A stretch of DNA of 64,000 nt. It comes from Bacteroidales bacterium. Lineage in GTDB: Bacteria > Bacteroidota > Bacteroidia > Bacteroidales > WCHB1-69. The position numbers were made by a program, and so were the translations under genes. Below the pieces are notes generated by a model, which was not told where the DNA came from, did no database searches, and worked only from the letters and a program-made list of their open reading frames with translations. Where the stretch lies: NCBI GenBank assembly GCA_017994425.1, contig JAGOKS010000002.1:3060-67059 (forward strand), given 5' to 3'. Positions 1 to 64,000 of the stretch are shown in pieces; the stretch's first letter is position 1, and the number at the start of each line of letters is the position of its first letter.

Positions 1-63
1 GCAAACCTGATTTAATTAAAAAAATTGACGATTTATTATAAACGTTTTTTTTAATTACTATTC

Positions 64-99
64 AAAAATAACTTATTGCAACACATAAGTTATTTTTTT
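64..99 (+). terminator. Putative intrinsic terminator of an off-window upstream gene
   Basis: Inverted repeat AAAAATAACTTAT (64-76) / ATAAGTTATTTTT (85-97) with an 8-nt loop. The right arm runs into a T7 tract. Confidence 0.45.
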
Positions 100-230
100 A
101 TTTCTATTATTTTATATAAATAAATAACGGACACATAAATAAAGTCTTTATTGTTAAAAGAAGCATGGAAAACGTTTCCTCTTGTTTGTAAATTTTTATA
201 GAAAATTTAAATAGTTTTTTAAAAAAAAAG

Positions 231-238
231 TACTTTTG
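231..238 (+). promoter_or_regulatory. Bacteroidota-type -7 promoter box (TACTTTTG) for serS
   Basis: Exact match to TAnnTTTG, 20 nt upstream of the serS ATG. No clear -33 TTTG seen. Confidence 0.5.
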
Positions 239-257
239 TTGAAAATTTAAAAACAGT

Positions 258-1526
258 ATGATACCGCTAGTATTTTTAAGAGAAAACCCTGATTTTGTTA
301 TTGAACGCTTAGGCATTAAAAACTTTCAGGCAAGTGAATATGTGAATGTGATTATTAACTATGACAAAAGTCGTCGTAGCTTACAAAAACAGCTTGATGA
401 TAATTTTGCCGAACAGAATAAAATTGCAAAAGAAATCGGGATTTTATTCAAGGAAGGGAAAAAAGAGGAAGCTCAGTTATTAAAAGATAGAACAGCTGTT
501 CTTAAAGTAGAAGCTAAAACGATAGAAGAAAATCTTAGTTCAAATGAAAATGCCATTAATGAAATATTAGTGTTGCTTCCAAATCTTCCACACTCCAGCG
601 TTCCCAAAGGGTATAGCGCTGAAGATAATGAAATTGTTTACTCCGAAGGCGATTTGACACTTTCTTCATATTTACTTCCCCACTGGGAGTTATGCGAAAA
701 AAAGAAATTAATCAATTTTGAAATCGGAAGTAAATTAACAGGTGCCGGCTTCCCCATTTATATAGGGAAAGCAGCCAAATTACAACGTGCCTTGATTAAT
801 TTCTTTTTAGATAATGCATTGGAAGCAAATTATGTAGAAATAGAACCCCCTTATATGGTAAACGAAGATTCGGCTTTTGCTACCGGTCAATTACCCGATA
901 AAGAAGGTCAAATGTATCATGTAAGCAAAGACAATCTTTATCTTATCCCAACAGCGGAAGTACCGATAACAAATATCTATCGGAATATGATTTTGAAAAA
1001 CGAAGATCTTCCTGTAAAACATTGTGCCTATTCGGCTTGTTTTCGTCGTGAAGCCGGCTCTTACGGTAAGGATGTACGCGGGTTGAATCGTTTGCATCAA
1101 TTTGATAAAGTAGAAATCGTTCAAATAACTACGCCTGAAAACTCATACCTTGTCCTCGACGAAATGAAAGCCTATGTGCTCACTCTACTGCAAAAACTTG
1201 AATTACCTTTCCGTATTATTCGATTATGTGGTGGCGATATGAGTTTTACATCAGCTCTAACCTATGATTTCGAAGTCTTTGCTAAAGGGCAACAAAAATG
1301 GCTCGAAGTAAGTTCAGTTTCGAATTTCGAAAACTTCCAAGCAAATCGCTTGAAATTACGATATAAAAATGAAAACGGCAAAACAATATTATTACACACC
1401 CTTAATGGCAGCGCATTGGCTTTGCCTCGTATTGTCGCCGCTTTACTCGAAAATCACCAAACAGAGGAAGGGAACATATACATACCGAAAGCACTACAAG
1501 CTTATACAGGTTTTGAATTAATATAA
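258..1526 (+). CDS. serS: Seryl-tRNA synthetase
   Basis: 422-aa ORF with an N-terminal coiled-coil arm and a class II core. Motifs seen: CFRREAGSYGKD and NGSALALPRIVAALLENHQ. Confidence 0.95.
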   Translation: MIPLVFLRENPDFVIERLGIKNFQASEYVNVIINYDKSRRSLQKQLDDNFAEQNKIAKEIGILFKEGKKEEAQLLKDRTAVLKVEAKTIEENLSSNENAINEILVLLPNLPHSSVPKGYSAEDNEIVYSEGDLTLSSYLLPHWELCEKKKLINFEIGSKLTGAGFPIYIGKAAKLQRALINFFLDNALEANYVEIEPPYMVNEDSAFATGQLPDKEGQMYHVSKDNLYLIPTAEVPITNIYRNMILKNEDLPVKHCAYSACFRREAGSYGKDVRGLNRLHQFDKVEIVQITTPENSYLVLDEMKAYVLTLLQKLELPFRIIRLCGGDMSFTSALTYDFEVFAKGQQKWLEVSSVSNFENFQANRLKLRYKNENGKTILLHTLNGSALALPRIVAALLENHQTEEGNIYIPKALQAYTGFELI

Positions 1527-1541
1527 ACACATAATTGTCGT

Positions 1542-3071
1542 ATGGATGAAATGATTTTAATTTTGGATTTCGGCTCTCAATACACCCAACTAATAGCTCG
1601 TAAAATCAGAGAAATAAATGTGTACTGTGAAATTAAACCCTATAATGCGGTTGAAGAAATCTCAAACAATGTAAAAGGGATTATTTTATCGGGAAGCCCC
1701 TTTTCTGTTTATGATAAAAATGCCCCTATTCCCTTGATTGAAAAATGGAAAAAGAAAGTACCTCTTTTGGGTATTTGTTATGGAGCACAATTTCTTGCAC
1801 ATAATCAAGGTGGAAAAGTTACCTCCTCTCCAAGCAGAGAATATGGAAGAGCTAATTTAAGCTATATTAATCCCAAAGATTTATTATTTAAAAATATTCA
1901 ACTTCAATCACAAGTGTGGATGTCGCATGGAGATACTATTACAGAATTACCTTCTCATTTTGAAGTAAGTTGTAGTACCGAAAATGTAAAATTTGCAGGC
2001 TTTAAAATTCAAAACGAAGCCATTTACGGTATACAATTTCATCCTGAGGTGCATCATTCCGAACAAGGAAAGCAAATATTAACCAATTTTGTGGTCGATA
2101 TTTGTCAATGCCACCAATCATGGACTTCCGAATGCTTTGTTGACATGACTGTTAGCGATTTAAAAGAGAAATTACATAACGACAAAGTCATACTCGGACT
2201 CTCCGGTGGAGTTGACTCTACTGTAGCAGCTTATCTGCTAAATAAAGCCATAGGGAAAAACTTATACGGCATTTTCGTTGATACCGGATTATTGAGAAAA
2301 AACGAATTTGAAACCGTCATGGAATCATGCAAACAAATAGGCATACAAATCATAGGGGTAAATGCCAAAGATGTTTTTTATCAAAAACTTAAGGGGATCA
2401 GCGATCCGGAACAAAAGCGTAAAATTATTGGCAGTACTTTTATTGATATCTTTGATCAGGAGGCACATAAATTGAAAGATGTAAAATGGCTGGCTCAAGG
2501 TACCATTTATCCCGATGTCATTGAATCTATTTCGGTAAAAGGACCTTCGGCAACCATTAAATCGCATCACAATGTAGGAGGATTGCCCGAACGTATGCAT
2601 TTAAAAATAGTGGAACCCTTGCGTTTCTTATTCAAAGATGAAGTTCGTTTAGTAGGCGAAACCTTGCAAGTACCTAAAAATTTACTCTATCGTCATCCGT
2701 TTCCGGGTCCGGGTTTAGGTATTCGCATCCTTGGAGAAATAAGCGAAGAAAAAGTTCGCATTTTACAAGAAGTAGACGATATTTTTATAAAGATGTTAAA
2801 AGAATCGGCTTGGTATGATAAATGTTGGCAAGCCCTTTCGGTATTATTACCTGTTAGAAGTGTAGGAGTGATGGGTGATGAACGAACGTATGAAAATTGC
2901 GTTGCCTTACGAGCTGTTACTTCTGTCGATGGAATGACTGCCGACTGGGTACATTTTCCTCATGAGTTATTGTCAAAAATATCCAACGAAATTATTAATA
3001 AAGTACATGGTGTAAACAGAGTAGTTTATGATATCAGCTCTAAACCCCCGGCAACGATTGAATGGGAATAA
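1542..3071 (+). CDS. guaA: GMP synthase (glutamine-hydrolysing)
   Basis: 509 aa. GATase-1 motifs ([12 protein letters not shown]), PP-loop SGGVDS and the conserved C-terminus PPATIEWE. Confidence 0.96.
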
Positions 3072-3105
3072 ATTATATCATTTTAATTATCAAACCAAAT
3101 TAACT

Positions 3106-3702
3106 ATGAACAAAGAAGTTTTAACGCAAAAAAAAGTGGAAGAGAAAATTATTAGTATAAGGAATCAACAAGTCATGTTAGATGCTCATGTAGCATACTT
3201 ATACGGCGTAGAGACCAAACGAATAAACGAAGCTGTTAAAAAAAATCCCAATAAATTTCCAAAGGGATATGTTTTTGAATTAACGGCAAAAGAATGGAGA
3301 GAGATTAAACGCAATAATATTCTCTTATTTAACAATATTTCAAGCGATTACAAGCAACCGGTCGAAAATATCGACCGGTTAAAGCATTCTTCATCATTGC
3401 CCAAAGCCTTTACTGAAAAAGGCTTATATATGTTAGCAACCATTCTTAAAAGTGAAAAGGCTACACAAACAACCATAAGCATTATTGAAACTTTTACACA
3501 ATTAAGAGAACTATCGCGCACCTTACATGCTATACCGGAAATAAAAGATACCAATAATCAAAAAACTTTGATACAAAAAGGGAATGAACTACTTTCGGAA
3601 TTATTAGATGACAATATGAAAATATCCTGTACCGAAACTACAGTTGAATTGAATTTTGCAGTAATGAAATTGAAACATACCATTAAACGTAAAAAAGATT
3701 GA
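3106..3702 (+). CDS. ORF6N (KilA-N-like) domain DNA-binding protein
   Basis: N-terminal IRNQQVMLDAHVAYLYGVETKRINEAVKKNPNKFPKGYVFELT is typical of ORF6N domains. I moved the start from the track's 3028 to the ATG at 3106, which removes a 44-nt overlap with guaA. Confidence 0.7.
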   Translation: MNKEVLTQKKVEEKIISIRNQQVMLDAHVAYLYGVETKRINEAVKKNPNKFPKGYVFELTAKEWREIKRNNILLFNNISSDYKQPVENIDRLKHSSSLPKAFTEKGLYMLATILKSEKATQTTISIIETFTQLRELSRTLHAIPEIKDTNNQKTLIQKGNELLSELLDDNMKISCTETTVELNFAVMKLKHTIKRKKD

Positions 3703-3707
3703 ACAAA

Positions 3708-4619
3708 ATGAAGCATTTGGAACGAGCGCTGGATGGACAAAATCAATGGTGGAAATATTTGGTAGTATTTTTAATTGGGTTTTTAGGAATCATTTCTGTA
3801 TCTGCTTTATCTTTAAAAATTTTTACTTTTATACGCGAAATGCAAGGTATTGGAGTAAATAAACCCAATATTTTTGACGGAATAGATTTAAATATCGCTC
3901 TCCTATTAAATTTATTTCCTTATATTATAGGATTAATTATTGTTATTCCGCTAATAAAAAGCTTTCACAATCGTTCATTGGCAGAAATCATTAATGGTAC
4001 TAAAAAAATACGATGGAACCGGTTTTTCTTTTCGATGGGAATTTGGACAATCCTTTTAATCGCAAGTTTAGTAATTGAATATCTTGTCTCACCACAAGAT
4101 TTTATTTTACAATTTCAACCTCTTCGTTTTATAATTTTGTTGATACTTTCTATAACTTTAATTCCTCTTCAAACTACATTTGAAGAAGTTTTTTTTAGAG
4201 GATATTTAATGCAAGGAATTTCCGTATGGACTAAAAACCGCTTGTTAGCTATTGTTATTCCGGGAATCTTATTTGGATTATTACATTATAACAATCCTGA
4301 AGTAAAAGAATATGGCTTTTGGTTAGCAATGCCTCAATACATCGTTTACGGTTTACTTTTTGGAATTATAGTTGTTTTAGACGATGGTATTGAAACCACG
4401 ATGGGAGCACATGCCGCAAATAATATATTACTATGCGTATTCGTTACTTCTAAATCATCGGTATTACAAACTTATGCCTTGTTTGAACAAATCAATCAAA
4501 AACCTTCCATAATGGATACGTTAATAATGGGAGTTCTATTAATCCTTATTTTAGGAATTAAATATAAATGGAAATTATCCGTTTTAAATAAAAAAGTAGA
4601 AATTGAAACATTGAAATAA
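3708..4619 (+). CDS. CPBP family (CAAX/Abi-type) intramembrane metalloprotease
   Basis: Polytopic membrane protein with the three CPBP motifs: EEVFFRGYL (EExxxR), FGLLH (FxxxH) and HAANN (HxxxN). The track start at 3699 is a TTG overlapping the upstream stop, so I prefer the ATG at 3708. Confidence 0.8.
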   Translation: MKHLERALDGQNQWWKYLVVFLIGFLGIISVSALSLKIFTFIREMQGIGVNKPNIFDGIDLNIALLLNLFPYIIGLIIVIPLIKSFHNRSLAEIINGTKKIRWNRFFFSMGIWTILLIASLVIEYLVSPQDFILQFQPLRFIILLILSITLIPLQTTFEEVFFRGYLMQGISVWTKNRLLAIVIPGILFGLLHYNNPEVKEYGFWLAMPQYIVYGLLFGIIVVLDDGIETTMGAHAANNILLCVFVTSKSSVLQTYALFEQINQKPSIMDTLIMGVLLILILGIKYKWKLSVLNKKVEIETLK

Positions 4620-4621
4620 TT

Positions 4622-6274
4622 ATGAATAGAATTTTAAATTGTTTAGTAATCGCTTTCGCATGTATTACTAACGTCAATGCTCAACAAGCACAAGACACTC
4701 TTATCGAAAATGGGAAACTATTTTTAATTCACAAAGTAGAAAGAGGACAAACGCTATATGGCTTATCTAAAACTTACAACATTGCTATTGAAGAAATTAT
4801 TAAATATAATCCGCAAACAGAAAATGGAATCAAAGCACGAGAAGAGTTAAAGATTTATATAGGTGAAGAAAAAAAATTACCTATTCAAGAACCAAAAGCA
4901 GAAATACTTCCTAAAGATACTGCTCGAAAAATAGTTCATACCGTAGTAGCAGGTGAAACCCTGTATGGACTCTCTAAAAAATATAACGTATCTATTGAGC
5001 AATTACAGAAATGGAATCCGGGATTAAACGAAAATCTTTCCATCGGACAAAATATTATCCTATTCGGAAAATCTGATACAAGTGTCAATGACACTATCAC
5101 ATATTATCAAATTCCGAAACAAGCTATCAAAAAATCATCTTATAAAGTGTATGCATTACTGCCTCTATATACCAATTATTTATATAGAGTAGATACCTCT
5201 ACTTTTAAAAGTTTATCGGATTATGATAATATTAAGTCTTTTCATTTTATACAGTTTTATGAAGGATTATTAATTGCCGCTGAAGATGCAAGCAAAAAAG
5301 GAATCCCTATTAAACTTTACGTGGAAGATATAAATGATCAAAACACAAACAAACTGAAGGAAATGATTCAAAAAGGTGTTTTCGACGATGCAGATTTAAT
5401 ACTCGGACCTTTTTTCAGTGATGAATTTGCTTTATTATCTGATTATGTAAAAAATAAAAATATTATTTTAGTCAATCCTTTTTCGATTACTTTTGACGAA
5501 TGCAATCGAAACACCTATAAAGTTACTGCTTCGTATCAACAACAAGCAGAACAAATTGTAAAATATATTACTCAAAAACATGATAAAGCACAAATAATTT
5601 TAATTAACAATCAAAGTAGCGGTGATATAATGAAAACAACGGCATACAAAACAGGGATGTTAAACGCTATTCCCGACACTAAACAAATTTCAATTAAAGA
5701 GATAAATTATGCAAAAGAAGGCATAGGCGGTATACAAGCTGCAATGAATCCTAATTGCGAAAATTATCTTTTTACTTTTTTCACAGGAGAAATAAATATA
5801 ACAAATTTTGTGCAACGCATGTATGGACTTAATTATGAAAATGTAACGCTATTTGCTCCTTCTTTTTGGAAAGAATACGATAATATTGAGACAGAATATT
5901 TCATGTCGCTAAAAACGCATTACGTCGATCCGTTTTTTGTGGATTATTCCGATCCGAATGTGATTACTTTTATAGATAAATTCAGAGAAAAATATGAAAT
6001 TGAGCCAACATTGGATAAATTTGCTTTTCAAGGATACGATATCACCTATTATTTTCTCAATGCCCTGATGAATTATGGGAGTAACTTTGGGTTGGAAATC
6101 AATGAAATGGAGCTTCCTTTATTATCAACCAAGATATATTTTAAACAAAGCCCCACACATTGTAAAGAAAATACTTTTGTACATATTTACAAATTAAAAG
6201 ATTTCAGAATTATTAATGCCTATAGCGATATTGAAGAAGAACAGATAACTCCTACCATTAGCCCAAAAAAATAG
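4622..6274 (+). CDS. Secreted protein with two LysM domains and a periplasmic-binding-protein-like domain
   Basis: Signal peptide (ITNVNAQQ). Two LysM repeats (HKVERGQTLYGLSKTYNIAIEEIIKYNP and HTVVAGETLYGLSKKYNVSIEQLQKWNP). The type-1 PBP-like fold of the C-terminal ~400 aa is inferred only. Confidence 0.7.
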   Translation: MNRILNCLVIAFACITNVNAQQAQDTLIENGKLFLIHKVERGQTLYGLSKTYNIAIEEIIKYNPQTENGIKAREELKIYIGEEKKLPIQEPKAEILPKDTARKIVHTVVAGETLYGLSKKYNVSIEQLQKWNPGLNENLSIGQNIILFGKSDTSVNDTITYYQIPKQAIKKSSYKVYALLPLYTNYLYRVDTSTFKSLSDYDNIKSFHFIQFYEGLLIAAEDASKKGIPIKLYVEDINDQNTNKLKEMIQKGVFDDADLILGPFFSDEFALLSDYVKNKNIILVNPFSITFDECNRNTYKVTASYQQQAEQIVKYITQKHDKAQIILINNQSSGDIMKTTAYKTGMLNAIPDTKQISIKEINYAKEGIGGIQAAMNPNCENYLFTFFTGEINITNFVQRMYGLNYENVTLFAPSFWKEYDNIETEYFMSLKTHYVDPFFVDYSDPNVITFIDKFREKYEIEPTLDKFAFQGYDITYYFLNALMNYGSNFGLEINEMELPLLSTKIYFKQSPTHCKENTFVHIYKLKDFRIINAYSDIEEEQITPTISPKK

Positions 6275-6304
6275 CTACTCATTGATTCAACTCATATTCT
6301 AATA

Positions 6305-8296
6305 ATGATGATTAAACAAGAAACGATAGACGAAATCATAAATACCTGCCGAATTGAAGAGGTGGTGGGAGATTTTGTTCGTTTGCATAAACGTGGAGTC
6401 AATTACATTGGTTTATGCCCGTTTCACAATGAAAAAACACCTTCTTTTACAGTAAGTCCGTCAAAAGGAATTTGTAAATGCTTTGGGTGCGGAGTCGCCG
6501 GTGATTCGATAAGTTTTGTTATGAAACATGAGAATTACTCGTATGTAGAAGCTCTTAGTTATTTGGCTAAAAAATATAACATTGAAATACAAGAATCTGC
6601 TCAAACATCCGAGGAATTAAAACTACTTAACGAACGAGAAGCTCTTTTATCGCTCTCGACTTCTGCGTGTGAATTTTTTTCCACTATTTTATATGAAAAC
6701 GAAGAAGGAAAATCGGTAGGACTTTCGTATTTGAAAGAGCGAGGCTTCACCGATTCAACCATCGATGTTTTCCAATTAGGATATGCTCCACAACAGCGAG
6801 ATTCATTGCTAAATTATGCATTAAAAAAAGGCTATACTCTTGATAATCTCGAAAAATCAGGACTTATTATTGTAAAACAAAAAGAAGGCTCCATTCTTCG
6901 TTATGATCGTTTTTCGGAACGTGTCATTTTCCCTATTCATAATTTCTCGGGTAAAGTGGTCGGTTTCGGAGGCAGAATTTTAACTTCAAAAGATAAAAAT
7001 CACGCAAAGTATATAAATTCTCCCGAATCAGCTATTTATCATAAAAGTGATATTCTTTACGGTATATTTCAAGCAAAAAATGCTATTAAAAAAGCTGATA
7101 AATGTTATCTCGTTGAAGGTTATACCGATGTTATTTCATTGTATCAAGCAGGAATTGAAAATGTAGTCGCTTCTTCGGGAACCTCCTTAACGCAAGGACA
7201 AATAAAACAGCTCACTAAACTAACAAATAATATTACGATTTTATATGATGGTGATAGTGCTGGTATAGATGCTGCTGTGCGTGCCGTTGGCATGTTGCTG
7301 AAAGAAAATCTAAATATTCGCATCATCATTCTTCCTCCTACAGAAGACCCTGATTCTTTCGCTCGGAATAATGACAGACAACAAATTGTAGATTTTTTCA
7401 CTGATAATGAAAAAGATTTTATTCAGTTCAAAATCAATCTACTATCGAAAGAGGCCGGCAAAGACCCTATTAAAAAAGCTGAATTCATTAATCAAATAGC
7501 CGCTGATATCGCCAGCATCCCGGATATTATTAAAGTTTCTCTTTTTGTTAAACAATGTAGCAGTTTATTAGGAATTTCAGAAGCTATCCTATTCCGTACA
7601 ATCAATAAAATACGTATAAAAAACTACAAAGAAGGAAGTAGCGAAAAAGTAAATGAAACGTCTGATATTAATGTAATATCACCCGTCGATAAACCCCTTA
7701 GACCGATTTATACTGATATCTCACCCCTTCATTTAAGTGATGTTGAAAAAGAAATTCTGTTTTTATTAGTCAATTATGGTAATACATTAATATATCTTCC
7801 TAATGAAGATAAAAAATCTGAAGAGAAATTGTTTTCCATACGGGTAGACCAATTTATTTTTAATAATCTGGATAGTGATGACATTCAATTGGAAACTCCC
7901 CTTTATCAACAATTCATTAATGCTTATGCGGATATTGCCGAAAAATATCCTAACGATATTGTAAGTCAATTGAAAAATCATCCCGATAAAAATATTATTT
8001 CACTTTTCTTAAATCTCGTTGATATTAAACCTCTTCCCAGCCCATTATGGGAAAGTTCAAAAATAAAAAGTTTTATCAATACCATCGATAATAACAACGC
8101 TAAAATACATGAACATATAGTTCGCTGTTTACAAGTTTTACGATTAATTAAACTCAGAGCTATCAGAGAAAAACACGAAGAAGAGTTAACTAAAACGGAT
8201 AAGGTCGATGATATTTCAATTTTACTTAAAAATTTAGTTGATATAAAAGAAGTAATTAAGAACATAGAAAAAGTATTAGGAGTTACTTATAGATAA
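6305..8296 (+). CDS. dnaG: DNA primase
   Basis: Zinc-ribbon CPFHNEKTPSFTVSPSKGICKCFGCG, TOPRIM EGYTDV and YDGDSAG. Confidence 0.95.
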   Translation: MMIKQETIDEIINTCRIEEVVGDFVRLHKRGVNYIGLCPFHNEKTPSFTVSPSKGICKCFGCGVAGDSISFVMKHENYSYVEALSYLAKKYNIEIQESAQTSEELKLLNEREALLSLSTSACEFFSTILYENEEGKSVGLSYLKERGFTDSTIDVFQLGYAPQQRDSLLNYALKKGYTLDNLEKSGLIIVKQKEGSILRYDRFSERVIFPIHNFSGKVVGFGGRILTSKDKNHAKYINSPESAIYHKSDILYGIFQAKNAIKKADKCYLVEGYTDVISLYQAGIENVVASSGTSLTQGQIKQLTKLTNNITILYDGDSAGIDAAVRAVGMLLKENLNIRIIILPPTEDPDSFARNNDRQQIVDFFTDNEKDFIQFKINLLSKEAGKDPIKKAEFINQIAADIASIPDIIKVSLFVKQCSSLLGISEAILFRTINKIRIKNYKEGSSEKVNETSDINVISPVDKPLRPIYTDISPLHLSDVEKEILFLLVNYGNTLIYLPNEDKKSEEKLFSIRVDQFIFNNLDSDDIQLETPLYQQFINAYADIAEKYPNDIVSQLKNHPDKNIISLFLNLVDIKPLPSPLWESSKIKSFINTIDNNNAKIHEHIVRCLQVLRLIKLRAIREKHEEELTKTDKVDDISILLKNLVDIKEVIKNIEKVLGVTYR

Positions 8297-8301
8297 TATG
8301 T

Positions 8302-10773
8302 ATGAACAAACAAGAATTATTCGTAAACGTCATTTTGCCCTTACCCTTACCTGATTTTTTTACCTATGGCGTCCCCGAAATACTATCAAATGAAATTGAA
8401 ATAGGGAAACGTGTATTAGTACCTTTTGGTAGAAATAAGTTTTATGCTGCCATTATTTACACTATTCATTCCGAAAAACCTACAAAATATCAAACCAAAG
8501 CTATCGTAAATGTATTGGATGAAACACCTATTGTCAATGAAAGACAATTATCATTATGGATTTGGATAGCAGATTATTATATGTGTTCTTACGGGGAAGT
8601 AATGGCTGTTGCTTTGCCTTCCGCATTTAAACTGGCTAGTGAATCGAAAATCGGACTTCATCCCGAATATGATGGAGATATTAGCTTATTGTCGGAAAAA
8701 GAGATACAAATTGTTAGTTCTTTAACATATAGTAAAACTCTTTCTATCAAACAAATTGAAAAAATATGCCAACATGTATATGTGCTTCCTTTAATAAAAA
8801 CACTTGTTGATAAGGGAATTATTATTTTTTCAGAAGAAGTGGAATCGAGATATAAAGCAAAAATGGAAACATACCTATCCCTCTCGGAGAAATATACATC
8901 AAATGAAGAAGCATTGAATCAGCTTTTTCAAGAATTGGAACTTTCCAAACGAACACAAAAACAATCCGATGTATTACTTTATGTTTTATCTTTATTGCAA
9001 CAGGAAAAAAACCCTATCGTTGCTAAAAATAAACTTACGGGTTCAAATAAAATAACGAATTGCCAATTAAATACCCTTATAAAAAAAGGGATTTTAAACA
9101 GCGTAAAATTACCTGTTAGCCGTCTACCTATGTTTTATCCCGAAAAAAAGCCCTCTCTTATTGAACTTTCATCATACCAGCAAAACGCTTTCATTTCCAT
9201 TCAACAACAATTTGAGATTTCTAATACAGTATTATTGCATGGTGTTACGGGAAGCGGAAAAACAGAAATTTACATTAAGCTTATTCAAGAAGAAATTGAT
9301 AAGGGAAAACAAGTATTGTATCTTTTACCTGAAATAGCACTTACTACCCAAATCATTAATCGGCTGCGAAAATATTTTGGCAATAAAGTAGGAGTATATC
9401 ATTCACGTTTTAACGAATCGGAGCGCGTAGAAATCTGGCAACACATTGTTTCAAGCGATGAATCAAGTTATCAAATAATTATTGGTGCTCGTTCAGCTTT
9501 ATTCCTTCCTTTTAACAATTTAGGGTTAATCATTGTCGATGAAGAACATGATGTATCCTATAAACAATTTGATCCCAATCCACATTATCATGCTAGAGAT
9601 AGTGCCCTTGTATTAGCACAAATTCACAAAGCCAAAACACTATTGGGTTCTGCAACGCCTTCCATTGAAACCTACTACAATACTATAAAAAATAAATTCG
9701 GATTAGTTACATTGCATCATCGCTATGGTGGATTGGCTTTACCCGAAATTAAAATAGTAGATATCAAAAAAGAAGGTCGGAATGAGCAAGGTTATAGCCC
9801 CTATACGAAATCCTTATTACATCACATTGAAAAGGCTTTGGAAAGAAAAGAACAAGTCATTTTATTTCAAAACAGGCGAGGCTTTTCCGTACATCTGGAA
9901 TGTAAAGTCTGTAATTATATACCGACATGCAAAAATTGTGATGTTACACTGACATATCACAAAACAATCAATCAACTACGTTGTCATTATTGCGGTTATA
10001 GCGAAAAAGTTCCCAAAGCTTGCGATATGTGTAAACATTCAAACATGGAAATGAGAGGAACCGGGACAGAAAAAATTGAAGAAGATTTACATATTATTTT
10101 TCCTTCCGCCAATATAACCCGTTTAGATTACGATAGTACTCGCAGCAAAACAGCTTATCAAGACATTATATCTAATTTTGAAAATAGAAAAATCGATATT
10201 TTAGTTGGCACTCAAATGATTACAAAAGGATTGGATTTTGATAATGTCAGTACAGTGGGTATATTAAATGCTGATAATATGTTATTTTATCCCGATTTCC
10301 GTTCCTTAGAGCGCGCATATCAACTCATAGCTCAAGTAAGTGGAAGAGCAGGAAGAAAAAATAAACAAGGAATTGTATTGTTACAAACATTTAATCCTGG
10401 ACATCCTATTTTTCAATATGTTTTAACTAATGATTATTTTAGTTTGTTTGATAAAACAATGTTAGAGCGAAAACAATTCCATTATCCCCCTATATGTAGG
10501 TTTATTAAAATAACATTAAAACATAAAAAAAATGAAGTCTTAAATCATTTGGCAGCAGAATTTGCCATTTTATTAAGAAAAATTTTTCCCCATCAGGTTT
10601 TGGGACCTGAATATCCCCCCATTATGAAACTTAAAAACTTGTATCAGAAAGATATAATTCTAAAAATAAGTCCTTCCAAAAATCTTCCACAATGTAAACA
10701 TGAGATAAAAAATATCATTTCTTTGTCTTTATTTAAATCGATTCAAATCCATATTGACGTAGACCCTTATTAA
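8302..10773 (+). CDS. priA: Primosomal replication-restart helicase PriA
   Basis: Walker A GVTGSGKTE, DEEHD box and Cys-rich zinc insertion CKVCNYIPTCKNCDVTLTYHKTINQLRCHYCGY. Confidence 0.95.
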   Translation: MNKQELFVNVILPLPLPDFFTYGVPEILSNEIEIGKRVLVPFGRNKFYAAIIYTIHSEKPTKYQTKAIVNVLDETPIVNERQLSLWIWIADYYMCSYGEVMAVALPSAFKLASESKIGLHPEYDGDISLLSEKEIQIVSSLTYSKTLSIKQIEKICQHVYVLPLIKTLVDKGIIIFSEEVESRYKAKMETYLSLSEKYTSNEEALNQLFQELELSKRTQKQSDVLLYVLSLLQQEKNPIVAKNKLTGSNKITNCQLNTLIKKGILNSVKLPVSRLPMFYPEKKPSLIELSSYQQNAFISIQQQFEISNTVLLHGVTGSGKTEIYIKLIQEEIDKGKQVLYLLPEIALTTQIINRLRKYFGNKVGVYHSRFNESERVEIWQHIVSSDESSYQIIIGARSALFLPFNNLGLIIVDEEHDVSYKQFDPNPHYHARDSALVLAQIHKAKTLLGSATPSIETYYNTIKNKFGLVTLHHRYGGLALPEIKIVDIKKEGRNEQGYSPYTKSLLHHIEKALERKEQVILFQNRRGFSVHLECKVCNYIPTCKNCDVTLTYHKTINQLRCHYCGYSEKVPKACDMCKHSNMEMRGTGTEKIEEDLHIIFPSANITRLDYDSTRSKTAYQDIISNFENRKIDILVGTQMITKGLDFDNVSTVGILNADNMLFYPDFRSLERAYQLIAQVSGRAGRKNKQGIVLLQTFNPGHPIFQYVLTNDYFSLFDKTMLERKQFHYPPICRFIKITLKHKKNEVLNHLAAEFAILLRKIFPHQVLGPEYPPIMKLKNLYQKDIILKISPSKNLPQCKHEIKNIISLSLFKSIQIHIDVDPY

Positions 10774-10812
10774 AATAAATATATGTTGCTTTAATTCAAC
10801 CCAGATTTTCGT

Positions 10813-11904
10813 ATGAAAACAAATTGTAATACAAACATTTTTTTATTAATAAATAGTATTATCATACTGAATTTAAATATTATACAAGCACAACAAGCCG
10901 ATATTCCTATTGGGAAATACACTGATGAATGGCGAGATAAAACCGGCTTGCGCGTTTGTTTTTATAATTTGGAAAATGCTTTTGATTGTGAAAATGATTC
11001 CTTGAAAAATGATGATACTTTTACTCCCGAAGGATTGAATCATTGGAACTATTTTAAATTTAAAAAGAAATTAAACAACATAGCCAAAGTTTTTATTGCC
11101 ATTGGAGGCTGGGAACCTCCTGAAATTATAGGTGTTTGTGAAATTGAAAACGAAAAAGTAATCAAACAGCTATTGTATTATACGGCATTGAAAAAATTTA
11201 ACTACCGCTATATCCATTATGAATCCAATGATTTTAGAGGTATTGATGTCGCATTATTTTATAGACCTGATAAATTTAAAATTTTACACTCTAATCCGAT
11301 AGCAATTATCGACTCATCAAAACTAAGTTCCGGGACAAGAGATATTTTATATGTTATGGGCGTTTTACCTCATCAAACAAATGACACCTTGCATATATTT
11401 GTCAATCACTGGCCTTCACGTTATGGGGGTTATGCTGCCAGTATCGAAAAAAGAAATTTTGCAGCTAATGTACTTCGTGCAAAAATCGATACTATTTTAA
11501 ACAATAATAACACAGCTTCCATACTAATTATGGGAGATTTTAATGATTACCCAACAGATGAAAGCATTACAAAATATCTCAATGCAAGTATAAATCCGAG
11601 AAATATAAGCGAAAAACAATTATTGAATACCATTTACCCCTATCTTATAATGAACAATGTCGGGACCCACAAATACCAAGAGCATTGGGGTGTTTTAGAT
11701 CAAATAATTGTTTCTTCAGCCATGATAACTAAAAATATTGGATGGAAAATTAAATCTACTGCTGTCATTTTTAATGCAGATTTTCTTTTAATACCGGATG
11801 AAATGTATTTAGGCCAAAAAACTTTTCGTACCTATACAGGCTTTCGATACCAAGGTGGATATTCTGATCATCTTCCTGTTTTTATTGACATTATTTGCCA
11901 ATAA
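10813..11904 (+). CDS. Endonuclease/exonuclease/phosphatase (EEP) family protein, secreted
   Basis: Signal peptide. EEP motifs GDFND and the C-terminal catalytic SDHLPV. Confidence 0.75.
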   Translation: MKTNCNTNIFLLINSIIILNLNIIQAQQADIPIGKYTDEWRDKTGLRVCFYNLENAFDCENDSLKNDDTFTPEGLNHWNYFKFKKKLNNIAKVFIAIGGWEPPEIIGVCEIENEKVIKQLLYYTALKKFNYRYIHYESNDFRGIDVALFYRPDKFKILHSNPIAIIDSSKLSSGTRDILYVMGVLPHQTNDTLHIFVNHWPSRYGGYAASIEKRNFAANVLRAKIDTILNNNNTASILIMGDFNDYPTDESITKYLNASINPRNISEKQLLNTIYPYLIMNNVGTHKYQEHWGVLDQIIVSSAMITKNIGWKIKSTAVIFNADFLLIPDEMYLGQKTFRTYTGFRYQGGYSDHLPVFIDIICQ

Positions 11905-11950
11905 ATAATTAATTTTCAGAATATAAGGCATACATGAAATTAAACGAAAA

Positions 11951-13186
11951 TTACTTTAAAATTGAATTTTTAAATATTTTTTCTGAAATTTTTACTACTG
12001 GAATGTAAGTAGCAGGGAAACAGATTGCGGTAACAGTAAGCAAAATAAATACTATATCTCTTCCATAAATTTGAACCGGATAATAATTTAACAAATAAGA
12101 ACCGTCGCCAAAATGGATAAAATGAAATCTTATTTGCAGCCAACAAAAAATACCTCCTATAATCAAACCCATAATGGCTCCTGACAAGCTGATAAGCATC
12201 CCTTCAAACATAAATATACGCTTAATGAACGTATTATCTGCTCCTAAGCTGTATAAAACATTAATATCTTTTTGTTTATCCAGCACTAAAATAGCAATCA
12301 TACCAATAATATTAAAAGAAGCCACTAAAAGAATGAAAGAAAGAATAAGATAAATAGCCATCTTTTCTGACTTCATTACTTTATAAAGCTCATTTTCTTG
12401 TTGATATGCATCTTTTACTTCATAGGTACTTCCAATAATGGCAATAATATTTTCTTTTATATTTTTTATTGAAGTATTGCTGTTTATTCCTATTTCTATG
12501 GATGTAACTTGATTTGTATAATTCATCAACTTACGTGCAAAATCGATGGGGACAAACACATAAGAACCGTCGTAATCCGTACCGGACGCAAAAAAACCAA
12601 AAGGGGTTAAACGTTCTGTAATGATATTCTGTGATGGATTTGTAGGATTTAATTTCTTATTTCTATTGGGATAATATATGGTTAAAGAATTATTAATCAA
12701 AGGAGAAGTCGCACATTTCAAGCGATTTGCCACACCGGATCCCAAAATAGCAAAATAATTATCTCCCTTTTGCAATAAATATTCACCTGCATAAACCATG
12801 GTATCCAAGCGTTTTAATCGATAATAATCAGGATAAACTCCTTTTATCTTGGCAATAAATTGACGATCTTCATATACAAATACAGACACATCAGATAAGA
12901 CTTCCGTAAGGTAATAAATACCTTCAAGTTGTTGTATTTTTTGTAAATCAGCTTTTGACATGCTGAACGTTTTTCCTTCCTTTGGAAATATGGCAAGGTC
13001 GGCATTGAAAGAATTAAAATTTAATGAAACATAATTTTGTAAACCGTTAAATATCGAAAGCACCACAAATAAGGCTCCTGTCGACACCATAACACTGACC
13101 AAAGAAACTATAGAAATCACATTGATAATCGTATGCGATTTCTTTGCAAAAAGGTAACGAAATGCTATAAAAAAAGAGGTTTTCAA
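11951..13186 (-). CDS. FtsX-like ABC transporter permease (LolC/E-like)
   Basis: N-terminus MKTSFFIAFRYLFAKK is typical of the LolE/FtsX family. One N-terminal TM, a large periplasmic loop and three C-terminal TMs. 4-nt overlap with rbfA. Confidence 0.8.
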   Translation of the reverse strand: MKTSFFIAFRYLFAKKSHTIINVISIVSLVSVMVSTGALFVVLSIFNGLQNYVSLNFNSFNADLAIFPKEGKTFSMSKADLQKIQQLEGIYYLTEVLSDVSVFVYEDRQFIAKIKGVYPDYYRLKRLDTMVYAGEYLLQKGDNYFAILGSGVANRLKCATSPLINNSLTIYYPNRNKKLNPTNPSQNIITERLTPFGFFASGTDYDGSYVFVPIDFARKLMNYTNQVTSIEIGINSNTSIKNIKENIIAIIGSTYEVKDAYQQENELYKVMKSEKMAIYLILSFILLVASFNIIGMIAILVLDKQKDINVLYSLGADNTFIKRIFMFEGMLISLSGAIMGLIIGGIFCWLQIRFHFIHFGDGSYLLNYYPVQIYGRDIVFILLTVTAICFPATYIPVVKISEKIFKNSILK

Positions 13187-13527
13187 TTTTTTAATAAATT
13201 CTCAATGTTTTCTAAATAATCCAAGGTATCATCGAGAAAAAAAGTTAATTCAGGTACGATACGTAATTGATGTTTAACTCTTTGTGCTAATTTATAACGT
13301 ATTTCTTTATTTTTTTCTTCTATCAAATGAATACTGAATTTTTTGTCTTTGCCGGAAAAAACACTTAAAAATATACGCGCTATCGATAAGTCCTTTGTTA
13401 CACTAACGCGAGTAACAGTAATTAAACTCTGATCCGGAATAATATGTGTTTCTGTTTGAAAAATTTCTGCGATTTCTTTTTGTATTAATCGGGCAACTTT
13501 TTGTTGACGTGTTGTTTCCATTATCAA
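13183..13527 (-). CDS. rbfA: Ribosome-binding factor A
   Basis: 114 aa with the RQQKVARLIQKEIAEIF signature. Confidence 0.9.
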   Translation of the reverse strand: MIMETTRQQKVARLIQKEIAEIFQTETHIIPDQSLITVTRVSVTKDLSIARIFLSVFSGKDKKFSIHLIEEKNKEIRYKLAQRVKHQLRIVPELTFFLDDTLDYLENIENLLKN

Positions 13528-13588
13528 ATGCTTTATGTGTGTATTAAGCTAGGTATTCAATGTATCCTCTCTGTTTTTTTATATGATG

Positions 13589-13596
13589 CAAAAGTA
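13589..13596 (-). promoter_or_regulatory. -7 promoter box (TACTTTTG on minus strand) for the rbfA operon
   Basis: The plus strand reads CAAAAGTA. The extended minus-strand form TGTACTTTTGCA is shared with the acpP box, and its TGTACTTTTG core also with the polA and buk boxes. Confidence 0.55.
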
Positions 13597-13760
13597 CATT
13601 TTTTAGCCATATAGATGAAATCTCTTTATCAAATTTTTATGACATGAATTTGATGCTGGTTTTCATTCACATGCGATTTTAACAATATTTATCAGTATTC
13701 AATTAAAAGAATATGTTTCTTATTAACGATAAAATCTTCATTTATTTTTGTTTTATTTTG

Positions 13761-13768
13761 TACATTTG
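13761..13768 (+). promoter_or_regulatory. -7 promoter box (TACATTTG) for the glucan-synthase-like gene
   Basis: Matches TAnnTTTG, 81 nt upstream of the ATG at 13849. Confidence 0.4.
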
Positions 13769-13848
13769 CAGAATTAAAAAAAACAAAGAAAACACAGTCT
13801 GCCATTATTTATTAAAGGTCAATATTAAATTAACTCATTCAAAAAAAC

Positions 13849-16800
13849 ATGATTTATAAAGAGTTTGTTTTAAGTATTCAACAAATCACTACTTATTATA
13901 AAATATTAGTAGAAGAAACTAAAAACAAAAAAACAGTAGGAAGTACCAATGAGTGGATATTGGATAATTATTTTATTATTAGTGAACAAGAAAAATCAAT
14001 TCGTGATGAACTTCGTTCAAAAGTAATAAAAAGTATCAAATCTAAACGTAAAAAACTTTTGTATGAATTACTGGATGCCATTTTATATAAATCCAACTAC
14101 CAAATAGATATTAATCTTATTTTTAATGAAATCAATGAATACCAGCAAAAGCAAAACGATTATTTTTCCTATACTGAAATTTCTTTCCTATATATCTTAT
14201 TTAGAATTATTCTCATACAAAAAATAAGTAATTTATCTCAGCATTTACAAATAAAATTGCATGCTAAAATTGAGGCAGAAAACTTTTTTAATAACTTAAA
14301 AAAAGAAGAGCTAAGCACTAATGATTTAACTTCACAAATAAAACAAATACTTCAAAATGAAAGCTATCTAAAAAATCCGTTTTTTCTAGATCAATTAAAC
14401 AATTTATTTAATAGCATCAACAACATACCGGAAATACTTCATCTTCATTTCAAAGAAATATTTATCAAATCGCACAAGATATTACAACAGCAAATGGATG
14501 AATCTGCTGCTAATAACATATTGATAACAAACCTTTTTATTTCATTGAAAAAAATGACAAAATTCGAAATTTCCGAATTCTATTCACATATTAGTTTTAC
14601 GGAAAACATTTTAATCAATGAAAAAGTAGGAATGTACAATCAAATGTACGATAACAATAAAGATAATTATCGCGCAAAAATAATTCGAGACGCTAAAAAA
14701 CTACATATCTCCGAATATCAATATGCTATACAAGTTGTTGAACAAGCAAATAAAATTAATCAACATGTAGGTTGGACCTTGTTCACACCGAAAAAATACA
14801 GAGAACGCTCTTATGCATATATATCTATTGTTGCTTTCTTTACAATTATACTGTCTTTTTTGCTCTCCTTATACATGGGCCCTTTTGCCTTTTTATTATT
14901 ATTAGTTCCTATAAGTCAGTTTGTAATAGAACTTTTCAATCAATTGTTGCAATACCTTCATAAACCTAATAGTACGCTGAAATTAAAATTTGAAAACAGT
15001 ATACCAAAAGAATACGCTACCATGGTAATTATTCCTACCATCATCAAAACCAAAGAAAAAATAGATCAAATGTTTGATAAGCTCGAAGTATACTATCTTT
15101 CAAATTTTTCCGATAACTTATATTTTACCTTATTGGGAGATTGTTCTTCAGAAACAAGTAAATATAGCGATGTAGATACCGAGCTCATAGCAACCGGACT
15201 GAAAAAAGTGAAAGAGTTGAACGAAAAGTACAATAAGAACATTTTTAACTTTGTGTACCGTCAACGATTTTATAGTGAAAGTGAAGGATGTTTCCTTGGT
15301 TTTGAACGTAAACGAGGAGCTATTCTTCATTTCAACGATTTATTACTTGGTAATTTATCGGAAGAAAAGAAAAAAGAACTTTTCCAATGTCAAACATTGG
15401 ATAATTTTGACATATCGATAAGCTATATTATTACTTTAGATACAGATACACAATTAGTATTGTATTCCGCTTTTCAATTGATAGGAGCCATTGCCCATCC
15501 GATGAATCAACCGGTACTTTCACAAGATGGCAAGCATGTTGTTTCGGGCTATGCTATTATGCAACCACGTGTAAATGTTGATATTGATGTCACAAATAAA
15601 TCTCGTTATGCCCAATTATTTTCGGGGTTAGGAGGCTTAGATGTATATACTACCGCTTCTTATGAATTATATCAAGATACATTTAATGAAGGGAGTTTTG
15701 TCGGGAAAGGGATTTATAACCTAAAAATATTTCAACAAATATTATCCGGCACATTCCCTCAAAACCTGATTCTTAGTCATGATTTATTGGAAGGTAATTA
15801 TTTACGTTGCGGGTTAATTAACGATGTAATCTTGTTTGATGATAGTCCGTCCAATTATCTGGATGATGCTAAGCGTCATCATCGATGGGTAAGAGGTGAC
15901 TGGCAAATCATACAATGGTTAAAGAAAAACGTGAAAAACGAAAAAGGGGAAACTGTTCGCAATCCCATCAATACCCTTGGTAAATGGAAAATATTCGATA
16001 ATCTGCGACGCAGTGTTATGAGTATGTCTTTATTAATTTTACTCTTTTTCGGTTTTACTTTCGGCAAACACAATCCATTGATATATTTAATGGTTGTCCT
16101 GATAGTAGTTTCAACTCCTATTCTTTTTTATTTGTTATCGCGAATTATTTTTAAACGAAAATACAGCCGATATCTTCGATATTATATGACCTTAGCTCGT
16201 GGCATTGCAGTAGTTATCAATAAGTCTTTAATTGTTTTATCTATTCTGCCAAAAGAGGCTTTTATGTATTTCGATGCGATTGTCAGGGCTTTATACAGAA
16301 TGTTTATAAGTAAAAAGAATTTACTCAATTGGATTACTTCTGAAGATGCGGAGAAGATGACGAAAAACACACTCAAAAGTTATATTCGTAATTTCCGTGT
16401 CAATTTTGTATTTGCCCTTTTGTTTATAGCAGGAACTTGGTATTTTAAAACAGAAGAAACTTCTCTTTACCTGATGGTTGCCATCCTCATTGCTTGCTTG
16501 TGGTGTCTTGCTCCGTTTAGGATGTATTGGCTTGGGAAAAAAATTAAAACAGACGAAAAACATCTGCAAGAAAAACAACTGGAAGAAATTAAAGAAATTG
16601 CTTTCCGGACATGGAACTACTTTCATACATTATTACATGAAGAAACAAATTTTTTAATCCCTGACAATTATCAATTAAGTCGAACACAGAAAACAGACTA
16701 TAAAACATCTCCTACGAATATTGGATATTCCATGCTTAGTGTGATTTCTGCCTATGAATTAGGTTTTATTTCTTTAAAAGAAGCCTCTTATTTTCTCGAA

Positions 16801-19800
16801 AAAATTATAGAAACTGTTACCAAATTGAAAAAATGGGAAGGGCATTTATTTAACTGGTACAATATTTATAGCCTAGAAGAACTGAATCCATATTTCGTTT
16901 CTTCTGCCGATAGTGGAAATTTTGTAGCCTGTTTATATGTTGTCAAGGGATTTTTAAAAAAAATAGATAATAAAATACTTTTAAATAATGTCTTACGTCT
17001 TATCGACAATACTAACTTCAGCAAATTATACAATAAGGACTTGGATGTTTTCAGTATAGGTTTTGATTATCGTGATCAGCATTTACTCCCTTATCACTAT
17101 AACAATTTTGCTTCAGAAGCACGTTTAACAAGTTTCATAGCCATCAGTAAAGGTGATGCTCCTTATAAGCATTGGTTTTGTTTGGATAAAACCCTGACAA
17201 AATATAAATTCTACAAAGGAGTTGCTTCATGGTATGGTACTCTATTTGAATATTTCATGCCCTTGATTTTTATGAAAACATTTAAGCATACGCTTATGGA
17301 CGAGACCTATGCATTTGCCTATTACGCACAAAAAGAATTTATGAAAGAAATAGACAAAAACCTCCCATGGGGAATTTCGGAATCAGGATATAATGAATTG
17401 GATGATGCCCAAAATTATAAATATAAAGCCTTTGGTGTTCCTTATTTAAAATTTCAAAATACTATTTCTAATCGTATCGTCATTTCTCCTTACAGTTCAC
17501 TAATGGTTATCAGTACCAAAGACAAAGAAGTATATGAAAATATTCAAAAATTCAAACAATTGAATATGTACTCTGAATTCGGGTTCTTTGAATCTTATGA
17601 TGAAGAAGATAAAGTAAATGTAGAAGCCCATTACGCTCATCATCAGGGAATGATATTGGCATCATTAACTAATTATTTAAAATCAAACTGTATACAAAAT
17701 TATTTCCATCAAGATAAAAAAATCCAATCGATGGAAACCCTACTCAAAGAAAAGGCACAAATTAAGCCTTATATTGACTTGAAAATATCTAAATACAAAC
17801 GATTTAAATATCCCAAAGAACGACAAGAAAACGACATACGTGAATATGACAATCTAAGTCCGATTCCGGAAATAGGAGTTCTATCGAATGGTTATTATAC
17901 CTTATTAATCAATGACAGAGGCTGTGGTTTTAGCCGTTACAAAGATATTTACATCAATAGGTATCGTAAGATAACCGCTGAAAATTACGGTATTTTTATG
18001 TATATCCGTGATATTTATTCGGGAAAAATATGGTCAAACACCTATGCCCCTTTAAATGTAAAACCTGATAAATATCGTGTTATTTTTGCATCCGACCGCA
18101 TTAAATACATTCGAGAAGACAGTGGTATTATTACTACAACTGAAATGTGTGTGGTTAAAGATAAGAATGCAGAAATTAGAAAAATATCCTTTGAAAATCA
18201 AACTTCTAAAGATGTGGTTTTAGAATTAACCTCCTACGGAGAAGTTATTATGTGTCAAAACGACAGGGATATAGCACATCGTTCTTTCAACAGCATGACG
18301 ATTTACAGTGAATTCGATGAACAAAGCTCCACTTTAATTTTTACGCGTAAATCTCGCCATAATAAAGATACTAAATACTACGTAGCTTCACGCATGTTTT
18401 TTGACAATGAAAACGATTTAAAGATTGAATATGAAACATCCCGATTACATTTTATCGGTCGCAATAATACCACAGGAAATCCCAATGTCATTATAAACAG
18501 GGGAAATCTGTCAAAAGGATTAGGTTCTTCTTTAGATCCTATCATGAGTATTCGTCGCGAGATTATTGTAAGGGCAGGACAAAAAGAAAGCATTTTTCTA
18601 AGTGTTGCCTTCGGAAAATCGCGTGAGCAGGTTTTAGATATTGTAAATGGATTTCGTAACAATTTTGATGTAACTGTTGCTTTTGAAATGGCTACCGCTT
18701 TAAATAATATGAGAACCGGATATTCACAGTTAAAGGGAGTTCAAATGCGTTTGTATAATACTATTTTAAAACATATTTTTCAAACATCATCGAATAGTGA
18801 ATCCCGAAAATCTATATTGAGAAAAAATACATTAGATCAAACTAATCTATGGAAATTCAGCATTTCCGGCGATTTACCGATTATTTTAATAGAAATAGAT
18901 GCCATCGAAAACGCATTAATATTAAAAGATGTTTTACAAGCCTATGAATTTTATAAAAGCAGAGGCGTTTACGTTGATATTGTTATTATTAACAATGAAA
19001 AAGAATCGAATGAGGAACTATTAAAAAAATATATTTCTGATTTAGTAAATAAAATTTACTATTTCAATTATTTTGAAAATTCATCGGGGAACGTACATAC
19101 TCTCTCTTCTTCAGAATTAAGTGAAGAAGAAAAAACGCTTTTATATACCATTGCTCGTATAAGCATTAATACTTCAAGCGGTAAATCTTTGGAAAAGCAA
19201 ATGCAAGAACTGGAAACTGATTTATTCTCCTGTGCCGATGATTGTAAATATACCGCACTGTTAACAAAAGATATAAAACACCCTAAAAATTTAATGTTTT
19301 ATAATGAGTTCGGAGGATTTATCGATAATGGAAACGAATATTATATTACAAATATTAATACTCCCATGCCCTGGATTAATGTAATTGCCAATCCTGATTT
19401 TGGTTTTATTATAAGTGGCTGGATGAGTGGGTTTACGTATGCATATAACAGCCAAGCCTATAAAATTAGCTCTTGGTCTAACGACATGGTTGGAGATCCT
19501 CCTTCGGAACTAATATTAATAAATAAGCAACGTTTTATTCCTACTGCCGCTCGTCATGGATTTGGCTATTCACTATTCATGGCAAATTCATATGCTTTTA
19601 ATATTCAAATAAAAGTATTTGCTTCCTTACAAGATAAAATTAAATATTATCTTATTAATATAGAGAATATTATTCCCTCTGATCAAAATATACAATTAAG
19701 TTTGATAACTAAACTAGTTTTAGGTGTTACCGAAGAAAAAACAAACCGTCATCTTCTATCAAACTGGAGTGAAGAAGATAATTGTTTATATTTTACCAAT

Positions 19801-21543
19801 GTATATAATCATTCTTTCAAGAATACACATGTGTATTTATCTTCCACTGAAAAACTGATTTGCTACAACGACAGTAATCCTAATCAGAAATGCATTGAAA
19901 CACAGGTTTATATTCAGGAAGGAGAAACAAAACAAATGGCTTTTATTATTGGCGTAAAAGACATTAATACACCGATAACACACATTCAATTAAGTACTGT
20001 TGAAAAAGAATTTCATAAAGTAACTAACTTTTGGAAAGAAAAACTATCGGCAATTAAAGTTAATACACCGGATACATCTTTTAATTATGTGATGAATAAC
20101 TGGTATTTATATCAAACATATGCGGCGCGATTATTTGCAAGAGCCGGTTTTTATCAAGTGGGTGGAGCATATGGTTTCCGCGATCAATTACAAGATACCA
20201 TGAGTATCATGTATAGTGATGCGTTAATAGCAAGAAATCAAATTATCAAACATGCTTCTCATCAATTTCTTGAAGGAGATGTTTTACATTGGTGGCACGA
20301 AGAATTATCCTTTGGATCGCGTACTACTTTCTCCGATGATTATTTGTGGTTGGTATATGTAAGCTATGAATACATCCTTATGACCGGTGATTATTCTATT
20401 TTGGATGAAGCAATTCCATTTGTTCAAGGTGAAAAATTAAAAGAAGGTGAAACAGAAAAAGGGATACATTTTTATTTTACAAAAGAGAAACAAAGTTTAT
20501 ATGAACATTTGAAATTATGCATTAACAAATCCTTGAATCAATTCGGGAAACACGGGCTCCCTTTAATGGGTAGTGGGGATTGGAACGATGGCATGAATAA
20601 AATCGGAAATTTGGGCAAAGGAGAAAGTGTTTGGGTAGGATTTTTCTTGTTGGATATTTTGCATAAGACCATTCATTTATCTACGTATAAACAGGATGAA
20701 GATTTTGTTAATCAATGTAAAAAAACCATTCCCGATTTTACTCAATCTTTAATCAACAATGCATGGGATGGTGAATGGTTTTTACGCGCCTATTTTGATA
20801 ATGGCGAAACATTAGGATCTCGTAATAATTTAGAATGTCAAATAGATTTATTGTCTCAATCATGGAGTCTCTTAACAGATGTAGCAGATGAAGATAAAAA
20901 ACAAAGAATTCTTCGAGAAACTGAAAATCGTTTGGTTGACCATGAAAATAAAATCATTAAACTATTAACTCCTGCTTTTAAAAACTCGAAAAATAATCCC
21001 GGTTACATCATGGATTATTTAGAAGGCATACGTGAAAATGGGGGACAATACACGCATGGTGCCATGTGGTATATTATGGCATTGTTAAAAGAAGGTTATA
21101 TTGACAAAGCCTATTCGTATTATTCGATGATTAATCCAATTAATAGAACCTCTAATATAGGAGACACTATAAAATATAAAGTAGAGCCATATAGCATTGC
21201 TGCGGATATATATTCCAATCCCCAATCTGCCGGACGTGGCGGATGGACATGGTATACGGGGTCTAGTAGTTGGGCTTACAAAGTAGGGCTGGAACATATT
21301 TTAGGTTTTAGAAAAAAAGGTGATACTCTCACTTTTGAACCCAAAATACCTTCCTCCTGGAAAAGTTTTCAAATGGAATACCGATATTTCGATACCTTAT
21401 ATCACATTGAAGTTCTGCGCATGAAAGAAGAATACGAATCTACGTTCGTTAGTAGTATCATTTTGGATGACAAACTCTTAAAAAATAAATTAATCCCATT
21501 AATCAATGATAAAAAAGAACATAGCATAAAAGTCATTTGTTAA
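13849..21543 (+). CDS. Cyclic beta-1,2-glucan synthase-like giant multidomain protein (GT + glucoamylase-like + GH94)
   Basis: 2564-aa ORF. Motifs seen: DxD (ITLDTDTQL); RHHRWVRGDWQ after the GT domain; TM clusters on both sides of the GT domain; TSPTNIGYSMLSVISAYELGF (glucoamylase-like middle domain); GGAYGFRDQLQD and GSGDWNDGMN (GH94 catalytic region). The domain order matches Cgs/NdvB/ChvB. Confidence 0.8.
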   Translation: MIYKEFVLSIQQITTYYKILVEETKNKKTVGSTNEWILDNYFIISEQEKSIRDELRSKVIKSIKSKRKKLLYELLDAILYKSNYQIDINLIFNEINEYQQKQNDYFSYTEISFLYILFRIILIQKISNLSQHLQIKLHAKIEAENFFNNLKKEELSTNDLTSQIKQILQNESYLKNPFFLDQLNNLFNSINNIPEILHLHFKEIFIKSHKILQQQMDESAANNILITNLFISLKKMTKFEISEFYSHISFTENILINEKVGMYNQMYDNNKDNYRAKIIRDAKKLHISEYQYAIQVVEQANKINQHVGWTLFTPKKYRERSYAYISIVAFFTIILSFLLSLYMGPFAFLLLLVPISQFVIELFNQLLQYLHKPNSTLKLKFENSIPKEYATMVIIPTIIKTKEKIDQMFDKLEVYYLSNFSDNLYFTLLGDCSSETSKYSDVDTELIATGLKKVKELNEKYNKNIFNFVYRQRFYSESEGCFLGFERKRGAILHFNDLLLGNLSEEKKKELFQCQTLDNFDISISYIITLDTDTQLVLYSAFQLIGAIAHPMNQPVLSQDGKHVVSGYAIMQPRVNVDIDVTNKSRYAQLFSGLGGLDVYTTASYELYQDTFNEGSFVGKGIYNLKIFQQILSGTFPQNLILSHDLLEGNYLRCGLINDVILFDDSPSNYLDDAKRHHRWVRGDWQIIQWLKKNVKNEKGETVRNPINTLGKWKIFDNLRRSVMSMSLLILLFFGFTFGKHNPLIYLMVVLIVVSTPILFYLLSRIIFKRKYSRYLRYYMTLARGIAVVINKSLIVLSILPKEAFMYFDAIVRALYRMFISKKNLLNWITSEDAEKMTKNTLKSYIRNFRVNFVFALLFIAGTWYFKTEETSLYLMVAILIACLWCLAPFRMYWLGKKIKTDEKHLQEKQLEEIKEIAFRTWNYFHTLLHEETNFLIPDNYQLSRTQKTDYKTSPTNIGYSMLSVISAYELGFISLKEASYFLEKIIETVTKLKKWEGHLFNWYNIYSLEELNPYFVSSADSGNFVACLYVVKGFLKKIDNKILLNNVLRLIDNTNFSKLYNKDLDVFSIGFDYRDQHLLPYHYNNFASEARLTSFIAISKGDAPYKHWFCLDKTLTKYKFYKGVASWYGTLFEYFMPLIFMKTFKHTLMDETYAFAYYAQKEFMKEIDKNLPWGISESGYNELDDAQNYKYKAFGVPYLKFQNTISNRIVISPYSSLMVISTKDKEVYENIQKFKQLNMYSEFGFFESYDEEDKVNVEAHYAHHQGMILASLTNYLKSNCIQNYFHQDKKIQSMETLLKEKAQIKPYIDLKISKYKRFKYPKERQENDIREYDNLSPIPEIGVLSNGYYTLLINDRGCGFSRYKDIYINRYRKITAENYGIFMYIRDIYSGKIWSNTYAPLNVKPDKYRVIFASDRIKYIREDSGIITTTEMCVVKDKNAEIRKISFENQTSKDVVLELTSYGEVIMCQNDRDIAHRSFNSMTIYSEFDEQSSTLIFTRKSRHNKDTKYYVASRMFFDNENDLKIEYETSRLHFIGRNNTTGNPNVIINRGNLSKGLGSSLDPIMSIRREIIVRAGQKESIFLSVAFGKSREQVLDIVNGFRNNFDVTVAFEMATALNNMRTGYSQLKGVQMRLYNTILKHIFQTSSNSESRKSILRKNTLDQTNLWKFSISGDLPIILIEIDAIENALILKDVLQAYEFYKSRGVYVDIVIINNEKESNEELLKKYISDLVNKIYYFNYFENSSGNVHTLSSSELSEEEKTLLYTIARISINTSSGKSLEKQMQELETDLFSCADDCKYTALLTKDIKHPKNLMFYNEFGGFIDNGNEYYITNINTPMPWINVIANPDFGFIISGWMSGFTYAYNSQAYKISSWSNDMVGDPPSELILINKQRFIPTAARHGFGYSLFMANSYAFNIQIKVFASLQDKIKYYLINIENIIPSDQNIQLSLITKLVLGVTEEKTNRHLLSNWSEEDNCLYFTNVYNHSFKNTHVYLSSTEKLICYNDSNPNQKCIETQVYIQEGETKQMAFIIGVKDINTPITHIQLSTVEKEFHKVTNFWKEKLSAIKVNTPDTSFNYVMNNWYLYQTYAARLFARAGFYQVGGAYGFRDQLQDTMSIMYSDALIARNQIIKHASHQFLEGDVLHWWHEELSFGSRTTFSDDYLWLVYVSYEYILMTGDYSILDEAIPFVQGEKLKEGETEKGIHFYFTKEKQSLYEHLKLCINKSLNQFGKHGLPLMGSGDWNDGMNKIGNLGKGESVWVGFFLLDILHKTIHLSTYKQDEDFVNQCKKTIPDFTQSLINNAWDGEWFLRAYFDNGETLGSRNNLECQIDLLSQSWSLLTDVADEDKKQRILRETENRLVDHENKIIKLLTPAFKNSKNNPGYIMDYLEGIRENGGQYTHGAMWYIMALLKEGYIDKAYSYYSMINPINRTSNIGDTIKYKVEPYSIAADIYSNPQSAGRGGWTWYTGSSSWAYKVGLEHILGFRKKGDTLTFEPKIPSSWKSFQMEYRYFDTLYHIEVLRMKEEYESTFVSSIILDDKLLKNKLIPLINDKKEHSIKVIC
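15010..15915 (+). other. Glycosyltransferase (GT84-like) domain of the glucan synthase
   Basis: Runs from YATMVIIPTII to RHHRWVRGDWQ and contains the DTD motif at 15438-15446. Boundaries are approximate. Confidence 0.55.
16650..17680 (+). other. Glucoamylase-like (alpha/alpha)6 middle domain (candidate cyclisation domain)
   Basis: Contains FLIPDNYQ, TSPTNIGYSMLSVISAYELGF and HHQGMILASL. Boundaries are approximate. Confidence 0.5.
17880..21540 (+). other. GH94-type glycoside phosphorylase region (two N-terminal-type beta-sandwich segments plus catalytic barrel)
   Basis: Contains GYYTLLINDRGCGFSRY, GNEYYITNINTPMPWINVIANPDFGF, GFRDQLQD, GDWNDG and GGQYTHGAMW. Confidence 0.6.
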
Positions 21544-21686
21544 TTCCATAAAAATTTGAAAATTTTTCAATTCTGTTGTTCTTTTATATGTTATTGTCAT
21601 TCTTATTTTTACTGTAACTATTTTAAAAATTACATAGAAATTTTCAAAAAATCTTATAGAAATAGTATATATATAAAAAAATATTT

Positions 21687-21694
21687 TATTTTTG
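21687..21694 (+). promoter_or_regulatory. -7 promoter box (TATTTTTG) for the DUF3276 gene
   Basis: Matches TAnnTTTG, 41 nt upstream of the ATG at 21735. Confidence 0.45.
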
Positions 21695-21734
21695 CGTAAT
21701 TATTGTAATATGATAGATTTTTAAAGAACTTGTT

Positions 21735-22070
21735 ATGGAAAAAGGTGATTATAAAGAGAATAACGAAGTTTTATCGAAAGTGCTTCGGGCAGGGAAAAGA
21801 ACGTATTTTTTTGATTTAAAAGAAACCAAAAATCAAGAACATTATTTAACAATTACAGAAAGTAAAAGACGATTTGATGAAGCAAAGGGAACATTTTTCT
21901 ATGAAAAACACAAAATTTTCTTATACATTCAAGATATAGAAAATTTTGGCAATCAATTAAATGAAGTTATTTCATTTATTAATTCACAAAAAGAAAAGAT
22001 TCATCCAATCAAAACTGTAAAAAAAGAATCTGCTAATGATGATAATCTTAATTTTGAAGATTTAGCATAA
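21735..22070 (+). CDS. DUF3276 (PUR-alpha-like nucleic-acid-binding) protein
   Basis: 111 aa. VLRAGKRTYFFDLKETKNQEHYLTITESKRRF is typical of the Bacteroidota DUF3276 family. Confidence 0.7.
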   Translation: MEKGDYKENNEVLSKVLRAGKRTYFFDLKETKNQEHYLTITESKRRFDEAKGTFFYEKHKIFLYIQDIENFGNQLNEVISFINSQKEKIHPIKTVKKESANDDNLNFEDLA

Positions 22071-22095
22071 TTTTTTTACTTCTTTTCTTTATTTT

Positions 22096-22116
22096 ACCGT
22101 TATAAAACGGTTTTTG
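22096..22116 (+). terminator. Weak intrinsic terminator after the DUF3276 gene
   Basis: ACCGTT-ATAA-AACGGT hairpin (6-bp stem) followed by TTTTT. Confidence 0.35.
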
Positions 22117-22153
22117 AAATTTATATTTTCTTTAAAAAGGATTATTTTCCTTA

Positions 22154-22876
22154 CTAATTGCGTCCTCCGATAAAACGTAAAAGGAATAAAAACAAATTAA
22201 TAAAATTCAAATATAAAGACAAAGCTCCCATTAAAGCCATTTTATTCCCTGTTTCTGTTCCTATCATTTCGATATAACTGGTTTTTTTCATTCGTTGAAC
22301 ATCCCAAGCTGTTAAACCGGTAAATATAAGTACTCCGGCAATTGTGATAATCCATTCTAATCCACTACTTTTCATAAATAAATTCACAATGATAGCGATA
22401 ATCAATCCGATAAGTGCCATAAATAAAATTGAACCGAATTTTGTTAAATCTACACTAGTAGTATACCCGGAAACGGCCATGATGCCAAACATACCTGCAG
22501 TAATTACAAAAGTTATTGCAATAGATTGAGCCGTATAAACCAATAAAATAAAGCTTAAACTAGCTCCCATCAATACGGAATACAAAATAAATAGAGTCAT
22601 TAATACAGTAAACGACATGCGTTGAAATCCAAATGACATAAATATAACCATTAATAAAGGTGATAACATCACTATCCATCCCAACATACTCAATCCTGTT
22701 TCTGTTAGTAAAAGATTGATAAGTGAAGAGTTTGCAAAAAGCCAAGCAATTGCTGCCGTTATCATTAATCCGACAAACATCCATGTAAAAACATTTGCCA
22801 TGAATTTCTTACTTAAGGTTTTATTTTCTGATAAAATATTCGATTCTGATTTAACATAATTTTTTTCTATATCCAT
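22154..22876 (-). CDS. Bax inhibitor-1/YccA family membrane protein
   Basis: 240 aa with 7 predicted TMs. Size and topology fit the BI-1/YccA family. Confidence 0.7.
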   Translation of the reverse strand: MDIEKNYVKSESNILSENKTLSKKFMANVFTWMFVGLMITAAIAWLFANSSLINLLLTETGLSMLGWIVMLSPLLMVIFMSFGFQRMSFTVLMTLFILYSVLMGASLSFILLVYTAQSIAITFVITAGMFGIMAVSGYTTSVDLTKFGSILFMALIGLIIAIIVNLFMKSSGLEWIITIAGVLIFTGLTAWDVQRMKKTSYIEMIGTETGNKMALMGALSLYLNFINLFLFLLRFIGGRN

Positions 22877-22908
22877 CTTCTATAAATTTTAAAATTAATT
22901 AACTTCGT

Positions 22909-23997
22909 TTATTTAGGTATGCTTAGCGTTTGGTTATCCGGATAATAATATCGTAAAGGTTGAATGATTCTATCAAAGACAAAATATTGACAAATCACAA
23001 TATCTTCTTTATTATCGTTAATTATAGCATAGAATTTATCTTTGTTAAATTTATCTATAAAATCATCACCATAAATATAATTAGCCGTATCTAATACATT
23101 TTCCATATAAAACATCGTAATTTTTGTTTTATTATTATCTATATCTTCAACAATAATATCTTTAAACTTCAGGCTAAATAGAGTATCTTTTGTTCCTTGC
23201 GTTAAGTCAGTAGCAAAAAATTCAAAATTCAAATCTCGGTATTCGGATAAATGATCAAAAAGTTTCGCAGTATCATATGCATGAAGCCGTTGGTTTTCTT
23301 TTGTAAGTATATCAAAAAACCGTTCTCCACTACGTATAATGCTAAACGATTCTTCGGGGTATTCATAGTCGATAATTTCAACTTTTTTAATTTTTGATAT
23401 TTTCAGTTTTATCAGGTTATGACTTTTCCAATCGCTTTCAAAAGGAGAATAATAAGGAGAAATAAATCCGCGAAATCCCGGCATATTCACTATAAAAGGC
23501 TCTTCATCTCCTTCAAGTAAAGCATAATTGCCTAAATTATCTTGGGTAATATTTCCAATATAATACACTTTCTTATTTTGATATTTCCAAAATTTAAAAC
23601 TACCTATCTTAATCCTGAAATCCTGAAAATATATTTCTACTTTAATAGATCCAGTTGCCAACCATTTGTTTACATTATCACGCGCAGAAAATGCTACCGG
23701 TTCACGTATGCTTATATTTTTAATTACATTTAATAAATCAAATACATTTTTATCTAAGGCAAGGAATTTTTTATTAACAGTCCACTCGCCCGTAGATTGT
23801 TTCTCTAATAAAATGGTTCTTTCGTAATGATCGGCAATAAATATTTTAATGATAGTAGCGGTGTCTTTAACTGCAAATTGGTCAGAATTATAGCTTAATG
23901 TTCCTGATTTTTTACTAATAAGCATTATTAAGGCTATTATAATAAGTATAGCTGTTATTATGAGTATTAATATACTTTTCTTAGTGTTTTTATTCAT
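22909..23997 (-). CDS. DUF4340-like membrane-anchored protein downstream of gldG
   Basis: Single N-terminal TM anchor plus a soluble domain. The call rests mainly on the conserved position after gldG. Confidence 0.5.
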   Translation of the reverse strand: MNKNTKKSILILIITAILIIIALIMLISKKSGTLSYNSDQFAVKDTATIIKIFIADHYERTILLEKQSTGEWTVNKKFLALDKNVFDLLNVIKNISIREPVAFSARDNVNKWLATGSIKVEIYFQDFRIKIGSFKFWKYQNKKVYYIGNITQDNLGNYALLEGDEEPFIVNMPGFRGFISPYYSPFESDWKSHNLIKLKISKIKKVEIIDYEYPEESFSIIRSGERFFDILTKENQRLHAYDTAKLFDHLSEYRDLNFEFFATDLTQGTKDTLFSLKFKDIIVEDIDNNKTKITMFYMENVLDTANYIYGDDFIDKFNKDKFYAIINDNKEDIVICQYFVFDRIIQPLRYYYPDNQTLSIPK

Positions 23998-24006
23998 CCT
24001 TGTTTT

Positions 24007-25761
24007 TTATCTTGCAAATTTTCGATTTCTGATAATAGCAAAAATTATTCCCAATATCAAAACACATAAAATGGGAAGTGTCATATTCAGTATTTGCCAA
24101 AACGATTTCTCTTTTAATAATTTATCTTTATCCAACAATCTCATTTTAAAGTCTTTAGATCGAACTTCCGCAATGCCTTCATCTTCACATAAATAATTGA
24201 CAGCATTCAACAGAAAGTTTTTATTGCCATAGGCTACATCTGTATATTGATCGTAACCTAAAGGCAAAGGATATTTTCTTGAATCAAATTGATTTTTAAT
24301 CATATCCCCATCTGAAACAAAAATCATTTTTGTTGGAACACTTTTTTCTTTAAATCCGATTTTTTCTTGATCTTTCATATTGTTAAAACCGGAATATAAA
24401 GAAGGGAAAACACCTTCAACTAATACACTTACTGGAAAATGTTTTTGTGAAAATTCTCTATAATTAGCTCTTCTTTTAAGATTTTCCAAACTAATAATAG
24501 CAGGAGTATTAATCATTTTTGTTGTGGCGGATGTTGTCAATAAAATCGTTTTCTTTAACCCTTCTTTCGTTCCAACAGTATCAATAGAGCTAATAAATTC
24601 AGTTTTTAATACATTTAAATTTTTTACTATAGGATGATTGGAATATGGTGTTATGAGAGGAAAAAAATACCATGGAATAAATGTATACTGTGCTTGACCT
24701 GCCATTTCGCTGATTTTTACCGGAATAGCTAAGGCATTCAAATCTTGCAATAAATTTGTATTTAATCGTACTCCATATCTGAAAAATAAATCTTCAAGAT
24801 TCAAATCCATGGCTAAACAAGGCATTTCCATATAGTTTTGCAGGCTATCCATTTCTGCAAAAACCGGATCAATATACCATAACATCTTGCCTCCTCTCAT
24901 AACAAATTGATCTAATAAAAACTTTTCATAGTTAGAAAAAGGAAGTCTTGGTTTTGCAACAATTAATAAATCATATTTATTTGTTGAAATTTTAAAATCT
25001 ACATCGCCGGAATCAATGATTTCTACATTAAAGATTTTAGAAATTTTATTATCTAAAATAACGGAGTCTACTTTATAAAAATCTGCAATTCCAACTGCTG
25101 CACTAAACACTTCGGCATTTGTCAATTCTCCGTGTCCTTTAATAAACGCAATGCTTGCTTTTTGTTGGTTGCTTAAGCGACGAATAGCATTACCTATATT
25201 ATACTCAAGTTTTTCTATTGAGAATTTAATGATTTCTTCCCGATTATATAGAATGCCTTCATCTGAATCGAGTAAAGACACAGGTGTTTCTCGTTGGCGA
25301 TACGTAATAATTGCTCCCGGAACAATATAGCGTGTATTTACACCTCCCGCATCCACATCTTGAATTGGTTGAGGTTGTAGTCCTTGCTTATATAGCTGTC
25401 CGTAATAAGCTTGTAATTGTTTTTCATCTTTCCCCTCGGAAGGGTCAATAAATTCATACTGAATGTTTTTGGAATAAACCCTTAACTCATCCAAAAATTC
25501 TCGTGTTTTCAATGACAATTCAGCAAAATCAGGAGGTAAACTTTTTCCGTATAAATAGACTTTCACAAAGATAATATCTTCAATGTTTTCAACTAATGTT
25601 ACCGTTGAAGGAGAAAGCGTATATCTTTTTTCGCTTGTTAAATCAAATCGTAAGAAAAAGAAAGAAAAAATAATATTAATCAATAGGATAATTGCCAAAA
25701 CAGCAAAAAATTGTATAAGGTTATTTCTTTTTATATTTCGAATATTTTTACTTTCTTTCAT
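24007..25761 (-). CDS. gldG: Gliding-motility-associated ABC transporter substrate-binding component GldG
   Basis: 584 aa with N- and C-terminal TM anchors. FFLRFDLTSEKRYTLSPST motif. Lies directly downstream of gldF. Confidence 0.75.
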   Translation of the reverse strand: MKESKNIRNIKRNNLIQFFAVLAIILLINIIFSFFFLRFDLTSEKRYTLSPSTVTLVENIEDIIFVKVYLYGKSLPPDFAELSLKTREFLDELRVYSKNIQYEFIDPSEGKDEKQLQAYYGQLYKQGLQPQPIQDVDAGGVNTRYIVPGAIITYRQRETPVSLLDSDEGILYNREEIIKFSIEKLEYNIGNAIRRLSNQQKASIAFIKGHGELTNAEVFSAAVGIADFYKVDSVILDNKISKIFNVEIIDSGDVDFKISTNKYDLLIVAKPRLPFSNYEKFLLDQFVMRGGKMLWYIDPVFAEMDSLQNYMEMPCLAMDLNLEDLFFRYGVRLNTNLLQDLNALAIPVKISEMAGQAQYTFIPWYFFPLITPYSNHPIVKNLNVLKTEFISSIDTVGTKEGLKKTILLTTSATTKMINTPAIISLENLKRRANYREFSQKHFPVSVLVEGVFPSLYSGFNNMKDQEKIGFKEKSVPTKMIFVSDGDMIKNQFDSRKYPLPLGYDQYTDVAYGNKNFLLNAVNYLCEDEGIAEVRSKDFKMRLLDKDKLLKEKSFWQILNMTLPILCVLILGIIFAIIRNRKFAR

Positions 25762-25781
25762 AATTTTTTATTTTTGCAATT

Positions 25782-26513
25782 TTACCAATTTCTACTTTTT
25801 AAGCGAAGTGATGATAAATATAAAAACAAAATAATGATACTTAAAAAATAAATAATATCTCTTGTATCAACAACACCTCTGCTAATAGACTCATAATGAT
25901 GACTAATGCCCAATGTTTTAATTATATAACCGAATGAGCCAAAAATATCAAAAGAATACACATATTCAAATCCTAACCAAATAATAAAACAAATTAAAAC
26001 AGAAAACAGAAAAGCAATAATTTGATTATCTGTCATTAGTGATACAAATAAACCTATAGCTGCGAAAGAGCCTCCCAAAAAAATCAAACCGATATATGAT
26101 CCCCACATAGCTCCTTGATCAATATTACCTTTTGGATACCCTAACGCATAAACTGTAAAAAAATAAATCAAGGTAGGTAAAAGTGAAATCAGTAATAATA
26201 CAATGCTTGCCGCATATTTAGCTAAAATAATTTTACTATCACTAATAGGATACGTAAGTAATAATTCAATGGTCCCTGATTTAGTTTCTTCTGCAAAAGA
26301 ACGCATGGTTATGGCAGGAATTAACAGTAAAAAGACAATAGGCGCCAAGTTAAATAAGCCGTTTATATCCGCAAAACCTCTTTGCATTATATTATCAGAA
26401 AAAGGGAATATCCATAAAAACAACCCTGTAAGAGTCAGAAAAACACCCATAACGATATATCCGACCAAAGAACCTAAAAAACTTTTTATTTCTTTTACAA
26501 ATAAACTATACAT
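25782..26513 (-). CDS. gldF: Gliding-motility-associated ABC transporter permease GldF (ABC-2 type)
   Basis: 243 aa with 6 TMs and the N-terminus [21 protein letters not shown]. Paired with gldG. Confidence 0.75.
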
Positions 26514-26539
26514 AGAAATTCTTTAAAAAACATTGGATG

Positions 26540-26547
26540 CAAAGGTA
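26540..26547 (-). promoter_or_regulatory. -7 promoter box (TACCTTTG on minus strand) for the gldF operon
   Basis: The plus strand reads CAAAGGTA, 27 nt upstream of the gldF start. Confidence 0.5.
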
Positions 26548-26623
26548 AAACTTTTTTAGTTATAATCGTAAATTCTCTAAACAAATATTTTGATACAGCA
26601 CTATTTTATATTGCTTTTTCATT

Positions 26624-26631
26624 TACTTTTG
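26624..26631 (+). promoter_or_regulatory. -7 promoter box (TACTTTTG) for ruvB
   Basis: Matches TAnnTTTG, 27 nt upstream of the ATG at 26658. Confidence 0.5.
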
Positions 26632-26657
26632 TAGAAATTGTTTTTTTATTAATAACC

Positions 26658-27692
26658 ATGATTAATCCTAACTTAAATCCGGATGCCGAAAATTTAAATC
26701 TTTCTGAAAAAGAAATAGAAAAAGTTATTCGACCGAGTGATTTTCGTGATTTTTACGGGCAAGAAAAAGTAGTTGAAAATTTAAAAATTTTTGTTCGTGC
26801 CGCCAAACAGAGAGGTGAAGCCTTAGACCACGTTTTGTTACATGGTCCTCCGGGTTTAGGTAAAACAACTCTATCCCATATTATAGCTAACGAAATGGGA
26901 GTTAATGTAAGAGTAACTTCGGGTCCTGTAATAGATAAACCCGGTGATTTAGCAGGATTACTTACCAACCTCGAATCAAACGATGTATTGTTTATTGATG
27001 AGATTCACCGACTTTCTCCTGTTGTAGAAGAATATCTATACTCTGCCATGGAAGATTATCGCATCGATATTTTAATTGAATCAGGTCCTAATGCCCGTAA
27101 TGTTCAAATAGGGTTAAATCAATTTACCTTGGTGGGAGCTACTACACGCTCTGGATTATTGACAGCTCCTTTACGATCGCGTTTTGGCATTAATTTACGA
27201 TTAAATTATTATGATACTGCAACTTTAGAGAGAATCATCACACGTTCGGCTTCTATACTACATATTGACATTGATAAAAATGCAGCTAACGAAATAGCGC
27301 GTCGCAGCAGAGGAACTCCTCGTATAGCAAATCTTTTATTGCGTAGAGTGCGTGATTTTGCTCAAATAAAAGGGAAAGGAATTATTGATTTGGAGATTGC
27401 TAAATACGGACTTTCCGCATTAAATGTTGACATGTATGGATTAGATGAAATGGATAATAAAATACTGCTTACTATTATTCAAAAATTCAAAGGAGGTCCG
27501 GTAGGTATTTCAACCATAGCTACTGCTGTTGGTGAAGATGCCGGTACTATAGAAGAAGTGTACGAACCTTTTTTAATTCAGGAAGGCTTTCTTGTACGAA
27601 CCTCTCGCGGCAGAGAAGTAACCGATTTGGCGTATCATCACTTACACATCAATAAAACTGAAAACATTCATCCTACACTCTTCGATGAATAA
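26658..27692 (+). CDS. ruvB: Holliday junction branch-migration helicase RuvB
   Basis: Walker [10 protein letters not shown], Walker B DEIHRL and [16 protein letters not shown]. Confidence 0.96.
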
Positions 27693-27702
27693 TACTTAAT
27701 AT

Positions 27703-28410
27703 ATGAAGAAAAACATACCAAATATTATTACCTTACTTAATTTAGCCTCCGGCATAGTAGCTATTATCCTAGCTTTGCATGATTATCTATATGCTGCTGC
27801 TATAATGGTAATAGTCGCTTCCTTGTTTGATTTCTGCGACGGATTGGTTGCTAGGCTTCTACATGTAAATACAGTTATCGGGAAAGAATTAGATTCTTTA
27901 TCTGATGTTGTTTCTTTTGGTGTTGCTCCGGCTATTATGATGTATCAATTATATTTACAGTCACATGATTTTATCCCAAACAATTATGGGATTAATATCC
28001 CTGCTTTAATTTGCCCTATTTTATTTGTCTGTTTTGCGGCGTATCGTTTGGCTAAATTCAATTTGGATACACTTCAAAAAGAAAACTTTAGAGGATTGCC
28101 AACTCCTGCCGCTGCATTTGTATTAATATCCTTCCCATTTTTCCATATAAACGATTATCCTATCATTATTTATACGATTACTATACTTTTACTTTCTTTT
28201 CTGATGGTGTCGCACATTCCTTTATTTTCATTAAAATTTAAAAATTTGAAACCAAAAGATAATATTTTTCGTTATATACTTATATTTATAAGTGTCCTGT
28301 TACTAGGATGTTTGCAATTAAAGGCTATCCCTTTTATTATATTGATTTATATATTATTATCTATAATTGAGTTGTATTTAAATAAAACATTAAAAAGAAC
28401 ATCCGAATGA
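27703..28410 (+). CDS. pssA: CDP-diacylglycerol--serine O-phosphatidyltransferase
   Basis: CDP-alcohol phosphatidyltransferase motif DFCDGLVARLLHVNTVIGKELDSLSD in a polytopic membrane protein. Confidence 0.85.
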   Translation: MKKNIPNIITLLNLASGIVAIILALHDYLYAAAIMVIVASLFDFCDGLVARLLHVNTVIGKELDSLSDVVSFGVAPAIMMYQLYLQSHDFIPNNYGINIPALICPILFVCFAAYRLAKFNLDTLQKENFRGLPTPAAAFVLISFPFFHINDYPIIIYTITILLLSFLMVSHIPLFSLKFKNLKPKDNIFRYILIFISVLLLGCLQLKAIPFIILIYILLSIIELYLNKTLKRTSE

Positions 28411-29171
28411 AAAAATATATCATATTTATTTTTATAACTTCTTTGATTTTATCTTCTTGCAAGGTTTTTTTGCCATCGCGGATGTTAAAGGTTACATCAA
28501 AAGATCAAATTTCAACCTTTGATTCAACAGATGTTATAAAAGAATATAGAATTGCTCCAAATGACCTTCTGAAAATCAATGTTTATTATCAAAATGGAGA
28601 AGATTTTCTAGATATGTTTTCAATGGCAGATATAAGAACGATGACAACGGCAGCAAATCCAAATACCGGTATTGAGTTTTTAGTAGAATTTGACGGAAAA
28701 ATCAAATTACCTTATTTAGGTTATGTAAAAATTGACAGTATGACCATGCGTGAAGCAACACGTTTTTTAGAAGATTCCTATGCTAAATTTCTTAACAATC
28801 CCATGGTTCGACTTCAAGTAACAAATAAACGTGTAACTATTTTTCCGGGAGGTAGTGGTGGTTCGGCTAAAGTAATCAATTTAGTAAATAATAATACCAC
28901 TCTCATTGAAGCGCTCGCCCTTGCAGGTGGGATTAACGATGGAAAAGCATATAAAATTAAACTTATTCGTGGTGATTTAAAAAATCCTACTATTTATCAA
29001 ATTGATCTTTCTACCGTTGATGGGCTAAAACAAGCCGATTTGGTATTACAAGCCAATGATATTATTTATGTGGAACCAGCTAAAGTTGTAACACAATTTA
29101 TGAAAGAATTTAATCCCTATCTCTCTTTAGCTAACACCATTTTACTAGTTTTACAGCTCTTATTAAAATAA
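28407..29171 (+). CDS. Polysaccharide export protein (Wza-like)
   Basis: Lipoprotein signal (ILSSC). Poly_export/SLBB-like segments (NDLLKINVY; TLIEALALAGGI). ATGA start/stop overlap with pssA. Confidence 0.8.
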   Translation: MKKYIIFIFITSLILSSCKVFLPSRMLKVTSKDQISTFDSTDVIKEYRIAPNDLLKINVYYQNGEDFLDMFSMADIRTMTTAANPNTGIEFLVEFDGKIKLPYLGYVKIDSMTMREATRFLEDSYAKFLNNPMVRLQVTNKRVTIFPGGSGGSAKVINLVNNNTTLIEALALAGGINDGKAYKIKLIRGDLKNPTIYQIDLSTVDGLKQADLVLQANDIIYVEPAKVVTQFMKEFNPYLSLANTILLVLQLLLK

Positions 29172-29176
29172 CAATA

Positions 29177-31699
29177 ATGGAGAAAAAATTATCAAATATA
29201 AACAACGAAGAAATAAATTTTAAAATAATTTTTATTATTTTAAAGCGATATTGGTATGTACTTCCAAGTTTGCTTTTTATTGCTTTAATATCTTCCTTTT
29301 TATATCTTCGATTCACTCCAAGTATATATCAAGCCCGCACCGTCATTCAAGAAGAAAAAAACGACAATGAAGATATTTTGAAAAAAGCATTTAGCGGCGT
29401 TGCTACTCGTCGAATGGGAGAAAACGATATATTACAGAGTGTTAATTTAATTAAGTCTCCCATTTTCTTAAACCAAGTTTTAGATAATTTATCGCTAGAA
29501 GTTGATTATCATAGACGAAAAATAATTAGAGAAGTAGAACTCTTTCCTGAAAGACCCTTTGAAATTAAAAAAATTTATCTTAACCAAAAACTTTATAATA
29601 CTCCTATTGATATTACATTCCAGAATGAAAACAAAGGAGAAATTAGTTATATATTGAATGATGAAACATACATCTATTCATTTACGCTAAAAGATAATCA
29701 AAATATTATATATTCAACTCCGGACATACAATTTCAATTGCTTTTTAATGAACCTATTAAAAACTTACTTTCGTTATCTTATTTTATAGTAATTCCTGAT
29801 TCTATTTCAAAAAATAAAAAATATATAAAGAGTTTAAATGTTATTCCCGACCCTGAAGAATCCGGAAGTATTACCATCTCTTTACAACATACTTGTCCCA
29901 ATAAAGCAAGCATCATCGTAAATACCATTACACAAGAATTTCAAAACTTTTATTTGAAAAAAGAACAAGAAAGCTATACTAATATTCTGAAATACATTGA
30001 TGAACAATTATTGTTTTGGGAAGAAGAAGTTCAACGAGCTGAAAAAGAATTAGATGATTATAAGAAAAAACACAACATTGACCAAATCGAACTTTATCTT
30101 GAAAACATTGAAAAAATACAACCGGAATTAGAAGAAGCAGAAGAAAAATTAGCTGTTATTGAACAAAATGAGCGTGTGTTAAATAATATATTGACTATTT
30201 TAAAGAAAAGTCTTGATAATAAAGAAGAAATCGATATTTATTTATTGTTGGCTCAGATTATTGGTTCAGATTTTCAAAAATCATTAAATGCAACATTAGA
30301 AAATCTTCAAAAATTACTTATCGAAAAAGAAACACTTTTATACAATTATACTATCAATAGTGGTAAAATTAAACAGATTGACAATAATATAGAAACCCAA
30401 AAAAAATTGATTCAACAAGCGGTAAAAGTTTCATTAGAAAATTTACAAAAGGATAAAACCAAGTTAATTGAAGATATAAATCTTTATAGGGGATCTCTAT
30501 ATACACAACAGGATTATTCATTGATGATGGAATTAAAAAAACTTCAAAATTTAACAGAAGTAAGTACAATTTCTTATAACAAATTACTGGAAGCTAAAAT
30601 TTCATACTCAATAATTCGCGCAGGTGTTACTTCCCCTTTTATCGTATTGGAAAACGCCACCTCCGCCCTTGCTCCTATCTCTCCTAAAAGAAACATGACG
30701 TTTCTTATTAGTGTTATTATTGCACTCGGACTTGGTTTTGGATTTCTATTTTTAAAATATTTATTTTATAATGAAATCCGAGATGTCGAAGATATTACTA
30801 ATTATACTGATATTCCTTTCTTGGGAAGTATTCCTAAATATACCGATAAAAGTTTTGAAACTTCTCAAATGATTGTTGATAAATATCCGAAATCAGCGAT
30901 TGCAGAATCCATGCGTAAACTACGCACTAATTTGCAATTTATTAATAATCAGGAAGGAGCTAAAATAATATCCATTACTTCTACTATTCCCGGTGAAGGA
31001 AAAACCTTTGTGGCTATCAATCTATCCGCTATTATCACATATTCAGGGAAAAAAGTTATTATTTTAGACTTAGATATGAGAAAACCTAAAATTCATAAAG
31101 CTTTTGATAGCTCTGAAAATTCCATTACCAATACAAAAGGAATGAGTAATATCTTAGCCGGAACTCATAACTGGGAAGAGTGTGTAAAAGAAAGTCGATT
31201 AAAAAATTTATTTTTTATTACTGCAGGAAATATTCCCCCTAACCCTTCAGAACTAATATTATCTGAAAAGATGAAAATAATTATTGAAGATTTAAAAAAA
31301 TCTTTTGATTATATTGTTATTGATAATCCACCTATCGGGTTATTGGCAGATGCCATGTATAGTTTACAAATTGCAGATTATCCAATATATATATTGCGTT
31401 CGATGTATTCCTATCGCCCATTTATTTTAACAATGGAAAATTTAAAGAAAAATTGCAATGTAAACAATTTATCTTTTGTATTAAATGATGTAAGTCATTC
31501 TTCACATGGAAACTATGGTGGGTATGGTTATGGTAATTATGGAAAATACGGCTATGGAAAATACGGCTATGGTGGGTATGGAATATACGGTTCATATGGC
31601 TATACCTACGGTGATAATACATCTAAAAAGAAAAAATCATTTTATAGATTGCAAAAATTAAGAATTTATAGAAAATTCAAAAGAATTATCAATAAATAA
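29177..31699 (+). CDS. Wzc-like chain-length determinant / BY-tyrosine kinase
   Basis: Two TMs flank a coiled-coil periplasmic domain. Walker A SPGEGKTF (written here from TSTIPGEGKTF), Walker A' ILDLDMRKP and Walker B DYIVIDNPP. C-terminal Tyr cluster. Confidence 0.85.
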   Translation: MEKKLSNINNEEINFKIIFIILKRYWYVLPSLLFIALISSFLYLRFTPSIYQARTVIQEEKNDNEDILKKAFSGVATRRMGENDILQSVNLIKSPIFLNQVLDNLSLEVDYHRRKIIREVELFPERPFEIKKIYLNQKLYNTPIDITFQNENKGEISYILNDETYIYSFTLKDNQNIIYSTPDIQFQLLFNEPIKNLLSLSYFIVIPDSISKNKKYIKSLNVIPDPEESGSITISLQHTCPNKASIIVNTITQEFQNFYLKKEQESYTNILKYIDEQLLFWEEEVQRAEKELDDYKKKHNIDQIELYLENIEKIQPELEEAEEKLAVIEQNERVLNNILTILKKSLDNKEEIDIYLLLAQIIGSDFQKSLNATLENLQKLLIEKETLLYNYTINSGKIKQIDNNIETQKKLIQQAVKVSLENLQKDKTKLIEDINLYRGSLYTQQDYSLMMELKKLQNLTEVSTISYNKLLEAKISYSIIRAGVTSPFIVLENATSALAPISPKRNMTFLISVIIALGLGFGFLFLKYLFYNEIRDVEDITNYTDIPFLGSIPKYTDKSFETSQMIVDKYPKSAIAESMRKLRTNLQFINNQEGAKIISITSTIPGEGKTFVAINLSAIITYSGKKVIILDLDMRKPKIHKAFDSSENSITNTKGMSNILAGTHNWEECVKESRLKNLFFITAGNIPPNPSELILSEKMKIIIEDLKKSFDYIVIDNPPIGLLADAMYSLQIADYPIYILRSMYSYRPFILTMENLKKNCNVNNLSFVLNDVSHSSHGNYGGYGYGNYGKYGYGKYGYGGYGIYGSYGYTYGDNTSKKKKSFYRLQKLRIYRKFKRIINK
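31505..31612 (+). repeat. Gly-Tyr low-complexity tail coding region with an exact 15-bp tandem duplication
   Basis: Encodes HGNYGGYGYGNYGKYGYGKYGYGGYGIYGSYGYTYG. GGAAAATACGGCTAT occurs twice in tandem (31541-31555 and 31556-31570). Confidence 0.9.
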
Positions 31700-31702
31700 T
31701 TT

Positions 31703-32245
31703 ATGAAAATTATACCAACATCTATCTCTGATTTATTAATAATTCATCCAACGATTTATAAAGACCCTCGAGGATATTTTTTTGAATCATATAACAAACA
31801 AATCTTTGCTTCCTATGGACTTATGGCAGATTTTGTTCAAGATAACCAATCATTATCTGCTAAAAACGTTATTCGAGGATTACATTTTCAACGGCCTCCT
31901 TATGCACAAACGAAGTTAGTACGAGTTATTTCCGGTGCTGTAATGGATGTTGCCGTTGATATTAGGAAAGATTCTCCTTATTTCGGTAAATACGTAAGCG
32001 TTTTGTTAACTGCTGCTGAAAACACTATGTTTTGGATTCCTGAAGGCTTCGCTCATGGCTTTATTGCCTTAGAAAACAATACTATACTTCATTATAAAAC
32101 CTCAAATTATTACAACAACGAGTCGGAAAATGCACTTTTATGGAATGATATCAACTTAAACATTGATTGGGGAATTTCTAATCCTATTATTTCTACAAAA
32201 GATGCTTGCGCTGCTTCTTTTGAAAATTTTATAAGTCCTTTTTAA
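31703..32245 (+). CDS. rfbC: dTDP-4-dehydrorhamnose 3,5-epimerase
   Basis: 180 aa. Motifs DPRGYFFE, RGLHFQ and PEGFAHGF. Confidence 0.92.
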   Translation: MKIIPTSISDLLIIHPTIYKDPRGYFFESYNKQIFASYGLMADFVQDNQSLSAKNVIRGLHFQRPPYAQTKLVRVISGAVMDVAVDIRKDSPYFGKYVSVLLTAAENTMFWIPEGFAHGFIALENNTILHYKTSNYYNNESENALLWNDINLNIDWGISNPIISTKDACAASFENFISPF

Positions 32246-32258
32246 ATTCATCGCACCC

Positions 32259-32972
32259 TTATAATTCCAGTATTTCACATGCCATCATTGCAGCATGTTG
32301 CTCTGCAGCTTTTATGGAATAATCACAGCCTTCGGAAATATATTGATCCTCAATAAATAGTTGCACAATATATTGTTTTCTATTTTTATTACTAATTTCT
32401 TGTGAAATTTTATATTCTACTTTGTTTTTAACTTTTTGAGACCAAGCAAGTAATTTTCCTTTGTAATTAGTATTTATTTTTGCAATTAAGTCAATATCAA
32501 GATAAATATTAATAATTTTTTCAATAATAAGTTTTTTTACGCACTCATACCCTTTATCCAAATAAACAGCTCCAATAAAAGATTCGAATACATCTCCAAT
32601 AATAGATTCACAGATTTGTAAATCACAACCATTTGTTTTAATAAATAACTCTAAGCCTATATTTCGACTTAACTTATTCAATTGATTAGCATTAACTATA
32701 CGTGAACGCAATTCACTTAAAAATCCTTCTCTGGCAAACGGATATTTTTTATAGAGAAATTCTGCTATAATTGCATTTAAAACAGCATCTCCGAGATATT
32801 CAAGTCTTTCATTATTGTTTTCATTTTTTTCATCAGTAATAATGGATTTATGAATAAAAGCTTGTTTATATAATAATAAATGATTGGGTTTAAACCCAAA
32901 AGAATTTTTAATATAAGATTGTAAATTTTTTTCTTCTTTTGAAATAAAAAAACTACAAAAATTAATCTTCAT
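32259..32972 (-). CDS. rnc: Ribonuclease III
   Basis: RNase III signature ERLEYLGDAVL plus a C-terminal dsRBD. I use the start at internal Met (MKINF...), not the track's 33035, which would overlap fabF by 74 nt. Confidence 0.88.
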   Translation of the reverse strand: MKINFCSFFISKEEKNLQSYIKNSFGFKPNHLLLYKQAFIHKSIITDEKNENNNERLEYLGDAVLNAIIAEFLYKKYPFAREGFLSELRSRIVNANQLNKLSRNIGLELFIKTNGCDLQICESIIGDVFESFIGAVYLDKGYECVKKLIIEKIINIYLDIDLIAKINTNYKGKLLAWSQKVKNKVEYKISQEISNKNRKQYIVQLFIEDQYISEGCDYSIKAAEQHAAMMACEILEL

Positions 32973-34218
32973 ATTTTTTAAAAACCAATGATGTATTTTG
33001 ACCGCCAAAACCAAATGAATTTGAAATTGCCACATTTATTTTATGGCTTTGGGAATGATTAAAGACGACATTTAATTTTTTATCAAATGTTTCATCATAT
33101 TCAAAATGATTAATAGTAGGAGGAATGATGTCATTCTTAATGGAAAGAACTGTAGCAATAGATTCCACGACACCGGCTGCTCCTAAAAGATGACCAATCA
33201 TTGATTTTATAGCAGTAAGTTTTATATTAAAAGTATGTTCTCCAAACAAAGACACTATTGCTTTTGTTTCTGTTATATCACCTTGTATAGTAGATGTGCC
33301 ATGCATATTAATATGATCGACAGAAAGGATAGGTAAATTAGCATCTTCTAAAGCATTCTTCATGGCTAATTTAGCTCCTTCACCTTCAGGATGAGGAGAC
33401 GCAATATGAAATGCATCCGCCGATAATCCTACCCCTACCAATTCTGCATAAATAGTAGCTTTCCTCGCTTTTGCATGCTCCAAACTTTCTAAAATAATTG
33501 CTCCTGCACCTTCCCCAACTACAAATCCATCTCTATTTTTATCAAAGGGACGGGAAGCAGTTTGAGGATCATCGTTTCGTCTGGATATAGCACCCATTCC
33601 ATTAAATCCTGCAATTGTTAATTTATTAATTGGCGATTCAGTACCTCCTGCTACAATAATATTTGCTTTACCTAATCGAATATAATTGAATGCATCAGCA
33701 ATAGCATTTGCCGAGGAGGCACATGCTGAAGAAGTAATATAATTTAATCCTTTAAATCCGTATCTGATAGCAATATGACCGGCAGCAATATTTCCTATTA
33801 CTTTTGTTAATAAAAAGGGACCGTAATTTGGAACGACTTCGCCTGCTAAAATACTTTTTTCCGTTTCATGACTTAAACTTGTAAATCCTCCCATTCCGGT
33901 ACCAACAATAACACCAACTTTTTCTAAATTAACGGCTTTTAAATCAATATTAGAATCAATAATTGCTTCATCAGCTGCCGCAATAATATATTGGGAAAAC
34001 AAATCCAATTTCCGGGCTTCTTTTAATTCAACCCAGTTTAAAATATCGAAGTTTTTAATTTCACAAGCAAAAGTGGTTTTAAACAGCGATGCATCAAAAT
34101 GTCGAATTGGATAAGCCCCACTTACTCCTAAAAGTAAATTATTCCAAAATTCTTTAGTATTATTCCCTATAGGAGTAAGTGATCCTAATCCTGTGATTAC
34201 AACTCTGTTCAATTCCAT
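32962..34218 (-). CDS. fabF: Beta-ketoacyl-ACP synthase II
   Basis: Active-site SSACASS, HGTST and GHLLGAAG. Confidence 0.95.
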   Translation of the reverse strand: MELNRVVITGLGSLTPIGNNTKEFWNNLLLGVSGAYPIRHFDASLFKTTFACEIKNFDILNWVELKEARKLDLFSQYIIAAADEAIIDSNIDLKAVNLEKVGVIVGTGMGGFTSLSHETEKSILAGEVVPNYGPFLLTKVIGNIAAGHIAIRYGFKGLNYITSSACASSANAIADAFNYIRLGKANIIVAGGTESPINKLTIAGFNGMGAISRRNDDPQTASRPFDKNRDGFVVGEGAGAIILESLEHAKARKATIYAELVGVGLSADAFHIASPHPEGEGAKLAMKNALEDANLPILSVDHINMHGTSTIQGDITETKAIVSLFGEHTFNIKLTAIKSMIGHLLGAAGVVESIATVLSIKNDIIPPTINHFEYDETFDKKLNVVFNHSQSHKINVAISNSFGFGGQNTSLVFKKYED

Positions 34219-34232
34219 AAAGAGATAGAAAA

Positions 34233-34469
34233 CTATTTTTCTATAGCTTCTTTTACAAAATTAATGGCATCGCCAACGGTTACAATCTTATCCTGATCGC
34301 CTTCAGGAATTTTAATTTTGAATTCATTTTCAAAAACCATTAATAGCTCCACATTGTCTAATGAATCTGCTCCAAGATCATTTACAAAACTCTTATCAGG
34401 AGTTACTTCTGCAATATCTCTTCCTAATTTGTCAGCAACAATTGCTATTACTTTTTCTTCAATGTTCAT
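34233..34469 (-). CDS. acpP: Acyl carrier protein
   Basis: 78 aa with the phosphopantetheine site LGADSLD. Confidence 0.95.
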   Translation of the reverse strand: MNIEEKVIAIVADKLGRDIAEVTPDKSFVNDLGADSLDNVELLMVFENEFKIKIPEGDQDKIVTVGDAINFVKEAIEK

Positions 34470-34496
34470 AACCTTAATTTTTTAAATTTTGTGTTG

Positions 34497-34504
34497 CAAA
34501 AGTA
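34497..34504 (-). promoter_or_regulatory. -7 promoter box (TACTTTTG on minus strand) for acpP-fabF-rnc
   Basis: The plus strand reads CAAAAGTA within TTGCAAAAGTACATTTTTTTT. Confidence 0.55.
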
Positions 34505-34638
34505 CATTTTTTTTACATAAGTGAAGCTTTTTTATTTATTTTTATTTAAAAGCTCAATATTTCATTAAATATCAATAAAAAAGATTTACTAAAAAAATAT
34601 ATTCTTTTGTTCTTACAAATAAAAATTATATTTTTGCA

Positions 34639-34646
34639 CATAATTT
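34639..34646 (+). promoter_or_regulatory. -7 promoter box (TATTTTTG) for the YfcC-like transporter gene
   Basis: Matches TAnnTTTG, 52 nt upstream of the ATG at 34698. Confidence 0.4.
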
Positions 34647-34697
34647 TTGCTGTTTTTTATTTTTTATTATTGATTTTTTTCTTAATAATTATCTCCA

Positions 34698-36311
34698 ATG
34701 TCCATAAAAAAATCTTTTTTTATAATCCCCCATACCTTTACTATTGTTTTTATAATTATTGTAATTTCCTCTATTTTAACATGGATTATTCCTGCAGGAG
34801 AATTTGAAAGGGAAATTCATGTTTTTGATGGTAATTCTCGTGAAATAGTAATTCCAGATTCCTATCATAGTGTTGAAAATGTCCCTCAAACATGGCAAGT
34901 GTTTTCAGCTTTCTTTAAAGGTTTTGTTAAAACCTCAAATATTATAGTGTTTATTTTAATGATAGGAGGCGCTTTTTGGATATTAAATTTTACCAAAGCT
35001 ATTGATATAGGAATCTTGTCTTTTTTAAAAATAATAAAAAAAATTCAAAAGAATCGGCTTTTTAAACATATTAATATAAATAGTATCATCATTACCAGTA
35101 TAATGATTGTATTTAGTTTATTCGGAGCAATATTCGGCATGAGTGAAGAAACATTGGCCTTTATTATTATTTTTGTACCATTATCTATTTCAATGGGATA
35201 TGATTCAATTGTTGGGATGGCAATTTGCTATCTTGCTGCTCATATCGGTTTCGCTGGTGGTATTTTTAATCCTTTTACAATTGGCATAGCACAAGGATTT
35301 GCACATATTCCATTGTTTTCCGGTTTTGAATATCGTTTTATTTGTTGGTGTATATTTACTACTATAGGAATTTTATTTGTGCTTTGGTATGCAAATAAAA
35401 TCAAGAAAAATCCTAAAAAATCATTAACGTATCACATTGATAACTACTGGCGTGAAAGAAGTAAATCAGATAATTTAGAAAAAGTCTCCTATTTTACATC
35501 GATTACAGCCTGGATATTATGGATTGTTCTATCATTCTTATTTATCTATTTATCATTCCTATTTCCTCAAACAGAAATTAAGTTAAGTCATCAATTATTT
35601 TCTCTCCCTGCGTTTCCAATCACTACGGTTTTATTTATGTTATTAGGATTTCTCAGTTTAAAAAAAAGTGTGCATTTTTTTATACTATTGTTGTTATTTT
35701 TAACTATTTGGATGCTTATAATTGGAGTCCTAGGCTATGAATGGTACATTATGGAAATAGCTACATTATTTTTTTCATTGGGAATTTTTACAGGCATTGC
35801 CTACAATTGCTCCCTAGATAAAATAATGAAATTATTTTTAGAAGGGAATAAAGATATTATGAATGCAGCTTTAATTGTTGGTTTAGCAGGAGGTATTATC
35901 GTCATTTTACAAGACGGAAAAATTATTGATACTATTTTGAATAATATGACTCTCTCAATGCAAGGATTAAGTGAAGCGGGTACAATAGGAGGGATGTATG
36001 CTTTTCAAACATTATTAAATTTAATTATACCTTCCGGGTCTGCTAAAGCAGCTTTAACGATACCAATAATGTCTCAATTCGCTGATTTACTCCATATATC
36101 CCGTCAATCTATGGTATTAGCTTTTCAATTTGGTGATGGAATAACCAATATGTTTACTCCTGCTTCGGGAGTATTAATAGGTTGTTTAGGTATTGCCCGA
36201 ATTCCTTATACTATTTGGATTAAATGGATTTTTAAATTTTTAATTGTTCTTATCATATTGGGGTTTTTACTGTTACTTCCTCCTTTATATCTTAATATCA
36301 ATGGCTTTTAG
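34698..36311 (+). CDS. YfcC/DcuC-type anion or amino-acid transporter family membrane protein
   Basis: 537 aa with more than 10 TMs. The N-terminus (IIPHTFTIVFIIIVISSILTWIIPAGEFER) is characteristic of the YfcC family. Confidence 0.65.
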   Translation: MSIKKSFFIIPHTFTIVFIIIVISSILTWIIPAGEFEREIHVFDGNSREIVIPDSYHSVENVPQTWQVFSAFFKGFVKTSNIIVFILMIGGAFWILNFTKAIDIGILSFLKIIKKIQKNRLFKHININSIIITSIMIVFSLFGAIFGMSEETLAFIIIFVPLSISMGYDSIVGMAICYLAAHIGFAGGIFNPFTIGIAQGFAHIPLFSGFEYRFICWCIFTTIGILFVLWYANKIKKNPKKSLTYHIDNYWRERSKSDNLEKVSYFTSITAWILWIVLSFLFIYLSFLFPQTEIKLSHQLFSLPAFPITTVLFMLLGFLSLKKSVHFFILLLLFLTIWMLIIGVLGYEWYIMEIATLFFSLGIFTGIAYNCSLDKIMKLFLEGNKDIMNAALIVGLAGGIIVILQDGKIIDTILNNMTLSMQGLSEAGTIGGMYAFQTLLNLIIPSGSAKAALTIPIMSQFADLLHISRQSMVLAFQFGDGITNMFTPASGVLIGCLGIARIPYTIWIKWIFKFLIVLIILGFLLLLPPLYLNINGF

Positions 36312-36352
36312 ATTTTTTTCATAAATAACTCTTTTCTATAAGATATTTTTTG

Positions 36353-36360
36353 TACTTTTG
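36353..36360 (+). promoter_or_regulatory. -7 promoter box (TACTTTTG) for buk
   Basis: TTTTTTGTACTTTTGCTG, 21 nt upstream of the ATG at 36381. Confidence 0.55.
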
Positions 36361-36380
36361 CTGCTCAAAAGTGATAAAAA

Positions 36381-37487
36381 ATGCAAGAAAAAGTAAAAAT
36401 TTTAGCGATTAATCCGGGTTCTACCTCCACAAAGGTAGCTGTTTTTGAATTAGATATCCATGCTAAGGATAGTAACAAGGAAATTATCTCTTTGTTTTCA
36501 AAAAACATAAAACATAGTTTAGAGCAAATTAATAAATTTGCTCGCATTGTCGACCAATACAAATGGCGAAAAGAAAACATTCTTGAGGCATTAATTGAAA
36601 ATAATATCAATCTAAAAGATATTAAATATGTTATAGGTCGTGGTGGGTTGGTAAAAAGTATTTCTTCGGGAATTTTCAAGGTAAATGAAGCTATGAAGCA
36701 CGATTTGTTAATCGGTTATGCAGGTGAACATGCGTGTAATTTAGGAGGTCTTATTGCCGAAGACCTTGCGTGTAATTTAAATGTTGAAGCATATATTGCA
36801 GATCCTGTCGTTGTTGATGAAATGATTCCCATTGCCAAAGTAGCAGGACACCCCTATTTTCAACGAAAACCTATTTTTCATGCGTTGAATCAAAAAGCCA
36901 TTGCACGAATTTATGCTCGTCAAATTGAGAAAAAATACGAAGATTTAAATCTTATCGTAGCTCATATGGGTGGAGGTATTAGCATTGGCGTTCACGCCAA
37001 AGGATTAGTTATTGATGTTAATCAAGCGTTAAACGGAGAGGGACCATTCTCTCCCGAACGGAGCGGTTCTTTACCGGTTATTGATGTAATTAAAGCCTGT
37101 TTTAGTGGGAAATTTACTCAAGAAGAACTTAATAAAATGATTGTAGGGAAAGGTGGATATGTTGCTTATTTAGGGACTAACGATGCTCTTGAAATAGAAA
37201 ATCGCATGAAAAATGGAGATAAAGACGCTGATTTTTACCACGCTGCAATGGCTTATCAAATTGCAAAAGAAATAGGTGCCGCATCAACGGTTTTAGAAGG
37301 AAAAGTAGATGCCATTTTACTAACAGGTGGCTTAGCATACGATAAATTTTTTATTGAAAGAATTTCTTCTAAAATAAAACATTTAGGTTCTATTCATACA
37401 TTCCCCGGTGAAGATGAAATGAATGCATTAGCATTTAATGTATTTTTAATGTTGAAAGGCGAAATTCCTTTAAAAGAATATAAATAA
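36381..37487 (+). CDS. buk: Butyrate kinase
   Basis: 368 aa. ASKHA N-terminus ILAINPGSTSTKVAVFE, plus HMGGGIS and GGLAYD. Confidence 0.9.
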   Translation: MQEKVKILAINPGSTSTKVAVFELDIHAKDSNKEIISLFSKNIKHSLEQINKFARIVDQYKWRKENILEALIENNINLKDIKYVIGRGGLVKSISSGIFKVNEAMKHDLLIGYAGEHACNLGGLIAEDLACNLNVEAYIADPVVVDEMIPIAKVAGHPYFQRKPIFHALNQKAIARIYARQIEKKYEDLNLIVAHMGGGISIGVHAKGLVIDVNQALNGEGPFSPERSGSLPVIDVIKACFSGKFTQEELNKMIVGKGGYVAYLGTNDALEIENRMKNGDKDADFYHAAMAYQIAKEIGAASTVLEGKVDAILLTGGLAYDKFFIERISSKIKHLGSIHTFPGEDEMNALAFNVFLMLKGEIPLKEYK

Positions 37488-37500
37488 TTTTTTATTTTTA

Positions 37501-38145
37501 CTATTTTTCAACCAAACTACAATTCTTTAACTCGCATTTTGTTGACGTTGTACTATCTGTTTTCTCTACTATAGTATCCCCATCTTCAATGATTCTAAAT
37601 GAACCTTCAGGCATTAATAAGGTATCAGAGTTATTTGCACTTTTATCCAAAAGGACAATACCTAAATAACAATCAATAAATCCATCTTCTTTTTTTGTAC
37701 CGGTAAGGATTAATGCCGCTTTATATCTTACCCCTGTATAATGATGCCCCTTTACCGTAAAATAAGCCGTGAAATGTTGATCCTTACCTACTAAACAAGC
37801 ATTTTCACAACTATCAATACGCATAATGGAATTATCGCCAACAAATTTTATGAAAGAATTTTTCCCCTCTTGATTTTGAAGTGATAATTTAAAATGATAA
37901 TCCGAAAGAGAATCTATCAAACTGCTTTGAAAAGATGAATACAAAATCCGACAAGGGGAAAAAACATAAGATCCTTCAAGCATCGGAGGCGTATCTCCTT
38001 CATAAAGTGGTATTTGTTCAGAAATAGCATCTAAAATATCAGCTGGAATCATTTCATTCAATGATTTAAATTCATCTTTACGGCAAGCTGCTAAGACTAA
38101 GCCGCAAACCATACTGTATACTATATATTTTTTAAATCTGAACAT
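37501..38145 (-). CDS. Hypothetical lipoprotein
   Basis: I set the start at the internal Met (MFRFKKYIVYSMVCGLVLAAC), which gives a signal peptide with a lipobox Cys. No recognisable domain. Confidence 0.55.
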   Translation of the reverse strand: MFRFKKYIVYSMVCGLVLAACRKDEFKSLNEMIPADILDAISEQIPLYEGDTPPMLEGSYVFSPCRILYSSFQSSLIDSLSDYHFKLSLQNQEGKNSFIKFVGDNSIMRIDSCENACLVGKDQHFTAYFTVKGHHYTGVRYKAALILTGTKKEDGFIDCYLGIVLLDKSANNSDTLLMPEGSFRIIEDGDTIVEKTDSTTSTKCELKNCSLVEK

Positions 38146-38201
38146 CCTTAATTTTTTGTTACAAAAATATAAAATAATAAAAGATGAATTCAAAGGTATT
38201 A

Positions 38202-38996
38202 TTAAAGATTTAACTTTTTCTTTAAAATCTTATACCCTGTAATACTGATTCTGATACGTTCTTTTGTTATTAGTATAACAGATTGATGTTGTTCGCTTTT
38301 TTCAATACGACTTATTGCACGTAGCGCCACAATATACGAACGATGTATACGTATAAACATGTCTTCAGGCAAATGCTCTTCAAAATATTTCATGGTTTGT
38401 TCTTTCAACCACCTTCCTCTGGATGTAACAATAGCAACATAATCACCTTCCGCTTGTAAATAAATAATTTCATCGATGGTTATAATGATTATTTTTTGTC
38501 CGTTACGAACACTGATTCTTTCCAAAACATCTTTTTTAGAACTAAAATTATTTGTTGTCGTTTCAGATAGAATAGGTGATATTTTTTCTTGATTAATTGA
38601 ATTATAATAAAAAATAAAAAACATATACAATAAACAAATGATATAAATACGTATTAGTAAGGTTTGTATAAAGATTGCAAAATAAGGATTAACAAATAAA
38701 TAGAAAATCAGACTTTCTATCCCTAAAATACCCCCAATAAATATAATACCAAAAATTATTTTTAAAATAATTTGTATTGGCTTGTATCTACTATCCAAAT
38801 TGCCATAACGCAAGACATTCCAAATAATCAAACCTTGGCAAAAAGACAATAGTCCGAAAAGAAAAGCATCCGTTAAAATAAAAAATAAAGGAGAAGAAAA
38901 AACAAAACCCAAACTATAAGCATAAGTCAAAGCTATAATAAAAGAAATTATTAAATATTTCCAATATCCGAGCTTTGACCTAATTAAATTACTCAT
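38202..38996 (-). CDS. Membrane-anchored LytTR-domain DNA-binding protein (no receiver domain)
   Basis: About 4 N-terminal TMs, then a LytTR domain (ISVRNGQKIIIITIDEIIYLQAEGDYVAIVT...FIRIHRSYIVALRAISRIE). Confidence 0.8.
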   Translation of the reverse strand: MSNLIRSKLGYWKYLIISFIIALTYAYSLGFVFSSPLFFILTDAFLFGLLSFCQGLIIWNVLRYGNLDSRYKPIQIILKIIFGIIFIGGILGIESLIFYLFVNPYFAIFIQTLLIRIYIICLLYMFFIFYYNSINQEKISPILSETTTNNFSSKKDVLERISVRNGQKIIIITIDEIIYLQAEGDYVAIVTSRGRWLKEQTMKYFEEHLPEDMFIRIHRSYIVALRAISRIEKSEQHQSVILITKERIRISITGYKILKKKLNL

Positions 38997-39003
38997 AGAT
39001 TTA

Positions 39004-39765
39004 TTATTTTATTTCACATCCTGCGAAAGAACAACGGATATATATTAGCAATTCTCTACTCATATCAATGGGTTTTCGACTGCTTAAACGTTTATCTGAA
39101 ATACCTCCGAATGACATTTGTTTTTCAACTCTGATATTCCATTCTTCGGGAATTATAAGATTAATACCTGCAAAATGACAGTCAATACGTAATTCTGTAA
39201 CACCTTCTTTCAAAGACGTACGACGCAAATCCAACGTTACTTCACCAAAGGAAACATCAATTTTACCTCCTTTAAATTCAGTATCCAACACCACTTCTTC
39301 GATTGCACTGAAAGAAGTTATTATATTTACTTGACCATCTACATTTTGGTTTAACTGTTTTCCCCAGTCATTCTGTGAACGATTGCGTTTGCAATTCCAT
39401 TTTTGGCGAATACGTGAAGGAAGAAATATAATAAAAACTCCAATGATAATAAAAAACATTGCCCAATAATATTGTTCAAAGTTTTTGAAAAAGAAAAAAT
39501 CCGGATAGATATAACCTATCTTAGGCAATAAGAAATACATACTGAAAAAGAAAGCTACAAATCCACCAAAAAAATGCTTTTTGATCATTAATATAAGACC
39601 TACAACCACTCCTAGCATCGGCCATGAAATGATAATAGCCTTCCATTCAAGCATTAAAACTCCAGCATTAAATGCGAATAATAGTACTCCGACAGCTATT
39701 AATAGTATTCCAAATAATAAACCATCAACAAGATTTCGTTTTGTTTTAAAATTTTCGTTTTGCAT
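39004..39765 (-). CDS. LiaF-like (DUF2154, cell-wall-active-antibiotic response) membrane protein
   Basis: Multi-TM N-terminus plus a C-terminal LiaF-type beta-rich domain (VSFGEVTLDLRRT; DCHFAGINLIIPEEWNIRV; SFGGISD). I moved the start to the second Met (39765) because the predicted -7 box overlaps the track start at 39795. Confidence 0.65.
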   Translation of the reverse strand: MQNENFKTKRNLVDGLLFGILLIAVGVLLFAFNAGVLMLEWKAIIISWPMLGVVVGLILMIKKHFFGGFVAFFFSMYFLLPKIGYIYPDFFFFKNFEQYYWAMFFIIIGVFIIFLPSRIRQKWNCKRNRSQNDWGKQLNQNVDGQVNIITSFSAIEEVVLDTEFKGGKIDVSFGEVTLDLRRTSLKEGVTELRIDCHFAGINLIIPEEWNIRVEKQMSFGGISDKRLSSRKPIDMSRELLIYIRCSFAGCEIK

Positions 39766-39792
39766 GACATAAATATTTTTAAAGTTTTGCAG

Positions 39793-39800
39793 CAAAAGTA
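39793..39800 (-). promoter_or_regulatory. -7 promoter box (TACTTTTG on minus strand) for the LiaF-like/LytTR/lipoprotein operon
   Basis: The plus strand reads CAAAAGTA, 28 nt upstream of the ATG at 39765. Confidence 0.5.
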
Positions 39801-39980
39801 TCGCTTAAAAACAAGCATATACTGTATTAATCGATGAAATAACTATAAATTCCTGATGAAATCATATATTTAATAGGATAAACCTCGTATTTTATCCGAA
39901 ATACTTTTTATAATTACAAATTGATTTAACATTTATAAATGTTAAATTTATAATTTTTCTTTCTCTTAATAATTTTATTG

Positions 39981-41147
39981 TCATTTTAAAACACCTTGAT
40001 AAACGCGATAAAATTTGTTATTAATTATTTCTTTGTCATAACTATCAAGCACAAATTGCCTTAATGTATCAGGAGAAAACAAGGGAAATGAATCCATCAT
40101 ATTATTCATTCCATTAAAAAGAGCATCTTCATCGCCGGGAGGAATAATGATACCGCGACCTTCACCAAGCATTTTAGGAATAGCACCTGTACTCGTTGCT
40201 AAAACGGGTGTACCACAAGCCAAGGCTTCCATTACTACACAAGAAAAAGTTTCAAAATTGGAAAACATAACAAGAAAATCGGCTGTCTGATACCATTTTG
40301 CTAAGTCTTCCATACTTTTTTTTCCGTGAAAAATTACGCATTTCGATAAATTGTTTGCGTCAATATAAGGTTTATATTGCATCTTATCATAATCGTGTAT
40401 AATATGCATTTCAAAATCATTTCTGTTTTTATACAAGCGATTTATAACATGTAATATTCCGGAAAAATTCTTTTCTTCATCATTCAAAGAAGAAACATGT
40501 AATATTTGTATTTTTTCTTTTTTTGTGGGTTTTTTCAATGTAAATAAATTCAAATCAACTACATTTGGAATTACTTCAATTTGATTTTTCACTCCATAGG
40601 ATTGCATATTTTTTTTCAGTTCATCGCTAACAGCTGTTATCATAGCTGCTTGTTTGTTAATTTGCAATATTTTCTTTTTTATTCTACTGTCTTTTAATCG
40701 TCTGTCTTTGGATGAATATACAGACCAATGTTCACTTAAAACATAGGGTAAATTATATCGCCACTTCCAGTACATTGCCACTCTCCCAAGAGGTAGAGTA
40801 ACATGAAGATGTACTAAATCGGGAATAAAAATATTTTTTTTAATATATTGCAATCCAAAATTATACCCTTTAAAAAGACGATATTTATTAATCTTATTTA
40901 TCAAAGGATTAATCTTTGATTTACAAGCTTTCACAGTAATGACTACTTGAATAAAGTTATCAACAACTTCTTGCTTTATTTCTCTATTTTTCTTTATATT
41001 AGAATCTGAAATAACAATCAAAACAACGGAAGGATTCGTCATAGCAATCGCATTAACATGTCGTATACAAAAATTACCTTTTGTTGGGTCTTGAGGAGTA
41101 GGATACCAACTTAAAAGATGAAGAATATGAATAGATTTTTCTTTCAT
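39981..41147 (-). CDS. Glycosyltransferase family 4 (GT-B fold)
   Basis: 388 aa with the C-terminal GT1/GT4 motif FSCVVMEALACGTPVLATSTGAIPKML. Confidence 0.8.
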   Translation of the reverse strand: MKEKSIHILHLLSWYPTPQDPTKGNFCIRHVNAIAMTNPSVVLIVISDSNIKKNREIKQEVVDNFIQVVITVKACKSKINPLINKINKYRLFKGYNFGLQYIKKNIFIPDLVHLHVTLPLGRVAMYWKWRYNLPYVLSEHWSVYSSKDRRLKDSRIKKKILQINKQAAMITAVSDELKKNMQSYGVKNQIEVIPNVVDLNLFTLKKPTKKEKIQILHVSSLNDEEKNFSGILHVINRLYKNRNDFEMHIIHDYDKMQYKPYIDANNLSKCVIFHGKKSMEDLAKWYQTADFLVMFSNFETFSCVVMEALACGTPVLATSTGAIPKMLGEGRGIIIPPGDEDALFNGMNNMMDSFPLFSPDTLRQFVLDSYDKEIINNKFYRVYQGVLK

Positions 41148-41153
41148 ATTATG

Positions 41154-42770
41154 TTATTTTAAATCATAATCTTGATTATCTTCTAAAATTCTTTTTCTTT
41201 TAGTATTGTATTTAGCATTAAAAATGCTGCGATTTTCTTGCAAATATAGTGTTTTAATATCATTCATATCAATAACGGCATGAAACAAATCGTCTGTTAC
41301 GAAAGGCAAGTCTTTATTTTGATTTATAAATTTAGTTTTATTCGAATTATAATTGGCATATTGACTTGATAACCAAACAACAAATGGAATTTCGACATTT
41401 GATTTCGGTAGACTACCGTTAAAATTATGTCCTGCATCATTCAATTCATCATACACATTTTCTCCATGATCAGAAAGGAAAATAGCCGAATATAATGTAT
41501 TTGTGTCAATTATAGATTGTTGATAAAGTAATGTAAAAATACTATCTACAATAAAATCGGTATATATCATGGAATTATCGTACTCGTTTACAACGGTTGT
41601 TTTTTTCGAAGAATTATTAGTAAATATCTGAAAGTTTGGAGGATATCTTTTACTATATTTTGAATGATTTCCCATTAAATGCAAGACTATAAATTTATTA
41701 CTTTGTTTTTCAAATAATGCTTCCCGAAAAGGATTGATCAGTATTTCATCAAAAGAACTTTTTAATGTACTTTCAAACGAAGAATTCGCTTGAATATTTT
41801 TAAAAACAACTACGTTACTTGTTTGAGCTAAATTATAAACATCGTTATCCCAAATACCTATCGGTATTTGATTTGAAATCCAGTATGTTTGAAATCCAGC
41901 AGAATGAAAAACATCCATTAAACTGATACAATTTGTTTTATTTTGATCATTTTCTAAATTCATTGTTGTAAACATCATCCAAATTGATGAAAAAGTATTT
42001 GAATGGGAAGTAACTACATTATTATAAACAAAAATATCTTTGCGCTTTTCAAGTTTTGGGGTGGTTTCACGAGCATAGTTATATAACGACATATGGTTTC
42101 TACTACACGATTCTCCGAGAATCAACACAAACACATGATTTTTTTTGTTCGTGATTTCAACAGATACTTTTTTTACTTTTCGTTTTTTCAACGAATTAGT
42201 TACTCCCATTTCTTTAGTAAAATGGATGAAAGCTTCCGATGTTGCCGGTACTGCTTTTCTTAAAAATCGAACATGAACAATATTATCAATAAAATATATA
42301 CTAATGAATAAAAAAATTCCAAAGGTAAAATATTTATTTAGCATGTTATTTATTCCAAAAGGAAAATTTTTAATCGCATATACAAATAGAAAAAGATACG
42401 GAATTAGAAAAAGCAAGCGTAAACTTCCTTTTAATGACAGAAATTCTACTGTTTCCGATAAATTTGTATTTGCCAAAACAAACAAACTTGAAGCGGTAAT
42501 TTCTCCTTTTAATAGCAGCCAGTGCGAAAGATTAATAAATCCACCAATAAAAAAGAAAATGATAAGCAATTTATATAAAATCTTTTTTTTAAATAAATTA
42601 TAAGGAATCATTCCTATTGGAATCCAACAAGCTAATATTATTAATTCGTTCCATTCAACTTGTTGAAAATTAATATATACTCCTATTAGAGGGACATATA
42701 ATACCATCAATAGTAAACCTAAAGGATAATGGAATTGAAGGGAAAGTAATATTTTTTTCAAGCGTTTCAT
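41154..42770 (-). CDS. Phosphoethanolamine transferase (EptA-like, sulfatase superfamily)
   Basis: 5 N-terminal TMs plus a sulfatase-type domain (VLILGESCSRNHMSLYNYARETTPKL; LSDHGE). Confidence 0.75.
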   Translation of the reverse strand: MKRLKKILLSLQFHYPLGLLLMVLYVPLIGVYINFQQVEWNELIILACWIPIGMIPYNLFKKKILYKLLIIFFFIGGFINLSHWLLLKGEITASSLFVLANTNLSETVEFLSLKGSLRLLFLIPYLFLFVYAIKNFPFGINNMLNKYFTFGIFLFISIYFIDNIVHVRFLRKAVPATSEAFIHFTKEMGVTNSLKKRKVKKVSVEITNKKNHVFVLILGESCSRNHMSLYNYARETTPKLEKRKDIFVYNNVVTSHSNTFSSIWMMFTTMNLENDQNKTNCISLMDVFHSAGFQTYWISNQIPIGIWDNDVYNLAQTSNVVVFKNIQANSSFESTLKSSFDEILINPFREALFEKQSNKFIVLHLMGNHSKYSKRYPPNFQIFTNNSSKKTTVVNEYDNSMIYTDFIVDSIFTLLYQQSIIDTNTLYSAIFLSDHGENVYDELNDAGHNFNGSLPKSNVEIPFVVWLSSQYANYNSNKTKFINQNKDLPFVTDDLFHAVIDMNDIKTLYLQENRSIFNAKYNTKRKRILEDNQDYDLK

Positions 42771-42777
42771 AGAACAA

Positions 42778-44076
42778 TTATCGAGAACCGGATATTAATG
42801 TTTTCTTAATTTCGTTTAAAAGCAATTGAAAGTCGTTTTTCTTGATTTTAAAATCCTTTATTTTTAATTGGGTATCTTTCAAAAAACAAAAAAAAGTAAA
42901 TACAAAACTAACCGTATAAGAAAATGAAGTAATCGCTGCAATTGAAACAATTACTTTCATATAAGGCATTTCGGTAAACGTTTGTATAAACGACAAACCT
43001 AATCCTGCAGTAATAATCAAACCGATAACCGAAGCAATAGTATTGATTTTATATTTTCCAAATCCTGAAAAGTAATGAGATAAAATAATATTACAAGAAA
43101 GAATAATGATTCCAAATCCTAACGCGATAATTACCAGTTTTGATTCAACAAATTCTAGTCCAAATATCCATCCAATCCATTGACTTGGAATACATAATAA
43201 AATACTAGTAGATAATAATGCGAAAACAAAAGCCACCTTTAAAAAAGCTAAAGTCAATTTCTGAGCATAGACTTTATCTTTTTCACAGTTTGAAATTTTT
43301 GAATATTGCACCGTTGCCATGCTTTTAGGCAAAATCCATATTGCTTCCGAAAGTTTAGTGCCTAAATCAAATAATCCTAAAGGCTGTCTTCCAGAGCAAA
43401 ATTCTATAATATAATAACTTAATCGATAATTCAACAATTGTGCAAGATTTGCTATTTGAATAACAAAACCATAGATAATCATTTGTTTGAATAAAGAAAC
43501 AAGATTTTTAAATCCGGAAAATCGTAAATTCTTCCAAACTAATGAAATACTACTCAACCAAACCAGGGCATACGAAAACAAATAAGCATATATGTACGCT
43601 GAAACATTTTTTATTTTAAAGAAATATAGAAAAATCAACATCAAGCTCAATTGCAAAATAATTTGACAAAGAGCCAATATATTGTAAATTTTTATTTTTT
43701 CTTGCGATAAAATAACCAACGAATGTAGGTAATAAAAAGAGAAAAAAATTGAAGCACCTAATAATTGCCACAAAAATTCTTTTTCAATTAAATGAAAAAC
43801 AACCAGTAGAATAGATCCAGCTATATTTATCAGTAAATTAAAAACATAAGATAAAAAAATTAGCTGAAAATTGTCATTTCTCGGAAGCATATACACCAAA
43901 GAAGGTCCTCCGACAAAGGAGGTTAAATTTTGCAATATAGTAATTCCCAAAATAAAAAGACCTATCGTTCCTAATCCTTCCGATCCGAATTCATGAGAAT
44001 TAATGATAACAATACCAAACGCTATTAGTGTACAAAAAATTCTTGAGCCAAGGGTTCCTATTACTTTTCTAAACAT
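42778..44076 (-). CDS. Polysaccharide/O-antigen flippase (Wzx/MOP superfamily)
   Basis: 432 aa with about 12 TMs. Sits in a glycan-gene context. Confidence 0.65.
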   Translation of the reverse strand: MFRKVIGTLGSRIFCTLIAFGIVIINSHEFGSEGLGTIGLFILGITILQNLTSFVGGPSLVYMLPRNDNFQLIFLSYVFNLLINIAGSILLVVFHLIEKEFLWQLLGASIFFSFYYLHSLVILSQEKIKIYNILALCQIILQLSLMLIFLYFFKIKNVSAYIYAYLFSYALVWLSSISLVWKNLRFSGFKNLVSLFKQMIIYGFVIQIANLAQLLNYRLSYYIIEFCSGRQPLGLFDLGTKLSEAIWILPKSMATVQYSKISNCEKDKVYAQKLTLAFLKVAFVFALLSTSILLCIPSQWIGWIFGLEFVESKLVIIALGFGIIILSCNIILSHYFSGFGKYKINTIASVIGLIITAGLGLSFIQTFTEMPYMKVIVSIAAITSFSYTVSFVFTFFCFLKDTQLKIKDFKIKKNDFQLLLNEIKKTLISGSR

Positions 44077-44089
44077 TTAAAATTCATAT

Positions 44090-46879
44090 TTAATGAGCTT
44101 CTAACCAATTGCTTCCTGATTTCATGTCAATTTCCAAAGGTATTGTTATCGGCATTGCATTAATCATTCCTTGATATACAATGGATTTCATTTCTTCCAA
44201 TTCAGGTTTATATACATCAAAAACCAATTCATCATGAACTTGCAATACAAAAAAAGATTTTAACTTTCTGTTTTGTATTTCATTGTAAATGTTTATCATT
44301 GCCAATTTAATCATATCCGCAGCTGAACCTTGAATGGATGCATTTATGGCATTGCGTTCGGCTACTCCTCTAATAATTGAATTATTAGAATTAATATCTC
44401 TTAAATATCTACGGCGTTTCATCAAGGTTTCAACATAGCCATATTTTTTGGCATAGCTTTTTTGGCTTTCCATAAAATTTTTTACTTTTGGATATTTTTC
44501 AAAATACTGATCAATAATTTCTGCTGCTTCTTTACGCGAGATATTTAATCGTTCTGATAAACCGAAAGCAGAAATGCCGTATATAATACCAAAATTCACT
44601 GTTTTAGCATTTCTACGCATCTCACGTGTAACTTCATTTAAAGGCACGTCAAATATTTTTGATGCCGTTGCTGCGTGTATATCTTCTCCATTGCAAAAAG
44701 ATTCAAACATGCTTTCATCTCTACTCATAGCCGCCATTAAACGTAATTCTATTTGTGAATAATCGGCTGCTAAAAGGATATAGGAATCATTTGCAGGAAT
44801 AAAAGCTTTTCTGATTTCTCTTCCTTCCTCATTTCGAATGGGAATATTTTGTAAATTCGGATTGCTGGAACTTAATCTTCCTGTTGCAGTAACTGCCTGA
44901 TTAAATGATGTATGAACACGTCCTGTTAAGGGATGGACTAAAGAAGGTAAAGCTTCCGCATAGGTTGATTTTAACTTCATTAATCCTCTATATTTCAATA
45001 TCAAGGGAATAATAGGATGTTTATGTTCTAATTTTTGCAAAACTTCTTCGCCTGTTTGATATTGTTTAGATTTTGTAAGTTTTGCATTATCGATAATTTT
45101 TAATTTTTCAAACAAAATAATTCCCAATTGTTTAGGAGAAGATACATTGAAAGATTCTCCGGAAAATTCTATTATTTTATTTTCAATCGCATTTGCTTTT
45201 ATTTGCAATTTTTTTGCATAAGAATTTAAAAATTCATTATCAATTTTCATCCCCTTTTGTTCCATACTTGCTAAAACAGGAACCAATGGCATTTCAACTT
45301 TATTGAATAAGCTTTCACCTTCTTTTTCTTTTAATTGATTTTCAAAAAGATAATAAAGTTGCAAAGTGATATCAGCATCTTCGCACGCATAATCTTTAAC
45401 TTTCTCAATAGGAACTTGGGATAAGTTATTGTTTTTCGTATCATTCCCTAGTAAACTTTCATAATTAATGGTTTGATAATTAAGATAGCTTTTCGCTAAA
45501 AAATCCAAATTATGACGCATTTCAGAATCAATGATATAATGTGCCAACATCGTATCAAAACATTGACCACTTACTTCTACCTGAAAACGTTGCAGAACTT
45601 GCATGTCGAATTTCAGATTTTGTGCTATTTTTTGTATAGATGGATTTTCAAAAGCAGGTTTTAATAATTTCATCCAATGAAGCGTTTCTTCATAAGATGC
45701 GGGCATTGCAATATAATATGCTTTAAAAGGTTCGATAGCTATCGATATACCCAATAATCTTACTTGTAATACATCTAAACTATCTGTTTCTGTATCAAAA
45801 CAAAATAATGAAAACTTTTGTAATGTAAGTGAAAATTTTTCAAGTGCTTCATAAGAATTTATCAGTAGATAATCGTGTGTAGTTGTATGGATGGATGAAA
45901 AAGCTGAAATTTCACTTTGTGCAATTTGATGTTCTTCATTATTTGAAAATAAATTCGGCAAAATATGAGAATCTGTATGTTCTTTGTTTTTTGTATAATC
46001 CATATATATCCGTTGAGCAATATTTTTAAATTCGAGTTCTTCAAAAATTTGCTTCAGTTTATTCAAATTCGGGTTTTTTATTTCCAATGCTACTTCATTA
46101 TAATCGATAGGAACATCTAATAATATTGTTGCCAACATTTTAGAAGTTAAAGCTATTTCTTTACCCTCTTCAATTTTTTGACGAAGTTTTTCATTAGTAA
46201 TTTTATTTGCATTTTTAATAAGTGATTCTATAGAACCAAATTCTGCAATTAATTTTTTGGCTGTTACTTCACCTATTCCTTTAATTCCGGGAATATTATC
46301 TGACGCATCTCCCCACAATCCAAGAATATCGATTAATTGTTCGGGGTTTTGAATGTTATATTTTTCACATATTTCTTTGGTTCCCAAAATACTAATACTA
46401 TTTCCGAGATAGGCAGGTTTATACATAAATACTTTATCGGAAACCAATTGTCCGTAATCTTTATCTGAAGTAACCATGTAGACTGTAAAACCATTATTTT
46501 CGGCTTTTTTAGCCATAGTTCCAATGATATCATCGGCTTCATACCCGGCAAGTTCTATCAAAGGAATGTTAAATCCTTCAATAATACCACGAATATAAGG
46601 TAAACTTAATACAATATCTTCAGGAGTACTTTCTCTATTTGCCTTGTATTCTGGATAATCAATTTGTCTTAAAGTAGGTCCATAGGTATCAAACGCAACA
46701 GCAATATGGGTTAGATTTACTTTTCTTATGATTTCATATAATGAATTTGTAAATCCTAAAATAGCAGAAGTGTTTAATCCTTTAGAATTTATACGCGGAT
46801 TTTTATTTAAAGCATAATAAGCCCTATAAATCAAAGCCATTGCATCTATAAGGTATAAGTTTTTTTGAGAGTGCTCCAT
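44090..46879 (-). CDS. polA: DNA polymerase I
   Basis: 5'-nuclease N-terminus LIDAMALIYRAYYA, 3'-5' exo CFDTETDSL, and pol motifs A DYSQIELR, B RRNAKTVNFGIIYG and C QVHDEL. Confidence 0.97.
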   Translation of the reverse strand: MEHSQKNLYLIDAMALIYRAYYALNKNPRINSKGLNTSAILGFTNSLYEIIRKVNLTHIAVAFDTYGPTLRQIDYPEYKANRESTPEDIVLSLPYIRGIIEGFNIPLIELAGYEADDIIGTMAKKAENNGFTVYMVTSDKDYGQLVSDKVFMYKPAYLGNSISILGTKEICEKYNIQNPEQLIDILGLWGDASDNIPGIKGIGEVTAKKLIAEFGSIESLIKNANKITNEKLRQKIEEGKEIALTSKMLATILLDVPIDYNEVALEIKNPNLNKLKQIFEELEFKNIAQRIYMDYTKNKEHTDSHILPNLFSNNEEHQIAQSEISAFSSIHTTTHDYLLINSYEALEKFSLTLQKFSLFCFDTETDSLDVLQVRLLGISIAIEPFKAYYIAMPASYEETLHWMKLLKPAFENPSIQKIAQNLKFDMQVLQRFQVEVSGQCFDTMLAHYIIDSEMRHNLDFLAKSYLNYQTINYESLLGNDTKNNNLSQVPIEKVKDYACEDADITLQLYYLFENQLKEKEGESLFNKVEMPLVPVLASMEQKGMKIDNEFLNSYAKKLQIKANAIENKIIEFSGESFNVSSPKQLGIILFEKLKIIDNAKLTKSKQYQTGEEVLQKLEHKHPIIPLILKYRGLMKLKSTYAEALPSLVHPLTGRVHTSFNQAVTATGRLSSSNPNLQNIPIRNEEGREIRKAFIPANDSYILLAADYSQIELRLMAAMSRDESMFESFCNGEDIHAATASKIFDVPLNEVTREMRRNAKTVNFGIIYGISAFGLSERLNISRKEAAEIIDQYFEKYPKVKNFMESQKSYAKKYGYVETLMKRRRYLRDINSNNSIIRGVAERNAINASIQGSAADMIKLAMINIYNEIQNRKLKSFFVLQVHDELVFDVYKPELEEMKSIVYQGMINAMPITIPLEIDMKSGSNWLEAH

Positions 46880-46905
46880 GCAATTAAAAATATATATTGA
46901 ATATA

Positions 46906-46913
46906 CAAAAGTA
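46906..46913 (-). promoter_or_regulatory. -7 promoter box (TACTTTTG on minus strand) for polA
   Basis: The plus strand reads CAAAAGTA, 27 nt upstream of the polA start. Confidence 0.55.
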
Positions 46914-47286
46914 CACGTTTTTTTTCTTAGACCTAATAAATTTAAAAACTTATATCATTAAATAATTTAAAAAAAATTTTAATTATTGATAATTTTATGT
47001 TTTTGTATTTCTGTATATTATATCGTTAATAATCGTATGTTATTACATTTATTCAATTTGTATTATAAATATTTGTATATTCGAAGCCTAATAATTAAAA
47101 CTTAAATAAAATAAAATATCATTAACTATCAGCATTTTTTATTAAATTTGATTCTTTCTGAAAATACAAAAAACATAAATCATTTCAATTATTTATCTAA
47201 AAACGTCAATAAATTAAAAAATAATCATAATTTTACATTTTCATAAAACTACTTTTAAAATTATTATAAATTAAAATATCAGAAAA

Positions 47287-47346
47287 ATGAAAAAATTTTT
47301 ACTTTTTATCAGTTTTTTTGGATTTCTCAACGCAGGACTAAAATCT
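47287..47346 (+). other. Signal peptide of the giant protein
   Basis: MKKFLLFISFFGFLNAGLKS: basic N-terminus, hydrophobic core and small residues before the predicted cleavage site. Confidence 0.7.
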
Positions 47347-50300
47347 CAAACGATAGTCGGCATTCAAAATTTTGATAGTATTATTAATTGGACAATTAGT
47401 CCAAGTGGTTCTTGGACAGCAAATACAGTATATAAGGTCAGCAATCCAAAATCTTTTCATGGTTTTGTTCCTAATCAATTAGGGGATTCTATGATGTTAA
47501 CAACCCCATTTTTTGATTGCACACAATATGCTTTTGTTTGGTTAAGTTTTACTCATATTTGTAAAATAGCAAGTAACGATATTGCTCAAATTGAAATGCA
47601 GGAAGATCTACCGGGTGCACAATGGCAAAAAATTCCGGCAAGTTGTTATTTAGGAAGTACACCAAGTGCCTATTTACAACAACGATTTAATCAAAATAGT
47701 TATGCTGATTGGCAACCGACGGATTCATTAGCAACGCCTAACAATTCATGGTGGAAAGAAGAACGTTTTGATATTTCAGCTGAGGCAGGTTGGGGCAGAG
47801 TTAGGTTTCGTTTTAAAATAAAAAGAGGAAATACCATAGGTACTCAATTTGCTTATGGATGGTTATTAGATAATTTCGAACTCCGAGGAGGCTCTCACGA
47901 GTTAGATCCTCCCACCTTAACTTTACTCGCTCCTATATATAAAGATACCGTTTATGGTGTTGGTCCTTTTGCCATTCGAGCCACAGTAGTTGATGCTGAA
48001 GATAGTTTGGTTAAATTAACATATACTATCAACAATGGTTCTCCAAATCAAGTAATTATGAATAAAGAAAATGCAACTGTGTTTTCAGCAATTATTCCGC
48101 AACAAATTTACGGCACGAACGTGTCTTATACTGTCAGAGCTGAAGATTCTGTTGGTAATTATATTACGGAATCACATTCTTTTATAAACATTAGGCATCC
48201 GAATAATCCCAATTATTTAAATGGTGCTGCAATGTATTCCGTTGATACGCCACATACAATGAAAGTTGTGGCAAACATCAGTCTTCCTGTGTACATTAAA
48301 ATTCAAAATACGGGATTAAATAACTTAACTTCGGCAACAATTTATTGGAGTGTAAACGGAGTTATGAAACCAAGCTATAATTGGTCGGGAGGTAATTTAC
48401 CGGTTGATTTTGCATCTGCTTCTTTTCATATTGGGAATTACACCCCAAGTTTAGGATATGATACTGTTGTTATTTGGGTTAAAAATCCTAATAGTGTTTA
48501 CGATAGTATTTCAAAAGATGATACTCTTTCCTTTATTACTTACGGGTGCAATACTATTTTTAACGGAAATTATACCATTAATGGTCCGAGTGGAAGTAGA
48601 AATTTTGCCAGTATTACAGCTGCATTAAATGAACTTTCTTATTGTGGAATGTCGGGTAATACTACATTTAAAATTTACAATGGGACATATAATGAGAATA
48701 TTACACTAACTTCTTCAATAGAAGGTATGGGTCAAAACGATACCATTACCTTTATCTCCTATTCGGGAATAACAGATAGTGTTATTATTGTATCAACTTC
48801 TACAGCTGTTTCACTTGGAAATATTAGAAATATCGTTTTTAAAAATATTACATTCAATGTTGTTAATGGAACACGGGGAATTAATTTCACCGGTCCATGT
48901 GAAAATATTGAAATAAATAGTTGTAAAATTAAATCCAATCCAAGCAGTACCTCTTCAGCAAATTCTTGCATTTACAAAGATTATGGAACAGGTATTTCAA
49001 ATGATATTCGTATTATTAACAATGTCTTAGATGGAGGTTATTATAATATTTATTTTTATGGAGGAACAAGCTCAACCATTCGAGCATCGAATATTATCTT
49101 CAATGGAAATACACTATCAAACGCATATTATTATGCAACCAATTTTTATTACGCTGATTTTAGTTCAATTACAAGTAATACTATTCGTTCCAGAACCACA
49201 AATCTGTCTACTTATTTTTATGGATTAAGGATGTATTATTGTGATGTGCCTAAAATTACAAAAAATAAAATCTACTATCCGGCTCCAATTACCTATGCAT
49301 ATGCAATGTACATTGGATATTGCAACAATGGGGCAAATACGAATCCGGTTATTATTTCCAACAACGAGATACGAATGAAATCTACAACAAATTCATACGG
49401 AATGTATGTTATTTCTTCAAAAATGGATATTTATCATAATTCCATACTGGCAATTGACGCTACAAATGCTACGAACATTGGTATTTTCATTTCCAGTGCT
49501 TCTTCTCTTAACGTTAAAAATAACAATTTAATTTGTACGGTTCCTATTTATTTTTCATCTATAGCATCTCTTGGAACAACTTGGTTTTTAAATTATAACA
49601 ATTATTATAGCCCATTAGCATATATAGGTTATGCCGGAGGTTTTATAACCAACATGAACACCTGGAGATCTACAACAGGTCAAGATGCAAATTCGATAAG
49701 TGTCTATCCTACTTTTATCGACACCTCTATTAATCTTAAAACCAATGGAGGAAATATAGTTTGTAATTTCCTTTCCGCTGTACCAACAGATATCAACGAA
49801 GTAAGCAGAGGATTAATAACTACAATGGGTGCCTATCATGATTTTGTACTTCAAACAAATAATGTAATGCCTTTCCGTTTATATGCCCCTTCAAATTTAA
49901 CCATAGTTGGAGGGACAGATTCTGTCGTTGTTTCAGTAGCAAATATTGGTTCCAATACGGTAACTTCCATGAAAATAAATTGGCGAGTTAATGGTATTCA
50001 AATGACACAATATTCATGGACAGGCACATTATTAGCCGGAGATACTACACTCCCCATTAAATTAGGCAACTTTATTCCATTCCCCGGAGACAATGACATC
50101 ATTGTATATACTTCACTTCCTAATAATTCCGCTGATCAAGCGCCAATAAACGATACCATTAAAACAAGCACATATGGTTGTGACTCATTAATGATTGGAA
50201 CCTATACAGTTGGAACCGGAGGACATTTTGCGACCATAGAAGATGCATTGATTCGTTTAAAATATTGCGGTATTTCCGGTCCTGTTACTTTAGCGATGTT

Positions 50301-53300
50301 CCCCGGACTTTATGTCGAAAATATAGTTTTTGAAGACACTATTAGAGGAAGTGATTCTCTTAATACTGTTACTTTTACTTCAACTACCGGGATCCGTACA
50401 GATGTTATCATATATACCGCAAGAGACTCCGCTCAAGATGTTGGAACTATTGATTTGAAAAATGTTAAACATTTAGTTTTTAAAAACATCTCTGTCTACG
50501 GTCAACATAGAAGTCCAATGTATTATTCCAAAGCCGTGATGTTGCGAAATAACGTGAGTAATATAGAATTTGATAATTGTATTTTACTGATTCCTACTTT
50601 TGTATCTGCAACCAATATTCCCGGACAACTTTCTGTTGTATATAATCCTTCTGCCAATCAAATCAATAATATTCGTATTTTAAACTGCTACATTCATGGA
50701 GGATCGGCAGGAATATATTTAATGGGGAGTGGAGATAGAATCAATATTAAAAATAATAATATTGAAAATGTGGATAATTACGGTATTTATATGTATTATA
50801 CAAATTATAATGATATATCCGACAATTATATAGAACAACGTTACAGTGCTAATTTAACGCTAATTGATTTCTATGGAATGTATTTTTATCAATCTAACGG
50901 AAATTTCATTCGAAATAACAGAATTCGTTTACACCAAACGATTTATGGTATGTATTTATACTATAGCACTAAATTAGATTATTCTCATTTACTAATTTAT
51001 AATAACGAAATTATTGCACCGGTTACAGGTAATAATTACGGTTTTTATATGTCATCCGGATGTAATGACATTAAAATATTACATAATTCCATTTTGATGA
51101 ATGGAAACGGAGAAGGTAAATGTTTTTATGTCGGAGGCACTCTTACTAACAATATCTTAAAAAACAATAATTTCATTAATTTATCTTCTGATGCTTCCAG
51201 CACAAACAATCATGTTGTCTATTTCCCTAGCACTAATGCTGCTGCCGGATTTACAATGGATTATAATAATTATTATACGATAGGTTCCTATTTAGGTTAT
51301 GCCGGTAATAATATTACTAATTTAACCCTTTGGAAAACAGCATTGGGTAAAGATGGAAATTCCATGAGCATTAATCCTACATTCTTCAATGCACAAACAT
51401 TAGACATTGTTGATTATACAGGATTAAATTGTCCTCGTATTTCAGATGTTCTTGTTGATATTGATAGTACTACTCGAACTTCAAACACTACTGTTGGAGC
51501 ATATCATGGAGACCCTTATGCCTTAGACGTTATGCCTCGTACGATTACATCTCCCGGAAAAGTATCAAGTATAGGAGCTTTAACTCCTGTTACTGTTACT
51601 GTTCTGAACGTTGGTTCTGATACAGTTACTCAAATGAGTATAAATTGGGAAGTAAACGGAATTTTACAAACTCCCTATACATGGTCAGGCTTTTTACTCC
51701 CTAATGCTGTTACATCACCCATTACACTTGGAAGTTTTTACCCTCATGCAGGATATAACTCCATTATTGTTTACACATCTATGCCTAACGGTCAATTGGA
51801 TAATCTCTTAGCAAATGATACGCTTATTTATGAAACCTATGGTTGTGATTCCGGTTTTAATGGTACTTATACGGTAGGACTAGTTGGTGCTGACTTTACT
51901 TCTATTGATGCTGCCATTGAAGCTCTTTCAAACTGTGGTGTATATGGACCGACTACTATTGCCATTCAAGCCGGTACCTATCGCGGAAATATTATTATTC
52001 CGGCTATTCCCGGTACAAATACTACCAATACGGTTACTTTTACTTCTGCTGCTCAGGATTCAACAACCGTTGTGCTTCAAGGTAATTTAGCCACGGGAGT
52101 GATTATTCTTGACAATACTAATAATATAATAATAAGCCATTTAACGCTAGAGGGCATCCTATCTGGAAGTGCTTCCCGTTGCGTAGAATTAAAAAATAAA
52201 AACAGAAATATACTTATTACAAACAATTACATGCAAACATGTAACTCTGCTTACGCTTCCCCGGCAATTATGGCTGTTTATTCATCTTATTCGCAAGATA
52301 CAAACATAACTATTCGCAATAATTATATGTATGGAACGGGTGGTATTTGGATTGAATCAGGAAATTACGCTTCTTCTGCCAGTTATAATATTAAAATAGA
52401 AAATAATATTCTGGATCAATTTTATTATTATGGTATTTATTTATATCAATCGGGTATTACAAAAGTTCATAATAATAAACTCTATAAGAGTAATGTAACT
52501 CCTCAAGGATACGGATTATATATGTATTATTGCTATGGGGTTACTGATGAAATAACTTCAATCACATCAAATACCTTCATAGGAGGTTATTCCTATATAA
52601 CCTATTTATATTATAGTTTTAGTCATTGTGGTTCCTCAAATTCTGATATTGTATTTGCAAATAATGAATTAATTCAAACTGGGACAAGTGGTAACTATTT
52701 AATGTACCAATATTACGGTGGAAAATGGCAAAACATAAACAACAGTTTTATAAATATCGGAACCGTAACCTATATGATTCTCAAATATTCATCTTCAATA
52801 GAAAGTATAAATTTTTCGAATAATATAATTGCAAATTTAGGAACTTGTACTTATCCAATCTACTGTAACAATGTTACATCTACTTATATTGGAATTGTTG
52901 ATTATAATAATTATTGGAAAGGAAGTGCCAGCGATGTAGCTTATTGGGGAAATAGTGCTTATAGTAATTTAGCAACATGGAAAACAGCTTATACAAACAT
53001 AAATTCCAATTCTGTTGCCATTAATCCTATCTTTTTAGATTCAACTTTGAATGCTGTTCCATCCGTATGGACAAATCTACATTGTCCCATTAGTTCTTAT
53101 GCATTAACTGATATCCGAGGAATAAATCGAAGTCATTCTACACACATGGGATGTTATATTCCTATTTATGATTTAGATGCCGGCTTAAAAGAGTTTGTTA
53201 GTCCTGTCGGAAATTCAACAATAAATCTAACAAATATTTCTGTCAAACTGACCAATTGGGGTTATGACACCTTGCATAGTGCAACCATCCGCTGGAAAGT

Positions 53301-56300
53301 AAATAGTACCTTTGGAACACCTATAGTTTTATCAAATTTATCTTTGCTTCAATATAAGGATACAACCATACTCTTAGGAACATACTTACCTACGCTTGGC
53401 GTTGTAACAAATTTAATTGCTTGGGTTGAAAATCCTAACGGAAGTATAGATGAAAACATGTTTAATGATACGATTACAACTTCTTCTTTGGGATGTAACC
53501 GAATTTTAAACGGAAGTTACACTGTAGGGGGTGCTTCTGCTGATTTTAGCAATATTGCACAAATATTTCAGGAATTAACCACTTGTGGTATTTCCGGAAA
53601 TGTTACTTTTAATTTCAGAAGCGGCACTTACAACGAAAACATGGTATTTTCCGGTACTATACCGGGAATGACAAGTAATGATACCATCACTTTTACATCC
53701 ATTGCCGGAAATGCCGATAGCGTTATTATTCAATCTACTGCTACCGCTTTATCATTAGGAAATGTAAATAACTTGGTTTTTAATCATTTAACTTTTAATG
53801 TTAGCAATGGAATGTATGGTGTACTATTTAATAATCCTTGCGAAAACATAGAAATTAATCATTGTCATATAAAATCTAATCCAAATGGAAGTTCCTTTGC
53901 CGGTATTTATAAAACTACTTCTGCAGGAGTAGTTAATAATATCCGTATTTTAAACAATATTATTGATGGAGGTGGATATAATATTTATTTTTACGGTGGA
54001 ACCGGAACTTCAGAGTACGCCAATAATATCCGTATTGATGGAAATACGTTGAGTAATGCATACGAATATGGCTGTTATTTGTATTATACTAATTTTAAAA
54101 GCATTTCAAATAATACTATTATAGCCCGTTCAAGTAATATTTCTTCTTCCTATTATGGTATGTATATTTATTATTGCAATGCTACTTTAATCAATGGGAA
54201 TAAAATACATGTCATGACTTCTATTCCCAATGCTTTTGGTATTCAATCTTACTATTTAAATTATTTAAATGCCTCCGGTACAGGATTAATTTCCAATAAT
54301 GAATTAATGATTAATTCTTCTACTAATAATGGACATGGCATGTATATTTATTATAGTAAAGTAAATATCTACCACAATTCTATACATATCACTTCGAATT
54401 CTGCAGCAAGAGGTATTTATGCATACACTTCTACCACTTACCCAATAGCAATACGTCAAAATAATATCGGTTCGTTTTCATCCATGGTATACCCTATGTA
54501 TTTACCATCGCTTAATGGAATTACATTGAATTACAACAATTATTACGGATCATACATAGGATATGTCAATTCCGGTATTTCTAATATGGCATTATGGAAA
54601 ATGTTTACCGGTCAGGATGTAAATTCAACTAACATTGTTCCTACTTTTGTTAACATAAATACTCATTTAAAAACAGATGGTTTTGGATTAACCTGTAATC
54701 GAAATAACAATATTCTTTATGATATTACAGGCGCATCAAGAGGAATAATCACTACTGTTGGGGCTTATAACGACTTTATCATATTACCTTATAATATTAT
54801 GCCTAAAACATTGATTTCGCCTAATTTAAGCATTTCTACCGGGGTAAGCGATTCGATTATTGTTACCATTGCCAATATGGGAGCTAATATTATTACTTCT
54901 ATGAATATCCGATGGAAAATTAATGGAGGAGTTATACAAACACTTGCATGGTCAGGGAATTTAAATGTAATGGATGTAACTTCGCCAATATTTTTAGGTA
55001 CTTTTGTGCCTCTTTCAGGTGGCAATTCTCTGATTATTTATACAGATTCTCCTAATGGACAAAACGATAATGATATGTCTAATGACACTTTAACGATTGA
55101 AACCTATGGTTGCGATTCTGCATTAAATGGAATCTACACTGTAGGTGGTGCTTCCGCTGATTTTTCTACTATTTCCGAAGCTGTCAAAGCCATGGCATAT
55201 TGCGGTATTTCCGGTCCTACGACGCTCTCAATCAATGCAAATACATATTACGAGAATGTTATTATACCAAATATTCCGGGAACAAGTACTATAAATACCC
55301 TTACTATAACATCCGCTAATGGTGATTCTACTTCCGTTATCATTCAAAGCACCTCCGATAAAGCAGCCATTACTTTGACCAATTCAAATAATATCGTTAT
55401 TAAAAATATAACTATCAATGGTATTTTATCGGGTATGGCTTCACATTCTATTGAATTGAAAAACAGCAATAAAAATATTGTTATCCGAAATAATGTTATA
55501 AAAACTTCTTCGGATACAAGTTCCACAGAATCCATTACTGCAATCTATTCAAATAATTCTTTAGATACTTCACTTAAAATCATGAATAACTATTTCCTTG
55601 GTAGTGGTGGTATCTGGATACAATCACCCGCTTTATCAAGTAGCTCTTATGATATTAGTATCTCCAATAATATTATTAATCAGTTTTATTATTATGGTAT
55701 TTATTGCTCCTATTCCAACATATATACTATTTCCAATAACAAACTTTACAAAAAATCAAATCCCGGTGGCTATGGAATTTATCTGAATTATTCTAACGGT
55801 ATCCAATCGGACATCACTCGTATTACGAACAATACTGTAATTGGAAGCTTTACTACATTGGCTTACTTGAACTATTGTTATAGTAATCATGGAACTACTA
55901 TTTCTGATATTTTAATGGCTAACAATGAATTTATAAATACCGGCAATAGTGCTTATATAGTCTATCAATATTATGGAGGAAAATGGCAAAATATTAACAA
56001 CACCTTTGTCAATACTAATACAGGAAACGTTTCTTATATGATGTATAAATACTCAACAGTTACAAATGGCATTAACTTCATTAACAATCAATTTGTTAAT
56101 TTAGGTAGTTGTAATTATTTACTGTATGTGCCTACTCCTACTTATGTTGGAATTGTTGATTATAATAATTATTATACCATTGGAACAAATTTAGTATATT
56201 GGGGAACTACTTATGCTAATTTAAGTAATTGGCAAACTGCTTATCCTGTTTTAAATATTAATTCGGTGTCAATTAATCCTGCCTTTACAACTCCTGCTTC

Positions 56301-59300
56301 CAAAGCTATTCCTTCATCATGGGTAGGATTGATTTGTCCAAGAAATACCAACGTACTTCGTGATATCCAAGGTGTTATAAGAGGACAAAGCACTTATATG
56401 GGCTGTTATGTGCCTGTATTTTCTTTTGATGCCGGACTAGAATCTTTTGTTTCACCTTCAGAAAGTTCAATAGCCGGTACTTCAGTTCCTGTTAGTGTTA
56501 AATTAAGTAATGCAGGAAGTAATGTAATCTCGTCTATTATTATAAAATGGAAAGTAAATAATAACACCATGCCTCAAGTCAATGTAAGCGGTTTATCATT
56601 AGCTCAATATCAAGACACCACTATTTTATTAGGCACCTATATCCCGATTAATAATGTAACCGCACACATTGTTGCATGGATTGAAAATCCTAATGGGCTT
56701 GGAAATGATAACAACCAAGCAAACGATACCATTGATGTTAACTCTTTAGGATGTGCCCAGGTATTAAACGGCAGTTATACTGTTGGAAGTTCAAGTGCTG
56801 ATTTCGTTACACTTAGTGATGCATTTGATGTATTAAATACTTGTGGAGTATCTGGTCCTGTTGTGTTGAATGTTCTTCCAGGAAATTATGGCGCATTGAC
56901 TATCAACCAATCTTTTGTTGGAAGTAGTCCTATCAATACGGTAACCATTACTTCATCTACCGGAATTGCTTCCGATGTAATTTTCCAATCTACTGGAGTA
57001 GCATTAACTATTGGATATACCAGTGATTTTATTTTCAAAAATCTGACTTTTGATGCAAGCAATGGGACAAGAGCTGTCCAATTTAACAATGCCTGCGAAA
57101 ATATTGAAATTAATTCCTGTATTATTAAAGCTAATCCTACTACCTCAAACACAACATATGTCGGAATTTACAAAGCTACTTCCGGTGTAGTTAATAATAT
57201 TCGTATTGTAAATAACAGTATCGATGGAGGATATTATAACATTTATTTCTACGGTGGTTCAAGCAGTACTGATTATGGAACTAATGTTATAGTTAACGGA
57301 AATATTCTTACTAACGCCTATTATTACGGAGGCTGGTTCTACTATACTGATTTTAACAGTATTTCAAACAATACAGTAAGTGCTCGTATCGTTAACACCA
57401 GCAATTATTATTATGGATTTTACTTCTACTATTGCAATGTTGCATCTTTGCAAGGAAATAAAATTAAATGTACAAATAGTAATATTCCTTATCCTTATGG
57501 TATTTATGCAAATTATTTTAATTATAATAATACCAATACTCCCGGTCTGATTGCCAATAACGAAATCATATTATCTACAACCTCGACTACTGCCGGCATT
57601 TATGTTAGCTCTAGCAGAGTAAACATCATGCATAATTCTATTTTTATAGATGGATCCGGCGGAAACAGAAATGTTTACATCAACCCAACAGAAGGTTATT
57701 CAATTGTTGTTAAAAATAATAATTTTGTTTCTACTTCCGCCTCCGGATATGGATTATATATTTCAAATACAGCCTATTTAGGGACTTACTTATTTATGGA
57801 TTATAATAATTATTATACTGCATATATAGGTTATGCTTCAGGAAATATTAATAACCTTTCAACATGGCAACTATCCACCGGTCAAGATTTACATTCTGTA
57901 ACTATTTATCCTAAATTTATAGACTATACCAAAGATTTGAAGTTAATGGATTATATTGGATTAATGTGTCCCAGAGATAGTAATGTACTTATTGATTTGG
58001 AAAATAAATCTCGCACTTCTCTTACAATTATGGGAGCATATTCGGTTGCGTTGTATGAAGATTATGATTTAAGTGCCAGCTTCTTGGTTGAACCTATCAA
58101 TATTCCTGGAGCTTGTTATCCGGATTTGACATCCATAAAAGTAGCCTTATCCAATAATGGTATTTATCCTTTCAATTTTGCTTTAACTCCTTTACAGCTT
58201 CATGTTGAAATATCAGGAACAATTACCTTACAAAAAGATACTATCATTTCGGCAGGATCATTAAATGAAATGCTGCAAGATACTTTTGAAATTGCCAGTA
58301 TGATTCCTATGAATATTAATGGGGATTATCATATTACTGTTTGGTTGAGTTGTCCGATTGACTCTATACATTCGGATGACACATTACGTTACACTTATAA
58401 AGTAAATAAAATAAACCTTCCCTTTGATATTGATTTTAGCAATATACCTTCTACCATGAATTTCAATCAAATGATAGGTTCATTAAATTGGGTTGTTGCT
58501 TCTGGCAACGAAACCAATCCACCTTTAGCGCCGGTTTACGGAACAGGAAGACTTCGTTTTGCCTCTGAATCCGGAAAAGGATCCATGGCACAAGCTATTA
58601 CAGAACCCCTTGACTTACAAGGCACCTATAGTCCAAAATTAGAGTTTTGGTATGCACACGACAATCTTGCTTCCGATGCTCGTGATCAAATGAATGTATA
58701 TATCTCTGTTGATGGTGGGCTTACTTTTACCTCTTTGATTAATGTCTTCCGATATGATTCTGCCTTTACTACTCCCGGATGGAAATATTATCAAGTCGAT
58801 TTATCATCCTATACATCTTATTCTTGTGCTATTTTCTCCTTTGAAGCACAAAGTTACGGAGGAGGTAATCAAAATATTGACCGCATACGCATATCAGCAG
58901 CTCCGGATGTTAAAATTAGTAAAATTGATATTCCCGATTTGAAAAATTGTGATTTAACCAATAAAACTATCAAAGTAATTATCGAAAATAATACTTCACA
59001 AATATTTGATTTTACTGAAAATAATACCACTCTATCTGTATTGCTTACCGGTCCGGGAGGCTTAAATCAACCTTTTACATTTGCTTTAAATAGTAAAGTC
59101 CTCAATGGTGGAGATAAAGATACAATTATATTGGGAACTAATTTTAATTTCAGCACAACCGGCACCTATGTTGTTGATGCATATTTCAATACTATAGATA
59201 GTAACCGTTTGAATGATACTTTGAAACGCAATATTATAATTTTCCCTGATGCAGCCATTACTTATATCCGTGATGTTGACCCTAAGAATATAGGCGATAC

Positions 59301-60216
59301 CGTGTATGCTAATTGCTGGGTTAAAAATGTCGGAAGTCCAACTTTAACAGAAATCCCTTTGCGCTTACAAATTAATAATACAAACGATATAGTAGAAACG
59401 GTTTATGCAACGTTAAATCCGGGTGATTCAATTTACTATACATTCAAAAAAGGATACATTGTACCAACTGCTAACATCAATCAACCGTACTATCAACTTT
59501 CTATTAAAACAGAACTTGGCTGTGATGCTGATCCTACTAATAATCGCAAATCCTTTAACGGCAAAGTAAATGTTGTAGATATTGTTTTAACCAAAATTGA
59601 AAAACCTACTGCTGATAATTGTGATACAGGGTTATACAGAGTTAATGTTTCTGTTCAATTGACCAATAACGGAGAAACCGACCAAGCAGGAGTACGAATA
59701 AATGTGAATGTTGATAGTGCCGGTATTATATTCAAGCAATTGGGAAGAACAGTAACCGTTCATGCCGGAATGACTGAATCTTTTGAGTTTTCTACAACCT
59801 ATGTAGTACCTAACATCAACGATTCTAATGAATATTATACGGTTACAGCTTACCTCAATGCTATTGAAAATGATAATACAACTGACGATGATACCTTAAG
59901 CGTCAATGCGTGTGTTGTGTATAATCCCGGATTTGGCATAACGGACAATCAACAAAATATTTGGTTTGTTGGACAAAATCAACCCAACCCGGCTACTTCT
60001 ACAAGCATTATTCCGTATAATATTCCTATTGCCGATGAGGTAACTTTAAAGATTTTGTCAATCAATGGTCAAATTCTATATCAAGAAATATTACAAGCAG
60101 TTTCGGGTAAAAACGAAATTGTAATAAATACCGATTTCCTTGCAAACGGCATTTACTATTACAGTATGGAATATCAAGGGAAAACCATTGTTAAGAAAAT
60201 GTCTGTTCAGAAATAA
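47287..60216 (+). CDS. Giant (4309 aa) secreted T9SS cargo protein with six beta-helix/CARDB-like modules
   Basis: Uninterrupted 12.9-kb ORF with an N-terminal signal peptide. Six collinear ~545-aa modules rich in NN-x-I/L rungs (PbH1-like). CARDB-like Ig segments between modules. MAM-like sandwiches near both ends. C-terminal Por/T9SS sorting domain. Confidence 0.85.
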   Translation: MKKFLLFISFFGFLNAGLKSQTIVGIQNFDSIINWTISPSGSWTANTVYKVSNPKSFHGFVPNQLGDSMMLTTPFFDCTQYAFVWLSFTHICKIASNDIAQIEMQEDLPGAQWQKIPASCYLGSTPSAYLQQRFNQNSYADWQPTDSLATPNNSWWKEERFDISAEAGWGRVRFRFKIKRGNTIGTQFAYGWLLDNFELRGGSHELDPPTLTLLAPIYKDTVYGVGPFAIRATVVDAEDSLVKLTYTINNGSPNQVIMNKENATVFSAIIPQQIYGTNVSYTVRAEDSVGNYITESHSFINIRHPNNPNYLNGAAMYSVDTPHTMKVVANISLPVYIKIQNTGLNNLTSATIYWSVNGVMKPSYNWSGGNLPVDFASASFHIGNYTPSLGYDTVVIWVKNPNSVYDSISKDDTLSFITYGCNTIFNGNYTINGPSGSRNFASITAALNELSYCGMSGNTTFKIYNGTYNENITLTSSIEGMGQNDTITFISYSGITDSVIIVSTSTAVSLGNIRNIVFKNITFNVVNGTRGINFTGPCENIEINSCKIKSNPSSTSSANSCIYKDYGTGISNDIRIINNVLDGGYYNIYFYGGTSSTIRASNIIFNGNTLSNAYYYATNFYYADFSSITSNTIRSRTTNLSTYFYGLRMYYCDVPKITKNKIYYPAPITYAYAMYIGYCNNGANTNPVIISNNEIRMKSTTNSYGMYVISSKMDIYHNSILAIDATNATNIGIFISSASSLNVKNNNLICTVPIYFSSIASLGTTWFLNYNNYYSPLAYIGYAGGFITNMNTWRSTTGQDANSISVYPTFIDTSINLKTNGGNIVCNFLSAVPTDINEVSRGLITTMGAYHDFVLQTNNVMPFRLYAPSNLTIVGGTDSVVVSVANIGSNTVTSMKINWRVNGIQMTQYSWTGTLLAGDTTLPIKLGNFIPFPGDNDIIVYTSLPNNSADQAPINDTIKTSTYGCDSLMIGTYTVGTGGHFATIEDALIRLKYCGISGPVTLAMFPGLYVENIVFEDTIRGSDSLNTVTFTSTTGIRTDVIIYTARDSAQDVGTIDLKNVKHLVFKNISVYGQHRSPMYYSKAVMLRNNVSNIEFDNCILLIPTFVSATNIPGQLSVVYNPSANQINNIRILNCYIHGGSAGIYLMGSGDRINIKNNNIENVDNYGIYMYYTNYNDISDNYIEQRYSANLTLIDFYGMYFYQSNGNFIRNNRIRLHQTIYGMYLYYSTKLDYSHLLIYNNEIIAPVTGNNYGFYMSSGCNDIKILHNSILMNGNGEGKCFYVGGTLTNNILKNNNFINLSSDASSTNNHVVYFPSTNAAAGFTMDYNNYYTIGSYLGYAGNNITNLTLWKTALGKDGNSMSINPTFFNAQTLDIVDYTGLNCPRISDVLVDIDSTTRTSNTTVGAYHGDPYALDVMPRTITSPGKVSSIGALTPVTVTVLNVGSDTVTQMSINWEVNGILQTPYTWSGFLLPNAVTSPITLGSFYPHAGYNSIIVYTSMPNGQLDNLLANDTLIYETYGCDSGFNGTYTVGLVGADFTSIDAAIEALSNCGVYGPTTIAIQAGTYRGNIIIPAIPGTNTTNTVTFTSAAQDSTTVVLQGNLATGVIILDNTNNIIISHLTLEGILSGSASRCVELKNKNRNILITNNYMQTCNSAYASPAIMAVYSSYSQDTNITIRNNYMYGTGGIWIESGNYASSASYNIKIENNILDQFYYYGIYLYQSGITKVHNNKLYKSNVTPQGYGLYMYYCYGVTDEITSITSNTFIGGYSYITYLYYSFSHCGSSNSDIVFANNELIQTGTSGNYLMYQYYGGKWQNINNSFINIGTVTYMILKYSSSIESINFSNNIIANLGTCTYPIYCNNVTSTYIGIVDYNNYWKGSASDVAYWGNSAYSNLATWKTAYTNINSNSVAINPIFLDSTLNAVPSVWTNLHCPISSYALTDIRGINRSHSTHMGCYIPIYDLDAGLKEFVSPVGNSTINLTNISVKLTNWGYDTLHSATIRWKVNSTFGTPIVLSNLSLLQYKDTTILLGTYLPTLGVVTNLIAWVENPNGSIDENMFNDTITTSSLGCNRILNGSYTVGGASADFSNIAQIFQELTTCGISGNVTFNFRSGTYNENMVFSGTIPGMTSNDTITFTSIAGNADSVIIQSTATALSLGNVNNLVFNHLTFNVSNGMYGVLFNNPCENIEINHCHIKSNPNGSSFAGIYKTTSAGVVNNIRILNNIIDGGGYNIYFYGGTGTSEYANNIRIDGNTLSNAYEYGCYLYYTNFKSISNNTIIARSSNISSSYYGMYIYYCNATLINGNKIHVMTSIPNAFGIQSYYLNYLNASGTGLISNNELMINSSTNNGHGMYIYYSKVNIYHNSIHITSNSAARGIYAYTSTTYPIAIRQNNIGSFSSMVYPMYLPSLNGITLNYNNYYGSYIGYVNSGISNMALWKMFTGQDVNSTNIVPTFVNINTHLKTDGFGLTCNRNNNILYDITGASRGIITTVGAYNDFIILPYNIMPKTLISPNLSISTGVSDSIIVTIANMGANIITSMNIRWKINGGVIQTLAWSGNLNVMDVTSPIFLGTFVPLSGGNSLIIYTDSPNGQNDNDMSNDTLTIETYGCDSALNGIYTVGGASADFSTISEAVKAMAYCGISGPTTLSINANTYYENVIIPNIPGTSTINTLTITSANGDSTSVIIQSTSDKAAITLTNSNNIVIKNITINGILSGMASHSIELKNSNKNIVIRNNVIKTSSDTSSTESITAIYSNNSLDTSLKIMNNYFLGSGGIWIQSPALSSSSYDISISNNIINQFYYYGIYCSYSNIYTISNNKLYKKSNPGGYGIYLNYSNGIQSDITRITNNTVIGSFTTLAYLNYCYSNHGTTISDILMANNEFINTGNSAYIVYQYYGGKWQNINNTFVNTNTGNVSYMMYKYSTVTNGINFINNQFVNLGSCNYLLYVPTPTYVGIVDYNNYYTIGTNLVYWGTTYANLSNWQTAYPVLNINSVSINPAFTTPASKAIPSSWVGLICPRNTNVLRDIQGVIRGQSTYMGCYVPVFSFDAGLESFVSPSESSIAGTSVPVSVKLSNAGSNVISSIIIKWKVNNNTMPQVNVSGLSLAQYQDTTILLGTYIPINNVTAHIVAWIENPNGLGNDNNQANDTIDVNSLGCAQVLNGSYTVGSSSADFVTLSDAFDVLNTCGVSGPVVLNVLPGNYGALTINQSFVGSSPINTVTITSSTGIASDVIFQSTGVALTIGYTSDFIFKNLTFDASNGTRAVQFNNACENIEINSCIIKANPTTSNTTYVGIYKATSGVVNNIRIVNNSIDGGYYNIYFYGGSSSTDYGTNVIVNGNILTNAYYYGGWFYYTDFNSISNNTVSARIVNTSNYYYGFYFYYCNVASLQGNKIKCTNSNIPYPYGIYANYFNYNNTNTPGLIANNEIILSTTSTTAGIYVSSSRVNIMHNSIFIDGSGGNRNVYINPTEGYSIVVKNNNFVSTSASGYGLYISNTAYLGTYLFMDYNNYYTAYIGYASGNINNLSTWQLSTGQDLHSVTIYPKFIDYTKDLKLMDYIGLMCPRDSNVLIDLENKSRTSLTIMGAYSVALYEDYDLSASFLVEPINIPGACYPDLTSIKVALSNNGIYPFNFALTPLQLHVEISGTITLQKDTIISAGSLNEMLQDTFEIASMIPMNINGDYHITVWLSCPIDSIHSDDTLRYTYKVNKINLPFDIDFSNIPSTMNFNQMIGSLNWVVASGNETNPPLAPVYGTGRLRFASESGKGSMAQAITEPLDLQGTYSPKLEFWYAHDNLASDARDQMNVYISVDGGLTFTSLINVFRYDSAFTTPGWKYYQVDLSSYTSYSCAIFSFEAQSYGGGNQNIDRIRISAAPDVKISKIDIPDLKNCDLTNKTIKVIIENNTSQIFDFTENNTTLSVLLTGPGGLNQPFTFALNSKVLNGGDKDTIILGTNFNFSTTGTYVVDAYFNTIDSNRLNDTLKRNIIIFPDAAITYIRDVDPKNIGDTVYANCWVKNVGSPTLTEIPLRLQINNTNDIVETVYATLNPGDSIYYTFKKGYIVPTANINQPYYQLSIKTELGCDADPTNNRKSFNGKVNVVDIVLTKIEKPTADNCDTGLYRVNVSVQLTNNGETDQAGVRINVNVDSAGIIFKQLGRTVTVHAGMTESFEFSTTYVVPNINDSNEYYTVTAYLNAIENDNTTDDDTLSVNACVVYNPGFGITDNQQNIWFVGQNQPNPATSTSIIPYNIPIADEVTLKILSINGQILYQEILQAVSGKNEIVINTDFLANGIYYYSMEYQGKTIVKKMSVQK
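47350..47880 (+). other. N-terminal MAM/ConA-like beta-sandwich (inferred)
   Basis: Ends in RVRFRFKIKRG...GWLLDNFEL. This pattern resembles MAM-type domains and the second copy at 58420-58900. Confidence 0.4.
48541..50172 (+). repeat. Module 1 (type A): beta-helix + cap + CARDB-like Ig
   Basis: Starts YGCNTIFNGNYTINGP...SYCGMSGN. Contains PCENIEINSCKIKSNP. Collinear with modules 4 and 6. Confidence 0.8.
50173..51837 (+). repeat. Module 2 (type B)
   Basis: Starts YGCDSLMIGTYTVGTG...KYCGISGP. Same architecture but a divergent helix core (NIEFDNCILL; NIRILNCYIHGG). Confidence 0.75.
51838..53487 (+). repeat. Module 3 (type C)
   Basis: Starts YGCDSGFNGTYTVG...SNCGVYGP. Contains YQYYGGKWQNINN. 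Collinear with module 5. Confidence 0.8.
53488..55104 (+). repeat. Module 4 (type A)
   Basis: Starts LGCNRILNGSYTVGGASADF...TTCGISGN. Contains PCENIEINHCHIKSNP. Confidence 0.8.
55105..56745 (+). repeat. Module 5 (type C)
   Basis: Starts YGCDSALNGIYTVGGASADF...AYCGISGP. Contains YQYYGGKWQNINN. Confidence 0.8.
56746..58440 (+). repeat. Module 6 (type A)
   Basis: Starts LGCAQVLNGSYTVGSSSADF...NTCGVSGP. Contains ACENIEINSCIIKANP. Followed by a divergent Ig-like segment. Confidence 0.75.
58420..58900 (+). other. MAM-like beta-sandwich domain (inferred)
   Basis: Contains NWVVASGNE, LEFWYAHDN, MNVYISVDGG, WKYYQVDL and IDRIRI. Confidence 0.5.
59968..60213 (+). other. T9SS (Por) type-A C-terminal sorting domain
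   Basis: VGQNQPNPATSTSIIPYNIP...VTLKILSINGQILY...NGIYYYSMEYQGKTIVKKMSVQK matches the canonical CTD pattern (NxPNP, alternating beta strands, G-YxY, terminal K-rich strand). Confidence 0.85.
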
Positions 60217-60227
60217 TATCACATACT

Positions 60228-60267
60228 ATTCTACCTGAATTCGGTAAGTTCAGGTAGAATATTTTTT
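60228..60267 (+). terminator. Intrinsic terminator of the giant gene
   Basis: Perfect 12-bp stem ATTCTACCTGAA / TTCAGGTAGAAT (60228-60239 and 60249-60260) with a 9-nt loop, followed by ATTTTTT. Confidence 0.8.
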
Positions 60268-60270
60268 ATA

Positions 60271-61170
60271 TTATTTAAATCTCAGTTTCATTGCCGAAAA
60301 AATTGTATCCGGTTTAAAATAAAAAACACTTGTCATTTCGCCGGCCATACAATACCCGCAACGTTGACAGACATTCAAACTTTCCAAAGGACAAGTATCA
60401 TATCTTGAACCATCAGGAAGGATAAAATTCGATATCCAACAATACTTTTTAAAATTATTGGTTTTCATGTATTTCAATCCCGAAATCGAATTCATAATCG
60501 GATATCCTTTTTTCTTCATGTAAATAATATCATCAATCGTTTCATTGCGTTTATTCCAATCTAAAAAAAGTTCATCATCATTCAATGAAGAAGGAGTATA
60601 AAAATTTAATGAAATGGATTTCACGGCTTTATTATCTTTTGCAAACTCAATGGTTTCTTTAACTGAAAGATAATTTTTGCTATTAATAACCATATTCACG
60701 CTTAAGTCTTTATGTTTACTTTCACTGATATGTGTGCATAAGCGATTAAAAACTCCCTTTCCGCGAATTTCATCATGATAGCTTCCCAATCCATCCAAAC
60801 TCACCCAAATAGAATCAGCTTTACAATCGCTAATGGGAAATTGTCCGTTTGTAGTTACTGTTGTCGAAAAAAAACCTATTTCTTTCGCTAATACTATCAA
60901 ATCGTTGATTCTTTTTTCTCCATCTTTCCACATCAAAGGTTCTCCCCCTTCAAAATCGACAAATCGAGATCCCAACCGATAGGAATATAATAATTCTTCC
61001 TTCACTTGATTGTACTTTTTACTGTGTGGATTCTCCAACTTATAGACCGAACAATGCTTACATCTTAAATTACATTCATCAGAAATAAACAAAACCGTTT
61101 GCAAAGGTCGTTTTCTTCCAAACAAACGAGCACGTAAAAACCAAATTCCCAAATAAAACAATTTTTTCAT
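60271..61170 (-). CDS. Radical SAM protein with C-terminal Cys cluster (SPASM/twitch-like)
   Basis: CxxxCxxC = CNLRCKHC preceded by LFGRKRPLQTVLFISDE. C-terminal cysteines in CWISNF...CPLESLNVCQRCGYC. Confidence 0.8.
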   Translation of the reverse strand: MKKLFYLGIWFLRARLFGRKRPLQTVLFISDECNLRCKHCSVYKLENPHSKKYNQVKEELLYSYRLGSRFVDFEGGEPLMWKDGEKRINDLIVLAKEIGFFSTTVTTNGQFPISDCKADSIWVSLDGLGSYHDEIRGKGVFNRLCTHISESKHKDLSVNMVINSKNYLSVKETIEFAKDNKAVKSISLNFYTPSSLNDDELFLDWNKRNETIDDIIYMKKKGYPIMNSISGLKYMKTNNFKKYCWISNFILPDGSRYDTCPLESLNVCQRCGYCMAGEMTSVFYFKPDTIFSAMKLRFK

Positions 61171-61190
61171 ACAGTATATTTTATTTCTTG

Positions 61191-61198
61191 CAAAAATA
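61191..61198 (-). promoter_or_regulatory. -7 promoter box (TATTTTTG on minus strand) for the radical SAM gene
   Basis: The plus strand reads CAAAAATA, 21 nt upstream of the start at 61170. Confidence 0.45.
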
Positions 61199-61244
61199 TT
61201 AAATATTTAGACACAAGCTTTTCTTATGTTAGCGGAATATTTTA

Positions 61245-61252
61245 TACCTTTG
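61245..61252 (+). promoter_or_regulatory. -7 promoter box (TACCTTTG) for the nitroreductase gene
   Basis: Matches TAnnTTTG, 22 nt upstream of the ATG at 61274. Confidence 0.5.
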
Positions 61253-61273
61253 CACTTATAAAATCACAAATTC

Positions 61274-61813
61274 ATGACATTTAAAGATCTTATTCAAAAA
61301 CGTCAAAGTACGCGAAAATATAAATCCACAGAAATTGAAAAAGAAAAAATTAATCTCTGTTTAGAAGCCGGACGTTTAGCTCCATCGGCATGCAATGCTC
61401 AAGCATGGAAGTTTATAGTTGTTGATGACCCAAGCTTAAAAACAAAAGTAGCTGAAACATCGGCAAGTTTGGGTATGAATAAGTTTGCAACACAAGCTCC
61501 TGTAATCATTATTGTTGTATTGGAAAATGGAAATGCAAGTTCTTCTATAGGAGGCAAACTTAAAAACAAAGATTATCGATGGATTGACATCGGTATTGCT
61601 GTCGAACATATTTGTTTACAGGCAACTGAAATAGGATTGGGGACATGCATTATAGGGTGGTTTAATGAAAAGAAAATTAAAAAATTATTACATATCCCTC
61701 GTTCTAAACGTATTCCCTTAATACTTACTCTTGGGTATCCCGATGACGAAATGCGAACAAAAATCAGAAAACCATTGAATGCAGTATCTTCTTATAATAG
61801 TTATGCACAATAA
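61274..61813 (+). CDS. Nitroreductase family protein
   Basis: 179 aa. RQSTRKY, RLAPSACNAQAWKFIVV and the family's typical C-terminus. Confidence 0.85.
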   Translation: MTFKDLIQKRQSTRKYKSTEIEKEKINLCLEAGRLAPSACNAQAWKFIVVDDPSLKTKVAETSASLGMNKFATQAPVIIIVVLENGNASSSIGGKLKNKDYRWIDIGIAVEHICLQATEIGLGTCIIGWFNEKKIKKLLHIPRSKRIPLILTLGYPDDEMRTKIRKPLNAVSSYNSYAQ

Positions 61814-61857
61814 ATAATCTATGATATTTAACGTTAATCCATGTAAAACATTAACAG

Positions 61858-62802
61858 ATGAAATTTTTTAACAAAAAATATTTTCCGCTCTTTTTGATTT
61901 CCTTTTTATGTTTTGCTCTTTTATTTTCTTTTGTCCAATGCCATTTTGGTAATCCGAGTGAAGTAAATGATAGCGACACTATTTCAGATCCTATCGAAAC
62001 ATATTCACTTTTAAAAACGGACTCGATGCATGGTATAACCATTATCAGCTTAACTGAAAATAATCCATTGACTGTCAGAGAAAATATTCTTCAGTACGAA
62101 ATACCGGAAACTACTTTTGAAAGTAAAAAAACAAAATTTTATTCTCTGTTAAATGCGTTACAGGTACTTTATACTTTTTCGGAACCTAACATTTATAATA
62201 TTGTTGATTCGATGAATTATTTAGCTGCCTATTATTTACAAAATTTGCTGGAAGATACGAAAAGTCTATACTCGCCTATTAAACATGCAATGTTATCAAT
62301 TACAACATCTCCCGATAAAAAATTACGCGTCTTTTCTTGGGATGAGAATGCAGGCATGACTTTCAAAACACATTTAAACGTGTTTCAATTTCAAACAAAA
62401 GAAGGACAATTAAAATCCTGTTTAAACGAATCTATGGAATCAGAAGATGATTTTAATTTTATTCATGCTCAAATCAAACATTTTTATAAATTGCCTTCAA
62501 CCAACTCGAACATTTTATATTTAAGTTTATTTCAAGGACTTAGTTGCAGAACTTGTCATTTTAAAGGCGTTACCGCCATCGAAATTATAAATGATAGTTT
62601 AAATTTTCATTATCCTCTTTTTAATGACAGTTTATCTTATTTGATATTCAATTACTCTGAAAATGATATATGCACATTGTCATTTAACCCTAAATCAACA
62701 AGCTTACATTATACGTTAATTCAAAAGAATGAAGATAATAATGACACTATTTCCGAACGATTTATTTTCAAAAATAATTTTTTCTATAAACAAGACGATT
62801 AA
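61858..62802 (+). CDS. Hypothetical lipoprotein
   Basis: Signal peptide with a lipobox-like SFVQC. No domain recognised. Confidence 0.5.
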   Translation: MKFFNKKYFPLFLISFLCFALLFSFVQCHFGNPSEVNDSDTISDPIETYSLLKTDSMHGITIISLTENNPLTVRENILQYEIPETTFESKKTKFYSLLNALQVLYTFSEPNIYNIVDSMNYLAAYYLQNLLEDTKSLYSPIKHAMLSITTSPDKKLRVFSWDENAGMTFKTHLNVFQFQTKEGQLKSCLNESMESEDDFNFIHAQIKHFYKLPSTNSNILYLSLFQGLSCRTCHFKGVTAIEIINDSLNFHYPLFNDSLSYLIFNYSENDICTLSFNPKSTSLHYTLIQKNEDNNDTISERFIFKNNFFYKQDD

Positions 62803-62805
62803 ACC

Positions 62806-64000
62806 ATGGACGATTATAAAAAATTATTTTCTTTGCTTCGTCCTTATTCATTTAAATTAACTATTGCTATATTTTTAAACATTTTATACGTTATTTTTTC
62901 TATTGTTTCCATCTCTTTGCTGGCTCCTTTTCTATCTTTACTCTTTAATCAAATTCCATTGACATTGCAGAAGCCTATGTTGGATTTTACTTCTGCAGCC
63001 TTGATGCAATACGCACAATATTATTTAAGTCAGATTATTATTTCAAAAGGTTTGTTTTCTGCACTCTCTATTTTAATTCTTAGCGTTTTTGTTTTCTTCT
63101 TATTGAAGAATGTTTTTTATTATTTTTCCATGTGGGTGATTATTCCCGTACGAAATAATTTAATTCGAGATTTGCGTAATAAAGCCTATCCGCGCATACT
63201 CATACTTCCTTTGTCTTTTTATTCGGAAAATCGCAAAGGGGATATTCTTACAAGAGTTATTAACGACGTTCAAGATGTTGATTTTTTTATACTTCGTTCA
63301 TTACAGCAAGTTTTTCGTGAACCAATTAGCATATTGTTTTTCCTTGGCACTTTATTTTTCATTAATTTTGAATTTACTTTTTTAGTTTTATTTACAATAC
63401 CTATTGCCGGTTTTGTTATCAGTCGTTTACAACGAAAGCTTAAACAAAAATCTCTCAAAGTAAAAGAAAAACAAAGTGAAATGCTTTCTATGACAGAGGA
63501 AAGCATCTATGGATTGCGGATAATTAAAGCTTTCAATGCTATCCCCGGCATGATGAAACGATTTATTACACTTAATGATTCGTATAGTAAATTACTTATA
63601 AAAATTAATCGTCGTCGCGATCTTTCTTCGCCAATGAGTGAATTTTTAGGTAGTTGTATCGTTATTTTTATTTTACTTTTTGGTGGTCGCATGGTATTGG
63701 ATGATAATAATAGTTTTTCTGCCGAAATGTTTATTACGTATATCGTATTGTTTACTCAAATTATCAATCCCGCGAAAACAATTTCGGAAGCTACTGCCAA
63801 TTTCAAAAAAGGTTTTGCTTCTTTGCATCGTATAGAAACCTTGATTCAATCAGAAGAAAAAATCCTGGAACTACCGAATGCACAATCAATTTCTACTTTT
63901 ACTACTAATATCTCTTTCAAGAATGTTCATTTTGCCTATGAAGATAAAACCATATTGAACAACATTAGTTTAGTTATTCCCAAAGGAAAAACCATTGCTG
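62806..64000 (+). CDS. ABC exporter, fused permease/ATPase (MsbA-like), 3'-truncated by window end
   Basis: This ORF is not in the track because it runs off the window. My own translation from the ATG at 62806 is open for 398 codons: MDDYKKLFSLLRPYSFKL..., six TM segments, then NISFKNVHFAYEDKTILNNISLVIPKGKTIA immediately before the expected Walker A. Confidence 0.8.
   Translation, partial: MDDYKKLFSLLRPYSFKLTIAIFLNILYVIFSIVSISLLAPFLSLLFNQIPLTLQKPMLDFTSAALMQYAQYYLSQIIISKGLFSALSILILSVFVFFLLKNVFYYFSMWVIIPVRNNLIRDLRNKAYPRILILPLSFYSENRKGDILTRVINDVQDVDFFILRSLQQVFREPISILFFLGTLFFINFEFTFLVLFTIPIAGFVISRLQRKLKQKSLKVKEKQSEMLSMTEESIYGLRIIKAFNAIPGMMKRFITLNDSYSKLLIKINRRRDLSSPMSEFLGSCIVIFILLFGGRMVLDDNNSFSAEMFITYIVLFTQIINPAKTISEATANFKKGFASLHRIETLIQSEEKILELPNAQSISTFTTNISFKNVHFAYEDKTILNNISLVIPKGKTIA

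Follow-up and report, generated by a model that had tools for sequence, protein, structure and literature searches.

A giant T9SS-targeted protein assembled from six beta-helix and Ig-like modules, and its uncharacterised family

The giant gene and the layout of its product

The window (the whole 64-kb stretch of DNA analysed here, from an uncultured Bacteroidales bacterium) carries a giant open reading frame on the forward strand (47287..60216, +), which starts with ATG and translates into 4,309 amino acids without an internal stop. At 31% GC, about 8% of random codons (about 1/13) would be stops, so that a run of 4,309 open codons is impossible by chance. Intact orthologues in other genomes, described below, settle the question: the giant ORF is real.

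Upstream of the gene lies an intergenic region of 407 bp (46880..47286, +), with a GC content of 14.3%, common to the giant gene and the divergent polA. It holds putative promoter elements, namely sigma-70-like hexamers and one Bacteroidetes-type TAnnTTTG at 47143. At the other end, a predicted intrinsic terminator (60227..60271, +; 15-bp stem, 5-nt loop and T-run) sits between the giant gene and a convergent radical-SAM gene; its hairpin (60227-60261) reaches -18.9 kcal/mol with a z of -6.0, and the T-run lies 3' of the stem. Both flanking genes, polA and the radical-SAM gene, are on the other strand and have unrelated housekeeping functions. With its own AT-rich upstream gap, a strong terminator and such neighbours, the giant gene is monocistronic, as a preliminary description of this DNA had proposed. 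A conserved operon partner was rejected, the flanking genes differing between the giant locus and the loci of its orthologues. The latter adjoin unrelated genes (an SDR, an alanine symporter, ComEC, a thioredoxin-like protein), and hence there is no conserved partner gene. With regard to secretion, the window encodes GldF and GldG equivalogs 21 kb upstream of the giant gene, and none of the T9SS core components (PorK/L/M/N, Sov/SprA, PorU/V) is found among the ORFs of these 64 kb.

The protein opens with a typical Sec signal peptide at aa 1-21 (47287..47349, +; MKKFLLFISFFGFLNAGLKS, read from the sequence, with cleavage predicted before the following Gln), in keeping with the earlier claim. 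Read by eye, the segment MKKFLLFISFFGFLNAGLKSQ shows a basic n-region, a hydrophobic core and a small-residue c-region, ending in LKS ahead of the Gln. It is weakly conserved (19% among the orthologues), as is usual for signal peptides.

The beta-sandwich that follows (47350..47901, +; aa 22-205) is, on the other hand, among the best-conserved parts of the protein, with 60% of its positions invariant in four orthologues, and it has no sequence-family match at threshold. The model of the N-terminal region, obtained from a shallow alignment of 11 sequences, has a pLDDT of 65. Among its best fold matches are two ectodomains that contain MAM, those of RPTPmu and meprin, and the P. gingivalis PPAD Ig domain; at that pLDDT they are suggestive at best. 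Two Ig-like domains come next (47902..48537, +; aa 206-312 and aa 313-417). Big_7 scores 18.6 bits here, under the cutoff, and the second of the two domains is a homologue of the Ig domain found at the end of each module (hhalign probability 98.2%, with self-BLAST in agreement).

The six modules occupy aa 418-3699 and are treated in the next section. Behind them stands a jelly-roll-like domain (58384..58941, +; aa 3700-3885), 61% invariant among the orthologues. Residues 3762-3870 score 13.2-15.9 bits with MAM (PF00629), below the cutoff of 26.4, and the region scores 23.2 bits with choice-of-anchor J (NF038128), below the cutoff of 30; the latter match and the best MAM match cover aa 3771-3867. 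The two terminal sandwiches had both been labelled MAM-like. The C-terminal scores are sub-threshold and the N-terminal domain lacks a sequence match; with a model of pLDDT 65, the N-terminal label is plausible but unproven. The two sandwiches were judged not to be homologous (BLAST E 0.36; 4% probability in hhalign), and sequence searches of both end regions against the PDB gave no significant match.

About three Ig-like segments (58942..59982, +; aa 3886-4232) lead to the C-terminus; their relationship among themselves and with the module Ig domains is only weak (hhalign probabilities 17-75%). The chain ends in a T9SS type A sorting domain (59983..60216, +; aa 4233-4309 plus the stop codon). 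Its 77 residues score 35.8 bits with TIGR04183 (cutoff 23) and 29.7 bits with PF18962 (cutoff 27; 26.4 bits in the whole-protein Pfam scan). The canonical sorting domain announced in the preliminary description thus stands, both models exceeding their curated cutoffs.

Module fold and residue conservation

Self-comparison of the protein in 200-aa chunks resolved six collinear modules, which begin at aa 418, 963, 1518, 2068, 2607 and 3154 and repeat every 539-555 aa. The last five starts carry the anchor motif [YL]GC..NG.YTVG, and a variant of it is found at 418. The modules follow the order A-B-C-A-C-A. Type A comprises module 1 (48538..50172, +; aa 418-962; a beta-helix plus a CARDB-like Ig domain), module 4 (53488..55104, +; aa 2068-2606) and module 6 (56746..58383, +; aa 3154-3699), with mutual identities of 39-46%. 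Modules 3 (51838..53487, +; aa 1518-2067) and 5 (55105..56745, +; aa 2607-3153) form type C and are 50-51% identical to each other, while type B is module 2 (50173..51837, +; aa 963-1517), with 32-38% identity to every other module. The terminal Ig domain of module 6 is divergent and nearer to the C-terminal Ig segments. This array matches the six collinear modules of about 545 aa and three types described beforehand, and the rung quoted there, NIRIINNVLDGGYYNIYFYGG, is found in module 1.

Recent module duplication or gene conversion was rejected. The intragenic DNA repeats are short (60-93% identical) and restricted to conserved motifs, which makes the modules old duplicates. Furthermore, the modules are 1:1 orthologous between species, with identities of 62-78% between orthologous modules versus at most 51% between paralogous ones; the A-B-C-A-C-A order is thus older than the divergence of the species.

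An AlphaFold2 model of module 4, built on an alignment of 24 sequences, reached a mean pLDDT of 92.4 and a pTM of 0.82. It presents, in order, a one-helix N-cap, about 13 three-strand rungs, a one-helix C-cap and a seven-strand beta-sandwich. The beta-helix (module residues ~35-365) is right-handed, and the separate sandwich spans residues 437-538. For the helix, Foldseek against the PDB returned generic right-handed beta-helices alone, with 8-14% identity and TM scores of at most 0.49: GH136 LnbX (TMq 0.49), AlgE4, phage tailspikes, PME, Pel9A, PL6 and PfbA. All long matches (E ≤ 0.01, high probability) are right-handed beta-helices and the short ones are CARDB domains. The module tail superposes best on the archaeal PbH1 plus CARDB protein MA_4588 (2l0d, TMt 0.74, rmsd 2.7), followed by 2kl6 (0.71) and 3idu (0.65-0.69). 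The CARDB family PF07705 has no match at E ≤ 1 in any piece of the giant. The CARDB-like label given earlier to the Ig segments consequently holds as a fold-level match of the module tail; Pfam PF07705 is unmatched, and the C-terminal segments are weakly related. Taken together, the structure of this type A module is a beta-helix followed by a CARDB-like sandwich, with matches at the level of the fold alone.

At the sequence level, Pfam Beta_helix (PF13229) matches the whole protein in 5 stretches with 71.4 bits (cutoff 25.9). Scanned one by one, module 2 is the sole module over the Pfam cutoffs (Beta_helix 45.7 bits, NosD 42 bits), module 4 remains under the Beta_helix cutoff with 21.2 bits, and modules 1, 3, 5 and 6 are unmatched. 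Judging by these scores, the A and C modules are too divergent to pass the Beta_helix cutoff singly. The whole-protein match and the rungs of the module 4 model agree in confirming the beta-helix modules that had been proposed.

To describe the conservation of the module, an HMM was made from 24 orthologous modules, and 789 module copies were extracted from 154 giant relatives. In the helix body, the columns conserved at 60% or more among these copies hold N, G, I, Y, L, F and T. An Asn ladder runs through it, with columns of 81-100% Asn every 23-33 residues. No helix-body column in the 789 copies from 154 proteins has 60% or more D/E, K/R or H; the partly conserved basic and His columns reach just 55% K/R and 46% His. 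All charged columns above 90% are outside the helix body: D417 (99%) and R423 (100%) in the C-cap, and D533 and D539 in the Ig domain. The sole charged helix-body residue common to the six modules of the window, the Glu of an NNE motif (E272), is lost in distant relatives. The lack of a well-conserved D, E, K or R in the helix body makes a conserved catalytic site unlikely, and this bears out the earlier statement that no catalytic signature is recognisable. One module type may nevertheless have an active site in some lineage, since the best fold neighbours are mostly carbohydrate-active enzymes.

Searches against solved structures lead in the same direction. With phmmer, the giant sequence found nothing in the PDB at E ≤ 1. 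The module profile found PfbA (3zpp, E 3.1e-5), one pectate lyase (E 2.5e-4) and one uncharacterised beta-helix protein; the pectate lyase match is marginal and falls outside the main helix columns. A match to a characterised enzyme family with intact catalytic residues was looked for and none was obtained.

The composition of the modules is low in charge (D+E+K+R 8-12%) and rich in Asn (11-14%) and Tyr (7-9%). A bias from the AT-rich genome was rejected as its origin: the composition is family-wide and Lys is depleted, so that more than AT bias must lie behind the Asn and Tyr richness. An alignment of the rungs gives x-Y-G-[IMC]-Y-[LI]-Y-Y for the second strand, and Tyr is the commonest residue (47-70%) after the buried aliphatic, at the same strand position, in seven successive rungs throughout the family. 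Because residues of a beta-strand alternate between in and out (pattern YG-I-Y-L-Y), this Tyr ladder should point outward, into the solvent.

The C-cap provides a further link. In the family it reads D-I-D-G-x-x-R...D-I-G-A-x-E, the motif of choice-of-anchor Q (NF041518), with D, R and G conserved at 99-100%, and one relative (P0137) scores 50.1 bits with that model (cutoff 25). In the giant itself the C-cap is degenerate (D-I-T-G..R...T-V-G-A-Y-N), and NF041518 has no match at E ≤ 0.1.

Relatives, divergence and selection

Neither the giant nor polA had a database record when looked up as an exact sequence. The sole public copy of the locus (L001, JGI metagenome 3300045917) is broken by frameshifts, and the exact giant protein is for that reason absent from the records. 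When each GTDB species was scanned through one genome, orthologues of full length turned up in three Bacteroidales/Bacteroidetes MAGs: STD2_181 (4,309 aa), ADurb.Bin234 (4,308 aa) and AS23ysBPME_200 (4,311 aa), the last of which keeps the synteny with polA. The scan also returned incomplete copies, together with paralogues of reduced length (3,255 and 3,346 aa). A second Por_Secre_tail protein adjoins the orthologue at the locus L004.

The four orthologues are 63-73% identical and have 0-4 gap columns over 4,312. For comparison, the polA products of one pair of these genomes share 71% identity, and their alignment of 936 columns has 15 with gaps. Amino-acid divergence is thus equal in the two genes (71% identity in both), meaning that the giant diverges as slowly as a housekeeping polymerase, and its indels are about 17-fold rarer per residue. 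Against a partial copy that is 93% identical (L005, dS 0.37), the dN/dS is 0.087; against the other orthologues, where dS is saturated, it is 0.08-0.11. The giant gene is under strong purifying selection. Its polA-like conservation and near-zero indel rate are the only surprising features of the giant, which in other respects is an ordinary representative of a widespread class of unstudied proteins.

A search with the module profile over 1.84 billion cluster representatives matched 26,971 proteins at E ≤ 1e-3 and 8,191 representatives at E ≤ 1e-30. The best 150 matches are all giants themselves (2,187-7,814 aa), with 4-20 matched stretches each. Full modules number 2-13 per chain in the 154 family giants, and the module length has a median of 540 aa (5-95% range 525-571). 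A T9SS-type tail is present in 99 of the 154; some relatives have an alternative C-terminal tail, which has no Pfam match. The full layout of the giant, with the N-terminal sandwich, 4-6 modules, the jelly-roll and the sorting domain, was found in 26 further representatives.

The named relatives come from Bacteroidales, Marinilabiliales, Cytophagales and Bacteroidia MAGs, and all are called either 'hypothetical protein' or 'T9SS type A sorting domain-containing protein'. No paper on this family was found in the literature. The module family of the giant is very large and common in metagenomes, yet uncharacterised.

Possible functions of the giant protein

The core reading, a monocistronic gene for a giant Sec/T9SS protein with six beta-helix plus Ig modules, is supported. 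As to function, we lean, with modest assurance, towards a non-catalytic adhesive surface fibre exported by the T9SS. In such a mechanism, the ~470-kDa chain would be exported by Sec and then carried, folded, across the outer membrane by the T9SS translocon. A PorU-type sortase would remove the sorting domain, and the new C-terminus would be attached to anionic LPS, or the protein released. The family tails (99/154), the GldF and GldG genes in the window and the sorting-domain protein beside the L004 orthologue are all consistent with this T9SS link. If extended, the chain would form a beaded rod of about 90 nm, with the conserved N-terminal sandwich as its proposed distal tip; the estimate takes 13 rungs of 0.48 nm plus caps per helix and about 4 nm per Ig domain. 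The near-uncharged helix faces, made of Tyr, Asn, Ser and Thr, and the tip domain would bind ligands rather than cleave them, the proposed ligands being insoluble or polymeric, such as polysaccharide particles, other cells or matrix. Conservation at the level of polA is unusual for a typical exposed adhesin, an observation that we count against the adhesive fibre.

Known proteins offer several points of comparison. Long right-handed beta-helices of non-enzymatic function are found in the type V adhesins pertactin, Ag43, FHA and HMW1, which mediate adhesion and auto-aggregation and are functional analogues. Unlike the giant, they consist of one continuous helix and are exported through a T5SS beta-barrel, and they have no detectable sequence relationship to it. 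PfbA of Streptococcus pneumoniae is a beta-helix adhesin with a carbohydrate-like cleft and without evident catalytic machinery (PMC3718772). Like the giant modules, it is a surface-anchored right-handed parallel beta-helix with C-terminal anchoring, and among solved structures it comes closest to the module profile in sequence, at marginal similarity, besides being a Foldseek neighbour; we count this profile match in favour of an adhesive fibre. In contrast to the giant, PfbA has a single 12-rung helix in a ~700-aa, LPXTG-anchored substrate of a Gram-positive sortase; it binds fibronectin and plasminogen, and it has neither the Ig/CARDB tail nor the tandem array nor the T9SS signal. Gut methanogens have adhesin-like proteins that, as the giant does, carry several right-handed beta-helix domains per chain; a protein of M. 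smithii reaches seven (PMC11532034). These archaeal proteins differ from the giant in their anchoring and in their uneven helix lengths, and they lack a fixed 540-aa unit of helix plus Ig as well as a T9SS domain.

Among the alternatives, a structural coat or spacer, which we regard as unlikely but take seriously, survives best. Here the giant would build an ordered or brush-like layer, such as an S-layer-like sheath or one that protects or excludes by size, and the exact length of the chain would be important; T9SS-exported S-layer proteins do exist in Tannerella (TfsA/TfsB). The near-invariant length of 4,308-4,311 aa in four species, the scarcity of indels at a divergence equal to that of polA, the narrow range of module length across the family and the dN/dS of about 0.09 all fit such a role. 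However, members of the subfamily that shares the end domains have 4 to 6 modules, and those of the family at large 2 to 13, which argues against a universal ruler. There is also no indication of lattice contacts, and few indels would be tolerated under any function by a beta-helix that is compact and has short turns.

A glycan-degrading or glycan-modifying array, with each helix acting as a lyase, hydrolase or epimerase, is less probable still and in our view quite improbable. The model would be the AlgE C-5 epimerases (2pyh), the second-best fold match, which repeat whole beta-helix A-modules between small beta-roll modules. In its favour, most Foldseek neighbours (LnbX, AlgE4, Pel9A, PL6, tailspike depolymerases) are carbohydrate-active, module 2 passes both the Beta_helix and the NosD cutoffs, and the names of the MAGs appear to point to an anaerobic-digester habitat. 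But the A-modules are enzymes with a defined catalytic motif, YG(F/I)DPH(D/E); this motif is absent from the giant, whose YG-x-Y strands have no D-P-H, and the identity is 11%. The enzyme structures as a group are at most 14% identical, with TM scores not exceeding 0.49, and the only PDB enzyme reached by sequence is the marginal pectate lyase. The 789 helix bodies hold no well-conserved D, E, K or R, in modules with 8-12% charged residues.

Finally, a gliding-motility adhesin of the SprB/RemA type, moved over the cell surface by the gliding machinery, is very improbable: SprB and RemA of Flavobacterium johnsoniae are multi-thousand-residue T9SS-exported surface filaments, as is proposed for the giant, whose size and predicted length resemble those of SprB and whose gene has GldF and GldG equivalogs 21 kb upstream, but such mobile adhesins have a type B sorting domain and a cognate PorP/SprF-like partner (SprF for SprB, which is built of SprB repeats), whereas the giant has a type A domain, beta-helix modules without an SprB repeat match in the Pfam scan and no conserved partner beside it or its orthologues, and GldF and GldG are found in non-gliding Bacteroidota too.

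Returning to the adhesive fibre, precedents already exist for surface proteins with several beta-helices, for giant adhesins exported by the T9SS and for beta-helix adhesins that use other secretion systems. A bolder reading, which we think rather unlikely in its full extent, is that the 540-aa unit defines a distinct and undescribed class of Bacteroidota fibres. Its thousands of members would be non-catalytic platforms with uncharged, Tyr-laddered helix faces that bind insoluble polysaccharide or associate laterally with one another, and the fibre would be a length-calibrated spacer or an ordered coat, near-essential in the digester lineage. Such a class would cover chains of 2-13 modules and up to 7,800 aa, with length selected like that of a housekeeping enzyme.

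Giant T9SS cargo fills much of the coding capacity of uncultured Bacteroidota, and nearly all of it is annotated as 'hypothetical'. For this family there is now a defined unit, consisting of a helix, a choice-of-anchor-Q-type cap and a CARDB-like sandwich with a median of 540 aa, together with an architecture conserved from end to end and a case for the absence of catalysis in the family. Attachment to particles and the formation of flocs in anaerobic digesters would be processes to which the family is relevant, if its Tyr-ladder faces do bind insoluble polysaccharide or bring about aggregation.

Other genes of the window

Besides the 4,309-residue, T9SS-targeted surface giant (47287-60216, forward strand), the window holds a second giant ORF of 2,564 residues (13849-21543, forward strand). 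This protein, with a Glycoamylase, a GH94 supersandwich and a GH94 catalytic domain, resembles synthases or phosphorylases of cyclic beta-1,2-glucan and is not related to the surface giant finding. On the reverse strand, GldG and GldF of the gliding-motility-associated ABC transporter (24007-26513) were both recognized as equivalogs, at 565.6 bits (cutoff 389.9) and 316 bits (cutoff 288.5), respectively, while the 362-residue ORF downstream of them (22909-23997) matched no family.

Exopolysaccharide genes are scattered over 28407-32245 (forward) and 39981-44076 (reverse), and encode a Wza-like Poly_export/SLBB protein, a Wzz/tyrosine-kinase-like protein, RmlC, a GT4 glycosyltransferase, a sulfatase-fold protein and a flippase-like Polysacc_synt protein. 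A LiaF-like membrane protein adjoining a LytTR DNA-binding protein (38202-39795, reverse strand) may form with it a cell-envelope stress module. Among housekeeping genes lies an ORF6N-domain protein (3028-3702, forward strand), listed with a 44-bp overlap at the 3' end of guaA; this domain is typical of phage antirepressor-like proteins.

Copies, paralogues and divergence

Public copies of the surface giant gene are broken artefactually, by frameshifts. JGI metagenome 3300045917 (contig Ga0496409_0000636) contains this locus from what is essentially the same organism; there the gene is called as four pieces of 600, 2,023, 545 and at least 756 residues, with polA, the divergent upstream gene, and further genes likewise fragmented.

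Further relatives were seen at loci L006 (878-10645, forward strand, in the same MAG as the orthologue at L002), L008 and L009 (9800-19840). Genomes of the clade carry extra paralogues, among them a 3,255-residue protein and a separate protein that has only the N-terminal domain in common (43% identity). In a more distant Bacteroidetes MAG, a 3,346-residue relative adjoins TPR and WG-repeat proteins.

Between the window and the orthologue locus L004, the surface giant and polA (44090-46879) are equal in amino-acid divergence, at 71% identity, with 4 gap columns in 4,312 for the former and 15 in 936 for the latter. Such stasis is unusual for an exposed protein.

Module cysteines and an alternative tail

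Three cysteines, at module positions 3, 33 and 403, are invariant in all six modules of the window protein (48538-58383), within the motifs YGC..., ...CG.SG... and ...GL.CP.... They are not conserved across the wider family, and may make up a disulfide or metal site peculiar to the clade, at the C-cap and the junction between Ig domain and helix.

Among the 154 giant proteins with homologous modules, 31 do not have the T9SS C-terminal sorting domain (including P0041, P0045, P0048, P0053, P0054, P0061, P0063 and P0064) and share instead a different tail over the C-terminal ~60 residues, preceded by a PPC-like and an IPT-like piece. This tail, with the consensus ...GAP.....L..l.l...E..GP.g.LRPGA.Gs.tvY... 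and no match in Pfam, may act as another kind of signal for sorting or anchoring.
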